Shown: piece by piece, positions 1 to 57,875 of the stretch
How positions within the stretch are numbered: the first letter of the stretch is position 1
Layout: every line of letters begins with the position of its first letter
NCBI GenBank assembly: GCA_024274695.1
Contig: JAJSAI010000014.1
Location: forward strand, 1 to 57,875
DNA length: 57,875 nucleotides
Direction: 5' to 3'
Source of the DNA: an archaeon
Lineage (GTDB): Archaea > B1Sed10-29 > JAJSAI01
The notes under the pieces: model-generated
Database searches by the model: none
The model's input: only the letters and a program-made list of their open reading frames with translations
Told to the model about the DNA's origin: nothing
Made by a program: the position numbers and the translations under genes

Positions 1-362
1 GCTGTGAACCCGTAGTCGCCGCGCACTACCTTTACCCAGGGGAGGATCGCGGTTAACAGTATCAGGGGGAGTGTCCCGAGGACGGTTCCCTGCCACAGGC
101 TCTTACTGGACAGGGAGACTCCTGTGAGTGTCAGGAAAAGGGTCCCGAGGCTGAGGTCGAGCATGATCACCTGGCGTAGGACAAGCGCTGTGCCCGCGTC
201 CTGTGCGGACTGCATCCACGCGTCAAGAACGACCCAGATGAGAACAGAGACAAGGCTGGCTAAAAAGAATTTTCTTGAGAGTATCTTCAGGTTACTTGAG
301 ATCCTTTTCATCATCAGCGCAAGGGGCAGTAGCGCCAGCGCGTGGAATATCAGGTGCATCAT
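1..362 (-). CDS. Membrane protein, N-terminal part only (gene continues past left edge)
   Basis: The reverse frame is open from ATG at 362 to base 1 ([26 protein letters not shown]...[11 protein letters not shown]...[10 protein letters not shown]...[12 protein letters not shown]). It is absent from the ORF track because no stop lies in the window. It has hydrophobic helices and a TATA-like box about 29 nt upstream. Preferred over the + ORF 124..393. Confidence 0.45.
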
Positions 363-386
363 CCAGGACAAAGAAGGACAGAAGGG

Positions 387-395
387 TTTTTAATA
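387..395. promoter_or_regulatory. TATA-like box TTTTTAATA in divergent intergenic region
   Basis: A/T-rich near-palindromic element about 29 nt from the minus-strand ATG at 362 and about 47 nt upstream of the rpl40e ATG at 438, which also has GGAGG at 424-428. Confidence 0.4.
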
Positions 396-437
396 CCTTT
401 CCACAGAAAAAAACTGGAGCTAAGGAGGTTACCGACA

Positions 438-587
438 ATGCCAATATTCCCTGAGGTCAAGGAAAGGCTCTTGAAGAAAAAGATATGCATGAAGTGTAGC
501 GCTAGGAATCCTTGGACTGCCAAGAAGTGCAGGAAGTGCGGTTCAACTGACCTGAGGCCCAAGAAGATGGGCAAGAAGATGAAGTGA
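438..587 (+). CDS. rpl40e: 50S ribosomal protein L40e
   Basis: 49 aa, [49 protein letters not shown]. Basic, with a CxxC...CxxC zinc ribbon typical of archaeal L40e. SD-like GGAGG lies 10 nt upstream. The ORF-track start at 342 is an upstream extension. Confidence 0.9.
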
Positions 588-588
588 G

Positions 589-1440
589 ATGAGGGAAAAA
601 CTCGTCTCAAGGGCTGAAAGAATTCTGGAAAGGGCAGGCTACCGTGTTCTCAAGTACTTTTCAGCCTGCTTTGATCTTGCGGCCTCTGGAAGGAAGCGCT
701 TGCTAGTTAAGGCGATTCTCAACGTGGACGGCTTCAGGCCAGGGCATGCTAGGGACCTTAAAAAACTGGCCGTGTGCGTGGACGCGGAGCCCATAGTCGT
801 GGGTGTTAAAACAAAAAGAGGCCTGCTGAAAAAGGGAGTGGTCTACGAACGGTTCGGGGTAATTGCCCTTTCTCCTGAGACTCTTGAAGGCTATGTGGCC
901 GGAGAATGCCCTCTGCCCTTTTACTCTAGGGGAAGGGAACTGGTGGAATTCGATCCAGTGAGACTGCGGCGCCTGCGCGAGTCAAGGGGCCTTTCCCTAT
1001 CAGGAATGGCTGCATTACTGGGGGTGTCCAAAGAGGCAGTTTACTTGTACGAGAGAGGGTCTCTGAAGATGAGGAGAGAGATCGCCGAGAGGATAGAAAA
1101 CGAGTTCGGCGAGAGCATAACCAAGAAGGTAGAGCTGAGGATAAGCGCTCCTGAAGAAGGCCTGGAAAAAAGACTGTCAACAGCCCTCGCGTCCCTTGAT
1201 TTCAGGGTTAGGGAGTTTGAGAGGACAGGGTTTGATGTTTTCGCGTATGATGAGTCTAACAGGGTGCTCATGACCGAAGGGATTCCAAGTTCTCCTGAGA
1301 AGATCATGAGCCTTTCAGACTTTTTTGACAGCAAGGTCGGGTTCGTGTCAGAACACGGGGAAGAAGACCTGCCTGTGCTATCCTGGGAAGAATTGTCCAG
1401 CGCAGGGTCAAAGAAAAAGCTCCTTTCCCTGCTCCGTTAG
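589..1440 (+). CDS. Archaeal HTH (XRE-type) transcriptional regulator, COG1395-like
   Basis: 283 aa. The central segment RLRRLRESRGLSLSGMAALLGVSKEAVYLYERG is a classic XRE helix-turn-helix flanked by the N- and C-domains seen in the archaeal 'putative HTH-type transcriptional regulatory protein' family. The start lies 1 nt after the rpl40e stop. Confidence 0.75.
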   Translation: MREKLVSRAERILERAGYRVLKYFSACFDLAASGRKRLLVKAILNVDGFRPGHARDLKKLAVCVDAEPIVVGVKTKRGLLKKGVVYERFGVIALSPETLEGYVAGECPLPFYSRGRELVEFDPVRLRRLRESRGLSLSGMAALLGVSKEAVYLYERGSLKMRREIAERIENEFGESITKKVELRISAPEEGLEKRLSTALASLDFRVREFERTGFDVFAYDESNRVLMTEGIPSSPEKIMSLSDFFDSKVGFVSEHGEEDLPVLSWEELSSAGSKKKLLSLLR

Positions 1441-1457
1441 GATTTTTGAGGGAAAAG

Positions 1458-1544
1458 TGGTGCGAGGGAGGGGATTTGAACCCCCGATGGGACTAACCCA
1501 CAAGGCCCTCAACCTTGCGCTATACCAGGCTAAGCAACCCTCGC
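1458..1544 (-). tRNA. tRNA-Leu (anticodon GAG), CCA encoded
   Basis: Reverse strand reads GCGAGGGTTGCTTAGCCTGGTATAGCGCAAGGTTGAGGGCCTTGTGGGTTAGTCCCATCGGGGGTTCAAATCCCCTCCCTCGCACCA. It has a 7-bp acceptor stem, anticodon loop TTGAGGG, a long variable arm and a GTTCAAATC T-loop. Confidence 0.9.
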
Positions 1545-1604
1545 TCCCCTGTTTAATTCTTTTTGAGCGATCGGTTAAAAAACCTTTTGTTCGGAACAAG
1601 ATAC

Positions 1605-2501
1605 ATGATGATCGGACTTCCCCTGAACACTGGCCTTGGAAAAGAGCTTGGGAAAAAGGGAACGAGCTCGGACGTCACGCTGTACAACCGCAGGTCCGGA
1701 GAGAAGGTGCTTAACGTGGTAGAGGCTTCCTCGTACCCTGAGAAGATAACGTCCATGCTCTTGTCGGTAAGCCTGTCAGAGTTTCTGGTGTTTCACGTGA
1801 GGCTAGATGGGCTTGACAAGAACTTTGCAGAGGCTGTTCTGGCTGCTGACGCTCTCGAGAAGAAGGAGGGTACTGTGTTCTTGGACGGGGTTGTTGAAGA
1901 ACAGGTGAAGCCCCTGGTCTCGGGGACTGTTGTCGAGCGCTATGAGTTCTTCTCAGGCTCTCCCGCGGACCTGCTCGCGAGACTGCTGTCCCTGGAGTCC
2001 TCCAGGAGTTCTGCCGGCCCGGCGAGAGTGCTCGTGGACCACTCCTTTCAGGTCAGGGGAGTTGGCACGGTGGTGTTGGGTGTTGTGCTGTCCGGGGAGG
2101 TTAAAAAGTACGATTCTCTCACCGCGCACCCTCTGGAAAAAGAGGTTACTGTGAAGTCCATTCAGGTGATGGACGAGGACCTGGATTCTGCCCGGGCGGG
2201 AGACAGGGTTGGCCTTGCCCTGAAAGGAGTCACCCCAGAGGAAGTGTCGCGGGGCACTGTGATAGGTGACGCGGAGACTGTAGCCGAGCTTTCTGCAGCA
2301 ATAGAGTACAACAGGTACTCCCAGGACACTGCCCTGGAAAGGAGTATGCTATTCGCCGGCGCGTCCAAGACCGAGTTCAGGGCAGGAGGAGAAAGGCTTC
2401 TGCTCGGGAAAAAGATCCCGGTCTGGAAGGGCCAGAACATGGTGGTTTACGACCAAAGCAAGAGGCCCACGGTAAGAGGGCGGCTGCGGGTTCCAGGATG
2501 A
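1605..2501 (+). CDS. EF-Tu/SelB-like protein with beta-barrel domain 2 and a degenerate G domain
   Basis: ARVLVDHSFQVRGVGTVVLGVVLSGEVKKYDSL...AGDRVGLALKGV...RGTVI matches the translation-GTPase domain 2 pattern. The N-terminus is MMIGLPLNTGLGKELGKKGTSSDVTLYN and has no GxxxxGK[ST] P-loop. Start moved to ATG 1605 so the gene clears the tRNA promoter region. Confidence 0.65.
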   Translation: MMIGLPLNTGLGKELGKKGTSSDVTLYNRRSGEKVLNVVEASSYPEKITSMLLSVSLSEFLVFHVRLDGLDKNFAEAVLAADALEKKEGTVFLDGVVEEQVKPLVSGTVVERYEFFSGSPADLLARLLSLESSRSSAGPARVLVDHSFQVRGVGTVVLGVVLSGEVKKYDSLTAHPLEKEVTVKSIQVMDEDLDSARAGDRVGLALKGVTPEEVSRGTVIGDAETVAELSAAIEYNRYSQDTALERSMLFAGASKTEFRAGGERLLLGKKIPVWKGQNMVVYDQSKRPTVRGRLRVPG

Positions 2502-2531
2502 CAGATAAATTAAAATATTCCTCTTCTGTTC

Positions 2532-3206
2532 TTGTATACCATGGTGTTCGAGCTTAACGGAGTAAAAGTCCGCTGGCACGGTCACGCCACGTTCTCGTTT
2601 GAGTGGAACGGCGGGGTCCTGTACACGGATCCTTTTGTCCTTCCCGCCGACCCCCTGAAGGCAGACGTTGTCCTGGTGACCCACTCCCACTACGACCACT
2701 GCGACCCTGACAAGATAAGGGCGGTTTCAAAGCCCGGCGCCAGGATAGTTTGCCCTGGAGACTGCAGGGAAAAGCTCTCCTCCTTTGACTTGGTCGTGCT
2801 GGAGCCAGGCAAGGAAGCGATAGTGTCAGGAGTCAGGGTGGCTGCTGTCCCCGCCTACAACACTAACAAGTTCAGGGCTCCTGGGGATGTCTTCCACCCG
2901 AAGGAGAACAAGTGGAACGGTTACGTTTTCGAGATAAACGGGACGAGGTTCTACCACGCGGGCGACACTGACGTGATCCCTGAGATGGAGAACCTGAAGG
3001 GAAAGGTTGACGTGGCAATGCTTCCCGTGGGCGGCACTTACACAATGACCCTGCAGGAGGCTGTTGAAGCAGTAAATATAATAAACCCAGAATACTTTAT
3101 CCCAATGCACTATAACCATCTTCCCGGGCTGGAGGTGTCCGAGGAAGAAATAAGGAAGGCATGTGAAGGAATGAGTTCACAGCTCGTGATAATGGAGGTG
3201 GAATGA
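2532..3206 (+). CDS. Metallo-beta-lactamase-fold metal-dependent hydrolase (UPF0173-like)
   Basis: VRWHGHATFSFE...VLYTDPF...ADVVLVTHSHYDHCD contains the HxHxDH motif, followed by HAGDT and a later PMHY. An alternative start at 2541 would be leaderless behind the AAATTAAAATATT box at 2507-2519. Confidence 0.8.
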   Translation: MYTMVFELNGVKVRWHGHATFSFEWNGGVLYTDPFVLPADPLKADVVLVTHSHYDHCDPDKIRAVSKPGARIVCPGDCREKLSSFDLVVLEPGKEAIVSGVRVAAVPAYNTNKFRAPGDVFHPKENKWNGYVFEINGTRFYHAGDTDVIPEMENLKGKVDVAMLPVGGTYTMTLQEAVEAVNIINPEYFIPMHYNHLPGLEVSEEEIRKACEGMSSQLVIMEVE

Positions 3207-3207
3207 G

Positions 3208-3417
3208 ATGAAAGAGTTCGAGGAAATAAAAGAAGGGCTCGTGCAGGCCAACGAAAAACTCAGGAACGTGAACCCTGACGAGCTGGACGAAAAGCTCTTG
3301 GCCAGCGTGGTGGACCAGCTGATAGACCTGGTGAAGGACCTTACAGAAAGAGTGGACCTGCTGTCCGAAAGGGTAGAAGTCCTCAGCGAGAAGGTCAAGG
3401 TCGAGAGCGCCCAGTAA
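3208..3417 (+). CDS. Small acidic coiled-coil protein, hypothetical
   Basis: 69 aa with heptad-like Leu/Val spacing. The start lies 1 nt after the upstream stop (TGAGATG), and an oligo-T tract follows the stop. Confidence 0.55.
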   Translation: MKEFEEIKEGLVQANEKLRNVNPDELDEKLLASVVDQLIDLVKDLTERVDLLSERVEVLSEKVKVESAQ

Positions 3418-3431
3418 AGCGAAAACCAACC

Positions 3432-3442
3432 TTTTCTTTTTT
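3432..3442 (+). terminator. Oligo-T tract (TTTTCTTTTTT), possible archaeal terminator
   Basis: A T-run lies directly downstream of the 3208..3417 stop. Archaeal termination typically uses oligo-T. Confidence 0.3.
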
Positions 3443-3456
3443 GGAGGTATTCTCCT

Positions 3457-4257
3457 GTGAAGAGGAGGAAGAGAAAAAAGGTGGGCGTAAGACCTAGGGC
3501 AGTTCTTGTGTACGGCGGGCTTCTGGCAGGAGTGGTCACTGCACTACTCATCTGCCAGGCTCTTCTTCCCGCGCTGCCTGAAGTGTACTCGTACGTTCCG
3601 GGCAACGCTTCCCTTGTGACCGCGGTTAATGACGCTGGCCTGCTCTCAAAAATGGCGGGGGACGACCAGCTGAGTATAGGGCTTCAGGACGCCGGCCTGG
3701 TGCGCACGATAAACTTCGGGTACAACGGGAGCCTGTTCTCCCTGATAGAACTCAGGTCCGCGGATTCAAACCTTTTTACCGGATGTACTGCGGTCGGGGC
3801 CCAGATGTACGATTGTTCTGGGATCGTGGGAGACTGGTACGTTTACAGGTTGGGCCAGAACCTTCTGCTTGGGGCGGACTCAAGAGAAGCGCTGGAGAGC
3901 ATGGTTAAACTCTATCCTCTGAGAAAACCCTTCAGCCCCCCGCATCCTGAGATAATGAAAATGCCCCTGGCAGTGTACGTTAACCTCTCACTTGGGAAGG
4001 GCTCCTCCTGGGCTTCGTCAGACGAAAACTTTACCCTGCTTATGATAGGGATGTCAGAGCAGGGGCTAAAAATCCTGGTGGGGTGCAGGGACGTTAGCAC
4101 CGCTGAGTATTACGAGAAGCACTACGAGGAGATAACCTCTCCTGTTGAGAACACTATTCTTGACGTGGGGCGCGCGAACGTGCGCAGGGAAGGAAAGCTG
4201 GTCATGATAGAATACGAGGGGAACTTCAGCCAGTACCTCTCGAATGCCTTTCAATAA
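3457..4257 (+). CDS. N-terminally anchored hypothetical protein
   Basis: GTG start with GGAGGT 8 nt upstream. The basic N-terminus MKRRKRKKVGVRPR is followed by one TM helix (AVLVYGGLLAGVVTALLICQALL) and a soluble domain of about 215 aa. Confidence 0.6.
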   Translation: MKRRKRKKVGVRPRAVLVYGGLLAGVVTALLICQALLPALPEVYSYVPGNASLVTAVNDAGLLSKMAGDDQLSIGLQDAGLVRTINFGYNGSLFSLIELRSADSNLFTGCTAVGAQMYDCSGIVGDWYVYRLGQNLLLGADSREALESMVKLYPLRKPFSPPHPEIMKMPLAVYVNLSLGKGSSWASSDENFTLLMIGMSEQGLKILVGCRDVSTAEYYEKHYEEITSPVENTILDVGRANVRREGKLVMIEYEGNFSQYLSNAFQ

Positions 4258-5443
4258 ACCTCGTTATCCTCTGGAACCCTTCGTCTATCCTCTCCTCTGT
4301 TTCTGAAACGAACGTGAGCCTCACGTGCCCTATGCCCTGCTTTCCGAAAAATCTCCCGGGTATCACCACGACCTTTTCCTCCTCCAGGAGCGCGTCCGCG
4401 AACTGCACGTCGTCCATTCCCATTCTTGAAAGGTACTGCCTCATGTCCGGGAAGAAGTAGAACGCTCCATTAGGGACCGAGTACCCTGCTTCGGGAAGGT
4501 ACTTGTCAATGCACTCATGCATTTTTTCCTTCCTCCTCTTGTAGGTTGGGATCACTACCTTGGACAGGTACTCTCTTTTTATTCTTCCCTTGTTCTCCAG
4601 AAACTTTCTCACCGCGTACTGGACTGTTCTGCCTGGGGCCAGTGATGTGGACTGTTTTATCTCGCTTATCTTCCTGACTACCTCCTTGGGGCCGTAGAAG
4701 TACCGTATCCTCAGCCCGGGAATGCTGGCAGTTTTGGAGAACGAGCAGCAGGTTATCGTTTTTTCTTCAGCCCCGTAGTGCCGCGAGTTCACGAACTTTC
4801 CTTCAAAGACTATGTGCTTGTATATGTCGTCCGTTATGAGCCACAGGTCGTGGTCTTCAGCCATGTCCGTCAGGAACTTCATGCTCTCGTCATTGTACAG
4901 CGTGCCGGTGGGGTTGTCAGGAGATGCTATCATTATTGCCTTGGTTTTCTTGCTGATAGCTTCCTTGAACTTCTCCTGGTCTATCTGGAACCCGATCTCC
5001 CAGCTTGACGGGACCATAACCTCTTTGGCGCCCGTCAGTTTTATGGGCTCCCTGTACCCGAGGTAGCTTGGGTCAGGGGTTATGATCTCGTCCCCGGGGT
5101 CCAGCAAGGTCTGTAGGGTCACGTACAAGGCCTCTGTTCCCCCTACAGAGAGGCATATTGCTTCTGGGGGGATGTCAATACCCTCCCATTATTTCAGGTC
5201 CTCTGAAATGGCCTGCCTTGTTTTTGGCAGTCCTATCGTGCTACAGTATGACGTGGACTTCTGAGGCTCTCTTTCCATTCTCTCGCACATTGCCTGCAGG
5301 ATCTCTTTCGGGGGAGCAAGACTGGGGGCTCCTCCGCCGAAACTGATGATGTCGGGATCAAAACCTGCTTTTTCTATGAGCGCGGCTATTCTTCTTATCG
5401 GGGACGCTTGGTACTCTTTAGCCCTTCTTGCGATTCCGGGCAC
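4226..5443 (-). pseudogene. Class I/II PLP-dependent aminotransferase interrupted by one in-frame TAA (5189-5191)
   Basis: ORFs 5189..5443 and 4226..5128 are in the same frame. The read-through is ...KTRQAISEDLK*WEGIDIPPEAICLSVGGTEALYVTLQTLLDPGDEIITPDPSY...SFSKTASIPGLRIRY (PLP-lysine motif). Apart from the stop this is an intact aminotransferase. Confidence 0.75.
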
Positions 5444-7709
5444 GCTTGCTCACCTCTTTTTCTATCTTGTGCACAAGCACCTTTGTCCTTTCCACGGCGT
5501 CAGGGTTTACTGAGATGGAGTCTATCCCCTGTTTCACGAGGAACTCTGTGAACTCGGGATAATTGCTTGGAGCCTGCCCGCAGATGCTCACTGTCTTGCC
5601 CTTCTTGTGCGCTTCTTTTATCAGGTGCTTGATGGCTCTTTTCACGGCCTCGTTCCTCTCATCAAACAAGCCCATTCTCCCGAGGATCTGGGAGTCTCTG
5701 TCCACGCCGAGTATCAGCTGGGTCAGGTCGTTTGATCCTATGGAGAACCCGTCGCACAGTTCCGCGAACTTGTCCGCCAAGAAAATGTTGCTGGGCACTT
5801 CGGCCATGAGCCATAGCTTGAAGTCTTTTCCCGGCCTCAGGTCCTCTTCTTCCATTATCTGCCTAACCCTTTCCACTTCATGCAGGGTTCTTGGGAACGG
5901 GAGCATCACGTGCACGTTCTTCCATCTCTTGAGGACCTTCTTTAGTGCTTTTAGCTCCAGCCTGAAGGCTGGCTCGTACTCGGGGGAGATGTACCGTGAG
6001 CATCCTCTCCAGCCGAGCATGGGGTTTTCTTCCGCGGGCTCGTACTTTTCCCCTCCCTTGAGTTCCCTGTACTCGTTCGTCTTGAAGTCAGACAGCCTGA
6101 GCACCACTGGCCTCGGGTGAAACGCTCTGGCCACTGTGCTTATCCCCTTCGCGAGCTTGTCTATGAACTCTTTCTCCCTGCCCTGTTCTATGAGCGAGAG
6201 GGGATGTTCTTTGACGTATGTGGCGAGTATGAACTCTTCTCTCATCAGCCCGACCCCGTCACAAGGTTTTTTGGCGATCTCTTTTGCTATCTCCGGGACT
6301 CCCAGGTTGACGTACACTTTCGTCCTTGTTCTCGGCACATTGGTGATCTTCTTTTCTTTTTCCTTCACGTGAACGATTCCTTCCAGCACTATTCCTTTTC
6401 CTCCGTCGACCGTGACCAGCTGGCCTTCCTTGAGTTTTTTGGTGGCATTCCCTGTTCCCACCACGCAGGGTATTCCCAGCTCCCTGCTGACTATCGCGGC
6501 ATGGCTTGTTACTCCTCCTGAGTCTGTCACTATCGCGCTCGCTTTCCTCATGGCCGGGACCATGTCCGGGCTGGTCATCCATGCCACGAGAACGTCTCCT
6601 TTTCTCACTTTTCCAACGTCCTTCACGCTCTTGACTATCCTCACTTTCCCGGCACCGATTCCGGGGCTGGCGGCAAGCCCCTTAAGAAGTACTTTTCCTT
6701 TGATCTCTTCTTCTGCTTTTCCTTTTTTCATTGACCAGACTGTTTCAGGCCTGCTCTGGAGGATCATGATCTTGTTCGTTCTCCTGTCAACAGCCCACTC
6801 TATGTCCTGGGGGTGGCCGTAGTGCTTTTCCAGCCTTATCCCGTACTCTGCCAGTTTTTTCACCTGCGCGTCAGAAAGAACGGGCTTGTTGACCATGTGC
6901 TCTGGGACCTTTTTTTCAACAACTCCTCCCCCAGGTTTTCTCACGAGCATTACCCTTTTTTCTGCCACGTGTTTTTCAACTATCCTAAGGTCCCTTTTCC
7001 TCACGAAGAAGTCGTCAGGGGTTACTTTCCCTTGTACGATGTACTCCCCGAGGCCCCACGATCCTTCTATGAGCACTTTTGTAGTGTCTCCGTTCCTGAC
7101 GTCAAGGGTGAACATGACTCCGGAGCAGAGTGAGTCAACCATTAGCTGCACGCCGGCTGACAGGTACACTTTAGAGTGCTCGAAGCCCTTTTGTATCCTG
7201 TAAAAGATGGCCCGGTCCGTGAAAAGGCTTGCGTAGCACTCCTGCACTTTCTTGACAACGTTTTTTCCACCCACCACGTTCAGGTAGGTTTCCTGCTGTC
7301 CCGCGAAGCTCGCTCCGGGAAGATCCTCTGCCGTGGCGCTGGACCGTACTGACACGTACGCTCTTTTCACTCCCACCTTTTTTGAGAGTGTCTCGTACGC
7401 TTTGAGTATCTCCTTCTCAAGGTCTTCGGGCATTTTCGCGTTTAGTATGAGTTCCCGCACCTTTTTCCCAACAGCCCTTAGTGCTCTGGTGTCGTTCGGG
7501 TCCTTGATCTTGTCCAGCTCTTTCTGTATTCTCGGCCACAGCATGTTATACCTTAGGAAGTGTCTGTAGGCGTCCGCGGTCACTGCAAAGCCTGTTGGCA
7601 CTGGCACTTTCGCCTTGTTGAGCATTTCACCAAGATTAGCGTTCTTTCCCCCGACCTTGGGCAGGTCTTTCCTGGTTATCCTCTCGAATGGAATAACATA
7701 CTCTGGCAT
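5418..7709 (-). CDS. ppsA: Phosphoenolpyruvate synthase (pyruvate, water dikinase)
   Basis: 763 aa. N-terminal ATP-grasp region (VGGKNANLGEM), phosphohistidine swivel motif GGVTSHAAIVSRELGIPCVVG, and a C-terminal PEP-utilizer TIM barrel (GSNDLTQLILGVDRDS). Confidence 0.9.
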   Translation of the reverse strand: MPEYVIPFERITRKDLPKVGGKNANLGEMLNKAKVPVPTGFAVTADAYRHFLRYNMLWPRIQKELDKIKDPNDTRALRAVGKKVRELILNAKMPEDLEKEILKAYETLSKKVGVKRAYVSVRSSATAEDLPGASFAGQQETYLNVVGGKNVVKKVQECYASLFTDRAIFYRIQKGFEHSKVYLSAGVQLMVDSLCSGVMFTLDVRNGDTTKVLIEGSWGLGEYIVQGKVTPDDFFVRKRDLRIVEKHVAEKRVMLVRKPGGGVVEKKVPEHMVNKPVLSDAQVKKLAEYGIRLEKHYGHPQDIEWAVDRRTNKIMILQSRPETVWSMKKGKAEEEIKGKVLLKGLAASPGIGAGKVRIVKSVKDVGKVRKGDVLVAWMTSPDMVPAMRKASAIVTDSGGVTSHAAIVSRELGIPCVVGTGNATKKLKEGQLVTVDGGKGIVLEGIVHVKEKEKKITNVPRTRTKVYVNLGVPEIAKEIAKKPCDGVGLMREEFILATYVKEHPLSLIEQGREKEFIDKLAKGISTVARAFHPRPVVLRLSDFKTNEYRELKGGEKYEPAEENPMLGWRGCSRYISPEYEPAFRLELKALKKVLKRWKNVHVMLPFPRTLHEVERVRQIMEEEDLRPGKDFKLWLMAEVPSNIFLADKFAELCDGFSIGSNDLTQLILGVDRDSQILGRMGLFDERNEAVKRAIKHLIKEAHKKGKTVSICGQAPSNYPEFTEFLVKQGIDSISVNPDAVERTKVLVHKIEKEVSKRARNRKKG

Positions 7710-7730
7710 GCATAAGAGAACGCGTGAGCT

Positions 7731-7740
7731 GAATTAAAAA
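7731..7740 (-). promoter_or_regulatory. TATA box (TTTTTAATTC on minus strand) for leaderless ppsA
   Basis: Centred about 27 nt upstream of the ppsA ATG (7709). It overlaps the stop codon of the upstream gene. Confidence 0.45.
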
Positions 7741-8831
7741 CTTTCTTTTTCGAGCACGCAGAACTCTCTTACCACGACCCTGAGCACTCCAGGCTCTCTT
7801 TCCTCGTCAAGGATTGTGCGTTTCATCCATCTCTTCCTCAGGCCCTTCGGGACGGCCTGCCAGAGGTTCTTGACCCTGAATCCCCTGTGCCTTAACGCCT
7901 GCCTGACGAGCCTTCCTCTCCGGGTCCTTATGGCGGGCAGTACTATCGCTATCGTGCCCTTGTCGTCCATGGCCTTCCACGCCGAGTCCAGGAAAGCAGA
8001 GTATGTCCTGTGAAGGTATTTTTGTATCCCTTCAGCGTCCTGCCTTGTTATGGGCTCTCTTAGGGGAGGCCCTAACTCGGGCTCAGTCGCTATTGACATG
8101 ACTCCTGAAAACTTTTCGTGAACCCTTCTCGCGTTACACTGTTCAACCCGGAAGCTCGCGTTGCTCTTGTACTTTCTTTTAGCCCACTCCAGGTTCGCCC
8201 GCGTTGCCTCAACGGCTTTCCTGTTGCTGTCGCTCGCCATAATGTCCTGGACTCCGTTCACCACTGCTTCCACGGGGATCGTCCCGCTCCCGCAGAAGGG
8301 GTCTAGGACGTTTTCAGTGGCCATGCTCAGGTTCACGAGTATCATTGCCCTGCTGGGGGAGATCGTAAGCCCTAGGCGCACGGGCCTCTTCATGTCCCTC
8401 CTGGCCTGCTCGAAGGGGTTGTTGACCGCAACGGTCCTGCCCAGGTACAGTCTGCCCGTGCCCTGGATGACTGCCTCTTCTTCTATTCTTTTTTTGAGCA
8501 GGTCTGCTGGAGAATACGCGCCTCCCTTCGGGGCCTGCCACTTTTTCTTGAACTCTGCGAGGAAGGTGTTGTCAGCGTGAAGGCTTCCTGGAACTCCCCT
8601 GCCGGGAATGCGGCCGAGTTGCCTGGGGCTTATGACCTCTTCTATCTCGCATACTTTTACCGTGCCCCCAAGCTCGTCAATGCGGTCTCCTATGCTTGTT
8701 TCTGACTCCACTATTAGTGCGTACTCTGAGACGTCCCTGACCCTGAAGTCTATTCCTCTTTTGTCCAGCCAGGACAGTGCTTCTGCTATGCTCAGGCCAG
8801 GGTTTTTCCCGGTAACCAGCGCCTGGATCAT
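7734..8831 (-). CDS. THUMP-like domain plus class I SAM-dependent RNA (guanine-N2) methyltransferase, Trm11/TrmG10-like
   Basis: The SAM-binding motif VLDPFCGSGTIPVEA is typical of the UPF0020/Trm11 family, and the N-terminal region is THUMP-like. ATG at 8831; the ORF-track start at 8834 is a TTG one codon upstream. Confidence 0.7.
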   Translation of the reverse strand: MIQALVTGKNPGLSIAEALSWLDKRGIDFRVRDVSEYALIVESETSIGDRIDELGGTVKVCEIEEVISPRQLGRIPGRGVPGSLHADNTFLAEFKKKWQAPKGGAYSPADLLKKRIEEEAVIQGTGRLYLGRTVAVNNPFEQARRDMKRPVRLGLTISPSRAMILVNLSMATENVLDPFCGSGTIPVEAVVNGVQDIMASDSNRKAVEATRANLEWAKRKYKSNASFRVEQCNARRVHEKFSGVMSIATEPELGPPLREPITRQDAEGIQKYLHRTYSAFLDSAWKAMDDKGTIAIVLPAIRTRRGRLVRQALRHRGFRVKNLWQAVPKGLRKRWMKRTILDEEREPGVLRVVVREFCVLEKESF

Positions 8832-8855
8832 CAAACTAGTACAACGCTGGAAAGG

Positions 8856-8864
8856 TTTTTAAAA
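8856..8864. promoter_or_regulatory. Palindromic TATA element TTTTTAAAA, apparently bidirectional
   Basis: About 29 nt from the minus-strand ATG at 8831 (leaderless) and about 50 nt upstream of the plus-strand ATG at 8910, which has GGGAGG at 8894-8899. Confidence 0.45.
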
Positions 8865-8909
8865 CAGGGCTTCGGACAAAACAAGAGAACTTTTTGGGAG
8901 GTTTGAACG

Positions 8910-9125
8910 ATGCCTGAATACAAGGTGATTAGTGTTGAAGAGTACAAGTATGGGAACAACAAGTTTGTTGAGGTCAGCAGGAAGACTGTTGACGATCAGG
9001 AGTTCATATTCATCAGCAGGGGCTTCTACAATCCTGCTGGAGAGAAGAGGTACAAGGGTGGAATGGGCTTTCCTGACGACCCTGGCCTGAAAGAGTTTCT
9101 CTCAGAGAAGATAAAAACCATTTGA
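8910..9125 (+). CDS. Small conserved-looking protein, possible PC4/YdbC-like ssDNA-binding fold
   Basis: 71 aa. NNKFVEVSRKTVDDQEFIFISRGFYNPAGEKRYKGGMGFPDD resembles the PC4 pattern (strand, strand, Y, GE, basic residues, G). This is weak pattern resemblance only. Confidence 0.5.
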   Translation: MPEYKVISVEEYKYGNNKFVEVSRKTVDDQEFIFISRGFYNPAGEKRYKGGMGFPDDPGLKEFLSEKIKTI

Positions 9126-9133
9126 GCAGGTTC

Positions 9134-9910
9134 TCACAGCTCGTAGCTGTCGAGGATCCTTTCCTCTTTTTCTCCTTTTATGACAACCTTGACTTGCACG
9201 TGGTCCCTGATGCCCGAGGCTATTACTCTTGGTTTGAGGAGGTTGTCTATCTGGAATATTCCCGCTGAGTTGTTAAGCACGACCGTGATCTTCACAGGCT
9301 TTTTCCTTCCTTTTTCTATTCTTACCTCGTCAACGGCCATCGCGGACACGGAGTGTATGTCCTTCTTTCCCTTTTCAAAGGGTATTCTCGCCCTGCCTTT
9401 TTCCATGTCCAGAGCGTCTGCTATCAGGAACACCCCTGCCTCCAGGGTGAAGGGAGACGGGTTACTATCATGGAACGTGATCGCGTGCAGGACTTCAGAC
9501 TTTATTATTGTCTTTTCCTTTTCATCGTACTCTCCCGTAAGAAGCCTGTCCAGGATCGGAAGAGCGAGAAAAGCTCCGATAAGGTCATGGTCCCTCCTGT
9601 GGACTGCCATTCCTATATCGTGTAGCACGCAGGCGAGGAACAGGACAACTTCAGCGTCATCTCCTGACATCCCATGGTCCTTGACCATGCCTGGAACAAG
9701 CCCGTGACCCATCAGGATCCTAAACATTTTCAGGCCTATGTTCGCTACTATCTTCACGTGCACCGGGCCGTGGTCGTTGTAGCCCATCCTGTCTATGGAC
9801 ATCACGTTGGAGGCGTTGAGCAAGGCCAGAAGCTCTTGGTCCCTGTTCACTCTGTCAACGATCCTGGCGAGCTTGTCATTGCCTTCCACGGGAACGGTTA
9901 TCCTGGTCAT
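9134..9910 (-). CDS. HD-domain metal-dependent phosphohydrolase
   Basis: HGPVHVKIV...ACVLHDIGMAVHRRDHD contains the H...HD...D signature. Start moved to MTRITVPVEG (9910), which forms an ATGA overlap with the nth stop. The ORF-track start at 9946 would overlap nth by 40 nt. Confidence 0.75.
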   Translation of the reverse strand: MTRITVPVEGNDKLARIVDRVNRDQELLALLNASNVMSIDRMGYNDHGPVHVKIVANIGLKMFRILMGHGLVPGMVKDHGMSGDDAEVVLFLACVLHDIGMAVHRRDHDLIGAFLALPILDRLLTGEYDEKEKTIIKSEVLHAITFHDSNPSPFTLEAGVFLIADALDMEKGRARIPFEKGKKDIHSVSAMAVDEVRIEKGRKKPVKITVVLNNSAGIFQIDNLLKPRVIASGIRDHVQVKVVIKGEKEERILDSYEL

Positions 9911-10566
9911 GTTTTCCACTCTCCTCTCTTGTTGTAGTAGTCGCACACCCTTTTAAGCCTGCACTTTTGGCACAGGGGTCTGTTCGTCCTGCAGACCTCT
10001 TTCCCGAAGAGCACGAGCCCCACGTTGACTATCCACCTGTCCTCTTCAGGGGTCAGGGACTCAAGAATCCGGCGCGTTTCCTCGTACCCTGCTTTCCTGG
10101 GGACGAGCCCAAACCGTTTTGACACCACGCTCACGTGAACGTCCACGGGAATGAACGGCCTGCCGAAACCGTAGCACAGCACCACGTCAGCTGTTTTCGG
10201 CCCGACTCCCGGGAGGGTCATTAGGGCGTTCCGGTCTTCTGGAACACGGCCGCGGTGTTTTTCCACAATCTCCCTTGCAAGGGAGACTATCTTCCTTGCC
10301 TTCTGCTTGTAGAACCCGACAGGGTATATCAGTTTCTGAACTTTCTCAGGGTCTGCCTTCGCCAGTTTTTGGGGCGTGGGATACTCTGAGAACAGTCTCC
10401 TGCTCGCTTCCTCAGTGACTTCGTCTTTGGTCCGCTGGGAGAGCACGCATGAAACGAGCGTCTGAAACCTTGTCCTGTGATTGCTCATGTAGTGTTCTCT
10501 TGCTTTTGTAGCGTACTCTTCCTTCAGGAATTTTAGGAGCGCGCGCATTTTCTCCTCGGGACCCAT
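9907..10566 (-). CDS. nth: Endonuclease III (DNA glycosylase/AP lyase)
   Basis: LVSCVLSQRTKDEVT, the HhH-GPD element LPGVGPKTADVVL, and the C-terminal 4Fe-4S loop CRTNRPLCQKCRLKRVC. ATG at 10566; the ORF track uses the TTG at 10569. Confidence 0.9.
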   Translation of the reverse strand: MGPEEKMRALLKFLKEEYATKAREHYMSNHRTRFQTLVSCVLSQRTKDEVTEEASRRLFSEYPTPQKLAKADPEKVQKLIYPVGFYKQKARKIVSLAREIVEKHRGRVPEDRNALMTLPGVGPKTADVVLCYGFGRPFIPVDVHVSVVSKRFGLVPRKAGYEETRRILESLTPEEDRWIVNVGLVLFGKEVCRTNRPLCQKCRLKRVCDYYNKRGEWKT

Positions 10567-10567
10567 C

Positions 10568-10597
10568 AATTTTTATTCTCTCCTGGACTATAAAAAC
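10568..10597. promoter_or_regulatory. Two crossed TATA boxes (AATTTTTATTC 10568-10578; CTATAAAAAC 10588-10597) serving divergent leaderless genes
   Basis: The left box lies about 28 nt upstream of the plus-strand ATG at 10601. The right box (GTTTTTATAG on the minus strand) lies about 27 nt upstream of the nth ATG at 10566. Confidence 0.45.
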
Positions 10598-10600
10598 TGG

Positions 10601-11110
10601 ATGAGTGGTGGGGCAAGGCGCAAGCTGAGAGTGGCAAGATGGGAGAAAGAGTACAAGATCCCATGGTACAAGAAATGGTACTATAACTGGTTAGTGAAGC
10701 GTGCTACTTCTGAGGAGACGGGGCGGAAACTAGCGGAAACGATGATAAAACGGCATTCTAGGGCAAAACAAAAGCAGGCCAAGGCGCTGGCCTCCGGGAG
10801 TAAGGAGACTGCTAGGAGGTACGGGCGTAAGGCCATGGAAGTGGACAAGGAAGCAGAGTACGTCAAGAGACAGCTCAAGGAAGAGGCTGAGTCTATAAGG
10901 GGGCGGTTTTTGGCTGATGTGCTTGACCTTGCAGTCAGGCTTAATGACAAGGAGGCTGACAGACTGGCTTCAGAACTTGTGAAGGTTATCCAGGATGAGG
11001 AAGCTGGGAGAATTCCAGCGGAAGAGGCTGACAGGAGGATAGCAGAGCTTTCGGAGAAACTGGTTGAGAGAGCCTCTGTTGTCTACGCTAAGAAGAAAGG
11101 GAGGTCATGA
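10601..11110 (+). CDS. Hypothetical basic/acidic helical protein
   Basis: 169 aa with a Trp/Tyr/Lys-rich N-terminus (WEKEYKIPWYKKWYYNWLVKR) followed by a charged helical region. No recognisable family. Confidence 0.55.
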   Translation: MSGGARRKLRVARWEKEYKIPWYKKWYYNWLVKRATSEETGRKLAETMIKRHSRAKQKQAKALASGSKETARRYGRKAMEVDKEAEYVKRQLKEEAESIRGRFLADVLDLAVRLNDKEADRLASELVKVIQDEEAGRIPAEEADRRIAELSEKLVERASVVYAKKKGRS

Positions 11111-11696
11111 ACCCTTTCCCGTGTTCTCCGCTTTCTTTTATCCACGCGAGCCAGCACAGGAACACCGGATCTTTCCCTTCTGTCTTCCGAATGAGCTCGA
11201 GATCGTTCTCCGCCCGCATCCCGTACTCTTTCTCCAGGAATCGTTTCACGATCTTGTCCGGCATTAGAGTGTTGACTCCTCCCATCATCCGAAGGTACTG
11301 CCACGTGTTCAGCCCAACTCCCTTCACCCTGCCGATAGGGTCTTCCTTCCATTCTTCCAGCCTCGCGCTCTTCGCCCAGTTCCTGATCCTCTCCCTGTCC
11401 GTTTCCCCGTACCCGAGCAGGATCCGGCTCACGCTCTTGGCAACGTGCCAGCTCCTTTTGTTCTTCCACACGCTGTACAATGGCCTCGCGCGCGAGAGCT
11501 CTTCCAAGTCAAGCTCCGGTTTTCTTTCAGCGATTTTTCTCACCGCTGGCACCACTGTCCCGAAGTAGCTGAGGCCCACGCTGGTGAACGCGGCGTCCAA
11601 GACCATCAGCGCCACGCTCCCGCCCCACCGCCTTGTTTCAAGGCACTCGCGAGCCAGCGCGCGAGCCTCTTGCTCAGGAATCATGGTCCTTTCCAC
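11088..11696 (-). CDS. Hypothetical protein with possible helix-hairpin-helix element
   Basis: 202 aa. RVKGVGLNTWQYLRMMGGVNTLMPD resembles an HhH motif. Family not recognised. Confidence 0.55.
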   Translation of the reverse strand: MERTMIPEQEARALARECLETRRWGGSVALMVLDAAFTSVGLSYFGTVVPAVRKIAERKPELDLEELSRARPLYSVWKNKRSWHVAKSVSRILLGYGETDRERIRNWAKSARLEEWKEDPIGRVKGVGLNTWQYLRMMGGVNTLMPDKIVKRFLEKEYGMRAENDLELIRKTEGKDPVFLCWLAWIKESGEHGKGFMTSLSS

Positions 11697-12408
11697 CCTC
11701 CTGGGAGAAGAACTTGATTGTCTCCCTTACTACCCAGCGAGCAGTTCTGTCCTCTAAGTCGTGCCCTCCAGAAGTTATTTTCAGGAAGGCATTATTTCCT
11801 TTTGTCATTTTCTTGGCGTTTTCGATCGTGTTCCATTCATCATCTTTGGCTTGGAACAATACCCATGGAATGCTAACCTTCCGAGCCAGTTCGATCAAGT
11901 CATAGGACTTCCAGTCACGCCACAATTGAGGAGTGTATTCCCCGTATGATCGCTTGTAAGTTCTGCCCTCTTTCACCGCACGGTAAAATTTTCCTCCGAA
12001 TCCTTTTTCTGGAAGGATGGCTGGGTTGACGCATGCCATCCTCTTTATTTTCGAGCCCTCTGCTGCTGCAACTATCGCTGCGCACGCTCCAAAGCTTTTC
12101 GCGAACAAGAAGGACTCTCCAAATTCTTTTAAGAGGATTCTGAGGTCTTCCACTCTCGTGCTCAGGTTAGACTCTTCAAACGGTAAGTCTGAAGGCCTGT
12201 TTCCCCTGAACCAGAATCTGACAGTCCTGTATCCCGCGGCCTGTAACGCGTCATCAGCGTGCTCAAACAGGAACAAGTCAGCACCACCTCCTGGGAAACC
12301 ATTGATCCCATAACACATTATGACCGTTTTCCGATTCCAGTATTTTGGCGTGCTGACTACTCCAACGAGCTTGTCCCCCTTGACGTTGAGCTTGAAGACC
12401 TTCCTCAT
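11674..12408 (-). CDS. Alpha/beta-fold hydrolase
   Basis: 244 aa. Nucleophile-elbow-like FAKSFGACAA, followed by a late D and GGHD pattern (QAKDDEW...TSGGHDLED). Confidence 0.7.
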   Translation of the reverse strand: MRKVFKLNVKGDKLVGVVSTPKYWNRKTVIMCYGINGFPGGGADLFLFEHADDALQAAGYRTVRFWFRGNRPSDLPFEESNLSTRVEDLRILLKEFGESFLFAKSFGACAAIVAAAEGSKIKRMACVNPAILPEKGFGGKFYRAVKEGRTYKRSYGEYTPQLWRDWKSYDLIELARKVSIPWVLFQAKDDEWNTIENAKKMTKGNNAFLKITSGGHDLEDRTARWVVRETIKFFSQEGGKDHDS

Positions 12409-13022
12409 AATTTCACCCTCTGGACACCTATTAGTCCTACAATTTCCCGAATCTTCGTTATTCTCGGTCTGAACTCAGGATGCTCGTTTTCAGGGTCGAA
12501 CAGGACCCCTGTCATGCCAAGCTCCTGCGTTGGGATCACATCTAAATGAAGTTTGTCTCCCACCATTACTGTTTCTTCTGGACTAACGCAAAGTGCTTGC
12601 GGGCAGTGCAAGAGCGCCCTCGGGTCCGGCTTGAGCACTCCCCGCTCGTAGCTCAGGAACACGCAGTCAAACCGTTTCCTCAGCCCCCACCTTCTGTCAA
12701 GCGCTTGAAAAGCGGTCTGGAAGGTGTTCGAGCACAACCCGAGTTTTATCCCCTTTTCCCGGAGGAGTTCAAGCGTCTCAAGCGCTCCTGGCACTGGTTT
12801 CGCGGTTCCAGCGGCTTGTTCTATTTCCTCGGCAAGTTCTTTGGGATCAGTTTCTATCCCGAATTTTTTTGCCAGCCGTTCTGCCGTTTGCTGGCTGGTC
12901 AGCGGTTCTTTCATTATCAAGTTCCCTATCTTTCCTTTGATTCCGTACTTGTCCCTCAGGGCCTTCCACCCGTCGTGCCAGAACAGAGTTCCCCACAAGT
13001 CGAACACAGCGAGCCTTATCAT
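12405..13022 (-). CDS. HAD-superfamily hydrolase (haloacid dehalogenase-like subfamily)
   Basis: Start at MIRLAVFDLWGTLF (motif I DxWGT), CSNT (motif II) and VGDKLHLDV (motif IV). The ORF-track start at 13091 would run into the tRNA-Arg gene. Confidence 0.8.
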   Translation of the reverse strand: MIRLAVFDLWGTLFWHDGWKALRDKYGIKGKIGNLIMKEPLTSQQTAERLAKKFGIETDPKELAEEIEQAAGTAKPVPGALETLELLREKGIKLGLCSNTFQTAFQALDRRWGLRKRFDCVFLSYERGVLKPDPRALLHCPQALCVSPEETVMVGDKLHLDVIPTQELGMTGVLFDPENEHPEFRPRITKIREIVGLIGVQRVKL

Positions 13023-13044
13023 TATTCTGCCCCCGGAACGTTCT

Positions 13045-13229
13045 TGGCGGGCCCGAGGGGATTCGAACCCCTGACCACCAGGTCTCTCCACAGCCCCTTG
13101 TCTGGGATGTGTAAAAGGGAAGACGCCTTGTTTTGTTTTTGGATGTTAAGGGAAAGGGGTAATAGGGGAAAACCGTAGGTTGTCCCCATTCCGAAGCCTG
13201 GCGCTCTATCCAAGCTGAGCTACGGGCCC
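13045..13229 (-). tRNA. tRNA-Arg (anticodon UCG) with an intron of about 107 nt at the canonical 37/38 position; CCA encoded
   Basis: Exon 1 (13229..13191) reads GGGCCCGTAGCTCAGCTTGGATAGAGCGCCAGGCTTCGG. Exon 2 (13083..13045) reads ACCTGGTGGTCAGGGGTTCGAATCCCCTCGGGCCCGCCA. Joined, they give a perfect cloverleaf: 7-bp acceptor stem, CCAGG/CCTGG anticodon stem, loop CTTCGGA. The intron spans 13190..13084. Confidence 0.75.
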
Positions 13230-13241
13230 ATTTTCAGTTAT

Positions 13242-14423
13242 TCATTTTCCCAGTTTTAGTCTCTTGTGTTCTGCGGCTGGTTTTTCCTTGTACGCTCTTC
13301 CTTTTTGCAGCACCTCTTGTGCTTCTTCCTCTATTTTAGCTTTTTCCTCAACCGTTTTTTTCTCCCGTTCTTCTGGTGTCAGTTCTTTTGGCATTTTTGC
13401 CTTGTACTCTGGTTTTTCTTTCTTCCCTCCTGGGAGTATTTTGGAGAATATCCAGTAGAAGGGTGTTATGATCGCCCCGTATATTGTGACTGCGGTGAAC
13501 GCTAGTATCCCGTACAGGAAGGGCAGGAACTTGAGCAGGCTCTTGAAGAACGGTGTGTTGTACACTATCTTGTCGAACACTTCACCTATTTTTCCTGTGC
13601 TTTCGTTCAGGCGGGATACTATCGCCTGGTACGTTTTGTCCACCATCTGGTCTATCCTCTGGGGGTCCGATTGGGCCTGGTACTGCTCGTCTATTATTCT
13701 TTGTATGTTCTCCCATGCTGTGTTGGTAGCGTTGTCCACGAGTTCTGTTCTTTGGGCTTCAGTCATCATGTTCCACAGGCTACCGTAGGTGTCCTGGTAC
13801 TCTTTCTCTATCTTGGCCCTCAGGTCTTCCTTGCTTGTTATACCCTGGACGGACAGCACCATGCTCTGTATGTCTTCTCTGCTCAGCTTCTGCTCTTCTA
13901 TCATGCTCCTAACATCATCCTTGCTCAGGAAACTGGTGACGTTCTGGGCGAACCCTTGAGCGAAGGACTTCATTTCCTGCTTGAACTCTTCCTCGTAGGC
14001 TGGCTGGTCAGCGGAGACTATTGTCACGCCCGCGATGAACAGCCCTATCGCGAGGGAGTAAACGAGAGCTTTCGTTCCCGGCCTGAACTTGGTTAGCACG
14101 AGGCCGAGGAGCAGGAATCCTCCTAGGAACAGTGCTTCTGTTTTGTCTGGGATTATGATGAGGGAGTACACGAAAAGCACTATTCCTGGAATGCTCACGT
14201 ATAAGAGACTTTTTTCTTCTGACTTCTTTATGCTGGCAAGAGCAAGCCCTGCTGCGGCCGCAGAGGACACCAGGAGTATAATATTCTGGGGGTTGAGGAG
14301 TCCTTTGACCGTACTCGCTTCCATCATGCTCTTTATTGAGAACCCTGTCATGCTGTAGCACGTGAGGGAGACTATTCCTCCCACGAGAATAATCACGGCC
14401 ATTGTCTCTTTGGTTATCTTCAT
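13242..14423 (-). CDS. Polytopic membrane protein with a central coiled-coil and a Lys/Glu-rich tail, hypothetical
   Basis: 393 aa. About 5 N-terminal TM helices, a helical soluble segment of about 150 aa, 2 more TM helices and a charged tail (KKEKPEYKAKMPKE...). Confidence 0.65.
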   Translation of the reverse strand: MKITKETMAVIILVGGIVSLTCYSMTGFSIKSMMEASTVKGLLNPQNIILLVSSAAAAGLALASIKKSEEKSLLYVSIPGIVLFVYSLIIIPDKTEALFLGGFLLLGLVLTKFRPGTKALVYSLAIGLFIAGVTIVSADQPAYEEEFKQEMKSFAQGFAQNVTSFLSKDDVRSMIEEQKLSREDIQSMVLSVQGITSKEDLRAKIEKEYQDTYGSLWNMMTEAQRTELVDNATNTAWENIQRIIDEQYQAQSDPQRIDQMVDKTYQAIVSRLNESTGKIGEVFDKIVYNTPFFKSLLKFLPFLYGILAFTAVTIYGAIITPFYWIFSKILPGGKKEKPEYKAKMPKELTPEEREKKTVEEKAKIEEEAQEVLQKGRAYKEKPAAEHKRLKLGK

Positions 14424-14429
14424 TCCAGG

Positions 14430-15320
14430 TCACCTTGTTATGACCTTACAAGAGTCTTTTTCTATTATAATAGTATGCTCTGCCTGCGAGACGAGCGATC
14501 CTCTCACGTCGTGGAGTACTGGGTATGGTCTGAGCGCGCCTGTTTCCACAAGCTCTTTTAAGCCTATTCTTATCTGAAATCCTGTCATGCCCTTCCCGTA
14601 AAGCCATCTCTCGGCGAAGGGAAGTGTTTTGTACTCTTTTGCCACTGTTTCCATTATCCTTCTAGCGTGCCTTCCTCTCACTGGGACGACCGCCTGGAGC
14701 ATGAACACTTCTGTTACCGCACCTTCTTTCACGATTCCCTCTCCTGTGCTCGCGAAGGGTTCTATTGCCACGGCCATTCCCTCTTCCAGTTTTCGGTTGT
14801 CGTTGGTTTTCACGTTCGGGATTGACAGCCCCGCGTGTAGCACGTATCTCCCGAGAAGGTGTCCTGTCAGGTTGGAGACGGGCTTGAACCCCTTTTCGGT
14901 TATTGTTTTTCCTATAATCTCTCCCAGTTCTCCTACGCTCACTCCTGCTTTCGCCGCGGCTATCGCGTTCTCTAGGGCTAGTCTGCTGGCTTCCACCAGC
15001 CCTTGGTTTTCTTGGGAGAGGTCTACCGTGATCGCGGTGTCCGCGATGTACCCGTCAACATGCACCCCCACATCAACTTTTACAACGTCCTTTTCTCCTA
15101 TCACGAGGTCATCATCATGAGAGGGGGTGTAGTGCGCGGCGTTCTCGTTGACCGAGATGTTCACAGGAAAGGCTATTCCTGCTCCCGAGTCTGTGATCAT
15201 CTTTTCCAGTTCTTCTGCTATCTCGAGCGCTTTTTTTCCTGGCCTGACCAGTTGCCTGCCCTTCTCTCTCACTCTTGCGGCGATCTTGCCCGCCTGCAGG
15301 TACTTTTCTATTTCATCCAT
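14430..15320 (-). CDS. map: Methionine aminopeptidase, type 2 (archaeal)
   Basis: Start at MDEIEKYLQAGKIAARV. Motifs present: AFPVNISVNENAAHYTP, VVKVDVGVHVDGYIADTA, GHLLGRYVLHAG, AIEPFAS, QAEHTIII. The ORF-track N-terminal extension to 15470 overlaps polB and is rejected. Confidence 0.9.
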   Translation of the reverse strand: MDEIEKYLQAGKIAARVREKGRQLVRPGKKALEIAEELEKMITDSGAGIAFPVNISVNENAAHYTPSHDDDLVIGEKDVVKVDVGVHVDGYIADTAITVDLSQENQGLVEASRLALENAIAAAKAGVSVGELGEIIGKTITEKGFKPVSNLTGHLLGRYVLHAGLSIPNVKTNDNRKLEEGMAVAIEPFASTGEGIVKEGAVTEVFMLQAVVPVRGRHARRIMETVAKEYKTLPFAERWLYGKGMTGFQIRIGLKELVETGALRPYPVLHDVRGSLVSQAEHTIIIEKDSCKVITR

Positions 15321-17650
15321 TTTCCCAGCCCCGTTTGTTTTCCTTCTCCGAGGAGGTCTTCTTCTTTCACCCCCAGCTCGGCAAGTATCTTCATGCTCGC
15401 GGGAAGTATCTGGTGGTTTATGTAGTACTCTGCATCCGGTTTCCTGTTTCCAACGAGCTGGACCGGCCACGCCCTGTCGCTTATGCTCCCTGCTCCTTTC
15501 ACTATCACGTACTCCAGCACTGTCCCGGGCCTTACTCTGTATCCTGCTCTTTCAAGTTTTTCCGCGGCTTTCACGTGCGGTCCTATCTGCTCGTAGTCTT
15601 TTATTCTTCTGGTGATCTGCGTGTAGATCACAAGGTCCTCAAGTTTTACCTTTCCTGCCTTCAGGTCTTTTATTACTTTCTTCACGTACCTGACCGCCTC
15701 CTGAGGATCCCCGTGCTCCAGGACTTCTGCGATCACCCTCTCCTGGGTCTCTCTTGCTATTTTCGCCCAGTCCCTGCGCACGAGCTCGAACCCTTTTATC
15801 TCGACGGTCCCGTCTTCTCTGATGAGCGCGTACTTTTTCTTGGCAGCCTCTTTTTCTCCTCTCTTGGTCACGAACAGGCCTCTACGGTAGTATCCCTCGT
15901 ACTCCAGCTCCATGTCCGGGGGGAGCTCCTTGTTTATTTCTTGCACGAACCTTTTCGCGTCCTCCACTGTCTTGTTACCGAGCTTGAGGAACAGGCTGTC
16001 TGTGTCAGCGTAAAGGACCTTGAATCCTTTTTCTTCCGCCTTTTTTATGGTCTCCTGGATGTACTTCCTGCCGAGGGCTGTCACGCTCTCGGCGCATTCC
16101 CTTGAGTAGAACCTTGCCCTCGGGTATCCCATGTACCCGTAGCACGCGTTAGCGATTATCTTCAGGCCCCACTGTTTGAAGTGAAGCATTTTGTACTCGT
16201 CAGACCCTGGATCCAGTTTTTTCATCCTTTCCTTGACCTTCTTTCTCGTGTACACCAGGTCCTTGAGCACTGTTGGTATGAGCCCTGGTGGCTTTTTCCT
16301 GAACCTGTGTCCGAGGGGGGTCTCGTAGCAGTCCTCGCACTCTTCTCCTTCGCGGACGAGGGTGTGGCTGTCTATGTTGAAGGACATGATTATGCTTGGG
16401 TACAGGCTCCTGAAGTCGCAGACGACTATGTTCTCGTGCAGTCCCTTTTCAGGAAGTTTCACGAACGCTCCTTTTATGGGCCTCATCATCCTGGCCTTTA
16501 CTTCTCTTTCCTTTGGTATTGGGGGGATGAGCTCGTTCCGTTTCACTGCCTCCCGGATTATCATCCACTCTACCATCTGGCTGCTTGTCATCCATGTCAC
16601 GTCGTACAACGGGAGGCCTAAGATCCTGCTCAGCTCCGCGTACAAGGGTAGGATCTCTTCTCCCAGCTTGTACGCTGCCAGGGCGTCCTGTCTGTTGTAC
16701 TCCTTAAGGAGTTCGAGGTCTTTTCCTCCCTTGTCCCAGTACTCGTGTATTCTGGCGCAGTCTATGTCCAGTTTTTCTTTCCCGAAGAACTCCTTGTATA
16801 TTGACTCAAGGTCGTTCTTCGGAAGCCTGAGGGCTCCTATTCCCGTGAGGAAGGCGACTCCCCTGTACGTGTCAAGATGGACTCTTCCGTTTATCCTGCT
16901 CCTCCTTCCCAGACCACTCTTGCTCACCCCAGGCTCTGTCCCGTCCCGGCCCAGGGTGAGCTTTATTTTCAGTTTTTTGGCCCTCTCCTTCAGGTAAGGG
17001 AGGTCAAAGTCGTTGGAATTGTACCCTGTCAGGACGTCGTAGTCATTCTCGTTAACCTTTTTTATGAAGTCGTTGAACATGTCCTCTTCTTTTCTGTCCT
17101 TCCAGGTGATCACTTCGGACCCTTTCTCATCAGCGACTCCTATCATGAGCACAGGGTCTTTTTTCGGGTCAGAAGCTCCTTTTGGGTTGTACGTTTCTAT
17201 GTCGAAGGCCATCTGCTTGAGTCTTATGGGCTCCTGATCTGCTTTTTTGAAGTCCTGCAGGATCCCGTCCTTTATCTTGAACTGGTAGTAGTTTGACGCG
17301 TAAAGGCCGTTGTCTATCAGAAAACGGTAGATGAACTTGATCCTGGCCTCGAACGTTTCCGCGGTCTCTTTTATTTCGTTCCTTATCTTTATCACTTTTC
17401 CAGGATCATCTACCGTGACCTTCCACAGTTTCACTGGCCTGCCGTAGTACTTTTTTTCCACGGGAACGACTTTCTCCACACCATCCATTTTCTCAAGCTC
17501 TTCTTTTTTCACGCCGTCCCTGAGCACGTAAAAGTAGGGATCGTGCTCTGCAAGCACTCTGCTGACCTTGCCGTTCTCTTTTATCCACAGGGCGATCCGC
17601 TTGCCCTGGTCGTGTTCCACGTCCAGGATGAACCCTCTTATCCTGCTCAC
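15308..17650 (-). CDS. polB: DNA polymerase, family B
   Basis: 780 aa, GTG start. Exo motifs FDIETYNP and YNSNDFDLPYL; pol motifs DFRSLYPSII, KIIANACYGYMGY and YADTDSLF. Contiguous, with no intein. Confidence 0.95.
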   Translation of the reverse strand: MSRIRGFILDVEHDQGKRIALWIKENGKVSRVLAEHDPYFYVLRDGVKKEELEKMDGVEKVVPVEKKYYGRPVKLWKVTVDDPGKVIKIRNEIKETAETFEARIKFIYRFLIDNGLYASNYYQFKIKDGILQDFKKADQEPIRLKQMAFDIETYNPKGASDPKKDPVLMIGVADEKGSEVITWKDRKEEDMFNDFIKKVNENDYDVLTGYNSNDFDLPYLKERAKKLKIKLTLGRDGTEPGVSKSGLGRRSRINGRVHLDTYRGVAFLTGIGALRLPKNDLESIYKEFFGKEKLDIDCARIHEYWDKGGKDLELLKEYNRQDALAAYKLGEEILPLYAELSRILGLPLYDVTWMTSSQMVEWMIIREAVKRNELIPPIPKEREVKARMMRPIKGAFVKLPEKGLHENIVVCDFRSLYPSIIMSFNIDSHTLVREGEECEDCYETPLGHRFRKKPPGLIPTVLKDLVYTRKKVKERMKKLDPGSDEYKMLHFKQWGLKIIANACYGYMGYPRARFYSRECAESVTALGRKYIQETIKKAEEKGFKVLYADTDSLFLKLGNKTVEDAKRFVQEINKELPPDMELEYEGYYRRGLFVTKRGEKEAAKKKYALIREDGTVEIKGFELVRRDWAKIARETQERVIAEVLEHGDPQEAVRYVKKVIKDLKAGKVKLEDLVIYTQITRRIKDYEQIGPHVKAAEKLERAGYRVRPGTVLEYVIVKGAGSISDRAWPVQLVGNRKPDAEYYINHQILPASMKILAELGVKEEDLLGEGKQTGLGKWMK

Positions 17651-17711
17651 CCAAAATGTTTATATGCTCTTAGATGTTCTAATCTGTTAAAAAGGTTTCC
17701 AGGGTGGACTA

Positions 17712-18194
17712 ATGGCAAGACCTGAAATGGTTTCTTCCGCGGGGCTGCTGGCAGAAATACACGCTCTAGACTCCAAGATAAGGGTGCTCGCCCAGAGGTT
17801 GTCAATAATAGAAAAGAACGAGCAGGTCATAGGGAAGACGCTCATATCCCACAACAGGAAGCTTAAGGAGCTTGAGTCCGCGATCGCAAAGCTAGAGGCA
17901 GCCCAGGAGAAGCCTGCCCAGTCAGAGGAGGTTTCCAAGCTCAAGGAGATTGTCCAGGAGCTTGAGAAGAAGGTGAAAGAGCTTGAGCCTGTGGTCCAGG
18001 AGAACAAGAAGGCAGACGATGCCATCCGCACCCAGATGAAGGAACTCAAGTACGTTGTGGACATGATAAACCCTGTGGCTTACGTGACCGCTGATGACGT
18101 GGAGGACATTGTGGAGGAAAAACTGAGGGAGTACCTGTCGGGCAAGAGGTCCAGGAGAACTGGCCTGGACGAGTTTGAGAAAGAGTTCCTCTGA
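17712..18194 (+). CDS. Coiled-coil protein, hypothetical
   Basis: 160 aa, with heptad-rich sequence LDSKIRVLAQRLSIIEKNEQ...LKELESAIAKLEAAQEK...VQELEKKVKELE. Confidence 0.6.
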   Translation: MARPEMVSSAGLLAEIHALDSKIRVLAQRLSIIEKNEQVIGKTLISHNRKLKELESAIAKLEAAQEKPAQSEEVSKLKEIVQELEKKVKELEPVVQENKKADDAIRTQMKELKYVVDMINPVAYVTADDVEDIVEEKLREYLSGKRSRRTGLDEFEKEFL

Positions 18195-18201
18195 CCCTTT
18201 T

Positions 18202-19035
18202 TCACTCCTCTTTTACTATGTCGAAGACGACCTGAACCTTTCCTGGAGAAAAGGGTCTTACGACCCTCTTGAACGCGATCCTGTACTTTGACCCTGTTTC
18301 CTCTGCCTTCCTGCGGATTATTTCCTCTGCTCTGGTGAAAGGGTCTTTCCTGTCGCCGATATAATAAAAGTGGATCACCCCTCCTTTTTTCACGTGCCTG
18401 AACGCAAGGTCAAGGAAATCTTCTCCTGTTTTGGGCAGGGGCATGATTATCCTGTCCATCTTCTCAGGAATCTTTTCAGCCTCTTCTCTCACGTTCCCGA
18501 GTATCGGGATCATCCTGCCCTCAACCCTGTTCAAGCGCACGTTCTCCTTCATCCACTTTACTGCTTCAGGGTTCAGTTCTATTGCGTATATCTTCACGTT
18601 AGGAACTCTCTTGAGTATCACGAGCCCGAAGGGCCCTACTCCAGCAAACCAGTATCCTATGACCTCTCCTGGCTTCACTTGCTTGGCTATCCTTTCCCTC
18701 TCGTAGCTTAGCCTGGGAGTAAAGTACACCTTGCTCACGTCAAGCCTGATCCTGGCCCCTGACTCCCTGTACTCCGTGACCGTTCTGTTCTCTCCCGCTA
18801 TCACTTTCACAGGCCTTATCCTGTAAACTCCCTCGTGTATTCCTGCTCTCTTGCACACTGTTTTGACGCTCTTGTGCACCTCAAGAATGGCTTCTCCTAT
18901 TTCTTTTTCCCTGTGCTCGAGTTCTTCTGGGACTTCTATTATCGCGATGTCCCCGATTATGTCAAAGCTAGTCACAGCCTTCTCGGCCTCTTCCTTGGGC
19001 AGTTTTTTCATGAGCACTTCACGCAGGCTCGTCAT
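18202..19035 (-). CDS. trm5: tRNA (guanine37-N1)-methyltransferase Trm5 / Taw2 family (Met-10+ like)
   Basis: FDIIGDIAIIEVP, VYFTPRLSYERERI, WFAGVGPFGLV, AIELNPEAVKWMKENVRLNRV, DRIIMPLP. The start at 19035 forms an ATGA overlap with the nreA stop. Confidence 0.85.
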   Translation of the reverse strand: MTSLREVLMKKLPKEEAEKAVTSFDIIGDIAIIEVPEELEHREKEIGEAILEVHKSVKTVCKRAGIHEGVYRIRPVKVIAGENRTVTEYRESGARIRLDVSKVYFTPRLSYERERIAKQVKPGEVIGYWFAGVGPFGLVILKRVPNVKIYAIELNPEAVKWMKENVRLNRVEGRMIPILGNVREEAEKIPEKMDRIIMPLPKTGEDFLDLAFRHVKKGGVIHFYYIGDRKDPFTRAEEIIRRKAEETGSKYRIAFKRVVRPFSPGKVQVVFDIVKEE

Positions 19036-20252
19036 GACAACCACTTCGTCAGCCTTGGTTGGGTCACTTGTTCTTTCAGGATCATGCTGTTATTAAACCA
19101 TGCCTCGAACCTGACAGGTGATCTTTCGGTAATAACATTCTTTAACGCGCGCAGGCCAGACACTTTCTCCGGATCTCCTGAGAGCACTTTCCTCACGCCC
19201 TCCCTAACCTGCCACACTCCCACTGGAACAGTATAGCCGGGGCCGATGTGCCTGAGGACAAGTACTCCAGCGCTCCTGCGTATCCTGCACAGTTTTTCGT
19301 AGACCGCGAGCCTTGCCGCGAAATAGCTTCCTCCGATCTCGGGATACTCCCTTAACCCTTTCCTGTCCTCTCTTGCCCCTGCTATCACCAGGCCTGCCGC
19401 CGGGTTCCACACGCTCTTCCCCGACCATGCTTCCAGCATCTCGAACCCAACGCCTTCGGGGAAGAACACGATCACGTAGTTGTTATCGTACTGCGATCCT
19501 GAAAACACGAGGATCTGGTTCACTGGAGGGTATTCTCTCGTCCTTTTCATGAGTTCTTCAGATATCATGGAATCAGAGGCGGTGATACTCCACCTGGTGG
19601 GCACCATCTTCCTTTTCTTACCGAGCCCGAGCATTCCAGCGCTCAGAACCTGGCTGACCCTGGAGACAGGGACTCCTTTCTCGTACAGGCTCACGAGCGC
19701 GTCCCTCGCCCGCAGGTCCGTGTCAGACCAGATTTTTTCTATCCTGTGATCTGTCTTGATTCCGTAAACGCTTACTCTCCTGGCCCTGGCCGCGGGTGAC
19801 ATGACCTCTGACCCTGGATCAAGCGACAGCCTGGGCTCTTTCTCGAGCTCTGCTTCCGCGTCAGGGGGAGCGCGTGAGAGTACTGTCTCCTGGACTACTT
19901 CAGTAATCCGCCCGGGCTTTTTCACGTTCGCCCTGGCTTCTGTCCTGACCAGGGAAAACCTCATTCTGACGATCTCCTGCAAGGGCAGGCTCGCCCATGA
20001 TTCTGGGGAATCCAGTTTTCCCACTCCTTCTGCAAGAGGCGAGATCATGGGCCCAGCGTACACTCTAGGGTACCCGTGCCTGCCCACGAACACGCTGGGA
20101 GGGCTGGCTCCCTGCAGTTCCCTCGTGCTGACGACCTTTTCCACCTTCAGCCCGGCATAGTACTTCATGAGCAGCGGGCACTCTCGCCTGCCGCAGAGCA
20201 TTCTCGCGCCCTTGCACTTCACGCACAGTCCTGCCGGGAATCCTATGTTCAC
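19032..20252 (-). CDS. nreA: Archaeal Nre-family DNA repair protein
   Basis: 406 aa. The N-terminal Cys cluster LCVKCKGARMLCGRRECPLL is characteristic of NreA/NreB (DUF650/DUF651 architecture). Confidence 0.75.
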   Translation of the reverse strand: MNIGFPAGLCVKCKGARMLCGRRECPLLMKYYAGLKVEKVVSTRELQGASPPSVFVGRHGYPRVYAGPMISPLAEGVGKLDSPESWASLPLQEIVRMRFSLVRTEARANVKKPGRITEVVQETVLSRAPPDAEAELEKEPRLSLDPGSEVMSPAARARRVSVYGIKTDHRIEKIWSDTDLRARDALVSLYEKGVPVSRVSQVLSAGMLGLGKKRKMVPTRWSITASDSMISEELMKRTREYPPVNQILVFSGSQYDNNYVIVFFPEGVGFEMLEAWSGKSVWNPAAGLVIAGAREDRKGLREYPEIGGSYFAARLAVYEKLCRIRRSAGVLVLRHIGPGYTVPVGVWQVREGVRKVLSGDPEKVSGLRALKNVITERSPVRFEAWFNNSMILKEQVTQPRLTKWLS

Positions 20253-20325
20253 GCTCTTACTCTGTAATCCCCGTGATTTAATGCTTGCGGAGCTGTTTTA
20301 AACCCCTCTTGGTAGTATACATCCT

Positions 20326-21105
20326 ATGGGCTTTCTAGAAGACTATTTTATCAATCCTGTACTGCACGGGACGGGATACAATCCTGTGAACACGCTCGTA
20401 TACGCGGTCCTGCTCGTGGCCAGCCTGCCGCTGGTGGCCAGGCTCATGAAAAGGTTGGGGATGCGTGCCGATGAGAGGACCTGGGCCTCGCTCCTGCCTT
20501 TCGTGGTCCTCGGAGGCTTGCTAAGGGCAATGCAGGACCACGGCATGTTCTCGTTCTTGGGTGGCGCAGAGTACGCGCTCTTCGTGACTCCCGGGATCTA
20601 CCTTACTGTGTTTTTGCTCGCGCTAGCGAGCATTCTCTTAGAAAAAAAGGTTGGGATTCCGACAGCCTGGGAGGGAATTTTCCTGCTCGCGTTTTTCGGG
20701 TCATGGTACGCGTTCGTCATCCGCAGGATAACGCCGCTGGCGTGGGTGCTGGGGGTGGCCGTTCTCGCGTTCATCCCCGCGTACTTTGTCCTGTCAAGGT
20801 ACTCCTGGAGAACTCTCCCCCGCGTTTCCAGCATGCCAGTGCTCGCGCACGTGCTGGACGCCAGCGCGAGCTGGACAGCTATTTCTGTGGTGGGCGGCTA
20901 CTTCGAGCAGCATGTTCTCCCAAGCGCTCTCTTTTCTCCTGGAACGTTCTGGATGTTTATTCCCCTGAAGCTCGTAGTCGCGGCCCTGGCGGTCCTGCTG
21001 GTGGACAAGTACTCGGACGGGTACGACGCGTGGGTGCTCAAGTTCGCCCTGCTGGTCCTCGGGCTCGGGCCGGGAGTCAGGGACACACTCACCATGCTGG
21101 CGTGA
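20326..21105 (+). CDS. DUF63-like archaeal polytopic membrane protein
   Basis: 259 aa. N-terminus MGFLEDYFINPVLHGTGYNPVNTLVYAVLL followed by about 7 TM helices, as I recall for the DUF63 family. Confidence 0.65.
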   Translation: MGFLEDYFINPVLHGTGYNPVNTLVYAVLLVASLPLVARLMKRLGMRADERTWASLLPFVVLGGLLRAMQDHGMFSFLGGAEYALFVTPGIYLTVFLLALASILLEKKVGIPTAWEGIFLLAFFGSWYAFVIRRITPLAWVLGVAVLAFIPAYFVLSRYSWRTLPRVSSMPVLAHVLDASASWTAISVVGGYFEQHVLPSALFSPGTFWMFIPLKLVVAALAVLLVDKYSDGYDAWVLKFALLVLGLGPGVRDTLTMLA

Positions 21106-21148
21106 ACCGCAATCAATAAAAACGCGTGTTGGGAGAATATTTTTGGGA

Positions 21149-21225
21149 GCGCCGTTAGTCTAGCCAGGTTAGGACATGGGCTTCCCAAGCCTATGGCCCG
21201 GGTTCGAATCCCGGACGGCGCACCA
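21149..21225 (+). tRNA. tRNA-Gly (anticodon CCC), CCA encoded
   Basis: GCGCCGTTAGTCTAGCCAGGTTAGGACATGGGCTTCCCAAGCCTATGGCCCGGGTTCGAATCCCGGACGGCGCACCA. Acceptor stem GCGCCGT/ACGGCGC, anticodon loop TTCCCAA. Confidence 0.9.
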
Positions 21226-21254
21226 GCAAGCGTGCGAAACCATAATCCCCCTCT

Positions 21255-21341
21255 GCAGGGATTGCTTAGCCTGGTATAGCGCTAGGTTCAGGGCCTAGTG
21301 GGTTAGTCCCATCGGGGGTTCGAATCCCCCTCCCTGCACCA
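21255..21341 (+). tRNA. tRNA-Leu (anticodon CAG), CCA encoded
   Basis: GCAGGGATTGCTTAGCCTGGTATAGCGCTAGGTTCAGGGCCTAGTGGGTTAGTCCCATCGGGGGTTCGAATCCCCCTCCCTGCACCA. It has a long variable arm and anticodon loop TTCAGGG. Confidence 0.9.
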
Positions 21342-21345
21342 TTCC

Positions 21346-21352
21346 TTTTTTT
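21346..21352 (+). terminator. Oligo-T (T7) directly after tRNA-Leu
   Basis: TTTTTTT begins 5 nt after the CCA end. The adjoining TTTTTTATTCTTATC could also act as a TATA box for the next gene. Confidence 0.35.
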
Positions 21353-21361
21353 ATTCTTATC

Positions 21362-22225
21362 ATGTGTCTTCTTGTTGGGGTGTTCTTGTTGAAGGTCATT
21401 TTCGGCCCTGTTTTTCTTGAGCACGATAATCCTGCGCATCCGGAGAACAAGGGCAGGCTCTCGCTGATCCTGGAGGAGTTGGGAGAGTGGGATGTTGTTG
21501 ATCCTGAGGACGGAGAACAGTATCTTGGACTATGTCATTCTGAGGAGTATGTTCAGAGGATCAGGAGCCTGGCTGGCTCTGGTTTTCTGACTCCTGACAC
21601 CTACTATAACGAGCATACTTTTAGGGCAGCGTGTTATGCTGTTGGCGCGGCTGTTCAGGCCGCCCGGCTTAACGCGTTCGCGCTCGTCAGACCTCCTGGG
21701 CACCACGCGCTCAGGGAAAGGGGAGGTGGTTTCTGCATTTTTAACAGCATGGCAGTAGCAGCCAAAGTATTGTCAGGCGAGGGAAAAAGGATCGCGATCC
21801 TGGATATTGACTGTCATCATGGGAACGGCACGCAGGAGCTGGTCAAGGACGACAGGAACATTTTGTATTGCTCCCTGCATCAGAGCCCGTTGTACCCCGG
21901 CACAGGACTGCGGGATGAGGGTAATGCGTTGAACGCTCCCCTCCCTGCAGGCTCTGGGGATAAAGAGGGAATAAGGGTTTCGGAAGAAAAGTTTTTCCCT
22001 GCAATAGAAGACTTTAATCCTGACGTGGTGGGGGTATCAGCTGGTTTTGATGCTTACTACAAGGACAAGAGGCCCGAGCTCGGGAACGACTTGAACTTCA
22101 CGCTTGAGTTCTACGAGAGGGTCGCAGAATTCTTAAGGTCTTATGATAGGTTCCTGGTCCTAGAAGGAGGGTATGATCCGGTCAGTATCCTGGAGTGCTC
22201 CAAGGTTTTCCTGGAGGGACTGTGA
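21362..22225 (+). CDS. Histone deacetylase-family (acetoin utilisation / acetylpolyamine amidohydrolase-like) protein
   Basis: RPPGHHA, DIDCHHGNGTQ, LEGGYDP. The true start may be the in-frame GTG at 21380 or TTG at 21389 (giving MKVIFGPVFLEHD), about 27-35 nt after the TATA-like tract, i.e. leaderless. Confidence 0.85.
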   Translation: MCLLVGVFLLKVIFGPVFLEHDNPAHPENKGRLSLILEELGEWDVVDPEDGEQYLGLCHSEEYVQRIRSLAGSGFLTPDTYYNEHTFRAACYAVGAAVQAARLNAFALVRPPGHHALRERGGGFCIFNSMAVAAKVLSGEGKRIAILDIDCHHGNGTQELVKDDRNILYCSLHQSPLYPGTGLRDEGNALNAPLPAGSGDKEGIRVSEEKFFPAIEDFNPDVVGVSAGFDAYYKDKRPELGNDLNFTLEFYERVAEFLRSYDRFLVLEGGYDPVSILECSKVFLEGL

Positions 22226-22227
22226 GC

Positions 22228-23703
22228 TCACGCGCTCAGGGTGTCCCTGAGTATGGCCCTGTATGGTCTGGAGTGGGCTTCTTTCACCGCGATCTCGTTT
22301 TCTTTCACGAACTCTATTTTCATGCTGGCGTTGTTGATCACGGTCTGGTCTACTCCTGCCTCGTCCTCTAGTCCTATGCATGTGCCGACCCCGTAGTTCG
22401 GGCTGTCCAGAAGAATATTCTTCATCTCCAGCCCGAGAGGCGTTTGGGCGAGGTACTCCTCTCCTTTCTTCAGGAACAAGAGTGTCTTGAGTTCTCTGCT
22501 GGCGAGTTCTGCCTTGTACTTCTCGTACAGGGATTTCAGGATGGAGAACGCTATCGCTCTTTTGATGTGGGGAGGGTAGCCTGACACGTCTATCCTGGCT
22601 ATTGACCCCACTCTCTTCAGGTAGGGTGACACGAGGATGTTCAGGTCAAGCTTTCCTCCGAACGTGTTAGGGAACGCTTTGTGCAGTACCCTGATGAGTC
22701 TTATGGCCTGGTACGCGTAGAATTTCTTGGCTTCAGGAGTGTTGGCTAGTATTTCCTCCTCCAGTCCCTTTAGCGAAGAGTACTCTTCTGAGTGCGTTTC
22801 TATTGCCCTGTCCAGGATCTTGCCCGCTTCTTCCCCAGGCCCCTTCTCGTTCCTGGGGAGTTCAAGGACTTCCCTGAACTGGTCCCTGTTAAGCAGGTTT
22901 ATGTTCACGTAAACCTGGCCTACTCTCAGGGTGTTCACGGGCATTCCGATAGGCTGCAGGTGCGGGAACTCTTGCTGGTTGAAGTTTTTGTTAGGCGCGT
23001 TCATTCCAATGAACTCCTTGTTATCATCAAGCACTATGGCGGTTATTCCTGTGAGCACACAGTTCTCCATGATAACGTGGAACGCGTTCCTTACCTGGTC
23101 CTTGTTCCCTATCACCACCGTGCTCGAGAAAGACTGGATGTTCTCTTCAGCCAGTTCTCCTGTTATCCTCTTGCCCAAGAGTGCTTTGGCCATGGCCCTT
23201 ATTTCTCCTGCTTTTGGTGCTTCTACTGCTTTTCTTATGAGCATGCTGGGGAGCAGGAAGGGTTCAGAGAACAGTCTCGTGGTGTACTCTTCCAGGGCAT
23301 TGCGTAGTGGCACTACCCTTATGTCATAGGCGGCGCTTTCTTCCATGAGCCTTTCGTGCATTTCCTCTATTCTCTTGAAGAACTTGTCCAGGACAATGCT
23401 CATGTTCTCCCCGACTTTCACGTACCTCGGGCCGGGGGAGAGGATCAGGTACTTTCCCTTGAAGGTGGGGTAGTGCTTTTCCAGGAGTATCGCGTTCCCG
23501 GGAAGTTTTTCCGCCAGGGTTGAAGCGTTCCCTTCCACCACGTAGATCTTGTACAGTATCAGTAGGTATCCTCTCACAGTTCCCTCTCTCTTGTCTTCGA
23601 TAACGCTCAGCGCGAGCTTGTCAGGGTTCTCGTAAAAGTAGGTGTTGTACCCGGTCCACTTGCCGGAGAATATTTCTTTCCAGGGCCCGTGAGAGAGTTC
23701 CAT
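22228..23703 (-). CDS. Hypothetical 491-aa protein, possibly an inactivated HerA/FtsK-like P-loop fold
   Basis: The segment LLGKRITGELAEENIQSFSSTVVIGNKDQVRNAFHVIMENCVLTGITAIVLDDNKEF has HerA-like spacing, but GNKDQVRN sits where GxxGSGKS is expected. This is resemblance by eye only. Confidence 0.6.
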   Translation of the reverse strand: MELSHGPWKEIFSGKWTGYNTYFYENPDKLALSVIEDKREGTVRGYLLILYKIYVVEGNASTLAEKLPGNAILLEKHYPTFKGKYLILSPGPRYVKVGENMSIVLDKFFKRIEEMHERLMEESAAYDIRVVPLRNALEEYTTRLFSEPFLLPSMLIRKAVEAPKAGEIRAMAKALLGKRITGELAEENIQSFSSTVVIGNKDQVRNAFHVIMENCVLTGITAIVLDDNKEFIGMNAPNKNFNQQEFPHLQPIGMPVNTLRVGQVYVNINLLNRDQFREVLELPRNEKGPGEEAGKILDRAIETHSEEYSSLKGLEEEILANTPEAKKFYAYQAIRLIRVLHKAFPNTFGGKLDLNILVSPYLKRVGSIARIDVSGYPPHIKRAIAFSILKSLYEKYKAELASRELKTLLFLKKGEEYLAQTPLGLEMKNILLDSPNYGVGTCIGLEDEAGVDQTVINNASMKIEFVKENEIAVKEAHSRPYRAILRDTLSA

Positions 23704-23733
23704 GCCATCCCCCTGAATATTAGTTTGGCTTGA

Positions 23734-23752
23734 TTTATAAAAGTTTTATAAA
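23734..23752. promoter_or_regulatory. Back-to-back TATA boxes TTTATAAAAGTTTTATAAA for divergent genes
   Basis: The left box is about 31-35 nt from the minus-strand ATG at 23703. The right box is about 27-33 nt upstream of the plus-strand GTG 23779 / ATG 23785. Confidence 0.45.
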
Positions 23753-23778
23753 CCAGGCTGCCTTTTTTTATCTCGGGT

Positions 23779-24315
23779 GTGCGGATGGACGAGTCAAAGC
23801 TTGCCAGGATAGCTGACATCGTAAGGTCAATGAACGAGGCTGGAATGACCTTGAACGAGATAAGGTCCCAGCTTCAGGGAATGGGGCTGACAGAGGATGA
23901 AATAGAACAGGTCCTGTCCGCCGCGAAGGCACAGCCTTCCTCTGCAGAAATCCATGAGGAGATAAAAAAGGTCAGGGAAAAGATAGAGACGGGCGAGCAC
24001 CTGAAGCCAGTGGTAGAAGTAGTGGAAGAGGCGGGGGCTGAGGCAAGAGAGGCAAGGGAAAAGGTAGAACAAGTGGCTAAAGCGGTTGAGGAAACAAAGC
24101 AGGCCGTGACCCAGGAGATAAAAGAGCCGGTACAGAAAATAGTTGAAGAGCAGAAAGAGCTTCACAGGGAAATAAAAACGATCGCGGGCCTTGGGGAAGA
24201 GGTGCAAACGCTAAGGGACATGCTGATAGACATTAACGCGAACATCAAGGCCCTGAACCAGATAATGCAAAAGATTCTGGAGACGAACAGGAAACTGTTA
24301 CAGCAAAAGAAATAG
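23779..24315 (+). CDS. Acidic coiled-coil protein, hypothetical
   Basis: 178 aa. A small N-terminal helical module (MTLNEIRSQLQGMGLTEDEIEQVL) is followed by an E/K-rich coiled coil. The start could be the ATG at 23785. Confidence 0.6.
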   Translation: MRMDESKLARIADIVRSMNEAGMTLNEIRSQLQGMGLTEDEIEQVLSAAKAQPSSAEIHEEIKKVREKIETGEHLKPVVEVVEEAGAEAREAREKVEQVAKAVEETKQAVTQEIKEPVQKIVEEQKELHREIKTIAGLGEEVQTLRDMLIDINANIKALNQIMQKILETNRKLLQQKK

Positions 24316-24317
24316 TT

Positions 24318-24569
24318 TTATTTTTCTTTTTTCTTCCCGTGCAGGAACAGTCCTCCGAACAAGAACGTTTTCCAGTCAAAGCCTTCCTTCGCTTCCTCTC
24401 CTTCTTTTATTTTTTTCCTGAGACCGGGGCGGACTATGTTTTCTGGACTCATGAGCTCTTCTTTCCGTGTGGTGAGCATTGGAAGAAGTCCCAGTTCTTC
24501 TGGTGTTGGAACATGGTCCTTTGGGGGCATTGACTGTATGAGCACGTGCTTCTTCTTTTTCTTGCTCAC
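24318..24569 (-). CDS. Small Lys-rich protein, last gene of the tiny-protein array
   Basis: 83 aa, MSKKKKKHVLIQSMPP...FDWKTFLFGGLFLHGKKKEK. ATGA-type 4-nt overlap with the upstream gene. Confidence 0.5.
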   Translation of the reverse strand: MSKKKKKHVLIQSMPPKDHVPTPEELGLLPMLTTRKEELMSPENIVRPGLRKKIKEGEEAKEGFDWKTFLFGGLFLHGKKKEK

Positions 24570-24913
24570 TTTTTATCCTCCTCAAGCGCTTTCCTGACCA
24601 CGTTGACCCCTGCGCTTATGACTCCGGTGACCGCGCTCACAACATCATCCGCCCAGTCCTTGTCAGGACCGCTCTTTTCCTTGTACGAGAGTTCTATCTT
24701 GTCAGGTATCCTGTAAGGCGCTCCTCTTTTCGATTCTATCACTATCGGCTCCAGTTCTTCGTACCCCTTGCTTTTTTTCCCAGAGGCCTTTTTCTCTGGG
24801 AGTAGAGCGTAAACCCCGCACGCGAAGAGCGCGAACAACCCGAGCTTTTCGTATCCTGAAGACGCTAGCACGTACCAGAAGAAAAGCCCCATCAGGAACG
24901 CCCAGAGTCTCAC
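24566..24913 (-). CDS. Small 2-TM membrane protein, paralog 1 of 3
   Basis: 115 aa. TM hairpin, then LLPEKKASGKKSKG, then EPIVIESKRGAPYRIPDKIELSYKEK, then an amphipathic tail. Same architecture as the next two genes. Confidence 0.6.
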   Translation of the reverse strand: MRLWAFLMGLFFWYVLASSGYEKLGLFALFACGVYALLPEKKASGKKSKGYEELEPIVIESKRGAPYRIPDKIELSYKEKSGPDKDWADDVVSAVTGVISAGVNVVRKALEEDKK

Positions 24914-24931
24914 GGTCTTCCCACCATCCTT

Positions 24932-25276
24932 TTACTCGAACAGCCAGTTGAAGAACTTAACGAGCCCCTTGCCTATGGCTCCTATCCCTTTGGGGATGTT
25001 GCTGACGCCCCTGTAGGGCCCGTAGTCGCTTTTCTTGTACGTTATCTTGAGCTTCGGGGGGTACAAGTAGGGGGGTTCTCCCTCGTCCTCGTAAATGACA
25101 GGGTGAAGGATAACTTCTTCTTCCTCTTTTTTCTTTCCTCCCGCTTTCTTCTTCTCCGGCCAGACTGCTCCTGCCACGAGCAGCAGTACTCCTGCCCAGA
25201 ACAGTATCCCGTACCCTGGAAGGTACAGGGCAGTCAGGCAAAATACTATTCCAAGAGCAATTGCCCCAGTTCTCAT
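24932..25276 (-). CDS. Small 2-TM membrane protein, paralog 2 of 3
   Basis: Start at MRTGAIALGIVF (ATGA overlap with the upstream stop). ...VWPEKKKAGGKKKEEEE...HPVIYEDEGEPPYLYPPKLKITYKK... The ORF-track start at 25351 is an overlap artefact. Confidence 0.6.
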   Translation of the reverse strand: MRTGAIALGIVFCLTALYLPGYGILFWAGVLLLVAGAVWPEKKKAGGKKKEEEEVILHPVIYEDEGEPPYLYPPKLKITYKKSDYGPYRGVSNIPKGIGAIGKGLVKFFNWLFE

Positions 25277-25608
25277 GATAACAGCCAGTCCACAAACCTT
25301 TTGGTCAGGTTTCCTACAAGATTTCCAGTTGTTTTGCCCGCCTCCTTCCATCTGGTCGGAGGCTTTCCGGGCTCTGTTATTGTTATTTCTTCAGGGTAAA
25401 TGGACTCTGGTCCTTCGTACTTTCTTTTTACGATTATGGGCTGCACTTTCACCCTGGCCCCAGACCCTTTAGATTTTTTGGCAGGCTCTCTTGACACGAG
25501 CACCAGGATGGCTGCTGCTATTACTGCCGGGACGAGCACGCTCTCAACGTAGATGCCTGCGAGCACGAGCACCATGGCAAGGGCGAGCGTGCTTGCTCTC
25601 ATGTTCAT
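25273..25608 (-). CDS. Small 2-TM membrane protein, paralog 3 of 3
   Basis: 111 aa. TM hairpin, then SREPAKKSKGSG, then QPIIVKRKYEGPESIYPEEITITEPGK, then an amphipathic tail. ATGA overlap with the upstream gene. Confidence 0.6.
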   Translation of the reverse strand: MNMRASTLALAMVLVLAGIYVESVLVPAVIAAAILVLVSREPAKKSKGSGARVKVQPIIVKRKYEGPESIYPEEITITEPGKPPTRWKEAGKTTGNLVGNLTKRFVDWLLS

Positions 25609-25895
25609 CCTCCCAGGAGCCTCATGAGCTCAGGGGAGTAGTACTCTCCCCCTCCTTTCTCGCTCTTGGCCGCGCCGTACAATATTATTCCGGCTAGTAT
25701 TCCCAGGAAGATCCACCAGTACTTGGAGTACCCGAAGTAGACCATCGCGAGCACTAGCACTCCTATGACCGTTATTGGAACGCTTCTGGCGAGCACGATC
25801 AGGACAATGAACGTCAGGTAAAACAGGGTTTCCAGCCCCTGCTGTAGCGCGAGGAAGGACACGAGCAACAGTATTATCAGGCTCATGGGGTCCAT
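25605..25895 (-). CDS. Small 3-TM membrane protein, hypothetical
   Basis: 96 aa, almost entirely hydrophobic, with the tail AAKSEKGGGEYYSPELMRLLGG. Confidence 0.55.
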   Translation of the reverse strand: MDPMSLIILLLVSFLALQQGLETLFYLTFIVLIVLARSVPITVIGVLVLAMVYFGYSKYWWIFLGILAGIILYGAAKSEKGGGEYYSPELMRLLGG

Positions 25896-25904
25896 GATAT
25901 CATC

Positions 25905-26129
25905 TCACTTGAACGCTTCTCCGAACTTTTCAAGGAAAGGGTATCCGAAGAAGAATATCAGGATTATTATCACGAGCTCGGGGTGAGAGTAGAAGGTGAG
26001 GTATCCTACTATAGCTGCGAGAATGATCCCCAAGGCCTTTGATTTTGTCAGGTCAGTCCCCCACTTTACTAGGTACACGAAGAATATGAGCGTGAAAGCC
26101 AGCCTCAGGTCAGTCCAAAGGTCCGCCAT
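25905..26129 (-). CDS. Small 2-TM membrane protein, hypothetical
   Basis: 74 aa. On the minus strand it is preceded by a TATA-like CCTTTTTATACC and GGAGG elements within 26130-26198. Confidence 0.55.
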   Translation of the reverse strand: MADLWTDLRLAFTLIFFVYLVKWGTDLTKSKALGIILAAIVGYLTFYSHPELVIIILIFFFGYPFLEKFGEAFK

Positions 26130-26198
26130 CCTTTTTTCCTCCTTTCCTCCTAAAGAAAAAGGGAGAACAGGGTATAAAAAGGTTGGTTTCAGAGGTGC

Positions 26199-27002
26199 CT
26201 AGATTATTCTCTTGAAGTCCTCCCATTTCCTGCCGACCTCTTTTTCCACGACTGGCTTCAGGTTTTTCCACACCCTAAGGAATGCCTTTTTCCTTCTTTC
26301 TAGTTCTTGCTTGCTCAGCTCCTTCACTATCATCATTTCCCTCAGATTCTTTTCAAACCCTCTTGGTTTGTATTCCAGTCTTCTCGCGCACCATAACCTC
26401 CAAGGGTCCGCGGGCACGTGGGTTTTGTTCAGCGCGAAAAGCGTTTGAAGGAGCATGTCAATCCCGTAACAAAAGCAATGGTGTGCTGCCAGAATATCTC
26501 CTCTGCGCACCCATTTTTCAGGCACATTAACGCAGAAGTAGTGGCTTTGCTCGAGGCCTTCCATCAAAAGCCATTTCCTCTCTTTTTCGGAGAGCACTGT
26601 CTTCTTTTTTATGAGCCGTTCGATCTTTTTCTGGGGATCGTATAATATCCTGTGCTGGGAGTACGCCCATTTCCTTTCAGGGTCCCAGCGTTCTTTCAGT
26701 GCTTTCTCGTACTCTACTATAGTCCAGTCTATTTTTACTTCTCTTACCCCGTATTTTCTGGAGTCTGGCTCGCTTAGGGGAACCCATACCTCTCCTTCTC
26801 TAGCGAGCCCGATCCGGGCGCCCTTGCTGACGAAGATCGTCATGTCAATGTCGGAGAACTTGTCGGCATAACCCCTCCCAAGACTACCCAGGCAAACTAT
26901 TCCCAGGACTCCCTTTTTCTTTTTCAGTCTCTCCGCGTACTCGCGCGCTACTTTTTCGTGCAGTTCTATTATGTTCTTGCCCCTGAGTCCCTGGGTCTTC
27001 AT
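26199..27002 (-). CDS. Pol-beta-superfamily nucleotidyltransferase, KNTase-like (NTase domain plus helical C-domain)
   Basis: The GS-x9-13-DxD signature LGSLGRGYADKFSDIDMTIFV, followed by a helical domain of about 150 aa. 267 aa. Confidence 0.7.
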   Translation of the reverse strand: MKTQGLRGKNIIELHEKVAREYAERLKKKKGVLGIVCLGSLGRGYADKFSDIDMTIFVSKGARIGLAREGEVWVPLSEPDSRKYGVREVKIDWTIVEYEKALKERWDPERKWAYSQHRILYDPQKKIERLIKKKTVLSEKERKWLLMEGLEQSHYFCVNVPEKWVRRGDILAAHHCFCYGIDMLLQTLFALNKTHVPADPWRLWCARRLEYKPRGFEKNLREMMIVKELSKQELERRKKAFLRVWKNLKPVVEKEVGRKWEDFKRII

Positions 27003-27015
27003 GATCGCCCTGTCT

Positions 27016-27369
27016 TCAGAATTTCTTGAACCGGGGGCTTGCCCAGAAGCCCTGCAGTCCGAAGATTATCATTCCCGAGAGCATGTAGGCCATGATGATG
27101 TAGGTGGTCCACACTCCTGCTGTTACCGGCAGGAGCCTTATACCAAAAATGTAAAAGAGGATCGCTGTTATGAGGTAGGTGGTGAGCCTGGTTCCTATCA
27201 CCATTCTCACGAAACTGTAGATCATGACCAGGATGTAGAACTGGAAGAGTATCCTGAATATGGGGATTGTTAGGATGGCGACGGTCATTCCCCCGATTAT
27301 CACCAGGAAGATGAGGGCCAGGATTATGAACGGGAGTATGAAAAAGCCCCTGCTTTTTTCCAGGATCAT
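27016..27369 (-). CDS. Polytopic (about 4 TM) small membrane protein, hypothetical
   Basis: 117 aa. 4-nt overlap with the upstream gene. Confidence 0.55.
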   Translation of the reverse strand: MILEKSRGFFILPFIILALIFLVIIGGMTVAILTIPIFRILFQFYILVMIYSFVRMVIGTRLTTYLITAILFYIFGIRLLPVTAGVWTTYIIMAYMLSGMIIFGLQGFWASPRFKKF

Positions 27370-27749
27370 CTTAGCAACGCCCTCCTCCTGCTCGCCGCTG
27401 ACTTGGCCGTGTCAGGAGGCAGGTCCCCTCCTCCTGCGCTGGCCATCGGTCCCGCGATAGACAGGTCGTACAATACCATGGTGAACCCAAAGGCTATGGC
27501 GAAGTACACTATCATCAGGGGTCCGAACAAGTGCCAGTACTGGAAGAGCATCAGGTACCCTAGTATGAGCACTAACGCGGTGATTATCGGGCCTCCTTCG
27601 AACCTGCTCCTGACGAAGGAGATCACGAACAAGAGCACGATTATCTTGAACCCGAACCACATCAAGTCCCAGTCGCTCTTCACTCCGGCCAGTGTCAAGA
27701 ACCTGTCCAGTATCCCCAGTACAGCCAGGACCGTCACGTTACTGATCAT
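27366..27749 (-). CDS. Polytopic (about 4 TM) small membrane protein, hypothetical
   Basis: 127 aa with an Arg-rich C-terminus (AASRRRALLR). Confidence 0.55.
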   Translation of the reverse strand: MISNVTVLAVLGILDRFLTLAGVKSDWDLMWFGFKIIVLLFVISFVRSRFEGGPIITALVLILGYLMLFQYWHLFGPLMIVYFAIAFGFTMVLYDLSIAGPMASAGGGDLPPDTAKSAASRRRALLR

Positions 27750-27797
27750 GCGGTAGAACAGAAGAACCCGAGGATTATAAAAGTTACTGGGGAAATG

Positions 27798-28766
27798 TCA
27801 TGTGGAAGATTTTACCAGAGAGCCGCTCTCGTCACAATAGTACGTGGACGTGGTTTTGCCCAGTTCAGTGTCAAGAGCGGTTAGCGTTACCTTGTCCTTC
27901 CAGCCTGTTATCTTGAACTCCTCTCCTCCATGCTTTTTGAAGAAGGCTTCCATCTCATACCATACTATATCATGGTGCTCGGGTTTAGGCACGTACACTC
28001 CGCTCTCGTCTGTGACCCACGTGAAGCCAGCGAACTTTTTTACCGCGTGGGCGGTCACCTTAAGCTCTGACAGGCCATTCGGTCCGCTGGGACAGTGTTT
28101 CCCTTCAAGCCCTCCTCCGAGCTCTTCCCTTATTCCCTCCGCCCATTCGGCCCACGCCCTGACTGGATCCGGAGTGCAGACCGTAATATCGTTCTCTGGT
28201 AGTACGCCTATCTTCTCGTACCCGTCAGGAGTCGGTATCTTCATCCAAACGTCTTTCCTTATGTCGTCGAACTGGCTGGAGTCTAGGGTGATGCACACTC
28301 GTCCGTCAGGGTGTTCCTCCTTGAAGAGGTCCTTTGAAACGCTGTGAATAGCATTGCTTATCTCCGTGTCATCAGGGGTTTCCGGCTCGCTCCCCTTGAA
28401 CACGAACGTCTTCCGCGTGGCGTCCACTGCGTTCACGACCGCTTCTGATGTCATCAGGCTAATCTCTTTTGAAACCCGCGCCTCCAGGGCGCCGAGTATG
28501 TCACTCTTTCCTTCCAGAGGGCTCTCCTCTATCTCCATTACTCGGGCCTTGACCGCGTTCTGTGTTTCCGCCTCCACGTTCGCCTTGACCACCTTGATGT
28601 TAATGTAGTCAGTTGAGGTTATCGAGCTTCCGGCCAGCGCTCTGGACGTCCGGAGGTCATTTTCTGCCATCATGCTGGCCGCGAGAATAGCCAGGATCAC
28701 CATGGTGGTGCCAACCAAAGGGGTGAATAAAGAAAAGCCCCTGTTCCTTTTCCGTGCGAAGGACAT
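27798..28766 (-). CDS. Class-III-signal (type IV pilin-like) secreted protein, 322 aa
   Basis: The N-terminus MSFARKRNRG|FSLFTPLVGTTMVILAILAASMM has a basic leader, a Gly, then a hydrophobic helix. Its ATG overlaps the giant gene's stop (TAATG). Confidence 0.65.
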   Translation of the reverse strand: MSFARKRNRGFSLFTPLVGTTMVILAILAASMMAENDLRTSRALAGSSITSTDYINIKVVKANVEAETQNAVKARVMEIEESPLEGKSDILGALEARVSKEISLMTSEAVVNAVDATRKTFVFKGSEPETPDDTEISNAIHSVSKDLFKEEHPDGRVCITLDSSQFDDIRKDVWMKIPTPDGYEKIGVLPENDITVCTPDPVRAWAEWAEGIREELGGGLEGKHCPSGPNGLSELKVTAHAVKKFAGFTWVTDESGVYVPKPEHHDIVWYEMEAFFKKHGGEEFKITGWKDKVTLTALDTELGKTTSTYYCDESGSLVKSST

Positions 28767-31700
28767 TAGTCTTCACTCTCTGACTGAGCGCTTACATACT
28801 CCTGGTAATGCTCGTAGTCAGCATTAGGCCCTTTTGTCACGCACCAACCCTCTTTAGTTGCAAGACCCCCTTCACAGTACAAGCATGAGCCTTTAGAGTT
28901 TTGCGCCAGGCATGTCCAGCTACAATAGCCGTTTGCCTTGTTCACGCACAGGGCTTCATCTGGACACTTAAGAGTTACTTTCTCAGTATCGCACAGCTTC
29001 CAGTTGGATAACCCGTGGCAGATGACCTTGTATCCGCAGTTTTCTCCAGATCCCGATTCTGAAGGGCCCTTCTTTTCCGCACCAGTCACAGTATAATAAC
29101 TACCCCATGGAGATATTGTGTAGGTTATGGTCCCCCCTGAATCTTCAGAACCCATGATCACGTTTACTCTCAGGTTTCCGAGGCCAATGGGTAGAGATAT
29201 AGTGGTACCATCTGAGGGGAAGGAGCCTCCCTTGATCTTTAGGTGAATGTACGGAACAAACCCTTTCGGGCTGAACTTTAGAGTTTCGGTGGAGGACCAG
29301 ATTGTTTTGGTTTCTACACCTACTGTGATCTCAGTGCCCTCTGCTTGCAAGGGAATAATATCTATCTCATCTGCGAACACGTTGAGTGGAACATAACAAT
29401 CTAGTGCAATATGCTTTTTATCCTCGCCAGTGTATCTCATGTTACCGCAAAAGGCAGCGCACTTTCCGTAGAATACTCTTTTATCATTCTCTCCAGCAGG
29501 ACTGGGAGCATCTTTTACTACAAGGTTCTTGTTGGAGATCTTGATCAGTTTTCTTCCTGCAGTCATACCATTTATTGTGTCAAGGGTGTTCTGTTGAATG
29601 CCTTTCATTGTGGTAGGGGTGGATGGGATCTCGCATGCTTGGATTCCAGGGGCTGATGAGAGATACAGTGCTATCGTCTTATGTTCGCTGGTCGTGGTAT
29701 AGTACAAAACTTTCGCAAGCGTCTTATAGTCTCCTTCCTTGAATTCCATTATCACCTTCCCGAGGTCGTTGTCCGCAACGGTGGTTATGCTGTTGTCCTG
29801 GCCGCTGCCGAGCCGTTCGCTCAGCAGGCTGGATATCTTACTTTCCTTGCCTTGGGGTATTGACAGGTACACGTGGTTTGCTGTCTCCCAGTATACCGCA
29901 GTGTCTTCTGGCAGGGTCCAGCCAGCCTTCTCGCTGACAGCGGCCTTGAAGTTCAGTATCTCCGAGTACTCTCCAACCTGTTCTGGGGTGAAGTCTGACG
30001 GTCTCCCGATAATAATGTACGGCCAGGAGACTTCCTCAGGAGAGCTCCTGTAGACTACTCTCACCTGGTCTTCTCCGACTTCTTCCCCTTCCTCCACAAC
30101 ATCCTTGCCGGTTTTCTCGTGGATTATGTTCCTTATCTGGGCCTTCTCGTCTTCTGACAGGCTTGTTCCCAGCAAGTTGAGCACTTCGTAGTCTGTTCTG
30201 GAGGTTATCCACTTCCCGTCACGTATTTCCAGAACCTCATTTCCTTTGGAGAAGCGGATTATGTTATCAATGAACTCTTTCACGCTGTCCAGCGTTGGCC
30301 CGACAATATGCAGGTAGTTGTTCTTGTCAAGGTACGCGAGCCCTGCCGCCGGGAACCTGTTCTCGAGCTCGGGCACGTTCTCCCAGAGGTCCTGGCACGC
30401 CTGCTGTGTTTCGTCGAAGCATGTTTCTATTATCAGGTTGTGAGTGTACTCCTCGTCTCCCAGGACGCTCCTGGAGTAGGATACGCTGTAGCCTTCTTTT
30501 TCTCCAACGCCCCACAGAGCGTTCATGAGCTTGTGGACCTCTTCCTCTATTGACTTCCCTGTCGTTATCACCACCCGGGTCTGGTATACGGACGGCCGCT
30601 TCTCCGCAATGCTGCTGGCGTCCGCAGGTATGAACGCGAGGAAGTTCTCAAGCTTTTCCTTCGGATTCATGTCCGAGAGTTTTCCTGTCTCGTAGTACCT
30701 TAGTTTTTTAGTGGTCCCTTCCGCGGTCTGGTAGTTCGTGGTCTTCACGGTCCCGTATCCTATCTCAGGCCAGAAGTCTGTGAACACTTCGTCGTCTAAT
30801 CCTAATGTGTTCACCGCGATGTACATTTCGTCTTTGTTGAGTTTGTAGTACACGCTCCTGAACGCCTGGTTCGGTGTTTTGGCTCCCGTGAGTATCTGGG
30901 CGAGGGTCGCGAAAGCGTCAGGGTCAAAAGTTTCCCCTTTCTTCAGGGTCTTTGAGAAGTCTGCTGAGATAACTTCAACTCCTCCCGCGGGGGCTGCTGC
31001 TTCTTCTTGTACTGTGGCCTTGTACTCTATGGGGACTTTCTTGGTGATCCCGTTCTTTTCTGCAGTGAACTCTCCTTTCACGTCAATGTTCGTGTTTGTT
31101 GACGGGAACGGCGCGTACAATGTTATGCTCGCGCTGAACGTTATCTGGGACTCGTCTGACTCTACCTTTACGTTCTCCGCGCTGCATCTCCACGCTCCGG
31201 ACGCGAGGCAGTCCGCGGTTCCCTCGTCAGAGGACACTTCCGCTTTGAGCACGCTGGCTCCTGACACGCTCACGCCATCGCACCTGTTGTTGAGGATGAT
31301 GCTGACGTCGTTCTTTTGGCTTATTATCAGGGTATTGTCTTCAGAGTCCAGCCGGTCTGGGTAGCAGGCTTTGATCTTCATTGGCACGGTCACTGGCTTG
31401 TCAAAGTAGGGTTGTCCCGCGATCCTCTCGTCAGACTCTATAATCATTTGAGCGTTCTGGTCCTGGTCTAAGAGTTCCTTCCAGGGGAAGTCCCTTCTTT
31501 CGTTAGATAGCAGGCACAGCCCCAGGTCCAGTTTTATCCCGTTTTCCGAGTCTGTTATCCCTCCCTCCACGCTCTTGTCCAGGGTGCAGACGGTTTCTCC
31601 TGCCTGGGTGATTTCAATTCTCTTGATGTACTTGGATGTTAGGATTGTGTTCGTGTTGAGGTCCTTGAGCGGCACTGTCACTTCTGGAGTGAACTCGTCA

Positions 31701-34700
31701 ATGTCTATTTCTTCCGGCGACTGGACTTTCATGAACCCGCCTACTGGCGCGGACATGCTGGCGAGGGAGTGTTCTTCTGATCCTGTCGTTACTTTCAGCT
31801 CGTACCCCATCTTGCCGTAGAACGTGGCCTTGACAGGGATGCTGATGCTCGCCTGCTGGAACTTGTCTCCGGCTATCTCCAGAACAACGTCCTCCGGGCT
31901 ATTTCCTTGGGCTGGCTCGCAGGCGGTAGCCTCAGGAGACACTGAACAGGACGCTGCGCTTCTGCTGACCGCATTCTCTTCTCCAGAGTATTCCAGGGAG
32001 ATCTTGTCCGGCACGAGTGGGACATCTCCTTTTTTAATCAAGCTGATGTCCAGCGTGGCTTCTTCTCCTATCTTGAGCGCGCAGGCGCCCGGCTGGCTGG
32101 GGTTGCAGATGTTCCCGTCCTCGTCTGTCATGCTCGTGCTCCAGCACAAGGGCACTTCTTCTGAGCACTTGTAGTCCTTGGTCCACGGGGATATTGGCAC
32201 GGTGACATCCAGGCTCCTGCCGCCGACGCTCACGTTCAGGGTGTCTGTTTCGGGTATGAACCCGTAGAGTCCCAGGTTGATCACGAGACTGTCCCCGTAC
32301 GCGATTCCCTTGTAGTCTTTGACGGTAGCCTGGCGGTAGGTCCCCTGGCCGTTACTGTAGTCCGTCCCAAGAGTGTACTCAAGTTTTGCTCCGCGTTCTT
32401 CTCCTGAGTGGAGAACTGCTTTTGCAGAATCTCCTGCTCCCTTAACAAGCCTGAAGTAACCTTCCTGCGTGCTGATTCTCACTGTGTCCGAGAGTGTGTC
32501 CGTGCCGTAGTAGGATAGCACTATCTGGTATTTTCCTGTCCTGCCCTCTTCTAAGCGTATGTTGGCAGGTTCTTTTGCTTCCCACTCCATTTCAACAGCA
32601 GGTGCTTCAGAGTAAGTTATGTGGTCTGCGGTGTACTTTGTGCGCTCTGTGCACTTGTACGTTTTTTCGACCTCGCATCCCATGCTTTCAAGGTATTCTG
32701 GCAGGGAGTCGTAGCAGGAGAAAGCCAACATTACCTGTTTTCCTGGGCAAGAGAGAGAATAGTAGTGCCCCTCTTTTGTTGTTTTTGTCAGGGACTTTGG
32801 CTTGTTGAGTACTATCGTCTGCCCTCCGTTCTTCTCCTGTGCCAGCTTCAGCGTCCCGTCACACTTTATCATGAGCGCGATTTTCCCTTTCTCGTCTGGC
32901 GTCACCTTCCCCACGTCATTGAAAGAAAGAACCCCGTCTTCTGCGGTCAGCGTTTTCTGTTCTCTGAATTCAAGGGTTATCCGAGCTTCTTTCGTTATTT
33001 CCAGCGTGTCATCCTTCCATTCCACTTTTTTGTCCTGGTAGGAGTAAGAGTACCATTTTTTGACCGTGCCTATTCTCACTGTCGCTTTTCCAGCACAGCT
33101 CCCGCTTATTTCAAGCTTATTCAGGCTGAAGCTGGTCTTGGATGGGGAGTCTGTCACTATCACCACAGGGTTTGATAAGGTGTTCTTGTACTCTTTCTCC
33201 ACGGGGCTTCCTGTTCCGGAAGTCTTGTATTCTCCTGAGCCCTTCAGCCTATACACTTCCAGGCACACCTTCTGGTCTTCCGAGCAGGTTTCTGGCCTGG
33301 GTGCTTTCTCAACGTTCAGGTAGACCCTGTCTATGATGTTCTCTCCGTTGCCCAGGGTTATTGAGAGTTTTCCCTTGCCGTTGTAGTACCCTTTCCCGAC
33401 GGCGACTGCTACCACGTCCCCGGAGTATATTATGTGGTAGTTCCACTTCTGCTTGTTCTCTGTGTACGCGACAACGTTGTCGTTTCCTGTGGCGGTGTCA
33501 ACGTCAAAGTGCGTGCCGCTGCTGGACTCCTCTTTTATTGTTATTGTCTTACCCTCCAGTTCAGTGTCTGCTCCGGGCATTTGTTTGACCAGGTATGTCA
33601 GGGTGAATGGCTTCATGAACCCGACGTCGGGGATCTTTTTCCAGTAGTAGTCTTTCCCGTCTACTGTTATTGTAGCGTATTCCATTATTCCCGCGTTCTG
33701 GTTGCACACCATGGTTCCCTTTTCCCAGTCTTCTTCGGTGTACTCCTCTTCCGGCTTGCACTGGGTCTTGTCCGTGGTGATGATGACCTGCTTTTGGCTG
33801 TCGCCAGAGCCGGGCTTGACGTGGATGTACTGGTGGTACGCTCCCTTCTGGGCGGGGGTGAGCGCGTGGAGTTTCATGGTGATCGTCAGACTCTTGAAGG
33901 GCCTTAGCCCGTAGTCTGATTCAGTAGCGCCCGGGCAGTATCTTGAGATAATGTACTTGTTCCCTGTTCTCGTCACGGCGTGCGCGGTGGTTTCTCCTTC
34001 GCACTTGTACTTCACCTCGTTTACCCTGAGCAGGTTGCCTTCTCCTGAAACGCTCAGGCTGATGTCCTTGTTGTACGTTTCTGGTTTTTCGTTCACTACG
34101 GTCACGACAGCGGTCGCGTCCTCTCCTGGGGACAGTTGTACTGGGCTGGACAGTGGTCTGTTCTCAGAGTCGAACAGTGACCATATCACAGTGAGCCCTT
34201 CTCCTGGCAGGTACGTGCCCTCCCCGTTGTATGCTGTGATCTTAAATTCTTTTTCTCCTTCTCCCGGGTCTCTGACTGTCACCTGCGGCTTTTGCCATGA
34301 CCCGTGGTACCTGATGACGAGCTCCTTGCTCTCGCTTCCTTTCCAGTGCCTCACGTACACGGGGATCCTGACCTGTTTGACCGCGCTCTCCTGAGGCTGT
34401 GAATCAATTATCCTGATCTTGTTATCTCCAGCGTCGTACTCGTACTCTTGTTCTGCCTGGACAGAGATCATCTCGTCAGGAAGCTTTAGTTCTATGCTCG
34501 TGTTCTTGTACTCCTGCAGCAGCCCGTACGAGACCACAAGATAGTACCATTTTCCTGCGGTCAGTTTGTCCTGCGTTTCTCCGGAGGAGAACTCAAGGCC
34601 CATGACGTTCACTGATGCGTTGGGTCTTGTCAGGGTGATGTTGAGGGTCTTGTCAGTGTCCATTACCACTCCTGGGAGCATGGTGTAGTACGTTTCCTTT

Positions 34701-36466
34701 GTTTCAGGATCAACGTACTTTGCGTCCACGTCCACGACGGTGTCCTTTCTTATGAGCCCTTCAAAAAAGGCTACTCCTGCAGCGTTGGTCTCCTGTTCAG
34801 TCCGGTCGAGCCATTTTGATTCCACGGAGACCTTCGCTCCTTTCACCCTTTCTCCGGACGGGCTGGACACTACCACCATAATGTTTACTTTCTCTGACTC
34901 CATCCTGACCTGAAGGTACGCTTGCTTTCCTGCTTCTACGGTCACTGTGGTTTCGGAAGAGCATGGGGTCATGCTCTTTCCTTTGACTGCTTCCACGCAG
35001 TAGTCTCCTGGCTCCACCCACGGGAACACCGCGTGGCCGTAGGAGTCGGTCGTCTGGTCTGGAGCAGCCCATTCTTCTGGCTTGTTGTTCTCGAGCCTGT
35101 AGAGCTTTAGGTCCACTCCGTCAGCATAGGACCCGTCCTCGTAGAACACGTCCACCGCCAGGCTACCGTAGTCGTTGGGGTTCAGGCGTGTGAGCTCCAC
35201 AACGTTCTCTCCGCCCACTGTAACGTTAGCCTCTTTCACCTCGTACAAGTACTTGTAGAACATTGCGGTGTACTCTTCTCCTTTCTTCAGCCCCACCGTG
35301 CTCCTGCCGTTCGCGTTGGTCTCTGCTTCCAAGAACTTTACCCTGTTCCTGTCGAACACCTTGTAGTGCACGTTGGGCAGCGCGGCCACTTCGCCTGCTT
35401 TTTTGGTGATGAAAGTGGTGCTTTCAGCGTCTTCAAGGGTCACGTTCAGGGACAGGCTTCTAACGCTCTCGTTCAGCTCGTACGTTAGGTTGCTCTTGTA
35501 GTACAGGTAGTCCTCGCTCAGGACCCCTATCCTGAAAGGAGAGTACAGGGGGTAGTCCATGCACGCTGTCCCGTCCCTCGTGCGCGCGACCTTCTTGGTG
35601 CTCCCGCTGTGCGCGTCGTACAATTCCACTGAGACAGCGTATGGGACCACCTTCTGGTCAGGAGAGTAAACGGTAACGCACACGCTTCCCATTTCCTTCG
35701 GGGTCCTCTCCTGCTTCTCTAGTTTCAGGCATTCTGTGGACTGGCCTGCTCTCGTGAGATCCTCCCACGTGACGCCCTTAAGGTAGTACTCGTCCGCCCC
35801 GTATACTGCCCTGAAGGAGTACGTGTGGTCCTTCACGGCGGTGAGCGTGCACGAGGTCCCAGTGCATTCCCCTGTTTTTACCTTGTAACCGTACCCTGAG
35901 TACTCAGTGTAAGTGACGTTGGGGAGGAAAACCTTTCCTTCAGAGTCCTGGACGCAGAAGGTCACCTGCGATGCAGCGGGCTTGATGCCCTGACAGTTCA
36001 GCGTTATCGTGTAAGGTTGGGCCTGCTGCCCCTGCACGGTTATTTCTTCTTCCGCGTCCTCGCAGTTCTCTACTTCTGCAACTTTGACAGTGTACGTTCC
36101 AGGAAGAACGTTAAGAGAAAGCAGTCCGTCAGCGTCAGTGTACCCTCCGTCAACAGGATTGTCCTCTTGGTCGAATAACTGCACTTTCGCGTTGGGTATG
36201 CTGGCCCCCGTATTGCTCACGACGCTTATGGATATTGGCACGGGCTGGGGGCCTGCTCCTCCAAGGCCTCCTACTATTCCGGCAGTAAAGTATACTACCA
36301 GCATTAGCACGGCGGCAAAAACGGGCAGTGAAGGGATCCCGTGCTTTTCTATCGGGTCAACAAGCTTGTACACTGGGACTCCTTTTCCGTCCATCCAGTC
36401 AAGCAGGTCGAACCAGCGGTCTTCAACCGCGTAATAAGCATTGAGCAGGGTGTCTGCAAAACCCAT
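28766..36466 (-). CDS. Giant (2566 aa) N-terminally anchored surface protein with repeated beta-sandwich domains and a Cys-rich C-terminal module
   Basis: Uninterrupted 7.7-kb ORF. A cytoplasmic N-region of about 46 aa is followed by a TM helix (LPVFAAVLMLVVYFTAGIVGG). At least 5 CarboxypepD_reg/PEGA-like repeats follow (e.g. IPNAKVQLFDQEDNPVDGGYTDADGLLSLNVLPGTYTVKV). The last ~100 aa contain 12 Cys. Confidence 0.85.
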   Translation of the reverse strand: MGFADTLLNAYYAVEDRWFDLLDWMDGKGVPVYKLVDPIEKHGIPSLPVFAAVLMLVVYFTAGIVGGLGGAGPQPVPISISVVSNTGASIPNAKVQLFDQEDNPVDGGYTDADGLLSLNVLPGTYTVKVAEVENCEDAEEEITVQGQQAQPYTITLNCQGIKPAASQVTFCVQDSEGKVFLPNVTYTEYSGYGYKVKTGECTGTSCTLTAVKDHTYSFRAVYGADEYYLKGVTWEDLTRAGQSTECLKLEKQERTPKEMGSVCVTVYSPDQKVVPYAVSVELYDAHSGSTKKVARTRDGTACMDYPLYSPFRIGVLSEDYLYYKSNLTYELNESVRSLSLNVTLEDAESTTFITKKAGEVAALPNVHYKVFDRNRVKFLEAETNANGRSTVGLKKGEEYTAMFYKYLYEVKEANVTVGGENVVELTRLNPNDYGSLAVDVFYEDGSYADGVDLKLYRLENNKPEEWAAPDQTTDSYGHAVFPWVEPGDYCVEAVKGKSMTPCSSETTVTVEAGKQAYLQVRMESEKVNIMVVVSSPSGERVKGAKVSVESKWLDRTEQETNAAGVAFFEGLIRKDTVVDVDAKYVDPETKETYYTMLPGVVMDTDKTLNITLTRPNASVNVMGLEFSSGETQDKLTAGKWYYLVVSYGLLQEYKNTSIELKLPDEMISVQAEQEYEYDAGDNKIRIIDSQPQESAVKQVRIPVYVRHWKGSESKELVIRYHGSWQKPQVTVRDPGEGEKEFKITAYNGEGTYLPGEGLTVIWSLFDSENRPLSSPVQLSPGEDATAVVTVVNEKPETYNKDISLSVSGEGNLLRVNEVKYKCEGETTAHAVTRTGNKYIISRYCPGATESDYGLRPFKSLTITMKLHALTPAQKGAYHQYIHVKPGSGDSQKQVIITTDKTQCKPEEEYTEEDWEKGTMVCNQNAGIMEYATITVDGKDYYWKKIPDVGFMKPFTLTYLVKQMPGADTELEGKTITIKEESSSGTHFDVDTATGNDNVVAYTENKQKWNYHIIYSGDVVAVAVGKGYYNGKGKLSITLGNGENIIDRVYLNVEKAPRPETCSEDQKVCLEVYRLKGSGEYKTSGTGSPVEKEYKNTLSNPVVIVTDSPSKTSFSLNKLEISGSCAGKATVRIGTVKKWYSYSYQDKKVEWKDDTLEITKEARITLEFREQKTLTAEDGVLSFNDVGKVTPDEKGKIALMIKCDGTLKLAQEKNGGQTIVLNKPKSLTKTTKEGHYYSLSCPGKQVMLAFSCYDSLPEYLESMGCEVEKTYKCTERTKYTADHITYSEAPAVEMEWEAKEPANIRLEEGRTGKYQIVLSYYGTDTLSDTVRISTQEGYFRLVKGAGDSAKAVLHSGEERGAKLEYTLGTDYSNGQGTYRQATVKDYKGIAYGDSLVINLGLYGFIPETDTLNVSVGGRSLDVTVPISPWTKDYKCSEEVPLCWSTSMTDEDGNICNPSQPGACALKIGEEATLDISLIKKGDVPLVPDKISLEYSGEENAVSRSAASCSVSPEATACEPAQGNSPEDVVLEIAGDKFQQASISIPVKATFYGKMGYELKVTTGSEEHSLASMSAPVGGFMKVQSPEEIDIDEFTPEVTVPLKDLNTNTILTSKYIKRIEITQAGETVCTLDKSVEGGITDSENGIKLDLGLCLLSNERRDFPWKELLDQDQNAQMIIESDERIAGQPYFDKPVTVPMKIKACYPDRLDSEDNTLIISQKNDVSIILNNRCDGVSVSGASVLKAEVSSDEGTADCLASGAWRCSAENVKVESDESQITFSASITLYAPFPSTNTNIDVKGEFTAEKNGITKKVPIEYKATVQEEAAAPAGGVEVISADFSKTLKKGETFDPDAFATLAQILTGAKTPNQAFRSVYYKLNKDEMYIAVNTLGLDDEVFTDFWPEIGYGTVKTTNYQTAEGTTKKLRYYETGKLSDMNPKEKLENFLAFIPADASSIAEKRPSVYQTRVVITTGKSIEEEVHKLMNALWGVGEKEGYSVSYSRSVLGDEEYTHNLIIETCFDETQQACQDLWENVPELENRFPAAGLAYLDKNNYLHIVGPTLDSVKEFIDNIIRFSKGNEVLEIRDGKWITSRTDYEVLNLLGTSLSEDEKAQIRNIIHEKTGKDVVEEGEEVGEDQVRVVYRSSPEEVSWPYIIIGRPSDFTPEQVGEYSEILNFKAAVSEKAGWTLPEDTAVYWETANHVYLSIPQGKESKISSLLSERLGSGQDNSITTVADNDLGKVIMEFKEGDYKTLAKVLYYTTTSEHKTIALYLSSAPGIQACEIPSTPTTMKGIQQNTLDTINGMTAGRKLIKISNKNLVVKDAPSPAGENDKRVFYGKCAAFCGNMRYTGEDKKHIALDCYVPLNVFADEIDIIPLQAEGTEITVGVETKTIWSSTETLKFSPKGFVPYIHLKIKGGSFPSDGTTISLPIGLGNLRVNVIMGSEDSGGTITYTISPWGSYYTVTGAEKKGPSESGSGENCGYKVICHGLSNWKLCDTEKVTLKCPDEALCVNKANGYCSWTCLAQNSKGSCLYCEGGLATKEGWCVTKGPNADYEHYQEYVSAQSESED

Positions 36467-36500
36467 AAGATCACCGCTCTAAAGGAAATAAAGGGGGAAG

Positions 36501-36513
36501 AATATTTATATTA
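36501..36513 (-). promoter_or_regulatory. TATA-like AATATAAATATT upstream of the giant gene
   Basis: About 40 nt upstream of the ATG at 36466, with the SD-like GGTGATC 3 nt before the ATG. It overlaps the stop of the archaeosortase-like gene. Confidence 0.35.
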
Positions 36514-37050
36514 CTTTCCTAACCCTTTCCACGCTTTCGCAAGCCCCCGGAACACTCTTCCTCCCAGCACGTACCATGCGTAGTAGTATCCTGCGATCGT
36601 GCCCAGCAAGGTGGCCCTGAAGAACAGGTCGTGAACAAGGTCCGCTGTTCCTAGCCCGTGGGAAAAGGCAGACCATAACACGATCCAGATCCTGACAGGA
36701 TTTACGACCGCCACCAGCAGTAGCCCCAGCAGCACTCCCGCGAGCCTGTTCCTCCTGCTCCTGTCAGGGGTCGCGAGCACCGCGGCGACCACTACCGCGA
36801 TCTCCACGTTACCCGCGCACAAGTCGTTCACTTCTGCTCTCAGCCCGCCAGCGGTCACCACGGGATCTTCTCCTGAGAGGACGCACGAGCTAGGCACTCC
36901 GACACTGTTGAGTAGGCTGCTGGCAGCGCACGCTGAGAAGGCTTTTAAAGGGTAAAGGCCTGTTATTCCCAGAAACGCCCACACGGCTGCCGCGATGGCA
37001 AGCACTCTCGCCGTGAAAACGGCAGCGTCCCGGAGCTCTCGCGATCGCAT
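36511..37050 (-). CDS. Minimal exosortase/archaeosortase-family protein (ArtE-like size, 179 aa)
   Basis: About 5 TM helices. Family-type motifs: DLC(78)AGN, then VVN(117)PVR(120)IWIV 42 residues later, then DLVH(140)DLFF. C-to-R spacing and context match the conserved Cys/Arg core of the family. Confidence 0.65.
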   Translation of the reverse strand: MRSRELRDAAVFTARVLAIAAAVWAFLGITGLYPLKAFSACAASSLLNSVGVPSSCVLSGEDPVVTAGGLRAEVNDLCAGNVEIAVVVAAVLATPDRSRRNRLAGVLLGLLLVAVVNPVRIWIVLWSAFSHGLGTADLVHDLFFRATLLGTIAGYYYAWYVLGGRVFRGLAKAWKGLGK

Positions 37051-37083
37051 GACAAGAGAAAGGGGTCTTGGAGGTTAAAAAGA

Positions 37084-39363
37084 GTGGTGGAGTACACCAT
37101 CAGGACAGAAGGAGGGAAAAGATACCTTGTAATAAACTACAAGGGCAGGCCAATAGGCCCTAGTGTCGTGGACTACCCCCAGTGCATGAAAGAAGTGATA
37201 GAACTTCTTGAGAAGACTGACGCGGATTACGTGGTCCTGTCAGACGTTTACGAGATAACCTATGATGAAGAACAGACCAAGATGCTCAAGGAAATTGCTG
37301 ACGTTGCGAAACTCTTTTTCAAGCAGGGGGTCTGGAACCCCAGCAAGCTCGTTAACAACAAGGCCTGCGAGGACATGATCCCGAGCAGGTACAACACGGT
37401 CCTCTCAATAGCCCAGGGACTCCTGAAGCAGGACCCGATAAAAGCGTACGTGACTCTGATTAACGTGATAAAAAGAGAAGAGTCTTCCCTTGAGACCCTG
37501 CGGTCTCCCAGGAGGGAGTGCACCGAACACTACCTCAGAACCTTGTACGCCATGAGGGACGAGCTTGAGAAAACGACACTGATCAAAAAGTTTGTTGAGC
37601 TCGCGAGCAAGACAGGAATAAAAAAGATAACAAGAGAGGTCTACCGGCCGTTTTTTGAGGCCCAGATAAAGCCTGCTTTTGTTTCCAGTAGGGTCTTCTT
37701 CTACACTCCTCCTGAGGTCGTGCTGGTTGACCAGTACCAGGTGGCTGATGCGACCGTTAGTATTTACCAGCATCCTGAGAGGATAAACCTGTTGTACTAC
37801 CTGAACCCTCCTGAGTACTCCCTCACGCCCGAAAAGTACTTCCTGCTGTCCAAGACAAGAGAGATAGTCTCCACGTATCATCCGAAGGGAATAAGGTTCA
37901 TGAGCCCGAGGGAGGTCAAGGAATACTTCACCAGCGTGTACGAGACCACCATCCGGGACCTGGCGGACAGGCACAAGATCACGATAACGCCCGAGGAAAT
38001 AGAACAGCTTGCAAGGATCGTCACCAGGTACACTGTGGGGTACGGCATGATGGAGCTCCTGCTGTCCGACAGGAAGCTGACGGACGTGTACATGGACGCT
38101 CCCCTCGGCACGAAACCAGTTTACGTGGTGCACGGGGAGTACGGCACGTGCGAGACAAACGTGCTGTTCACAGAAGAAGAGGCCAAGGGAATAATTTCAA
38201 GGTTCAGGGCACAGTCAGGAAGGCCTTTTGACGAGGCCCACCCCGTGCTGGACTATGACATTCCTGACCTACAGACAAGGGTCGCGGTGATAGGCCCTCC
38301 GCTGTCCCCTGACGGGGTGGCGTTCGCCCTCAGGCTCCACAAGCTAACCCCCTGGACCCTCCCCCAGTTCATTGACGTGAAAATGCTTAACGCGGACACC
38401 GCAGGGCTATTGTCCTTTCTTATAGAAGCCCAGGCGAGCACGCTCGTGAACGGGTCAAGGGGCTCTGGTAAGACCAGCCTGCTGATGAGCCTCATGCTCG
38501 AGCTCCTGCCCTCCCTGAGGATAATCGTGCAAGAAGACACTCTAGAGATCCCTGTCCCTTACATGAAAAGGATAGGGTATAACATACAGCGGCTGAAAAC
38601 ACAGTCCGCGATAGCCGTGAGCAGGACCAGTGCTGAAGTGCCTCCTGAGGAAGCCCTGAGGACCGCGCTCAGGCTGGGGGACTCCGTGCTCGTGATAGGA
38701 GAGGTCAGGTCGAACGAGGCGAAGGTCTTGTACGAGGCAATGAGGGTGGGGGCCATCGGGAACGTGGTCATGGGAACCATCCACGGAGAAAACGCTTACT
38801 CTGTCTGGGACAGGATCGTGAACGACCTCGGGGTCCCTAACACGAGCTTCAAGGCCACTGACGTGATAGTCACGGCCGCGCCCATCCGGTTCGGAGGCTC
38901 TCTGAAGAGGCACAGGAGAGTGATAGAAATAACAGAGGTCAAGAAGCACTGGTACGAGGACCCTGAAAAAGAAGGCGGCCTGCTCACGCTCCTGAAGTTC
39001 GACGCCAAGAGGGACACACAGTATTACGTGAAAGAAGCTTTCGAGGAATCAGAGCTGTTGAAGAGAATAGAGGAAAGGTGGGGTGTTGACCGGGAGTTCC
39101 TGATGAACGAGATAAGGGCAAGGGCCCAGGCGAAACAGTTCCTCGTGGACCAGAAAAGAAAGCACAACATCCCTGACCTGCTAGAGGGAGAGTACACCGT
39201 GCCGGCCAACAACATGTACAGGATAATACAAGAGAGGCAGAGGACAGAGCTCGGCAGCGTGGACCACAAGAAACTCCTGCAAGAATGGAAGAAGTGGGTG
39301 CTCGAGGCCCAGGTCAAGCCTCTCATAAGGGTGAGCAAGAGTGCCGAGAAAAAGAAGGCATAA
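37084..39363 (+). CDS. Type IV pilus/archaellum-family assembly ATPase (FlaI/PilB/VirB11 superfamily), 759 aa
   Basis: Walker A NGSRGSGKTSLL, IIVQEDTLEI, VLVIGEVRSNEAKVLYEAMRVGAIGNVVMGTIHGENA (Asp and His boxes). It has a long N-terminal extension. GTG start with GGAGG 9 nt upstream. Confidence 0.85.
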   Translation: MVEYTIRTEGGKRYLVINYKGRPIGPSVVDYPQCMKEVIELLEKTDADYVVLSDVYEITYDEEQTKMLKEIADVAKLFFKQGVWNPSKLVNNKACEDMIPSRYNTVLSIAQGLLKQDPIKAYVTLINVIKREESSLETLRSPRRECTEHYLRTLYAMRDELEKTTLIKKFVELASKTGIKKITREVYRPFFEAQIKPAFVSSRVFFYTPPEVVLVDQYQVADATVSIYQHPERINLLYYLNPPEYSLTPEKYFLLSKTREIVSTYHPKGIRFMSPREVKEYFTSVYETTIRDLADRHKITITPEEIEQLARIVTRYTVGYGMMELLLSDRKLTDVYMDAPLGTKPVYVVHGEYGTCETNVLFTEEEAKGIISRFRAQSGRPFDEAHPVLDYDIPDLQTRVAVIGPPLSPDGVAFALRLHKLTPWTLPQFIDVKMLNADTAGLLSFLIEAQASTLVNGSRGSGKTSLLMSLMLELLPSLRIIVQEDTLEIPVPYMKRIGYNIQRLKTQSAIAVSRTSAEVPPEEALRTALRLGDSVLVIGEVRSNEAKVLYEAMRVGAIGNVVMGTIHGENAYSVWDRIVNDLGVPNTSFKATDVIVTAAPIRFGGSLKRHRRVIEITEVKKHWYEDPEKEGGLLTLLKFDAKRDTQYYVKEAFEESELLKRIEERWGVDREFLMNEIRARAQAKQFLVDQKRKHNIPDLLEGEYTVPANNMYRIIQERQRTELGSVDHKKLLQEWKKWVLEAQVKPLIRVSKSAEKKKA

Positions 39364-41413
39364 GAAAAAAGAGAGGATAGTCTCGCCAAAACAGTACGCT
39401 GAAGCCTACGGGAGCCTGCTCCAGGGGGGACAGGAGAAAAGGACTACTGGAATCAAAGAACCCCTGTACGTGCGGTTCGCCAGATTCGCTGGAAGGATTA
39501 TCAGAGCACCTAACAAGTTCCAGAAAATAGAGTACCAGGCGGCCCTGGACTTCTTGGGGTGGGACCTGGAGCCAAGGGACGTGAACGCTGCAGGCTCTCT
39601 AGCCCTCGTCCTGTCCCTGCTGGCAGTAGTCCCCGCGGCAGGCATTCTCTTGTACATGACCTTCGTAACCTACGAGCTTTCGTACACAATGCTCTTCTAC
39701 ACGCTCGGTCCGCTGGTGCTCGTCCCGTTCCTGGTCAGCTTCTACGTTCAGAACTACATTCTCTTCGCGGCCAAGAAGGAAAGGATGCTGGCAACATCCA
39801 GCATTTCCGACGTGGTCAACTACCTCACCATGAGCATGAAGCTCTCTCCCAACCTGGAGAGGGCGATATCCTTCGCGGCAGAGCACGCCACGGGAAAGAT
39901 CGCAGAAGAGCTCAAACAGCTTGACTGGGAGATCAGGACAGGAGTGCACGCGAGCGCTGAAGAGGCTCTGGACAAGCTCGCGTACAAGTGGGGAGCGTAC
40001 TCCGACGAGTTCAAGCACGCGCTAATGCTGATCAGGTCAAGCACGATAGAAGTGGACGAGGCCAAGAGGAGCCTGATCCTGGACAAGGCTGTCTCGGACA
40101 CCCTGGAAGGAATAAAAGAGAACATGAACGCGTACGCAGGAGAAATGAGGCAGCCCAGCATATACTTGTACTACATGGGAGTCCTTCTTCCCCTCCTGCT
40201 CATAATCCTTCTTCCGATAGGGAGCATAATGGCCAGGCTCCCGTTCTCTAGAACCCCTTTCATAATACTCTTCTACAACATCCTTGTCCCACTCGCCGTC
40301 TTCGTGTTCGCAAGGAACATAATAGGCAAAAGGCCTCCTGTCTACACTGCTCCCGAGATCCCGGACGACTTTCCCGGCCTACCTAAAAAGGGCAGGATAA
40401 GAATAGGGAAGTCAGAGGTTCCGGCAGTGCTCCTGGGGCTGGTGGCAGCCCTCGCGATCATAGGACTGTTCTCGCTCTTCCTGGACCCCGTGCTCAACCC
40501 GTACCCTCCTGAGTGGAACGTTCAAGCGCGGGAGAACTGGTACCCCCTGTTCAGCCTGACGGGGGTGTTCCTGGGAGGGGCTGTGTTCTCAAGCATTGTC
40601 CTGTACTCCCTCTCGCACGCCAAGCGTAAAGCCCAGAAGGAAATAATGGGCATGGAGAACGAGTTCCAGGACTCTGTCTACCTGCTCGCGAGCAGGCTGG
40701 GGGAGAACAGGCCCGTGGAAGAAGCGGTGGAGTATACCGCCAGTTTTCTGGGAGACACTCCCCTGGGCAGGTTCTACCAGAGGACCGCGGACAACATACG
40801 CAACTTGGGAATGACCCTGGACGCCGCGTTCTTTGACCCAGTCTACGGTTCGCTGAAAACCGTTCCGAGCAGGCTCATCCGAGGAGCTGTCAGGGTCATG
40901 GTTGACGCCATGAGCCTCGGAGTACAGCAGGCTGCAAGGGCCCTCATCTCCTTGTCCCTGCAGATCAGGGACTCCCAGAAGGTCAGGGAAAGGATAGTAG
41001 GGATACTGAAGGAAATCACGGGCATGATGCGGTCAATAGTCCTGTTCATAGGCCCCATAGTTCTGGGAATAACCACCTCCCTGCAGGGGATCGTGGTCAG
41101 CACGCTCAAGAGAGTGAGCGAGACAGGGCTCGCGGGAGGAACAGCTTCAATTCCGGGAGTCAACCTGCCCATGGTCTCCTTCGGCAGCCCAGAAGCCCTC
41201 GCGGGAACTCCTGGCCCGATGCTTTTCATGATAATAATGGCTGTTTTCATGGTAGAACTAACAGTCCTGCTGGTGTACTTCATAACAAGGGTGGAGGAAG
41301 GGGAGAACAATACAGTGCTCTACCACGAGCTCGCCAAGACCCTGCCGATAGCCCTCGCCCTGTTCTTCCTTTCGGCCTGGTTCTCCCAGTCTCTCACAGG
41401 GGCAGTGATCTGA
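39341..41413 (+). CDS. Polytopic pilus platform protein (FlaJ/TadC/GspF-like, two T2SSF-type helical domains)
   Basis: 690 aa. Two cytoplasmic helical domains (LERAISFAAEHATGKIAEELKQLDWEIRTG... and VEEAVEYTASFLGDTPLGRFYQRTADNIRNLG...) are separated by TM clusters. 23-nt overlap with the ATPase gene. Confidence 0.8.
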   Translation: MPRKRRHKKKERIVSPKQYAEAYGSLLQGGQEKRTTGIKEPLYVRFARFAGRIIRAPNKFQKIEYQAALDFLGWDLEPRDVNAAGSLALVLSLLAVVPAAGILLYMTFVTYELSYTMLFYTLGPLVLVPFLVSFYVQNYILFAAKKERMLATSSISDVVNYLTMSMKLSPNLERAISFAAEHATGKIAEELKQLDWEIRTGVHASAEEALDKLAYKWGAYSDEFKHALMLIRSSTIEVDEAKRSLILDKAVSDTLEGIKENMNAYAGEMRQPSIYLYYMGVLLPLLLIILLPIGSIMARLPFSRTPFIILFYNILVPLAVFVFARNIIGKRPPVYTAPEIPDDFPGLPKKGRIRIGKSEVPAVLLGLVAALAIIGLFSLFLDPVLNPYPPEWNVQARENWYPLFSLTGVFLGGAVFSSIVLYSLSHAKRKAQKEIMGMENEFQDSVYLLASRLGENRPVEEAVEYTASFLGDTPLGRFYQRTADNIRNLGMTLDAAFFDPVYGSLKTVPSRLIRGAVRVMVDAMSLGVQQAARALISLSLQIRDSQKVRERIVGILKEITGMMRSIVLFIGPIVLGITTSLQGIVVSTLKRVSETGLAGGTASIPGVNLPMVSFGSPEALAGTPGPMLFMIIMAVFMVELTVLLVYFITRVEEGENNTVLYHELAKTLPIALALFFLSAWFSQSLTGAVI

Positions 41414-41414
41414 C

Positions 41415-41813
41415 ATGCTGGGCAGGGGGCAAGAGTTCGCGGTAATGAAGCTCGTGCTCGCGGTAGCGTTCGCCGCGGCACTCCTGGTCATAGTCACATT
41501 GTATGCTGGAAGCATACAGCCCTCTCCCAGCGCGGCAGAAGACATCCAGGGCCTCCTGTCACAGGCCATGAGCGCGAGAGGCCAGTGCTTCCACAGGACG
41601 GTCACGTACCTTCCCAGCGAAAGGTATCCCTCCAGCGCTTTCACTCCCAGCACGGTGGAGTTCAAGATCAGCGCCAGGTACTCCCAAATTTTTACTGGAG
41701 GGAATGCTCTGGAAGTGAAAGATTACAGGGTGACCGTGGAAACAAGCGCGTCATGCGACACGGCAGGCCAGTGCACTGTCTGCGTGGGAGAGCCCGACTG
41801 CTCCTGCCCGTAA
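41415..41813 (+). CDS. Pilin-like protein (class III signal, Gln at +1)
   Basis: MLGRG|QEFAVMKLVLAVAFAAALLVIVTLY. The start lies 1 nt after the platform gene's stop. Confidence 0.7.
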   Translation: MLGRGQEFAVMKLVLAVAFAAALLVIVTLYAGSIQPSPSAAEDIQGLLSQAMSARGQCFHRTVTYLPSERYPSSAFTPSTVEFKISARYSQIFTGGNALEVKDYRVTVETSASCDTAGQCTVCVGEPDCSCP

Positions 41814-41829
41814 CACCGGGACAGAAACC

Positions 41830-41837
41830 TTTTAAAA
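41830..41837 (+). promoter_or_regulatory. Internal TATA box TTTTAAAA ahead of pilin gene 41869
   Basis: About 35 nt upstream of the start, in the only sizeable gap of the pilin cluster. Confidence 0.35.
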
Positions 41838-41868
41838 CCACACGCGCCTTTCTCTCTTCGGGTGATGC

Positions 41869-42291
41869 GTGATGAGGAAAGGACAGGCTTTCAGCACATT
41901 CCAGCTCATGATCGCGGCCGTGGTCGCGATAGCCATTCTCGGAATACTCCTCGCCATAATAGGAGGGATCTCCCCCCAGGTCTCCAGCCCCAAGCACGCG
42001 ATAGAAAACGCGCTCAGGGAAGCGTACTCTTCCCCTAAGATAGTGAAGTCATCCCCTCAGAAGGTCAGGTTCACTGAGGGGGATAGGTATCCTGGGACCG
42101 CGTTCTCAGAAGTGGTGGGAGGGTCCACTGTACTGTTCAAGTGCGGGAGTATAACAGGTTGTAGTGTGGAAGACAATGGTGAGACCCTTGCAGTCACATC
42201 CACCTTCGACGCCAAGATCTTCGCCACGTGTGATGGTGGAGAGTGCTGTGTTGGGGTCGGAACAGCAATAACGAGCGTGAGCGACTGCTAG
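41869..42291 (+). CDS. Pilin-like protein (class III signal, Gln at +1)
   Basis: MMRKG|QAFSTFQLMIAAVVAIAILGILLAII, 140 aa, with its own TATA-like box. Confidence 0.75.
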   Translation: MMRKGQAFSTFQLMIAAVVAIAILGILLAIIGGISPQVSSPKHAIENALREAYSSPKIVKSSPQKVRFTEGDRYPGTAFSEVVGGSTVLFKCGSITGCSVEDNGETLAVTSTFDAKIFATCDGGECCVGVGTAITSVSDC

Positions 42292-42323
42292 GTCAGCGAG
42301 GCCAGCTCGTGAGATGATCTCGG

Positions 42324-42467
42324 ATGCGCAGGGGGCAGAACTGGACTCCGATTTACCTGGTGATAATAATAGCCATAGCAGTCATCCTGCTGTTCACTAT
42401 AGTAAAGCCGATGTTCACGCAGGCGGGACAGTACGTGCAGTCCACCCTGCCCTCCGTCTTGTTCTGA
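42324..42467 (+). CDS. Mini-pilin, 47 aa (not in the supplied ORF track)
   Basis: Hand translation: MRRG|QNWTPIYLVIIIAIAVILLFTIVKPMFTQAGQYVQSTLPSVLF, stop TGA at 42465-42467. It has the same basic-G-Q plus hydrophobic helix signature as its neighbours. Confidence 0.55.
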   Translation: MRRGQNWTPIYLVIIIAIAVILLFTIVKPMFTQAGQYVQSTLPSVLF

Positions 42468-42481
42468 TCCTCTGAAAAACC

Positions 42482-42490
42482 CTTTTATAC
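42482..42490 (+). promoter_or_regulatory. TATA box CTTTTATAC about 26 nt upstream of pilin ATG 42512 (leaderless)
   Basis: The spacing is the same as at other leaderless genes in this window. Confidence 0.4.
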
Positions 42491-42511
42491 TCTCCCGGCT
42501 TTTTTCTTAGC

Positions 42512-43126
42512 ATGAGCAGGAAGGGCCAGGAGGCCGCGCCAATAGAACTCATGATAGGCGTTACCGTGCTCGCGTTCGTGCTCGTGATCGCGTACTACGT
42601 TTACTCTAACGCCGCGGCCTCTCAGTGCGTGGAAAAAATAAGGGCAAGCTCTGCCCAGCTCGCGAGAACAATAGAGGAGGTGGCCCAACAGGGCCCGGGG
42701 ACAACCAGGTACGTTACAGTCGGGTTCTCGTGCCAGAGTCAGAACGTTAAGGTTTCATACATAACGATAGCGGAAGGGCCTGACCAGACGTGCCAGAGAA
42801 TGGCCGGCGCGAGCAGGTGCTACATGCTCTACGTTATAGGAGACGAGTCAGGCCAGCTTACCGTCATACACTCGGAGCTGTTGAGGAACGTTGGAGAAAG
42901 CGTGGGGATAAAGTACAAGGTAGGGGGCGAGGAGACAAAAATGAAGTGCGATTACAACAGCTTGGTCGCCTACCTGAAGGACGGTAGCGGGTGCGACGCC
43001 GGCGCCTTCATCAAGGCAGGAGAGTACTCGTTCAGGATAACCAAACAAAAGGGAGGACCGGGGGACGAGAAAGAATACTACGTGGTCATAGAAAACCTTC
43101 TCGCTCCTGAGGAGGGAACCTCATGA
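42512..43126 (+). CDS. Pilin-like protein (class III signal, Gln at +1), 204 aa
   Basis: MSRKG|QEAAPIELMIGVTVLAFVLVIAYYVY, with a Cys-containing globular domain. Confidence 0.75.
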   Translation: MSRKGQEAAPIELMIGVTVLAFVLVIAYYVYSNAAASQCVEKIRASSAQLARTIEEVAQQGPGTTRYVTVGFSCQSQNVKVSYITIAEGPDQTCQRMAGASRCYMLYVIGDESGQLTVIHSELLRNVGESVGIKYKVGGEETKMKCDYNSLVAYLKDGSGCDAGAFIKAGEYSFRITKQKGGPGDEKEYYVVIENLLAPEEGTS

Positions 43127-43662
43127 GCCGCGGGCTGGCAATGTGGACCATGTCAAAAATAGTCATGCTGATATTCCTGTTCACGGTCATGGGGTCAATG
43201 CTGTACTACCAGGAGTGGATGAGGCAGACGAGCAGGATAAACCAGGCGCAGTCCGTGGCCATGGAAATAAGAGAAGGGTTCAACAGGATACTGCTCCCGG
43301 AGTCACTGGAATCCAGGGCAGCGGTTCCCATACCGTACAGGATAGCGGGACAAGAGTACTACTTTATGATAAGCACGGCTACCACGAGCTCGGGCCAGAA
43401 GATATTGTATATTGTCCTGGCCTACGGGTCTCATGATAATGGTTTCTTCGGCCCCTGGGATGCTGCGGCATCGCTCATAGTATCCCCTGAGACAGAATTC
43501 TCTAACGGCGAGACAGGAAAGTCCTTGGAAGACTCTCCTGTGCAGGGCAGTTCTTTAACCTACAGGTTCATAATGATTGACAAGGTAATAGACCCTGCTG
43601 GGCACGCTGCTGTCACGGTGCAAGCGTGCGAGAGACTGGACGTTAACGGTGAATGCGCTTGA
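43123..43662 (+). CDS. Pilus-associated N-terminally anchored protein (atypical class III-like signal)
   Basis: MSRG|LAMWTMSKIVMLIFLFTVMGSMLYY. ATGA overlap with the preceding pilin gene. Confidence 0.6.
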   Translation: MSRGLAMWTMSKIVMLIFLFTVMGSMLYYQEWMRQTSRINQAQSVAMEIREGFNRILLPESLESRAAVPIPYRIAGQEYYFMISTATTSSGQKILYIVLAYGSHDNGFFGPWDAAASLIVSPETEFSNGETGKSLEDSPVQGSSLTYRFIMIDKVIDPAGHAAVTVQACERLDVNGECA

Positions 43663-44081
43663 TCGGGAAGGGGTTCATCGGTCCGGTGGGAGACGACATC
43701 CCAACGATCTTGATTATTGTAATGGCTATCACTCTTTTCTTCGCGGGATTTGGCTACGCTCTTCAACTGTACTCTGAAAAGAACGAGAGGCTCATGATGC
43801 TCAAGGCCTCGCTTGACATAAGCAGGGCTCTCCTGAGGTCTACGGTACTGCCAGAGAACCCCATGGATCCCAAGTACTCCGGGCACAAGCAGGCGAGCCT
43901 GCTGGCGCAGTCGTACGGGGTGAAGTTCAGCGCGGTTTACAAGGAGGAAAACTTTGACCCTGCTGCCGACTGCCACGTCCCGCCAGGCCGGGACGTGACC
44001 GTGATGTCCTTCCTGACCGCCAGGAAGGATGCTGACGGGAACATAGTACTGGACACTCTCAGGGTGTGCGTGTGGAAGTGA
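43653..44081 (+). CDS. Pilus-associated N-terminally anchored protein
   Basis: MRLIGKG|FIGPVGDDIPTILIIVMAITLFFAGFGYAL. 10-nt overlap with the upstream gene. Confidence 0.6.
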   Translation: MRLIGKGFIGPVGDDIPTILIIVMAITLFFAGFGYALQLYSEKNERLMMLKASLDISRALLRSTVLPENPMDPKYSGHKQASLLAQSYGVKFSAVYKEENFDPAADCHVPPGRDVTVMSFLTARKDADGNIVLDTLRVCVWK

Positions 44082-44088
44082 TCACAGG

Positions 44089-44598
44089 ATGAGGAAGGGC
44101 CAGTCCGGAGTGATGGACGCCATGATGTTCATGATAATCACTTCAGGAGCGGTCGGCATGCTCCTGTTCGTTTCAGGACTGTACGCTGAGAGCACTAACC
44201 AGCAGGTCCTCTCCTCGTACTCCTACGAGTACGCTGGCAATGCGCTCGTGGCCCTGCACTACGCGCGGGATGATAAGGGAGACTGGTTCTGGAGAAAGCT
44301 TGCGGAGAAATACGACTCAGAGCATCCTGACGAGCTTGAAGAGTATCTTGAGGGAGACGCTGGGAATGTTGTGGAAAAAGTCAGGCTGTCTTCCCCTTCT
44401 CCGCAGACGTACCTGTGCGTGCTTGACAGTTCTGTCAATCCCCTGAAGGCAATGTGCTACAGCATGACCCCTGATGATGTCGGAGTGCTTCAGACAGACT
44501 ACGATAACCCTAACCCCTGCGGTCCCGGCATGCAGTCCTATTCTTACGCTGTTCCCCTGGACGGGGTCAAGTCAGTCTCAGTAATACTATGCTACTAG
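44089..44598 (+). CDS. Pilin-like protein (class III signal, Gln at +1), 169 aa
   Basis: MRKG|QSGVMDAMMFMIITSGAVGMLLFVSGLY. Last gene of the plus-strand operon. Its 3' end overlaps the convergent giant gene by 4 nt. Confidence 0.75.
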   Translation: MRKGQSGVMDAMMFMIITSGAVGMLLFVSGLYAESTNQQVLSSYSYEYAGNALVALHYARDDKGDWFWRKLAEKYDSEHPDELEEYLEGDAGNVVEKVRLSSPSPQTYLCVLDSSVNPLKAMCYSMTPDDVGVLQTDYDNPNPCGPGMQSYSYAVPLDGVKSVSVILCY

Positions 44599-47500
44599 TC
44601 CTCTCTTCTTCTCGCGTACTCCCTGGCCATGGCAAGAGAGACTACTATCAGTGCCACGAACACGAGTCCAGCCGTTCCAGGCGGGATGCTCGGCAGGGCT
44701 AGGAACGGCTGCTCTTGCCTGGTCCCCCTCTTCTCAGGAGGCTTGGCGCTTGGCGCTCCCCACGGCGGCTTGCCCGGCTTCATGAACGCGGCCCCGTTGG
44801 CTCCCTGGCTCACGAACTGCGGGTTGAGCGGGAAGTAAAAGTCGTTCGTCAGACTCACTTTCCCGTCCTGGAAAGAGTAGCCTCCGTTAGGCCCGTTCAA
44901 GAGCATGAGCGGCAGCTTGTTTATTGGGTTGCCGTTAGCGTCGGTGATCACCAGCTGCGGGTTGCCCTGCGGGTCAGTGGTCATGACCGCATAGCCCTGG
45001 TTCCCGTTAGGCAGGACTATCTGGTATCCTGGCATGTCATTGTACGGGGTCTGGTTAACCCATCCCTGGACAGGATACTGGTCCGTGACAAGGTTCCCCT
45101 GGTCATCGTAGTACGAGTACGTGATGTTGGACTGTCCAGTATTAGGATCTGTCACGATCCCGAACATGTTGTTGTCGTCCCCGATGCCGTCCGTGATGCA
45201 CATCGTCTCGGCCTTGTCTTTCCACTGCCGTGCTTCTGGACTGTCCGGGCTCTTGAACTCCCACACGAACTTGAACCCTGGAGTGCCGTCAGGGAGCGTG
45301 CAGTTCTCTATCCTGGGAGCTCCTGCGAACGGCCCGTATTCACTGTCAAGACTGTGCTGCATTCCAGCCAGGTATCCTGTCAGGAACATGTGGTAGACTC
45401 CCGTGAAGTCGTATGCCTCGTCTCCCATTTCCTGTTTTACTCCCGGTCTTATGAATCCTCTGGTGTACACTATCGCTCCGTCGGATCCTAAGGCGAACCT
45501 GCAGAACTCGTCGCCCTTGCTGTCCTTTAGTATTATCGTTCCCTGCTTGTCGTTCTTGAACTCCAGGACGCCGTCCGGAACCGTTGCCACTCCTAAGAAC
45601 CTTGCCTTGCACTCTTTCGGAGGAGCTCCCTTGATGAACCTGAACTTGATCTCGTTCTCGGCAGTGGGCCAGATTATCGCGCGCTCGGTCTGCACGTAGT
45701 CCATGGCCCCCATGGCGTCCCGCAGTTGTTCCTTTACATAACCGTCGTCCTTCACGTTCTTGAGGGCGAGCATGTCGTCAGACATGAGCTTTTCTTTCAG
45801 GCAGTTCCCGTCCGGCGTGTCAGTCGTCTCTATTCCGTCAGGATACAGTTTGAGGATGGTGTCCGCCTGGTCCGCCTTCTTTATTTCTATTACTTTTGAG
45901 GCCATGTAAGCGTACCCGTTGTCCATGTCTATACCAAGGGACAGGAACAGCGGGTTCGGCTCTTCTAGTATTGGGTTGCCTTTCTCGTCAAGCAGGAAGT
46001 AGCCTCCTGCCATCATGCACTTGTACGCTCCGGTCCGCGGGTCCTGGTGGCAGAAGGATATCGGGCAGTCTGGGTCTAAAAGCCACCTGACGTTGGCCCT
46101 CTGGAAGTACGCGTCGTACACCCTGTCCGCGATCAGGTGCATTTCTCCTGGCGCTGTCACCACGTAATCGTGGAGCACCTGGGTCTGGACCTGGTTCGGG
46201 TCGGCCCAGCTCCTGATAATCTGGCCTGCTTCAGGGGACACTCCCTCCAGCCAGTTCACTACCGTGGAAATGGTCTGGCCCGCTTCTTTGGGCAGGTCCT
46301 TGAAGTCCTCTGCTATATCCTCTCCTTCCAGGACCCGCGCCAGGCTCGCTATCTCCACGTCTGTTTCCAGGCAGGTGCTCATGTCCTTTAACGCCTTCTC
46401 CTGGGCTTCTATGGCCTTCATTTCAATGTACGCGTTGGTAAGGTCCGCGACGAGGTCTATCCCCACTCCTACAGCAAAGCCAGCTGGTCCTGCCGCCGCG
46501 AACAGTTCTGGGAGGATGTTGGTGAACGTGGCAACACCCAAGGAGGCTGCCGCCGCCCACTTCCAGTACGTGATGTCCCCTTTCCTGTCGCCGAGCACCT
46601 TGGAGCACATCTGGTTCTCGTGCGAGAACGCGTACTTGACGTTCACCAGCGTTCCCTGCCTCATGTCCTGGCCTGTGAGCGTGGCGACCTGCATGAGCCT
46701 TCTTGCGGTGAAAGAGTATACTAACAGTTTTATGAAAAGCTCTCTCTGCGTGAAGCTGGGCACAGGGATGATGGCCGCGGGTATTGCCGCGTAGAATCCT
46801 CCTTCCAGCACCGCTTTTGAGAAAAGGTAAGTTGTTCCCGCGAAGGTCCCGAACGCGCTTTGGACCAGGTCAGGGGCTAAGGGCTTGTCCACCGCGCTCG
46901 CTATGTCCGCGTTCTTGGTGTACCAGTATATTCCCGTGTACATCCCGTCTTTCAGGTTGGTCCAGCCTGCCGGGTCCTCGTATATCGTGTAACCTGTCAC
47001 GTCATTATAGTCTGAGAAGAAGTAGAACTTTCCTGCCAGGGAAAGGATCATGTTCTTGTTGTTCACTTCAAGCTTCTGGTGGGGGTTGACCTGGTCAACT
47101 ATGTAAACGTGCTTCCCAAGACTCTTTCCCTTGGCAAGGGCCTGTGACGGGAAGTTAGGAGCGTCCGGAGTGTACTTCGTGCTCAGCATTCCCACAAGGC
47201 CTCCGACCAAGGAGAACCCTGCTTGTCTTGCCACGTTCTGGTTGATCCAGGTGGTGTGTATCTCTGTTTCCGCGTATACTGGAGCGCTGATGTTCTCCCT
47301 CAACTCCCTGCTCAGACTGATCTTTGTCACCTGTGATGGGAAGTACGGCTGTTGGAAGTACTCGTTGTACCTGCTCACGGCAATGTAAGAGAGGGTCATC
47401 CCAACATGGCTTAATCTTGTGAAAACTGTGAGGAATGAGATCACGCGCCCCCCGACCGCTGCGAAGATTACTTTTGCGGCGTCCCATTTCGGAACTCCCT

Positions 47501-49400
47501 TCAGGCTCCTGTACACGAGAAGGGGTCCTGCGGTCCCCGCAAGGTATCCTTCTGCGTTCTCAAGTCTTCTCATCTCGTCTTTGGCGTCCTGCAGGTTCTC
47601 TAGTTTTGACCCGTACTTGGCGTTGAAGGATTCCAGAGCGCTCTTGAATCCCTTTTTGGCCTTGCTGAGCTCGTTCATGTTCTCAGAATACGTTTTCAGC
47701 AGGGCCCTAACATCGCTCGGAGCATCTATCTCGTCCAGGTTCTTGACTATGACGTCCACTCCTGTGATTTTTCCTGAATCGTCCGTTATTATCCTGATAA
47801 TCTTTCTGTTCTCTAGTTCTTTAAGTTCGTCCAGGTGGCCTTCCAGGCTTTCCAGAGTCTTCTTAACGGCTCCTTCTTTTTTGGTAACCTCCTTTCCCGC
47901 GTCAAGCACTTTCTCCAGGGCCTCTTTTTTCTTTGAAACGTATCCTCCGATGGGGAAGGACCCTCTTCTGATCCCTCCGAGCACTGCTGATGTTATCCTG
48001 TCCCTGAGCGTGAGCGTGCCTAGATCATCTATGTTTATTGCTATCTTCTGCCCTTCAACTTCTTTTACTATCTGAAGCACACCGTTGTCTCCCTGGAGTA
48101 TCTTGTACCCGTCCCCGAGGTCAGTGTCCGCGGCGGCCTCAAACACTTTCCCTGTGCCCCTGTCGAGCACGTACGTTTTTCCCCCCTTGCTTACGCGCAC
48201 GAACCTTTCTTCAGCAGGCAGTCTCCGCGCGCCTTCCTGGAGGCTGTCCGCGATGTCTATCTGTGCCTCCAGCACTGCCTTGATGTTCTTGTTCCTGCCT
48301 GAAACCTCCCGGTACCAGTCTTTAAGATCATACCACCATCCGAGGGCCTTGCCTTTTATTCCCTTGCGCGCGGTTTTTTCACTGAGTTCTAGAGCCTCCT
48401 CGGCAGCATCGTCTCCTATTCCGGACGAGGGGTTGGCGAGCATTTCTGTTACCGCCGCAATAGAGTACACGGTGTCAAACTCGTTCCAGGCTGTGGCAAG
48501 CCAGCCTATGAACTGCATCAGGTGAACCGGCACGAGTATGTCCAGCTTGTCAGGCCCGAGAAGGTTTATTTCAATGTTGTTGCTCCTGATCCTGTTCGGG
48601 GGCTTGGACGCGTCCTCAAGGTCCCTTCCAACTACAGATGACACCTTGTTGGTCAGTTCCCTCACCACGAGCCTTTTCTCGTCCTCGCTTAGCACGGTCA
48701 CGTCCTTTTCCACATCATCAAGATCATACTCTTTTGAGACCTTGAGTATTGCGGACCTGACCCATGACCTCACCTTCTCGTCAGAATTGACAGCATCCCG
48801 GAACGCTTGCGTGTTATTGTTGTAAAGCGCGTTAACAAGGGACGTTATGATCGGCGCTCTCTCGGCAGTGTCAATAGTCCCGCTGAAGTCAATCCCTTTC
48901 CCGCAGTCCTCGTCCACGGTACAGTATATTGTTTCGTCTGTCCTGAGCGCGTACGAGACAAGCCCGTCAACTATAACGTTCTTCAGCTGGCACGCTTCCG
49001 CAGGGCTTTCCACCTGTTTTTTCTGCACGTTGTACAGCAGGAGCTTGCCTCTCTCGGTCATGATGAACTTGTCCTTCACTCTCTCTGCCCCGGGAACGTC
49101 AGAGAGGCCCTGTTCCTCCATTCTCTCCTGCTGCATTCCCAGGACAGGGTTCCCGAAAGCGTCCAGTTGGGGGAAGCTCGTGCGTATCTTTGTTTTCAGC
49201 CGCTGGTACTCTGAATAGTTTAGCTTGTCAATCCATACGTTTTCGCAGCCTCCCAGCCGGGCTCCTTCCTTAACGTCATTGTTCCTCCAGTCCCACACGG
49301 TGGCCATTTCAGAATCCTGGCAGCACTGGGTCAGAGGATAGAACGAGGGCATTATGAGCGTTACCGCGAGTAAAAACGTCAGGAGACCGCGTTTGTTCAT
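44595..49400 (-). CDS. Giant (1601 aa) secreted protein with an N-terminal signal peptide and a sortase-type C-terminal tripartite signal
   Basis: N-terminus MNKRGLLTFLLAVTLIMPSF. C-terminus ...LPSIPPGTAGLVFVALIVVSLAMAREYARRRED (motif, TM helix, Arg-rich tail). It has a central coiled coil, Gly/Ala-rich hydrophobic segments, and an N/G/Q/P-rich region before the tail. Confidence 0.85.
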   Translation of the reverse strand: MNKRGLLTFLLAVTLIMPSFYPLTQCCQDSEMATVWDWRNNDVKEGARLGGCENVWIDKLNYSEYQRLKTKIRTSFPQLDAFGNPVLGMQQERMEEQGLSDVPGAERVKDKFIMTERGKLLLYNVQKKQVESPAEACQLKNVIVDGLVSYALRTDETIYCTVDEDCGKGIDFSGTIDTAERAPIITSLVNALYNNNTQAFRDAVNSDEKVRSWVRSAILKVSKEYDLDDVEKDVTVLSEDEKRLVVRELTNKVSSVVGRDLEDASKPPNRIRSNNIEINLLGPDKLDILVPVHLMQFIGWLATAWNEFDTVYSIAAVTEMLANPSSGIGDDAAEEALELSEKTARKGIKGKALGWWYDLKDWYREVSGRNKNIKAVLEAQIDIADSLQEGARRLPAEERFVRVSKGGKTYVLDRGTGKVFEAAADTDLGDGYKILQGDNGVLQIVKEVEGQKIAINIDDLGTLTLRDRITSAVLGGIRRGSFPIGGYVSKKKEALEKVLDAGKEVTKKEGAVKKTLESLEGHLDELKELENRKIIRIITDDSGKITGVDVIVKNLDEIDAPSDVRALLKTYSENMNELSKAKKGFKSALESFNAKYGSKLENLQDAKDEMRRLENAEGYLAGTAGPLLVYRSLKGVPKWDAAKVIFAAVGGRVISFLTVFTRLSHVGMTLSYIAVSRYNEYFQQPYFPSQVTKISLSRELRENISAPVYAETEIHTTWINQNVARQAGFSLVGGLVGMLSTKYTPDAPNFPSQALAKGKSLGKHVYIVDQVNPHQKLEVNNKNMILSLAGKFYFFSDYNDVTGYTIYEDPAGWTNLKDGMYTGIYWYTKNADIASAVDKPLAPDLVQSAFGTFAGTTYLFSKAVLEGGFYAAIPAAIIPVPSFTQRELFIKLLVYSFTARRLMQVATLTGQDMRQGTLVNVKYAFSHENQMCSKVLGDRKGDITYWKWAAAASLGVATFTNILPELFAAAGPAGFAVGVGIDLVADLTNAYIEMKAIEAQEKALKDMSTCLETDVEIASLARVLEGEDIAEDFKDLPKEAGQTISTVVNWLEGVSPEAGQIIRSWADPNQVQTQVLHDYVVTAPGEMHLIADRVYDAYFQRANVRWLLDPDCPISFCHQDPRTGAYKCMMAGGYFLLDEKGNPILEEPNPLFLSLGIDMDNGYAYMASKVIEIKKADQADTILKLYPDGIETTDTPDGNCLKEKLMSDDMLALKNVKDDGYVKEQLRDAMGAMDYVQTERAIIWPTAENEIKFRFIKGAPPKECKARFLGVATVPDGVLEFKNDKQGTIILKDSKGDEFCRFALGSDGAIVYTRGFIRPGVKQEMGDEAYDFTGVYHMFLTGYLAGMQHSLDSEYGPFAGAPRIENCTLPDGTPGFKFVWEFKSPDSPEARQWKDKAETMCITDGIGDDNNMFGIVTDPNTGQSNITYSYYDDQGNLVTDQYPVQGWVNQTPYNDMPGYQIVLPNGNQGYAVMTTDPQGNPQLVITDANGNPINKLPLMLLNGPNGGYSFQDGKVSLTNDFYFPLNPQFVSQGANGAAFMKPGKPPWGAPSAKPPEKRGTRQEQPFLALPSIPPGTAGLVFVALIVVSLAMAREYARRRED

Positions 49401-50230
49401 TTTCTCCTCCTCCTTGATCTTGCTACAGCAAGGCCTATTATCACGGCCGCCGCGATTCCCACCACCACCGCGGCGGTGGTCTCAGGGTTTTCTGCCACGG
49501 CCGTTTCTACGGGGCCCTTCTCCTCTTTTTCCAGTTTGTAGAAGGACGCTGCTATCGCGAGCCCCTTCTTGTCCATTTCTCCGTCAAAGTAAATCTTCTC
49601 GCCTATTAGATCGTAGTAAACCGCGTACCCTTCTTCAGGACTGCCTTCAACCTGGAACCCTGAAAAATTGCCGAACTCTTTCGGGTCTATGAGAAGGAAT
49701 ACTGGGGTGCCCTTCTTTAGGGTGACGGGGACCTTTTCCAGGCTAACGTTCTTAGGATAGGCTACCACGAACCTTCTCACGCTGATGTTCGTGTCCTCGT
49801 CAAGGACTCCTGTGGCCATGCACACGTCAACAGCGTCCCCGCACGCCGTGCACTCCGCCTCGCACTTGGACAGCTTCTCGTAGTCGTCAAGGTAGTCCAG
49901 GCACCGGTAGACTGTTCTCGCGCACCCCGGGTCGCAGGTCGTGTTGGAGTAGCACACGATCCCGTTCGTTATGACCACTGGAACTTCTGTTACAGTGGCC
50001 GAGAGCCAGCAGACCTTCCTCCCGAGCTCGTCGGTGTCACAGTCCTTCGTGGCCTCCTCGAAGGCCGCGGGGTTGGTCCACCTCCCGTACTGGTCCACGG
50101 TCCAGTTTTCTCCTATCATAGACTCGGGAATACAGATCTTGCCGGCACTGCTTTCCCTGCACACCTGTGAGAGACCCTGTGCTAGCAGGATCAGGACAAG
50201 CACCAGCCAAAGCTTCCTTGACATTCTCAT
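49397..50230 (-). CDS. Cys-rich secreted protein (277 aa) with a sortase-type C-terminal signal
   Basis: Start at MRMSRKLWLVLVLILLAQG (ATGA overlap with the upstream stop). 16 Cys in the mature part. C-terminus ...ENPETTAAVVVGIAAAVIIGLAVARSRRRRK. ATGA overlap with the 1601-aa gene. Confidence 0.75.
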   Translation of the reverse strand: MRMSRKLWLVLVLILLAQGLSQVCRESSAGKICIPESMIGENWTVDQYGRWTNPAAFEEATKDCDTDELGRKVCWLSATVTEVPVVITNGIVCYSNTTCDPGCARTVYRCLDYLDDYEKLSKCEAECTACGDAVDVCMATGVLDEDTNISVRRFVVAYPKNVSLEKVPVTLKKGTPVFLLIDPKEFGNFSGFQVEGSPEEGYAVYYDLIGEKIYFDGEMDKKGLAIAASFYKLEKEEKGPVETAVAENPETTAAVVVGIAAAVIIGLAVARSRRRRK

Positions 50231-50718
50231 ACCCCCAGGTGCACTGCCAGCCAGAGCGCGCATGCTCCTGCCAGTAGTACTATAGTGTTGAACGTGATTA
50301 ATATTACGAACAGTTCCAGTTCCTCGGGCACTTTCATTATTCTCCGCATCCTCTCTCTAAAACTTTCAGCAGGCTTTTTCAGCACGAGCCCCAGCAGGAA
50401 TCCTGCGAGGACCGTCTGCCCAAGCTTGTCCGCGGCAACCCATCCTCCCTGGGCCGCTGGCACGAGGGCCAGGAATCCTGCGATCATAGCGCACGCTATG
50501 CCCAGGCTAGCAATGTAAGCAGACAGGCCCTCAGAGTTTTTCAGAAGGCTCCTCCTCGCTCTTACTGCCACGACAGAGAATGGCCATGCGACCAGCGTGA
50601 TGATCAGTGAGAGCAGCAGCAGGTCCAGAACATCCCATGCGAAGAAGGCGTTGAGGAGAGCGTAGGAGATCGCGAAAAAAGGGTTCACAGTGAACGTCTG
50701 CCAGAAGAAACTGTCCAT
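50227..50718 (-). CDS. Polytopic membrane protein (about 5 TM), first gene of the convergent operon
   Basis: 163 aa, hydrophobic throughout. No family recognised. Confidence 0.6.
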   Translation of the reverse strand: MDSFFWQTFTVNPFFAISYALLNAFFAWDVLDLLLLSLIITLVAWPFSVVAVRARRSLLKNSEGLSAYIASLGIACAMIAGFLALVPAAQGGWVAADKLGQTVLAGFLLGLVLKKPAESFRERMRRIMKVPEELELFVILITFNTIVLLAGACALWLAVHLGV

Positions 50719-50766
50719 ACGAGAACCAAAAGGTTTTTAGTGTTTAAAAAAGTATCGTGTTACCGG

Positions 50767-51348
50767 ATGGCAGAAGACGAGATAGACGAGGAAGTGATGG
50801 AGCTCATACGAAAGGCCAGGCAGAGGAGAAAAGGGATACTGCCAGAGCCAGAACCAGAGCAGCCTGAGCCTGAAAAGAAGGAAGAACAGGAAGAGCCTGC
50901 CCGCACGGCAGGCTACCGCAGGAGATACCTTGAGAGACTGAAGCGCAGGCAAAAAAGAGAAGGGGCTAGGGAAACGGCTCCCGAGTACTCTCCTCCCTCG
51001 GTTCCTGAAACCGGCCAGACAGAAGAAAAGACTTCCGTTCCTTCAGAGGAGCTGGTATACTCTCCTCCTGTCCTGCCCGCAGAGATAGAGGAAGAGCTGA
51101 AGCTCCCGGAAAAAGAAGAAACGCTTGACTTGATGAAACAATTAGAGGAACTGGAGGTTCCTGAAAAGAAGGCGTGCGCCACGTGCGGGGCTATCAACAG
51201 CAAGAAGTACTACTGCCCGTACTGCGGGAAACAGTTCTGCACGTCATGCGGAAAGGTTCTCGAAAAAACGGAGGGCAGGACCGTTTACGAGTGTCCTAAC
51301 TGCCACAAGAGGGTCGTGATAGAGGAAGAGCGGGAAAATCAGGAGTGA
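50767..51348 (+). CDS. Zinc-ribbon protein with an acidic Pro/Glu-rich N-terminal half
   Basis: C-terminal CATCG...CPYCGKQFCTSCG...CPNCH contains four CxxC pairs. ATG at 50767 lies about 20 nt after GTTTAAAAAAGT (50741-50752). The ORF-track start at 50740 is a GTG inside that TATA-like box. Confidence 0.65.
   Translation: MAEDEIDEEVMELIRKARQRRKGILPEPEPEQPEPEKKEEQEEPARTAGYRRRYLERLKRRQKREGARETAPEYSPPSVPETGQTEEKTSVPSEELVYSPPVLPAEIEEELKLPEKEETLDLMKQLEELEVPEKKACATCGAINSKKYYCPYCGKQFCTSCGKVLEKTEGRTVYECPNCHKRVVIEEERENQE
50842..50874 (+). repeat. Imperfect CCNGAR hexamer repeat encoding PEPEPEQPEPE
   Basis: ccagagccagaaccagagcagcctgagcctgaa, a low-complexity coding repeat. Confidence 0.5.
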
Positions 51349-51352
51349 CTGC

Positions 51353-51892
51353 TCACAGCTCTTTTGTCACGTAGGGGAACGCGAACAGGTTCTCGCTCAC
51401 GTGCAAGGGGGGTCTTACGATGTCCGCTCTCAGTCTCCCCTCCTCGTCCACTGCTTCTGGCTTGTAATGGAGCCTGACCACCCTCCCGATTATTAGCACG
51501 TGGTCTCCCTCTTTCTTTGCGCTCTCCAGGTAGCATTCCATGCTCGCCGCGCATTCCGCGAGAAGGGGTGGGGCTACTTTCTCGGCGGGCGCGGTCTGGA
51601 GCCCTGCCTTCTCTATCTTGGACACGTCAGGATCATGCTTTCCGCCCGCTATCCACACCTTTTCAAGCATCTTTTCTGTTGGGATGTTGACCACGAACTC
51701 CTTTTTCCGGGTGATGTTCCAGTAGGAGTGCTTGTTAGGGCCTACCGCGAGCATGAGCAGGGGAGGGTCAAAAGAAACAGGGGCCACGAAAGAGAACGCT
51801 GCCACGTCAGCCCTTCCCTTCTCGTCCACGGTGGTCACGAGGACCACTGGCCTGGGCGCCAGCAGCTTGTAATAGTTCTTAGGGTCGGTCAA
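51353..51892 (-). CDS. Flavin reductase-like (FMN-binding split-barrel) protein
   Basis: LLAPRPVVLVTTVDEKGRADVAAFSFVAPVSFDPPLLMLAVGPNKHSYWNI matches the flavin reductase domain pattern. Confidence 0.8.
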   Translation of the reverse strand: MTDPKNYYKLLAPRPVVLVTTVDEKGRADVAAFSFVAPVSFDPPLLMLAVGPNKHSYWNITRKKEFVVNIPTEKMLEKVWIAGGKHDPDVSKIEKAGLQTAPAEKVAPPLLAECAASMECYLESAKKEGDHVLIIGRVVRLHYKPEAVDEEGRLRADIVRPPLHVSENLFAFPYVTKEL

Positions 51893-51899
51893 GACAGGA

Positions 51900-52274
51900 T
51901 CACCCCAGGATGGCGTGTTCTTTTATCTCAACCTCCATTCCCTTGCCAAGGCCCTTGTCCCTGACGCTCTGGACCTGCACCTCGTCAAGATACCTCACCT
52001 GGATCCTGGCGGTCAAGAGCTCTTTCTCGTCAAATTCCCTTGGAACCGTTCTCCAGTAACCTGTTTTCACTGACAGGACCTGGGCCAGTACTCCTCTTGT
52101 GCCTTTTACCACGTCCTGCTTGCTGAGGTTGGTTATGAACAGCATTTCTCCCTTCTTTATCCTGGTGGCTGTCGTGATGTGGTCAGCGCACACTAGCTCA
52201 AACGTTTTTATCCCGTGCCTCATGAGATCCTCTATCTCACTCCAGTCTATGGCAGTTATCGCGTAGACCATCAC
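51900..52274 (-). CDS. Hypothetical 124-aa protein (possibly a PUA/ASCH-like small beta-barrel)
   Basis: Compact soluble ORF tightly spaced between neighbours. Family not recognised. Confidence 0.5.
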   Translation of the reverse strand: MMVYAITAIDWSEIEDLMRHGIKTFELVCADHITTATRIKKGEMLFITNLSKQDVVKGTRGVLAQVLSVKTGYWRTVPREFDEKELLTARIQVRYLDEVQVQSVRDKGLGKGMEVEIKEHAILG

Positions 52275-52277
52275 GCA

Positions 52278-53015
52278 TCACCCGTACATGCTCGGATACA
52301 CCTGTTTCTCGGCGTTAGTGTACCCTTTCCTCCCCTTTTCTATTTGCGCGAGCATTGTCTTGACCTTCTCCTTTATTTTTTCAGCCTCTTTCCTCAGGTC
52401 CTTCACGTCAACCTGGACGCCGGTTATCCTGGAGAACACTTCAAGCAGGTCAGCGGCAGCCCCGGGGTCAGGGATGTTCTGCATGGTGGGCACCAGGAGC
52501 CCCATCCCCTCTACGCCCTCGTTGGCGCACATCGCGAGCAGGATCCCGGAGACTCCTGCTGTTACCCCTTCTTCCACGGGCGCTATTCCCAGGTTCTGGA
52601 ACGTTTTCAGTATCTTAGGGTTGGACGCTATCCCGTAGGCCTTCTTCGGCTGTGGCACGAGAGAGGTTATCCCCGCGAAGGAGATGATCCTCTTCACCCC
52701 CTGTTTTTTCGCCAGGTCTATGACCTCCCGGGCTAGAGGGTATACTGACTTGCTTGGTATGACGAACTCGGAGAGTATGACGCACAGTTTGGTTTTCTTG
52801 TCAGCGTAAACCCTCACGGGAAAAGACGGCCGTCCCTTTATTATGACCGAAACCGGAGCGAACTCATCGCTCTCCACGTACCCTACTTCTTCCATCCCGA
52901 GCTTGTCCACCAGGTGGCCTGCGGCTATTGTGGCCACCCATCCTATTCCAGGAAACCCTTCTATCAGGGTGTACCCCTTGAGGCTTGTTCTCTTGTTAAA
53001 CTTTATCCTTAGCAT
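52278..53015 (-). CDS. PAC2-family proteasome assembly chaperone (PbaA/PbaB-like)
   Basis: LKGYTLIEGFPGIGWVATIAAGHLVDKLGMEEVGYVESDEF matches the PAC2 N-terminal pattern. 245 aa. Confidence 0.8.
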   Translation of the reverse strand: MLRIKFNKRTSLKGYTLIEGFPGIGWVATIAAGHLVDKLGMEEVGYVESDEFAPVSVIIKGRPSFPVRVYADKKTKLCVILSEFVIPSKSVYPLAREVIDLAKKQGVKRIISFAGITSLVPQPKKAYGIASNPKILKTFQNLGIAPVEEGVTAGVSGILLAMCANEGVEGMGLLVPTMQNIPDPGAAADLLEVFSRITGVQVDVKDLRKEAEKIKEKVKTMLAQIEKGRKGYTNAEKQVYPSMYG

Positions 53016-53118
53016 CAGGGAATAACAAGAGGGTACTGGTTTAAAATAGTTGTCTTCCGCCGCCCAGAGAAAGTTATTTAAGTGACGGGAAGGTTAAACC
53101 CCACAGTACTCTGAAAAG

Positions 53119-53886
53119 GTGAAAGTGATGGAGAAAAAGGTTTTTCTTGCCGTAGGAGTTCTCGTGGCAAGCGTTCTCCTCGCGGGATGCGTGGGAGAAC
53201 AGGCCAGCGGGGGCCAGTCATACTCGGGCATGACCCCGGAGCAGGTGATAAGCCACCTGGACTCTAAGATAGCTGAACTGAACAAAACAGGCCAATTCTA
53301 TTTCAAGGGAAGCATGGGCTTCAAGGGCACCAAAGGATACTATGAAGTGTGGGCGGACACCAAGGCAGAGAAGCTGAAGATGAAGGTGTCTGTTCCAGGG
53401 GAAGGGAGCATGACCATGCTGTACTCGGACAAGACCCTTTACATGTACGACGTGACGGGCACCGCGAAAGCGTCTGTGATGGGCGACGTGGACTGCTTGT
53501 ACTACTCAGTTCCAGAGGAAGATTCCGGAATGGAGAACGTGTCCAAGTACGCCACGACCACCTTAAAGTCAAAGGGGGCGGAGTTCAAGGGATTCAAGGA
53601 CTGCACGATCAACGGCCAGCCGCGCACGTGCGCTGAGGTACACTACATTGACGATAATGGGGATGACGTTACCGCCTGGTACACCATGGAAGAAGGGTAT
53701 CCTGTGAAAGTGATTACGAGGAGAGGCTCTGAAACGACCGTTAACATGATCAACGAGTTCAAGACATCAGTCCCGTCAGGAGTTTTTGAGGCTCCTAAGA
53801 ACTGTGTCTCCATGCAGGAGCTGCTGGTCAAGGCGATGAACAAGTCAGCCCAGGAGCCTACGACCGCGGTCACTCCCTCGGCATAA
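53119..53886 (+). CDS. Putative lipoprotein (lipobox LLAGC), possibly a LolA-like fold
   Basis: MKVMEKKVFLAVGVLVASVLLAG|CVGEQ, then a beta-rich domain (YYEVWADTKAEKLKMKVSVPGEGSMTMLYSDKTLYMYD). Confidence 0.65.
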   Translation: MKVMEKKVFLAVGVLVASVLLAGCVGEQASGGQSYSGMTPEQVISHLDSKIAELNKTGQFYFKGSMGFKGTKGYYEVWADTKAEKLKMKVSVPGEGSMTMLYSDKTLYMYDVTGTAKASVMGDVDCLYYSVPEEDSGMENVSKYATTTLKSKGAEFKGFKDCTINGQPRTCAEVHYIDDNGDDVTAWYTMEEGYPVKVITRRGSETTVNMINEFKTSVPSGVFEAPKNCVSMQELLVKAMNKSAQEPTTAVTPSA

Positions 53887-53904
53887 ACCCCTCTTTCCTT
53901 CTTC

Positions 53905-54684
53905 TCATGCTATGCTGGACCCGAGCGAGAGCGCGTACACCGCGCTCGCGGCGGGAACAATCACGGAAGCGTAAAATACTATCCTGTCCCTCTTGTTCTC
54001 CGCGAGGGCAAGGAAAACAGACACTATAAGGCCCATGAGGGGCACGTAGTACTGGTTGGCGGTCAGGACAGCATCCTGCAGCCCACTGTCGTCAGGCCCG
54101 GTTCCCAGCACGCCGGTCCCGGGAAGGTCAAGGGACCTGACCACAGAGAAAGAGGTTCCCAAGAGCCACGGGATCAACAGCCCTGCCGAGATAACCAGGG
54201 TATACTTTTCCACGAGCAGTGACGCGTTCCCCTCTTTTTCAAGCGCTCTCTTGTTCATTCCCTCTTCGGCCAGTGTCCTCATGGCCCTCGCGACCCCCTC
54301 TCCCTTCCGGTAGCACGCGAGCAGCAGCCACACTTCCTCCCGGAGCAGGGGGTTCTCCTCAGCCATTTCCTCAAGCGCCTTTTCCACAGGAGCTCCCCTG
54401 CTTATCTCCCTGCACGCTCTCATAAGGCGGGCGTGGAACGGAGAGTCCCCTCTGGCCGCTTCCCTTAACGCTTTCTCAAAGGGAAGAAATCCCACCAGGA
54501 CCGAAAAGTGGTACATCACTTCAGGCGCGCTCTCCTTCTCCCTGCGCTTCCTCTTTTCCCTGCTGTACTCGGGGAACATCACCGCCTCTGCCACGGGGAT
54601 AGTGATCATAGGAGCGTAAACAGGCCCTGCCAGGACAGTTCCTGCGATCCACGCGCACGCGACCAGCACGACTCCGGAGATCAT
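53905..54684 (-). CDS. TadC/GspF-domain membrane protein (second secretion locus)
   Basis: Start at MISGVVLVACAW, immediately after the upstream stop. Helical domain FEKALREAARGDSPFHARLMRACREISRGAPVEKALEEMAEE is flanked by TM helices. Confidence 0.7.
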   Translation of the reverse strand: MISGVVLVACAWIAGTVLAGPVYAPMITIPVAEAVMFPEYSREKRKRREKESAPEVMYHFSVLVGFLPFEKALREAARGDSPFHARLMRACREISRGAPVEKALEEMAEENPLLREEVWLLLACYRKGEGVARAMRTLAEEGMNKRALEKEGNASLLVEKYTLVISAGLLIPWLLGTSFSVVRSLDLPGTGVLGTGPDDSGLQDAVLTANQYYVPLMGLIVSVFLALAENKRDRIVFYASVIVPAASAVYALSLGSSIA

Positions 54685-55469
54685 GCCGCAGGCCTCCTTG
54701 ACAGCAAAAGCAGCATAACCGTGGCGCTCGCGGCAGGAAACCCTGCCAGGATGACTCCAACAGCCTGGACCGGGCCCAGTCCCACGTTCATGAAAGAGGA
54801 GCCTATGGTGACAAATGACTCGAACATGCACGGCAGAACCGCGGAGCACATTATAAAGAAAAGAGAGTACATGACCGCTTTGCTGTTATACTCCCTGATC
54901 CTGTTCCTCTGCTCCACGAGAACGCTCCTCGCGAAAGAGGAAAGGTTCTCTGTTGACCCCGTGTAGTAGGTTCTCTCAAGCTCTGAGCACGCTCTAGAGA
55001 ACGTTGGGCAGGGAGAAAGTATCCTCTCCTTCTCCAGTGCAGAGTGCGCGCTTTCCCCTGCCTCCATCCTGTCAGCTGCCCTGGCAAGCCTTTCCCCAGC
55101 AGGGCCTCCTGCGCCCTTGAGTGCCTTCTCAAACCCTTCTCCCGCCTCCAGGAGCGCGTACACGAGCAGGAGCGCCCACGGTACCGAGGAGTAAACCTTT
55201 CTGGCGATAAAACGCCTTTTGCAGAAAGGCCATAATCCCAGCACCATGATCCCCGCCCCGGCAAGACCCCAGACGCCGAAGAACAGGCAGGAAGAAAAGG
55301 AGGTCCACGCGGACAAGAACACCAGGCCCGCGAGCAGTCCAGAATACTCTTCAACGGTCCACCCTGCCTGGACGAGGGGCAGGCGCGCTCTGTCCAGCAC
55401 GCCGAGTAAAGGCCGTCCTGCGGGCTCAAACCCTCTTGCCAAGCACAAGAGCAGTCGCTCTAGAAGCAT
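54681..55469 (-). CDS. TadB/GspF-domain membrane protein (second secretion locus)
   Basis: GFEKALKGAGGPAGERLARAADRMEAGESAHSALEKE is flanked by TM helices. The start is uncertain: ATG at 55469 or TTG at 55442. The ORF-track start at 55601 overlaps the ATPase by 176 nt. Confidence 0.65.
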   Translation of the reverse strand: MLLERLLLCLARGFEPAGRPLLGVLDRARLPLVQAGWTVEEYSGLLAGLVFLSAWTSFSSCLFFGVWGLAGAGIMVLGLWPFCKRRFIARKVYSSVPWALLLVYALLEAGEGFEKALKGAGGPAGERLARAADRMEAGESAHSALEKERILSPCPTFSRACSELERTYYTGSTENLSSFARSVLVEQRNRIREYNSKAVMYSLFFIMCSAVLPCMFESFVTIGSSFMNVGLGPVQAVGVILAGFPAASATVMLLLLSRRPAA

Positions 55470-57105
55470 ACTCCCTGAAACCCTCCTCGCATGACTCAAG
55501 AAACCTTTTCTTGTCAGGGCATACCCTGCCCCCGGACACCTTCTCCAGGCCCCCTTTCTTCCAGAGGAACACTGGCTCGAGTCCATCTTGCCCCATGACA
55601 CTCGCGTGGGTTACCCTTCTAACCTCGCGCCCAGAGGAGTAGTCTGTCCACCTGTTCTGGCACACTATGACGTCAAATCCGGTCAGGAACGCCTTCCCGA
55701 CCCCGAGGCTTTCAAGCCTTTGTACCGTCTGTTCTGGGCTTCTCGCGTGGAACGTGGCGAAGCAGCTTTTGCCCTGGCCAGCCAGCATCGTGTCAACCAG
55801 CGCGCTGACCTCCTCCCTTTTCCTGACCTCTCCCACGACCACCCTGTCCGGCCGCATTCTCATGGTGTCAGCCACGAGACTGCTCATGCTGGTCCCCTGG
55901 TCTTCTGAGCACACCATCCTCACCACGTGCTCGTGAGGCGCGACTATCTCAGGAGTCTCCTCCACGATCACTATCCTCTCGTTCAGCGGGACGAGGCACA
56001 GGAGAGCGTTCAGGGTAGTTGTTTTCCCTGACCCTGTGCTGCCGCACACCAGGACATTCCGTCCTTCTAAGATCTTTTCCCAAAGCCAGGCTAGCAGTTC
56101 AGGAGTGCACGTTCCGTTCCGGATAAGGGAGCCTGGAGTGAGAGGCTCTTTCCGGAACTTCCGTATAGTGAGCACTGTTCCTCCAGCGCTCACGGGCGGT
56201 TGCACGGCGTGAATCCTGCCCAGGGGGATGTCCGCGTTTATCCTCGGCGTCTTAGCGGATAACCTCCTGCCGAGGCCCCTCGCCATCTTGTTGGCTATCT
56301 GAACGATCTTCTGGTCGGACGTGAAGCGCACGTTCGTGTCAGGCCACCCGTGTTCTGAGTGGTACACCCTTACGGGGCTTCCGGGGCCTGTCACTGTCAC
56401 TTCCTCCACAAGAGGGTCCTGCAGGAACTCTGACAGGACAGAATACCCTCTGAGCTCTTTCTCCATCTCCTGGACCAGGAACTCTCTTGTGCCTGGAGAG
56501 AGGATAACTCTCTGCCTTTCACAGTATTCTTCAAGCTCTTCCTCTGGCTCGAACCTGGGCTTTCCAAGAGAATGTTTCAGCAGACCGTGAAGAACCTTTG
56601 CCTCTTCTATCCACGGTGGCCTTCTTTTGGTCACGTACCACTTTTTTCCTTCCTCGTCCTCGCATATCATGGCGCGGTCGTTTTCCCATTCCACCCTCGC
56701 GGGCAGGATCTTTCTTTTCTCGTACCCGAGAAGAGAGTCCACTATCTTCTTCTCCGAATCGTTCAGCACCATCTCAATCGCGGAATAAGGGCATGAAGAA
56801 ACGCACGCCGGAAACCCTCTTGAGTAGCACAGGTCGCACTTGACTGCCTTTCTTCCCTTTATTAGCACGGCCTGGAACGGGCAGGCGCGGGCGCAAGCTC
56901 CGCACCCGTCGCACTCTTCAGCAAGTATCACAGGAAAACCGTTTGACAGGACGACAGCGTTTTTCGGGCAGGCGGTCACGCACTCCAGGCTGCAGTGGTC
57001 TGGATCGCACCTTAGCAGTGCCTTCATTTCCTCTGCTCCATCCGCTTTCTCGCAGGCGCACGCCCCGCACCCGACGCACGCGCTCTTCATGATATGCAGG
57101 CGCAT
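55426..57105 (-). CDS. CpaF/TadA/VirB11-type secretion ATPase fused to an N-terminal double 4Fe-4S ferredoxin-type domain
   Basis: Four Cys clusters (CVGCGACAC, CSLECVTACP, CDGCGACARACP, CDLC...CVSSCP) are followed by Walker A VCGSTGSGKTTTL, IVIVEETPEI and VVVGEVRKREE...ATFHARS. An alternative leaderless start at 57090 (MKSACVGC) lies 28 nt after GTTTTATAGT. Confidence 0.85.
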   Translation of the reverse strand: MRLHIMKSACVGCGACACEKADGAEEMKALLRCDPDHCSLECVTACPKNAVVLSNGFPVILAEECDGCGACARACPFQAVLIKGRKAVKCDLCYSRGFPACVSSCPYSAIEMVLNDSEKKIVDSLLGYEKRKILPARVEWENDRAMICEDEEGKKWYVTKRRPPWIEEAKVLHGLLKHSLGKPRFEPEEELEEYCERQRVILSPGTREFLVQEMEKELRGYSVLSEFLQDPLVEEVTVTGPGSPVRVYHSEHGWPDTNVRFTSDQKIVQIANKMARGLGRRLSAKTPRINADIPLGRIHAVQPPVSAGGTVLTIRKFRKEPLTPGSLIRNGTCTPELLAWLWEKILEGRNVLVCGSTGSGKTTTLNALLCLVPLNERIVIVEETPEIVAPHEHVVRMVCSEDQGTSMSSLVADTMRMRPDRVVVGEVRKREEVSALVDTMLAGQGKSCFATFHARSPEQTVQRLESLGVGKAFLTGFDVIVCQNRWTDYSSGREVRRVTHASVMGQDGLEPVFLWKKGGLEKVSGGRVCPDKKRFLESCEEGFREYASRATALVLGKRV

Positions 57106-57142
57106 CGCATGATACTATAAAACGAGTGGGAAAAGTATGTTG

Positions 57143-57472
57143 TCACACGGGCTCGGGTTTCAACCGGATTTTTTCCCCTGGCTTCAGGCCTTCGGCTTTC
57201 CCCACGGGCATTTCCACCAGGAACTTGGCCTGCTTTTTTGGGATCACGAGGGGTCTGAATGGTTTCACTCTGTCCACCTGGATGACCCTGTACTCCTCGT
57301 CAAGCCACACCGCGTCAAAAGGAAAGAAGACGAAAAAAGAGTGGATGCTGTTCCGGAGTTTTCCCTTCTTGTCGAACACGAACAGAAGGGGTCTTTCGTG
57401 TTTTTTCCTGAACATGAGTCCTCTGAACTTCTTCCAGGGCGTGTCACACAACTCGTAGTCGCGCAGGATCAT
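57143..57472 (-). CDS. DUF192 (UPF0127) family protein
   Basis: CDTPWKKFRGLMFRKK...LLFVFDKK...FFVFFPFDAVWLDEEYRVIQV matches the DUF192 pattern (GLMxR, F.F, .D..). Confidence 0.75.
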   Translation of the reverse strand: MILRDYELCDTPWKKFRGLMFRKKHERPLLFVFDKKGKLRNSIHSFFVFFPFDAVWLDEEYRVIQVDRVKPFRPLVIPKKQAKFLVEMPVGKAEGLKPGEKIRLKPEPV

Positions 57473-57479
57473 CTTCTCA

Positions 57480-57875
57480 TCACTTCCAGCACACGCTCAC
57501 GTTCCTGGAAAGTCTCTTGAAATCGTTCTCCAGGATAATGCTCACGGTGGTGGTGTTAGTGCAGTCTGTGGTGCAGTTGTAGAACGCGTCACAGTAGGCC
57601 GCCAGGGGCCCGGAAGAATATGAGATGTTAATGTCAAGCGCTTTTGAGGACGCGTACCACTCTGCGTACTTGCTGAAGTCTGAGATCCTGGCTGTGTTCG
57701 CTGGGTCCATTCTGACAACGTACGCCATTTCCCTGCTGATCTCCTGGAACACTGATTCTGCGGTCCCGGTTTCCTCCACGTTCTGCTCTGCTCTGTGGAA
57801 GTAGCTCACGTACGCTGCAGCAACCCCCGCGACCACGATTATCATCAGGTACGCTGCGATTATGTAGAACTGGCC
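57480..57875 (-). CDS. Pilin-like protein, N-terminus runs off the right edge
   Basis: The frame stays open upstream of the listed Met to the window edge, giving ...GQFYIIAAYLMIIVVAGVAAAYVSYF. This is a G|Q plus hydrophobic helix as in the other pilins. The C-terminal domain is Cys-containing. Confidence 0.6.
   Translation of the reverse strand, partial: GQFYIIAAYLMIIVVAGVAAAYVSYFHRAEQNVEETGTAESVFQEISREMAYVVRMDPANTARISDFSKYAEWYASSKALDINISYSSGPLAAYCDAFYNCTTDCTNTTTVSIILENDFKRLSRNVSVCWK

Follow-up and report, generated by a model that had tools for sequence, protein, structure and literature searches.

The question raised by this locus is whether two adjacent genes for secreted proteins in an archaeon specify a new C-terminal sorting signal, and whether a small archaeosortase encoded in the same gene cluster could be the enzyme that recognises it. 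The window, by which we mean the whole stretch of 57,875 nucleotides that was analysed, comes from a DPANN archaeon, a symbiotic-type organism that is kin to the Micrarchaeota and Iainarchaeota. The larger protein, A, is a secreted giant of 1601 amino acids (44595..49400, minus strand; ending ...FLALPSIPPGTAGLVFVALIVVSLAMAREYARRRED), and the smaller, B, is a Cys-rich secreted or type-I membrane protein of 277 amino acids (49397..50230, minus strand; ending ...AENPETTAAVVVGIAAAVIIGLAVARSRRRRK). An earlier note on this DNA had proposed that both end in one tripartite signal, P-[GE]-T-x-[AG] followed by a transmembrane helix and an Arg-rich tail, and had pointed to a mini-sortase nearby. The open reading frames, lengths and tails of the two proteins were confirmed by translation. 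Hydropathy analysis gave each of them a signal-peptide-like, Sec-type N-terminus, a single strong C-terminal hydrophobic segment and a basic end, and the mini-sortase proved to be a protein of the exosortase/archaeosortase family.

Gene A is part of a conserved surface-organelle gene cluster of Micrarchaeota and Iainarchaeota, whose members are a 179-amino-acid archaeosortase-family protein, a FlaI-like ATPase, a TadC-like protein, five or six pilin-like proteins, a small 4-TM protein and A. Relatives were obtained from a locus scan with the ATPase and from an exhaustive search of representative proteins, and a literature search found no description of this cluster or of this signal. The archaeosortase gene is divergent from the type-IV-pilus-like set, which in the window comprises genes for a FlaI/TadA-like ATPase (37084-39363, plus strand) and a TadC/T2SSF-like platform protein (39341-41413, plus strand), both assigned by family, and six pilin-like genes (41415..44598, plus strand) that converge on the end of gene A. 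The pilin-like translations begin with class-III signal-peptide-like N-termini (RKG/Q..., GKG/F...); the order of these genes is kept across loci, and none of the proteins had a Pfam match. The cluster ends with the 4-TM protein and A. Gene C (50227..50718, minus strand), which encodes this membrane protein of 163 amino acids and 3-4 helices, is the first gene of a C-B-A operon, and in 16 loci it is kept, either as the gene immediately preceding A or closing the pilin operon. The start of B abuts the stop of the upstream gene, and the stop of B overlaps the start of A. The B reading frame reaches 50263, and its product has 288 amino acids if counted from the first ATG; the start at 50230 gives the 277-residue version in the protein collection. 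Downstream of the sortase gene, a further operon (27798..36466, minus strand) encodes a prepilin-like protein of 322 amino acids (27798-28766, minus strand) and an N-terminally anchored giant of 2566 amino acids with CarboxypepD_reg-like domains (28766-36466, minus strand).

Judged from its sequence, the C-terminus of A is organised like an exosortase/archaeosortase sorting signal, as the earlier note had suggested. Behind its signal peptide, A has a beta-rich ectodomain and then a disordered linker, and the protein closes with a tripartite module composed of LPSIP, a helix of 16 residues and REYARRRED. The juxtamembrane motif, L1567-A-L-P-S-I-P1573 (44682..44702, minus strand), follows a family consensus of LA-[AQ]-LP-x-x-P. 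The transmembrane helix, A1577-A1592 (44625..44672, minus strand), is the strongest hydropathy peak of A and was modelled as a helix, and the basic cytoplasmic tail, R1593-EYARRRED (44598..44624, minus strand), is followed by the stop codon at 44595-44597. In an AlphaFold model of the last 441 amino acids (pLDDT 82), the protein was beta-rich, the linker was disordered at model residues 388-410 and the helix occupied residues 416-440, so that the motif was located at the junction of disordered linker and helix.

We found that this module has been kept across deep divergence. The exhaustive search recovered the A family as 30 representative clusters among 1.84 billion proteins, and approximately 40 relatives of A were compared. 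In alignments of 22 and 25 sequences (mean column identity 23-26%), L1569, P1570, P1573 and F1581 were invariant and R1593 nearly so, and four of the 17 invariant columns of A fell within the last 33 residues. Conservation of the juxtamembrane motif and of the helix pattern far exceeds that of the remainder of A. N-x-L-A-[AQ]-L-P-x-x-P, the helix and [IV]R-x-[RK][YF] were present in 27 tails from the representative search. Across the family the helix is about 16-20 residues long, a pair of small residues lies about 5 residues ahead of the terminal Arg, and the cytoplasmic tail of relatives ranges from about 3 to 32 residues. A distant Iainarchaeal clade, which matched the A profile at about E = 1e-15, has PP[AV][VIL]P-x-x-[P/G/E] followed by a helix and a basic end, and the linker ahead of its motif is not alignable. 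Conservation of the motif while the preceding linker varies was found for A only, not for B. The second Pro has been lost in three Iainarchaeal tails (VPLRGEG, VPLHGTG and VPLHEEG), and one family member (P0027) has an acidic insert of 35 residues between motif and helix.

The tail of A matched none of the named CTERM models, as the earlier note had claimed for its own motif (PGT/PET). We scored eight tails with the models for PGF-, PEF-, PEP-, VPXXXP-, PIP-, VPEID-, Loki-, Heimdall- and MYXO-CTERM and for LPXTG, and no CTERM model matched A above its cut-off: the tail of A reached 15.3 against a cut-off of 33 (VPEID-CTERM) and that of B 14.2 against 15.9 (LPXTG). The only score above a cut-off among the eight was that of a tail from another locus (L004), at 16.1 against 15.9 with the generic LPXTG anchor model. 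Pfam and NCBIfam had no credible match for A, B, C or the pilin-like proteins; a MACPF_D3 match on A was set aside because it scored 17.8 bits against a cut-off of 25. No relative of A was found in the PDB by sequence profile or by fold, Foldseek with the A model returning only noise at TM-scores of about 0.1. Word-indexed searches with A and with B returned only the window's own proteins, and a narrow C-terminal alignment of A used as a genome-scan query returned only three loci.

The candidate enzyme, a protein of 179 amino acids with about five helices (36511..37050, minus strand), belongs to the exosortase/archaeosortase family by its score of 34.9 bits with TIGR04178 (cut-off 23). It was just under the cut-off of Pfam PF09721 (25.2 vs 25.7), for which its relatives have precomputed matches, under the name 'exosortase/archaeosortase family protein'. 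Two alignments, with 17 and 18 sequences, showed C78, R120 and H140 to be invariant and R145 nearly so (at least 90%). The structure model had a pLDDT of 92, and with its family signature, its intact Cys, Arg and His and this confident model, the enzyme looks functional. It was far below the cut-offs of the named subfamilies, including XrtM (30.4 vs 125), XrtX (30.0 vs 170), archaeosortase D (21.1 vs 125) and pacearchaeosortase (16.1 vs 80). Foldseek with the model gave no match at E ≤ 0.001, a sequence profile search of the PDB gave none, and a genome scan with the sortase sequence alone found nothing.

The sortase and A share a contig in 12 cases, and the pilus-like cluster includes both of them. 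In one lineage (contig JAGHAM010000023, loci L007/L045) the start of A lies inside the last 26 nucleotides of the sortase gene. The divergent sortase-ATPase pair was present in every sortase locus recovered, and the genes found most constantly beside that of the sortase are those of the ATPase and the prepilin-like protein rather than A. Within 10 kb of the sortase genes of a distant clade (L016, L017, L042 and L044), neither A nor any C-terminal tripartite protein was found. Among window open reading frames of at least 80 amino acids, a hydrophobic tail with a basic end was found only in A, in B and in the last helix of a small polytopic membrane protein. The 2566-amino-acid giant and the prepilin-like protein both lack a C-terminal helix and were dismissed as classical substrates on that ground, and protein C was dismissed as an alternative processing enzyme for want of any invariant residue of catalytic type. 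Further proteins with the signal were not found: in the window and approximately 0.9 Mb of related loci, some of them overlapping, the signal was present in the A family only and in no unrelated protein, and in the fetched loci no open reading frame other than A had a conserved motif together with a helix and basic residues at its C-terminus. Because no unrelated protein has the motif, the usual hallmark of a sorting signal is missing. The pairing of sortase and A looks dedicated, with one enzyme per substrate family, rather than part of a genome-wide signal.

The nearest precedent is ArtA with its PGF-CTERM substrates. As in that system, A would be a Sec-exported surface protein with a motif, helix and basic cluster behind a flexible linker, and the window enzyme is a polytopic membrane protein of the same family in which Cys, Arg and His/Arg are conserved. 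Few substrates per genome would also be within what is known, since ArtA genomes have between 1 and 52 predicted substrates, a single substrate included (PMC6098224). The two systems differ in that the window motif is LA-x-LP-x-x-P, not PGF, and is matched by no PGF-CTERM model, and in that the window enzyme is a core of 179 amino acids with about five helices that reaches only the generic TIGR04178. The host is also a DPANN archaeon rather than a euryarchaeon, the gene lies inside a type-IV-pilus-like cluster, and there is apparently a single candidate substrate family.

For short exosortases, one or a few substrates are often encoded nearby. Those with NCBIfam models (XrtX, XrtM, XrtH, archaeosortase D and pacearchaeosortase; models 150-168) resemble the window enzyme in being small while keeping the catalytic core, and were its best weak matches (16-30 bits against cut-offs of 80-170), but their cognate signals do not match the tail of A. 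A literature search found no report tying a short exosortase to a FlaI/TadC/pilin cluster. In sequence, the motif of A is closest in kind to those of VPXXXP-CTERM (V-P-x-x-x-P), the signal of archaeosortase B, and PEP-CTERM (V-P-E-P), which share with it a hydrophobic residue and Pro, and a second Pro a few residues on, right ahead of the helix, often with Glu after Pro; the spacing and the order differ, A having hydrophobic-P-x-x-P-[E]. The models of these two signals gave no matches save one of PEP-CTERM on a related tail (13.7 bits against a cut-off of 16). Permanent C-terminal anchors of archaeal surface proteins have a signal peptide, a large ectodomain, one C-terminal helix and a positive-inside tail. 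This description fits B fully and could fit A, although the motif and helix pattern of A are strongly conserved and A is genetically linked to a sortase-family enzyme, which is unlike such anchors.

The claim that did not survive comparison with orthologs was that A and B carry one new CTERM signal, processed by the sortase. Both tails have a generic tripartite organisation and are encoded in one operon, and NPETT in B resembles the P-E-[NGST] that follows the second Pro in about one third of A tails. However, the motif P-[GE]-T-x-[AG] had been defined post hoc, and the PGT positions of A are variable, the conserved residues lying upstream of them. The B tail (PETT, an 18-residue helix and RSRRRRK; 49400..49486, minus strand) lacks the invariant LP-x-x-P and scored 2.2 bits against the A-tail profile (E = 19), compared with 41-62 bits for A tails. 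The only detectable relative of B (L021, 11673-12497; 24% identity) aligns LEQLA opposite NPETT, and the small B-like proteins beside A in other loci (L002, L028 and L004) have a helix and a poly-basic tail and no common motif, so that neither the ortholog nor the positional equivalents of B have a Pro-Glu or Pro-Gly motif. The juxtamembrane stretches of A and B had at most three identities in a 5-residue window, a similarity near chance that was seen in about 5% of trials with random 12-mers of the same composition. By these comparisons a signal common to A and B appears largely refuted, and we consider it very improbable. The B tail reads as an ordinary stop-transfer anchor, and B is probably a fast-evolving, Cys-rich type-I membrane protein that is co-translated with A, the likeness of its tail to the PGT of A being coincidental. 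The proposed common signal is thus only half right: the conserved module stands for A, but the original claim of two unrelated proteins with one new signal does not hold. Since B lacks A's signal, the occurrence of that signal on unrelated proteins rests on no example.

We favor the reading in which the tail of A is a dedicated, previously unnamed archaeosortase signal and B has a plain type-I anchor, at a probability of roughly 0.45. Nearly as likely is that both tails are permanent type-I anchors, in which case the Pro motif, helix and Arg of A would be a stalk or docking element in a pilus-like machine, packing for example against C or the TadC-like platform, and the sortase would have its substrate elsewhere in the genome or a function connected with the ATPase and the prepilin-like protein. 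Every carrier of the module is a homologue, so that its conservation could stem from a permanent anchor that acts in structure or docking, for instance with C, which is linked to A more tightly than the sortase is. The conservation of the helix is position-specific (Phe and the small pair), as expected for helix-helix packing; the sortase keeps its ATPase and prepilin-like partners in loci without A as well; and this view also accommodates the insert in P0027 and those tails that have lost the second Pro. The long cytoplasmic tails of some relatives (up to about 32 residues) likewise weigh against a sorting signal. In contrast, a sortase with intact residues, kept in the reduced genomes of DPANN-type archaea, needs a substrate that ends in a tripartite signal, and within the cluster only A qualifies. 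Sorting signals typically have their motif where linker and helix meet, after a linker that cannot be aligned, as is seen in A, and the overlap of the sortase and A genes in one lineage also argues against permanent anchoring.

The tail of A could also be a signal for some other enzyme whose gene lies outside the window, perhaps an intramembrane protease of the rhomboid or another type, with its link to the archaeosortase due to co-membership of the cluster. Enzymes outside the exosortase family do handle some C-terminal tripartite signals (rhombosortase handles GlyGly-CTERM and myxosortase MYXO-CTERM), and one of the distant sortase loci (L042) has a rhomboid gene in its vicinity. However, no such enzyme is present in the window or conserved in the cluster, the tails have neither a Gly-Gly nor a Cys signature, and the archaeosortase is the only conserved candidate enzyme in the cluster; we regard this reading as the least probable of those considered.

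If the tail of A is an archaeosortase signal, A would be exported by Sec, and its C-terminal helix would at first retain it in the membrane. What the cluster's archaeosortase recognises would then be the tripartite module, namely the LA-x-LP-x-x-P that ends the disordered linker, a helix of about 16-20 residues with its Phe and small pair, and the invariant Arg that opens the basic tail. We infer that the sortase acts on A. On the model of ArtA and PGF-CTERM, cleavage would fall at the Pro motif or immediately beyond it, and the ectodomain would pass to a lipid or some other acceptor. In a variant that seems unlikely to us, the sortase would be integral to a DPANN type-IV-pilus-like machine and would cut A at LP-x-x-P to join it covalently to a filament or base component, rather than just to a lipid of the membrane. 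One possible acceptor is the prepilin-like protein whose gene always follows that of the sortase, and the machine would be an archaeal, non-homologous counterpart of sortase-built pili, presenting a large adhesin for attachment to host cells.

Should the tail of A be processed in this way, LPxxP would represent a new class of motif and the enzyme a new minimal subfamily. Sortase chemistry would become connected with an apparatus that resembles type IV pili, and with a giant surface protein that is rare. Because DPANN archaea that have been cultivated need contact with a host cell, the parts of this cluster are plausible as attachment machinery. Sortase-type anchoring would also extend to DPANN archaea, beyond the subset of Euryarchaeota in which archaeosortases were placed by a 2018 review (PMC6098224). 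The pair is compact, with an enzyme of 179 amino acids and a tail of about 40 residues, and so lends itself to easy testing in a heterologous host.

The genes for two adjacent secreted proteins, a giant of 1601 aa (A; 44595-49400, minus strand) and a small neighbor (B; 49397-50263, minus strand), exist and read as an earlier note had described them. A begins with MNKRGLLTFLLAVTLIMPSFYP... and finishes with ...QPFLALPSIPPGTAGLVFVALIVVSLAMAREYARRRED. B has 288 aa from its first ATG and 277 aa from a start at 50230, the form present in the protein collection, and its C-terminal end is ...AENPETTAAVVVGIAAAVIIGLAVARSRRRRK. By hydropathy, each protein has a signal-like N-terminal segment and a single strong C-terminal segment. 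When all ORFs in the window were scanned for hydrophobic tails ending in basic residues, only A, B, and the final helix of one small polytopic protein qualified. The stop of B overlaps the start of A, and the 277-aa start of B abuts the stop of the upstream gene C (50227-50718, minus strand), whose product is a membrane protein of 163 aa and 3-4 helices. Therefore, C, B, and A form one tightly coupled operon. In 16 loci, C is conserved and either immediately precedes A or closes the pilin operon. Because C has no invariant polar or catalytic-type residue, its probable role is that of a structural membrane partner for A. In one Iainarchaeal lineage (L039 1-741; L009/L052), a PIN-domain gene is apparently inserted between C and A.

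A is rare, with 30 matches among 1.84 billion representatives in an exhaustive phmmer search. The pattern of its tail, drawn from 27 tails of the representative set (including that of the window), consists of an unalignable linker after a conserved PPWG, the motif N-x-L-A-[AQ]-L-P-x-x-P-x-x, a helix of ~20 residues containing a conserved Phe and a pair of small residues, and then [IV]-R-x-[RK]-[YF]. Across alignments whose columns average 23-26% identity, L1569, P1570, P1573, and F1581 of A were invariant and R1593 was nearly so. A distant Iainarchaeal clade, whose match to the A profile is at E of about 1e-15, carries PP[AV][VIL]P-x-x-[P/G/E] before a helix and a short basic terminus. Three of its tails (L049, L050, and L052) have the second Pro replaced (VPLRGEG, VPLHGTG, and VPLHEEG, respectively) and retain the upstream PPAVP and the sortase gene. 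One relative from the representative search (P0027) has a 35-residue acidic insert (ESQIEEFEQFEHESELEEESSDTATTTPTGK) separating its LPSTPG motif from the helix, an uncommon arrangement if the motif has to lie at the surface of the membrane. In a model of the last 441 residues of A (pLDDT 82), beta-rich domains are followed by a disordered linker that runs up to the motif and by the terminal helix; a structure search with this model found no credible structural relative.

The earlier note had proposed that A and B share a new CTERM signal, P-[GE]-T-x-[AG] followed by a transmembrane helix and an Arg-rich tail. We found no such shared motif. The PGT of A falls on variable positions after the second Pro, and Glu directly after that Pro occurs in only about a third of A tails. 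B has one detectable relative, in the closest sampled genome to that of the window, with 24% identity (compared to 86% for the ATPase); its tail aligns as ...LLLEQLAPVLIVLAAIVVVLAAFIKHRRRRR, without Pro-Glu-Thr. Small proteins in the position of B beside A in other loci (213 aa in L002, 258 aa in L028, and 199 aa in L004) likewise terminate in a helix plus a poly-Lys/Arg tail, and they share no motif. Against a profile of A tails, A tails scored 41-62 bits, the Iainarchaeal tails 8-15 bits, and the B tail 2.2 bits (E = 19). The similarity between the A and B tails is at most 3 identities in 5 residues, which about 5% of random pairs equal. Given the motif-free relative and positional equivalents, the low profile score, and the near-chance similarity to A, the tail of B is best read as a plain stop-transfer anchor. 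What stands of the earlier proposal is the two tails as such and the conserved tail of A in a sortase-containing cluster; B as a carrier of the same signal does not. Judged from sequence, the genuine feature is a family-specific module of LPxxP, helix, and Arg on one giant protein.

The 179-aa protein encoded at 36511-37050 (minus strand) is a member of the exosortase/archaeosortase family, scoring 34.9 bits against the generic signature TIGR04178 (cut-off 23). It fell below every named-subfamily cut-off (best scores of 16-30 bits versus cut-offs of 80-170). Likewise, by model cut-offs the tail of A belongs to none of the named CTERM signals. The pair would function as ArtA does with PGF-CTERM, or as the short exosortases do, with both enzyme and tail outside the named groups. 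In two alignments, of 17 and 18 sequences, C78 (LCxGxxE), R120 (NxxRI), and H140 were invariant among the sortase relatives and R145 (HxxxFR) was nearly so. The AlphaFold model is confident (pLDDT 92) and has about five helices; neither a PDB sequence profile search nor a search with the model found a solved structure resembling it. The family is small: a search of 5.8 billion proteins found only 18 clusters. Its members, where named by the source, are called just "exosortase/archaeosortase family protein".

The module is set in a conserved gene cluster of DPANN archaea that combines a sortase with pilus-like components. The window is archaeal, with a presumably intron-containing tRNA, a family-B DNA polymerase, and PEP synthase, and its nearest public loci are in metagenome-assembled Micrarchaeota and Iainarchaeota genomes. 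(A tRNA found by Rfam, spanning 182 nt at 13048-13229 on the minus strand and presumably intron-bearing, was unreported by ARAGORN in bacterial mode.) We collected 20 related loci in a scan with the neighboring FlaI-like ATPase and further loci using a conserved flavin-reductase-like gene, sortase relatives, and Iainarchaeal A C-termini. They share one layout. On the sortase strand, the sortase is followed by a prepilin-like protein and an N-terminally anchored giant protein; on the divergent side, the ATPase is followed by a TadC-like protein, by five or six pilin-like proteins, and by the 4-TM protein C together with A. The orientation of A takes two forms: convergent with the pilin operon, as the window has it, or prolonging that operon on its own strand. 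A shares a contig with the sortase in 12 cases: the window, CAZVAJ010000006, CAZBZN010000003, JAJRYS010000011, QMVG01000001, CAZXTN010000001, JAGVWA010000002, JAGHAM010000023, WALL01000014, JAGMCR010000011, JBHOSQ010000002, and JAFGGZ010000041. In JAGHAM010000023, the start of A lies inside the sortase gene, within its final 26 nt.

In every clade, the sortase gene is followed by one for a prepilin-like protein (window 27798-28766, minus strand; L039 10508-12589; L041 11359-13455, where it is second after the sortase; L042 4914-7679; L044 3790-6501), with 271 to 921 aa and the N-terminus [KR][KR]G|F[AS]..TP[LM][VM]G. This gene and the divergent ATPase gene are the most constant neighbors of the sortase gene, exceeding A. 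The giant downstream of the sortase, of 2566 aa, has a conserved acidic N-terminal domain of ~45 residues (36300-36466, minus strand) that is matched by no family model and is also present in L001, L003, L004, L005, L038, L039, and L041. Its pattern, Y..[VIL]E[DE][KR]W[FY]..LD...K.[IVL]PVY..[VI]DP[IL]E..G[IV]PSLP, closes with hydrophobic-P-x-x-P right before the sole N-terminal helix. This motif-plus-helix is of the same kind as that of A, at the opposite end of the protein, and its hydrophobic-P-x-x-P is probably on the cytoplasmic side.

We consider the tail of A a candidate sorting signal of a dedicated sortase-substrate pair, with a probability of about 0.45. Its layout is tripartite, the motif lying where the linker meets the helix, and it is more conserved than the remainder of the protein. 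An archaeosortase with intact catalytic residues is retained in the cluster, and the related loci examined contain no alternative candidate substrate; archaeosortase genomes with a single substrate are known (PMC6098224). However, every carrier of the module is a homologue of A, and the most constant partners of the sortase gene are the ATPase and the prepilin-like protein. In a distant sortase clade, no A was found within 10 kb of the sortase gene. The loss of the second Pro in three tails and the insert before the helix in P0027 also count against a sorting signal. That the tail is instead a permanent anchor is nearly as likely: the pattern of its helix might just as well be there for packing against C, which has no catalytic-type residues. 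Neither the LPxxP-helix-Arg signal of A nor a link between an archaeosortase gene and a type-IV-pilus-like cluster is described in the literature searched.

There is a second secretion-ATPase pair at 53905-57105 (minus strand), consisting of a FlaI/TadA-like ATPase (55426-57105, minus strand) that has a 4Fe-4S ferredoxin-like region at its N-terminus and a T2SSF-like membrane protein (53905-54849, minus strand). In many related loci, this ATPase is again found close to the flavin-reductase-like gene (51353-51892 in the window). In several loci, the flavin-reductase-like gene adjoins, near A, the gene for a 202-aa protein (50740-51348, plus strand) whose N-terminal part is rich in Glu and Lys and whose C-terminal part carries a double zinc ribbon; some relatives of this protein are longer and begin with a hydrophobic segment.

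What the first reader, a model, noticed from the sequence alone, without database searches (positions are those of the whole stretch)
53905..57875. Second, Tad-like secretion locus whose ATPase is fused to two 4Fe-4S ferredoxin-type domains
The minus-strand order is: pilin-like gene (G|Q FYIIAAYLMIIVVAG, truncated by the window edge), DUF192 protein, 559-aa ATPase, TadB-like protein, TadC-like protein. The ATPase N-terminus has four Cys clusters: CVGCGACAC, CSLECVTACP, CDGCGACARACP and CDLCYSRGFPACVSSCP. This is the pattern of two dicluster-type Fe-S binding motifs. It is followed by a standard CpaF/VirB11 core (GSTGSGKTT, GEVRKREE, ATFHA). An Fe-S module on a secretion ATPase would allow redox or O2 control of filament assembly. 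I do not know of a characterised example. The conserved DUF192 gene between pilin and ATPase is also unexplained. A TATA-like GTTTTATAGT 28 nt before the second Met suggests a leaderless start at MKSACVGC.
Basis: partly seen in the sequence, partly recalled or inferred. Interest (0 to 1): 0.65.

Follow-up and report, generated by a model that had tools for sequence, protein, structure and literature searches.

The report
Pilus motor ATPase with iron-sulfur module
A small symbiotic-type (DPANN, Micrarchaeota-like) archaeon encodes a pilus-assembly motor ATPase that carries a conserved module predicted to hold up to four iron-sulfur clusters; this fusion is common in these archaea, but I found no paper that describes or tests it.

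Summary
On the minus strand lie a pilin gene (cut by the window edge), DUF192, a 559-aa ATPase and two TadB/TadC-like platform genes, with short gaps or overlapping start and stop codons.

The ATPase has a complete secretion-ATPase core. Its first ~115 residues carry 16 cysteines in four groups. All 16 are invariant or ≥90% conserved across 38 homologues of 35-57% identity.

The module is not two tandem ferredoxins. By sequence and predicted fold it is one nested four-cluster unit of the HycB/DmsB/PsrB type.

Variant homologues lose cysteines in exactly the sets that would ligate one cluster. That argues for real cluster ligands, not disulfides or zinc.

The fusion occurs in over 100 sequences from Micrarchaeota/Iainarchaeota-type MAGs, so it is not an assembly artefact. 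Orthologues without the module sit in the same gene context, so it is an accessory.

I read it as a cluster-dependent input or docking domain on a Tad/Epd-like motor. This is inferred, not shown.

In some relatives the locus is the distal half of a larger two-ATPase cluster. DUF192 also accompanies bacterial Tad loci.

No paper on the fusion was found. It is a new variant of a known kind, of moderate interest.

The parts
57480..57875 (-). Pilin-like gene. Its 5' end is cut by the window edge, and about 3 codons are missing.
   Evidence: ORF. The orthologue in L081 (9207-9611) starts MKKG|QFYIISAY, a class III signal peptide followed by a hydrophobic helix.
57143..57472 (-). DUF192 protein, 109 aa, with no signal peptide. 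It is a conserved accessory of Tad-like loci.
   Evidence: Pfam PF02643, E 1.7e-13. NCBIfam PRK03760, E 4e-22, but at 78 bits this is below that model's cut-off of 146. It lies immediately or closely upstream of the ATPase in L081, L084-L087 and L089-L091. My own HMM also finds it in Fe-S-less DPANN loci and in about 12 bacterial CpaF loci.
57116..57121 (-). TATA-like TTTATA in the DUF192-ATPase spacer. It lies 16 nt before M1 (57105) and 31 nt before M6 (57090).
   Evidence: Six other genes in the window have a TATA-like element starting 25-30 nt before their start codon.
55426..57105 (-). 559-aa secretion ATPase of the FlaI/GspE/CpaF superfamily with an N-terminal Fe-S module.
   Evidence: Pfam and NCBIfam scans. 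AF2 model with pLDDT 90.9. Foldseek best matches are FlaI 4ihq/4ii7, archaeal GspE 2oap and CpaF 8rjf/8rkd.
56761..57105 (-). Fe-S module, residues 1-115, with four Cys groups: I at 57052-57078, II at 56965-57009, III at 56878-56913, IV at 56788-56838.
   Evidence: Motif coordinates. Cys conservation. Sequence hits in the PDB: MvhB, HycB3/4, FdnH, PsrB, ABCE1. Fold hits are four-cluster subunits 9mqx, 7qv7, 6x1o, 6cz7, 2vpw and 1kqf.
55660..56439 (-). T2SSE core, residues 223-482. Walker A at 56017-56043, Asp box at 55948-55980, Walker B at 55822-55854, His box at 55744-55758.
   Evidence: The motif residues are invariant in alignment A1.
54681..55469 (-). TadB-like platform protein. The likely start is ATG 55469, which overlaps the ATPase 3' end; the mechanical ORF extends to 55601.
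   Evidence: T2SSF at 18.9 bits, below the cut-off. Orthologues are called T2SSF. My own HMM hits archaeal and bacterial TadB/TadC. Start codon checked.
53905..54684 (-). TadC-like platform protein. Its ATG at 54684 overlaps the TadB stop codon (ATGA).
   Evidence: T2SSF E 5e-9. Overlap confirmed. Orthologues.
51353..53015 (-). Conserved downstream neighbours: PAC2 (52278-53015), DUF473 (51900-52274) and Flavin_Reduct (51353-51892). They are syntenic with relatives but separated here by a plus-strand gene, and PAC2 has its own TATA-like element. They are probably not part of the machine.
   Evidence: Pfam scan. Synteny. TATA-like element at -30 of PAC2.

Best explanation
The gene encodes the hexameric motor ATPase of a Tad/Epd-like type IV filament machine in a Micrarchaeota-like DPANN archaeon. 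The machine has two single-domain platform proteins, a cytoplasmic DUF192 accessory and pilins with class III signal peptides.

Onto an otherwise complete ATPase, evolution has fused a small HycB/DmsB-type ferredoxin module whose 16 Cys bind up to four [4Fe-4S] clusters. Groups I+IV form one two-cluster half and groups II+III form the other.

**Most likely mechanism (inferred).** The module folds only around its clusters. It sits at the N-terminus, where relatives of this ATPase family carry partner-binding or ligand-sensing domains. The motor can therefore dock or assemble into an active form only when the clusters are intact, that is, under anoxic, iron-replete, reducing conditions. ATP hydrolysis itself does not need the module.

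**Shown here:** the domain architecture, Cys conservation, fold similarity, loss of Cys in whole-cluster units, conserved gene context, and the existence of module-less orthologues.

**Inferred:** actual cluster binding, and the gating role.
For: - **Architecture.** Fer4 plus T2SSE in one continuous ORF, with all catalytic motifs intact and invariant.
- **Cys conservation.** All 16 Cys are invariant or at least 90% conserved at 35-57% identity.
- **Sequence similarity.** The N-domain matches solved [4Fe-4S] proteins: MvhB 5e-18, HycB3/4, FdnH, PsrB.
- **Fold similarity.** Its model matches four-cluster subunits best (E 5e-6 to 1e-4, TMq 0.56-0.65). A plain 2x[4Fe-4S] ferredoxin reaches only E 0.07.
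- **Loss in whole-cluster units.** Thirteen homologues lack group I Cys1-3 together with group IV Cys4, at two separate places on a rough NJ tree. Five lack group II Cys1-3 together with group III Cys4. These are exactly the ligand sets of single clusters in the nested FdnH/NarH wiring.
- **The module is an accessory.** Fe-S-less orthologues occupy the same DUF192-ATPase-TadB-TadC-PAC2 context. They are nested among 16-Cys forms on that tree.
- **Precedent for N-terminal add-ons.** GspE N1E bound to GspL (4pht) is among the fold hits. The 2026 preprint 10.64898/2026.04.22.720090 reports subsystem-specific N-terminal domains on archaeal ATPases.
- **From my own knowledge.** The MshEN c-di-GMP sensor domain of MshE/PilB-type ATPases, and cluster-dependent assembly of archaeal RNA polymerase subunit D, are analogous cases.
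Against: - Nothing here shows metal binding, redox activity or regulation.
- Four clusters in a chain is the hallmark of electron relays, not of known Fe-S sensors, which use one cluster.
- The window's own group I is two residues short (CxxCxxCxC, no CP), so one site may be impaired in this particular protein.
- No model coordinates were available, so I could not check Cys-Cys geometry or how the module packs on the ATPase.
- The tree used to infer repeated loss is neighbour-joining without support values.
Confidence: 0.45

Rival explanations
1. The module binds clusters but is redox-inert. It serves only as a compact, rigid adaptor or lever that contacts the platform, DUF192 or another partner, as the Fe-S domain of ABCE1 does on the ribosome. 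It has no sensing role.
For: The ABCE1 Fe-S domain is among the sequence and fold hits (6tmf_d, 3bk7, 3j15; 7o80 and 3jah), and it is a precedent for an Fe-S domain on an ATPase. Clusters and the whole module are lost repeatedly without loss of the locus, as expected for a replaceable structural add-on.
Against: Very strong conservation of all 16 ligands in most lineages. Oxygen-labile clusters would make the protein condition-dependent whether or not that is 'intended', so this rival shades into the best explanation.
Confidence: 0.25
2. The four clusters are a working electron wire. The motor passes electrons between a cytoplasmic donor and something at the membrane or in the filament, or it uses redox energy.
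For: The closest sequence and fold relatives are all electron-relay subunits: HycB3/4 of HDCR, AOR and WOR5 small subunits, PsrB, ArrB, FdnH. A Flavin_Reduct gene lies downstream in the window and in many relatives.
Against: - No redox partner is consistently linked. Flavin_Reduct is also present next to an Fe-S-less orthologue (L089) and absent next to a 12-Cys form (L090).
- In the window a plus-strand gene separates Flavin_Reduct from the locus, and PAC2, which lies in between, has its own TATA-like element.
- The P0060-type variants have lost the group II/III cluster. From my knowledge of NarH/FdnH this cluster is internal to the chain, so the wire would be broken.
- The platform proteins show no cofactor motifs.
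Confidence: 0.12
3. The cysteines bind zinc or form disulfides, so the domain is a Cys-rich structural knot without Fe-S. Makarova et al. 2016 assumed this for other Cys-rich N-domains of archaeal pilus ATPases.
For: PMC4858521 interprets Cys-rich N-domains in subclade 4F and arCOG05558 ATPases as disulfide-forming. From my own knowledge, bacterial GspE/PilB carry a tetracysteine zinc site.
Against: - The motif spacing, the CP signatures and the group II/IV patterns are those of [4Fe-4S] proteins, with significant Pfam, PDB and fold matches.
- Cys are lost in three-plus-one sets that make sense only for cross-ligated cubane clusters.
- The protein is cytoplasmic, where disulfides are unlikely.
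Confidence: 0.05
4. The fusion is an artefact: a ferredoxin gene joined to an ATPase gene by misassembly or a missed stop codon.
For: None found. A few short 125-131 aa database entries resemble the N-domain alone.
Against: The ORF is continuous. The same architecture appears in more than 100 sequences from independent assemblies and sources, including contigs of 0.2-1.1 Mb. The short entries end at the conserved LGW boundary or lack it, and look like fragments or genuine stand-alone ferredoxins.
Confidence: 0.01

Closest known systems
Bacterial Tad pilus ATPase CpaF/TadA with TadB/TadC, and the archaeal Epd-like 'system 1'
   Same: An ATPase core followed by two separate single-domain platform genes. 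Structures of CpaF (8rjf, 8rkd, 9e24) are among the best fold matches. After DPANN archaea, bacterial CpaF are the next-best relatives at 30-36% identity. DUF192 accompanies both. Two platform genes are the mark of system 1, which is reported in DPANN.
   Different: The protein scores below the curated TadA and FlaI cut-offs (189 vs 373 bits; 188 vs 550 bits). It carries an N-terminal Fe-S module that none of the 22 non-DPANN homologues inspected has.
FlaI/ArlI archaellum ATPase and Archaeoglobus GspE (PDB 4ihq, 4ii7, 2oap)
   Same: Best overall fold matches (E 1e-35 to 1e-32). Same N-terminal domain plus RecA-like C-terminal domain.
   Different: About 24% identity, no archaellum genes nearby, and an extra 115-residue Fe-S module.
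HycB/DmsB/PsrB/FdnH-type four-[4Fe-4S] electron-transfer subunits (Pfam Fer4_11)
   Same: Four Cys groups with the typical group II and group IV patterns. Best fold hits are 9mqx_G, 7qv7_A/B, 6x1o_B, 6cz7_B, 2vpw_B, 1kqf_B and 7z0s_B. The Cys co-loss pattern implies nested I+IV and II+III wiring.
   Different: The module is only about 110 residues, is fused to a motor ATPase and has no catalytic partner subunit nearby. Stand-alone mini-ferredoxins of about 130 aa with the same pattern exist (P0170, P0174, P0178) and are the likely source.
ABCE1/RLI: an ATPase with an N-terminal two-cluster Fe-S domain
   Same: An Fe-S domain fused N-terminally to a mechanochemical ATPase. Weak but significant sequence hits.
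   Different: A different ATPase superfamily (ABC), two clusters rather than four, and a role on the ribosome.
N-terminal add-on domains of secretion ATPases: GspE N1E binding GspL, and the MshEN c-di-GMP sensor of MshE/PilB
   Same: An accessory domain at the same end of the same ATPase superfamily, used for docking or signal input. GspE-GspL (4pht) is among the fold hits. MshEN is from my own knowledge.
   Different: Unrelated folds. Here the prosthetic group would be Fe-S clusters, not a nucleotide or a protein partner.
AapX, the separate Fe-S protein of the Sulfolobus Aap pilus locus
   Same: An Fe-S protein genetically tied to an archaeal type IV pilus machine, with unknown function.
   Different: A separate gene of another family (arCOG07320) in another pilus system, not fused to the ATPase.
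Cys-rich N-terminal domains noted in archaeal pilus ATPases of subclade 4F and arCOG05558 (Makarova et al. 2016)
   Same: A variable Cys-rich N-terminal extension on archaeal T4P ATPases.
   Different: Those were read as disulfide-forming, in Methanomicrobia and Thermoproteales. Whether any of them are Fe-S modules was not tested here. The paper's main text contains none of the terms 'ferredoxin', 'Fe-S', '4Fe-4S' or 'iron'.

Membership tests
Secretion ATPase superfamily (T2SSE: GspE/PilB/FlaI/CpaF/VirB11) | Walker A, Asp box, Walker B and His box in a RecA-like C-terminal domain | tested here: met
   GSTGSGKTT at 355-363, ERIVIVEETPE at 376-386, RPDRVVVGEVR at 418-428, ATFHA at 450-454. Pfam T2SSE E 7e-34, above the cut-off. 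The motif residues are invariant in A1. Fold matches.
TadA/CpaF equivalog (TIGR03819) or FlaI equivalog (NF058587) | Score at or above NCBIfam's curated whole-protein cut-off | tested here: not met
   188.9 bits against a cut-off of 373, and 188.4 bits against a cut-off of 550. It is a relative of both and a member of neither.
Tad/Epd-like type IV filament system | Two separate TadB/TadC-like platform genes next to the ATPase | tested here: met
   TadC-like T2SSF E 5e-9. TadB-like is below the cut-off (18.9 bits), but its orthologues are called T2SSF and my own HMM links it to bacterial TadB/C.
Tad/Epd-like type IV filament system | Pilin with a class III signal peptide | tested here: met
   The window ORF begins GQFYIIAAYLMIIVVAG at the edge. 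The orthologue starts MKKG|QFYIISAY. No processing was shown.
Tad/Epd-like type IV filament system | Dedicated prepilin (class III signal) peptidase | tested here: inconclusive
   Only a motif search of the window's ORFs was run, and it gave no convincing candidate. The gene may lie elsewhere in the genome.
Four-cluster ferredoxin module (HycB/DmsB/PsrB type, Fer4_11) | Four Cys groups (16 Cys) with nested pairing I+IV and II+III | tested here: met
   All 16 Cys conserved. Co-loss of I(1-3)+IV(4) and of II(1-3)+III(4). Fer4_11 is listed for many homologues. The window's group I is two residues short.
Four-cluster ferredoxin module (HycB/DmsB/PsrB type, Fer4_11) | Fold of the four-cluster subunits | tested here: met
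   N-domain model (pLDDT 83.7) matches 9mqx_G, 7qv7_A/B, 6x1o_B, 6cz7_B, 2vpw_B and 1kqf_B with E 5e-6 to 8e-5 and TMq 0.56-0.65.
Four-cluster ferredoxin module (HycB/DmsB/PsrB type, Fer4_11) | Actual binding of [4Fe-4S] clusters and redox activity | not testable with these tools
   Needs anaerobic purification, Fe/S analysis, UV-vis and EPR.
DUF192 (PF02643) | Score above the Pfam gathering threshold | tested here: met
   50.9 bits against a cut-off of 27. There is no signal peptide, as in the copies next to bacterial Tad genes.

The most novel reading that the evidence does not exclude
The hexameric motor would carry up to 24 [4Fe-4S] clusters at the base of a surface filament and work as a true redox device. 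It might pass electrons to or from the filament or the envelope (for example in electron exchange between the symbiont and its host), or it might couple electron flow to filament dynamics. That would be a kind of type IV filament machine not described before. The closest fold relatives of the module are all electron wires, including the filament-forming HycB3/4 of HDCR.
Probability: 0.07. Interest if true: 0.9.

Novelty: new variant of a known kind. Interest (0 to 1): 0.55.

Why it matters
Type IV filament motors are among the most studied prokaryotic machines. Their known inputs are protein partners and c-di-GMP. A metal-cluster module on the motor itself would add a new type of input, or possibly a new activity.

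The fusion sits in DPANN archaea, whose surface filaments are candidates for host contact. A motor that depends on intact Fe-S clusters would link attachment or filament assembly to oxygen, iron or redox state in organisms with almost no other regulatory repertoire.

The family is large enough (over 100 sequences) for this to be tested. It also supplies natural controls: three-cluster, two-cluster and module-less orthologues.

The side result matters too. A cytoplasmic DUF192 subfamily travels with CpaF-TadB-TadC in both bacteria and archaea, which gives a long-standing domain of unknown function a concrete context.

Tried and rejected
- **Flavin_Reduct as redox partner: rejected.** The conserved downstream Flavin_Reduct gene seemed to co-occur with the Fe-S module in the first loci examined. 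It is also present next to an Fe-S-less orthologue (L089) and absent next to a 12-Cys form (L090). In the window, PAC2, which lies between Flavin_Reduct and the locus, has its own TATA-like element. I treat the synteny as inherited gene order, not functional coupling.
- **Window's other ATPase as the missing partner: rejected.** I asked whether the 759-aa ATPase at 37084-39363 is the 'ATPase 1' seen upstream in relatives. It is only 26% identical, so it belongs to a separate system.
- **Genome-collection scan: partly wasted.** It still supplied the DUF192 comparison.
- **Sequencing runs: none listed.** This left no check of expression, of the start site, or of the two-residue deletion in group I.
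- **DUF192 against solved structures by sequence:** no hit at E ≤ 1.
- **Model coordinates: not available.** Cys-Cys distances and domain packing could not be measured, so I used the Cys co-loss pattern instead.
- **Prepilin peptidase:** a motif search in the window was inconclusive.
- **Literature:** five searches for an Fe-S-bearing pilus or secretion ATPase found nothing relevant.

Full report
**What is in the sequence.**

The minus strand of 53905-57875 carries five closely packed genes:
- A pilin-like ORF that runs off the window edge (57480-57875).
- A 109-aa DUF192 protein (57143-57472).
- A 559-aa ATPase (55426-57105).
- Two platform-like genes.

Pfam supports DUF192 (E 1.7e-13), T2SSE on ATPase residues 223-482 (E 7e-34) and several Fer4 families on residues 35-112. 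The last gene is a clear T2SSF protein (E 5e-9). The one before it scores below the Pfam cut-off (18.9 bits), but its orthologues are called T2SSF.

The likely TadB start (ATG 55469) overlaps the ATPase 3' end. The TadC start overlaps the TadB stop codon as ATGA. These overlaps suggest that these three genes are co-expressed.

The pilin is nearly complete. Its orthologue in the closest relative begins MKKG|QFYIISAY, a class III signal peptide followed by the hydrophobic helix.

**The organism.**

The window is archaeal. It encodes Nre and a family B DNA polymerase and a tRNA gene with a long insert.

The named relatives of its polymerase are almost all Candidatus Micrarchaeota/Micrarchaeia. 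Named relatives of the ATPase are Micrarchaeota and Diapherotrites/Iainarchaeota MAGs. Several large contigs (0.24, 0.69 and 1.08 Mb) carry close homologues of both proteins. I take the source to be a Micrarchaeota-like DPANN archaeon.

**The Fe-S module.**

Residues 10-105 hold 16 cysteines in four groups. The other 454 residues hold 10.
- In an alignment of 38 homologues of 35-57% identity, 14 of the 16 are invariant and two are at least 90% conserved.
- In 120 homologues, 86 keep the whole set.
- The consensus is CxxCxxCxxxCP, then a group with variable spacing ending CxxxC, then CxGCGxCxxxCP, then KCDLC(x3-9)CxxxCP.

By sequence, the domain matches solved [4Fe-4S] proteins: polyferredoxin MvhB (5e-18), HycB3/HycB4, FdnH, PsrB and ABCE1.

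A model of the domain alone (pLDDT 83.7) finds as best structural matches the four-cluster small subunits of aldehyde oxidoreductases, HDCR HycB3/4, WOR5, ArrB, PsrB, FdnH and HycB (E 5e-6 to 1e-4, TMq 0.56-0.65). A plain two-cluster ferredoxin reaches only E 0.07.

**An internal test of the ligand assignment.**

Variant homologues do not lose cysteines at random:
- Thirteen lack the first three Cys of group I together with the last Cys of group IV.
- Five lack the first three Cys of group II together with the last Cys of group III.
- Three keep only groups III and IV.

In ferredoxin-type proteins the first three Cys of a motif bind one cluster and the fourth binds the neighbouring cluster. 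In FdnH/NarH-type four-cluster proteins, groups I+IV and II+III pair up. This wiring is established knowledge recalled from memory, not re-derived here.

The observed losses are therefore clean deletions of single clusters under the nested wiring. They are not what tandem ferredoxins, zinc sites or disulfides would predict.

On a rough neighbour-joining tree of the ATPase core, the I/IV loss appears at two separate places. Module-less forms appear at two further places among 16-Cys forms. This points to a 16-Cys ancestor and repeated reduction. The tree has no support values.

One caveat concerns this particular protein. Its group I is CxxCxxCxC, two residues shorter than in every aligned relative.

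**The ATPase.**

Walker A, Asp box, Walker B and His box are intact and invariant. The full-length model is confident (pLDDT 90.9). It matches FlaI, archaeal GspE and CpaF best. It is below the curated cut-offs for both TadA and FlaI, so it is a relative of both and a member of neither.

**How widespread the fusion is.**
- Nearly all of the best 120 homologues have Fer4 plus T2SSE in their precomputed domains.
- JGI's automatic names already pair 'CpaF family ATPase' with 'Fe-S-cluster-containing hydrogenase component 2'.
- A profile of residues 1-222 searched against 1.84 billion representatives finds 33 proteins at E ≤ 1e-30. I count roughly 40 of 450-700 aa that match the whole profile in one stretch.
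- The same search finds stand-alone four-cluster ferredoxins of about 130 aa. These are plausible donors of the module.
- One divergent carrier, P0144, has an ATPase core about equally distant from this family and from the neighbouring paralogue. The module may therefore sit on more than one ATPase lineage.
- None of the 22 non-DPANN homologues inspected, bacterial CpaF proteins and other archaeal homologues alike, has the module.

**Gene context.**

In seven relatives with enough flanking sequence the order is DUF192, ATPase, two T2SSF genes, then PAC2. DUF473 and a flavin reductase-like gene often follow. The window has the same neighbours, but a plus-strand gene is inserted after TadC.

In four relatives the DNA just upstream holds three or more small genes. 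In the two whose sequences I read, these have pilin-like N-termini. Further upstream lie two larger T2SSF genes and a second ATPase of 641-664 aa.

The window edge therefore probably cuts a two-motor cluster in half. Other relatives lack that upstream block, so DUF192-ATPase-TadB-TadC is the conserved unit.

Fe-S-less orthologues sit in the same context.

**DUF192.**

An HMM built from the archaeal copies finds DUF192 next to Fe-S-less DPANN ATPases. It also finds DUF192 in about a dozen bacterial CpaF loci, in several of them about 2 kb downstream of cpaF on the same strand. None of the copies whose N-termini I read has a signal peptide, and all share motifs such as SIHxFFMxFPIDVVFLD.

A 2025 paper noted DUF192 beside Tad genes in a few Firmicutes (PMC12786226). 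It is thus a recurrent cytoplasmic accessory of Tad-like machines. Its function is unknown, and it is not tied to the Fe-S module.

**The start codon.**

The TTTATA at 57116-57121 lies 16 nt before M1 and 31 nt before M6. Six other genes in the window have a TATA-like element starting 25-30 nt before their start codon.

Against that, the family N-terminus MRLxxDxxxC matches M1 exactly, and relatives show no equivalent TATA. Both starts keep all 16 Cys. I cannot decide between them.

**Mechanism.**

The shown facts are:
- A complete motor ATPase.
- A well-conserved four-cluster module at its N-terminus.
- Loss of that module in whole-cluster units or entirely, with the locus retained.
- No consistently linked redox partner.

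N-terminal add-ons in this ATPase superfamily are docking or input domains. GspE N1E with GspL appears among the fold hits. The MshEN c-di-GMP domain is a further example from my own knowledge. The 2026 preprint stresses subsystem-specific N-terminal domains.

I therefore favour a cluster-dependent docking or input domain that makes the motor usable only when its clusters are intact (confidence 0.45). The rivals are:
- A redox-inert adaptor, as in ABCE1 (0.25).
- A real electron wire (0.12). It is supported by the nature of the closest relatives. It is weakened by the lack of a partner and by variants that have lost what should be an internal cluster.
- Zinc or disulfides (0.05).
- An assembly artefact (0.01).

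**Comparison with what is known, and novelty.**

The machine is of the Tad/Epd-like kind. The module is of the HycB/DmsB kind. The combination is not described in any paper I could search.

The nearest published remarks are:
- Makarova et al. 2016, on Cys-rich N-domains of other archaeal pilus ATPases, read as disulfide-forming.
- The separate Fe-S protein AapX of the Aap pilus, of unknown function.

Automatic annotation has already seen both domains. The finding is therefore a new variant of a known kind: real, widespread in DPANN archaea, uncharacterised and readily testable.

Noticed in passing
window 37084-44600 (+), and 44595-49400 (-): This is the other type IV filament locus in the window. 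It has a 759-aa T2SSE ATPase (37084-39363) and a 690-aa protein with a weak T2SSF hit (39341-41413). Four ORFs have class III signal-peptide-like starts; the stop-to-stop frames holding them begin at 41409, 41866, 43111 and 44047. A 1601-aa protein starts MNKRG|LLTF. The ATPase is only 26% identical to the 'ATPase 1' of relatives, so this is a third, separate system.
   Followed up: partly
beyond window 57875; L081 3261-9611, L084 625-6979: In some relatives the DNA just upstream of the pilin/DUF192 genes holds two more pilin-like genes, two larger T2SSF genes, a second ATPase (641-653 aa, PilB3_N/C-like) and two further pilin-like genes. That makes two motors, each with its own platform pair, flanking one block of pilin genes. 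Why there are two motors is unexplained.
   Followed up: partly
L012, L013, L014, L022, L039, L047, L048, L052, L057, L060, L069, L078 (bacterial CpaF loci): A signal-peptide-less DUF192 subfamily lies near cpaF-tadB-tadC in MAGs and genomes labelled Anaerolineales/Anaerolineae, Caldilineaceae, Chloroflexia, Blastocatellia, Actinomycetota, Syntrophomonadaceae, Bacilli, Proteiniclasticum and Neobacillus. It also lies near the ATPase in DPANN archaea. This looks like a cross-domain accessory of Tad-like machines. Only one paper was found that mentions the link.
   Followed up: partly
window 8834, 10569, 20326, 42512, 50718, 53015 (start codons): A TTTAWA-type element starts 25-30 nt before the start codon of these genes. 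This suggests that leaderless transcripts are common in this genome.
   Followed up: partly
window 13048-13229 (-): Rfam reports a tRNA match spanning 182 nt that ARAGORN does not report. It is probably an intron-containing archaeal tRNA gene.
   Followed up: no
window 53119-53886 (+): A 255-aa ORF with a lipoprotein-like start (…VLLAGC) and no Pfam hit lies on the opposite strand between TadC and PAC2. Relatives have either nothing or a different gene at this position.
   Followed up: no
window 28766-36466 (-) and 27798-28766 (-): A 2566-aa protein has only a CarboxypepD_reg hit at its N-terminus. The adjacent 322-aa ORF has a class III signal-peptide-like start (RNRG|FSLF). These may be filament-associated surface proteins.
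   Followed up: no
window 51353-53015 (-): The PAC2-DUF473-Flavin_Reduct block stays next to the ATPase-TadB-TadC genes across relatives of 38-57% ATPase identity, including one Fe-S-less orthologue. PAC2 is the most constant member. I saw no functional reason for this.
   Followed up: partly
P0144, P0165 (database proteins): These are more divergent ATPases (647 and 701 aa) that carry the same four-group Cys module. P0144's core is about as close to the neighbouring paralogue family as to this one. This hints that the module moved between ATPase lineages or is older than their split.
   Followed up: partly
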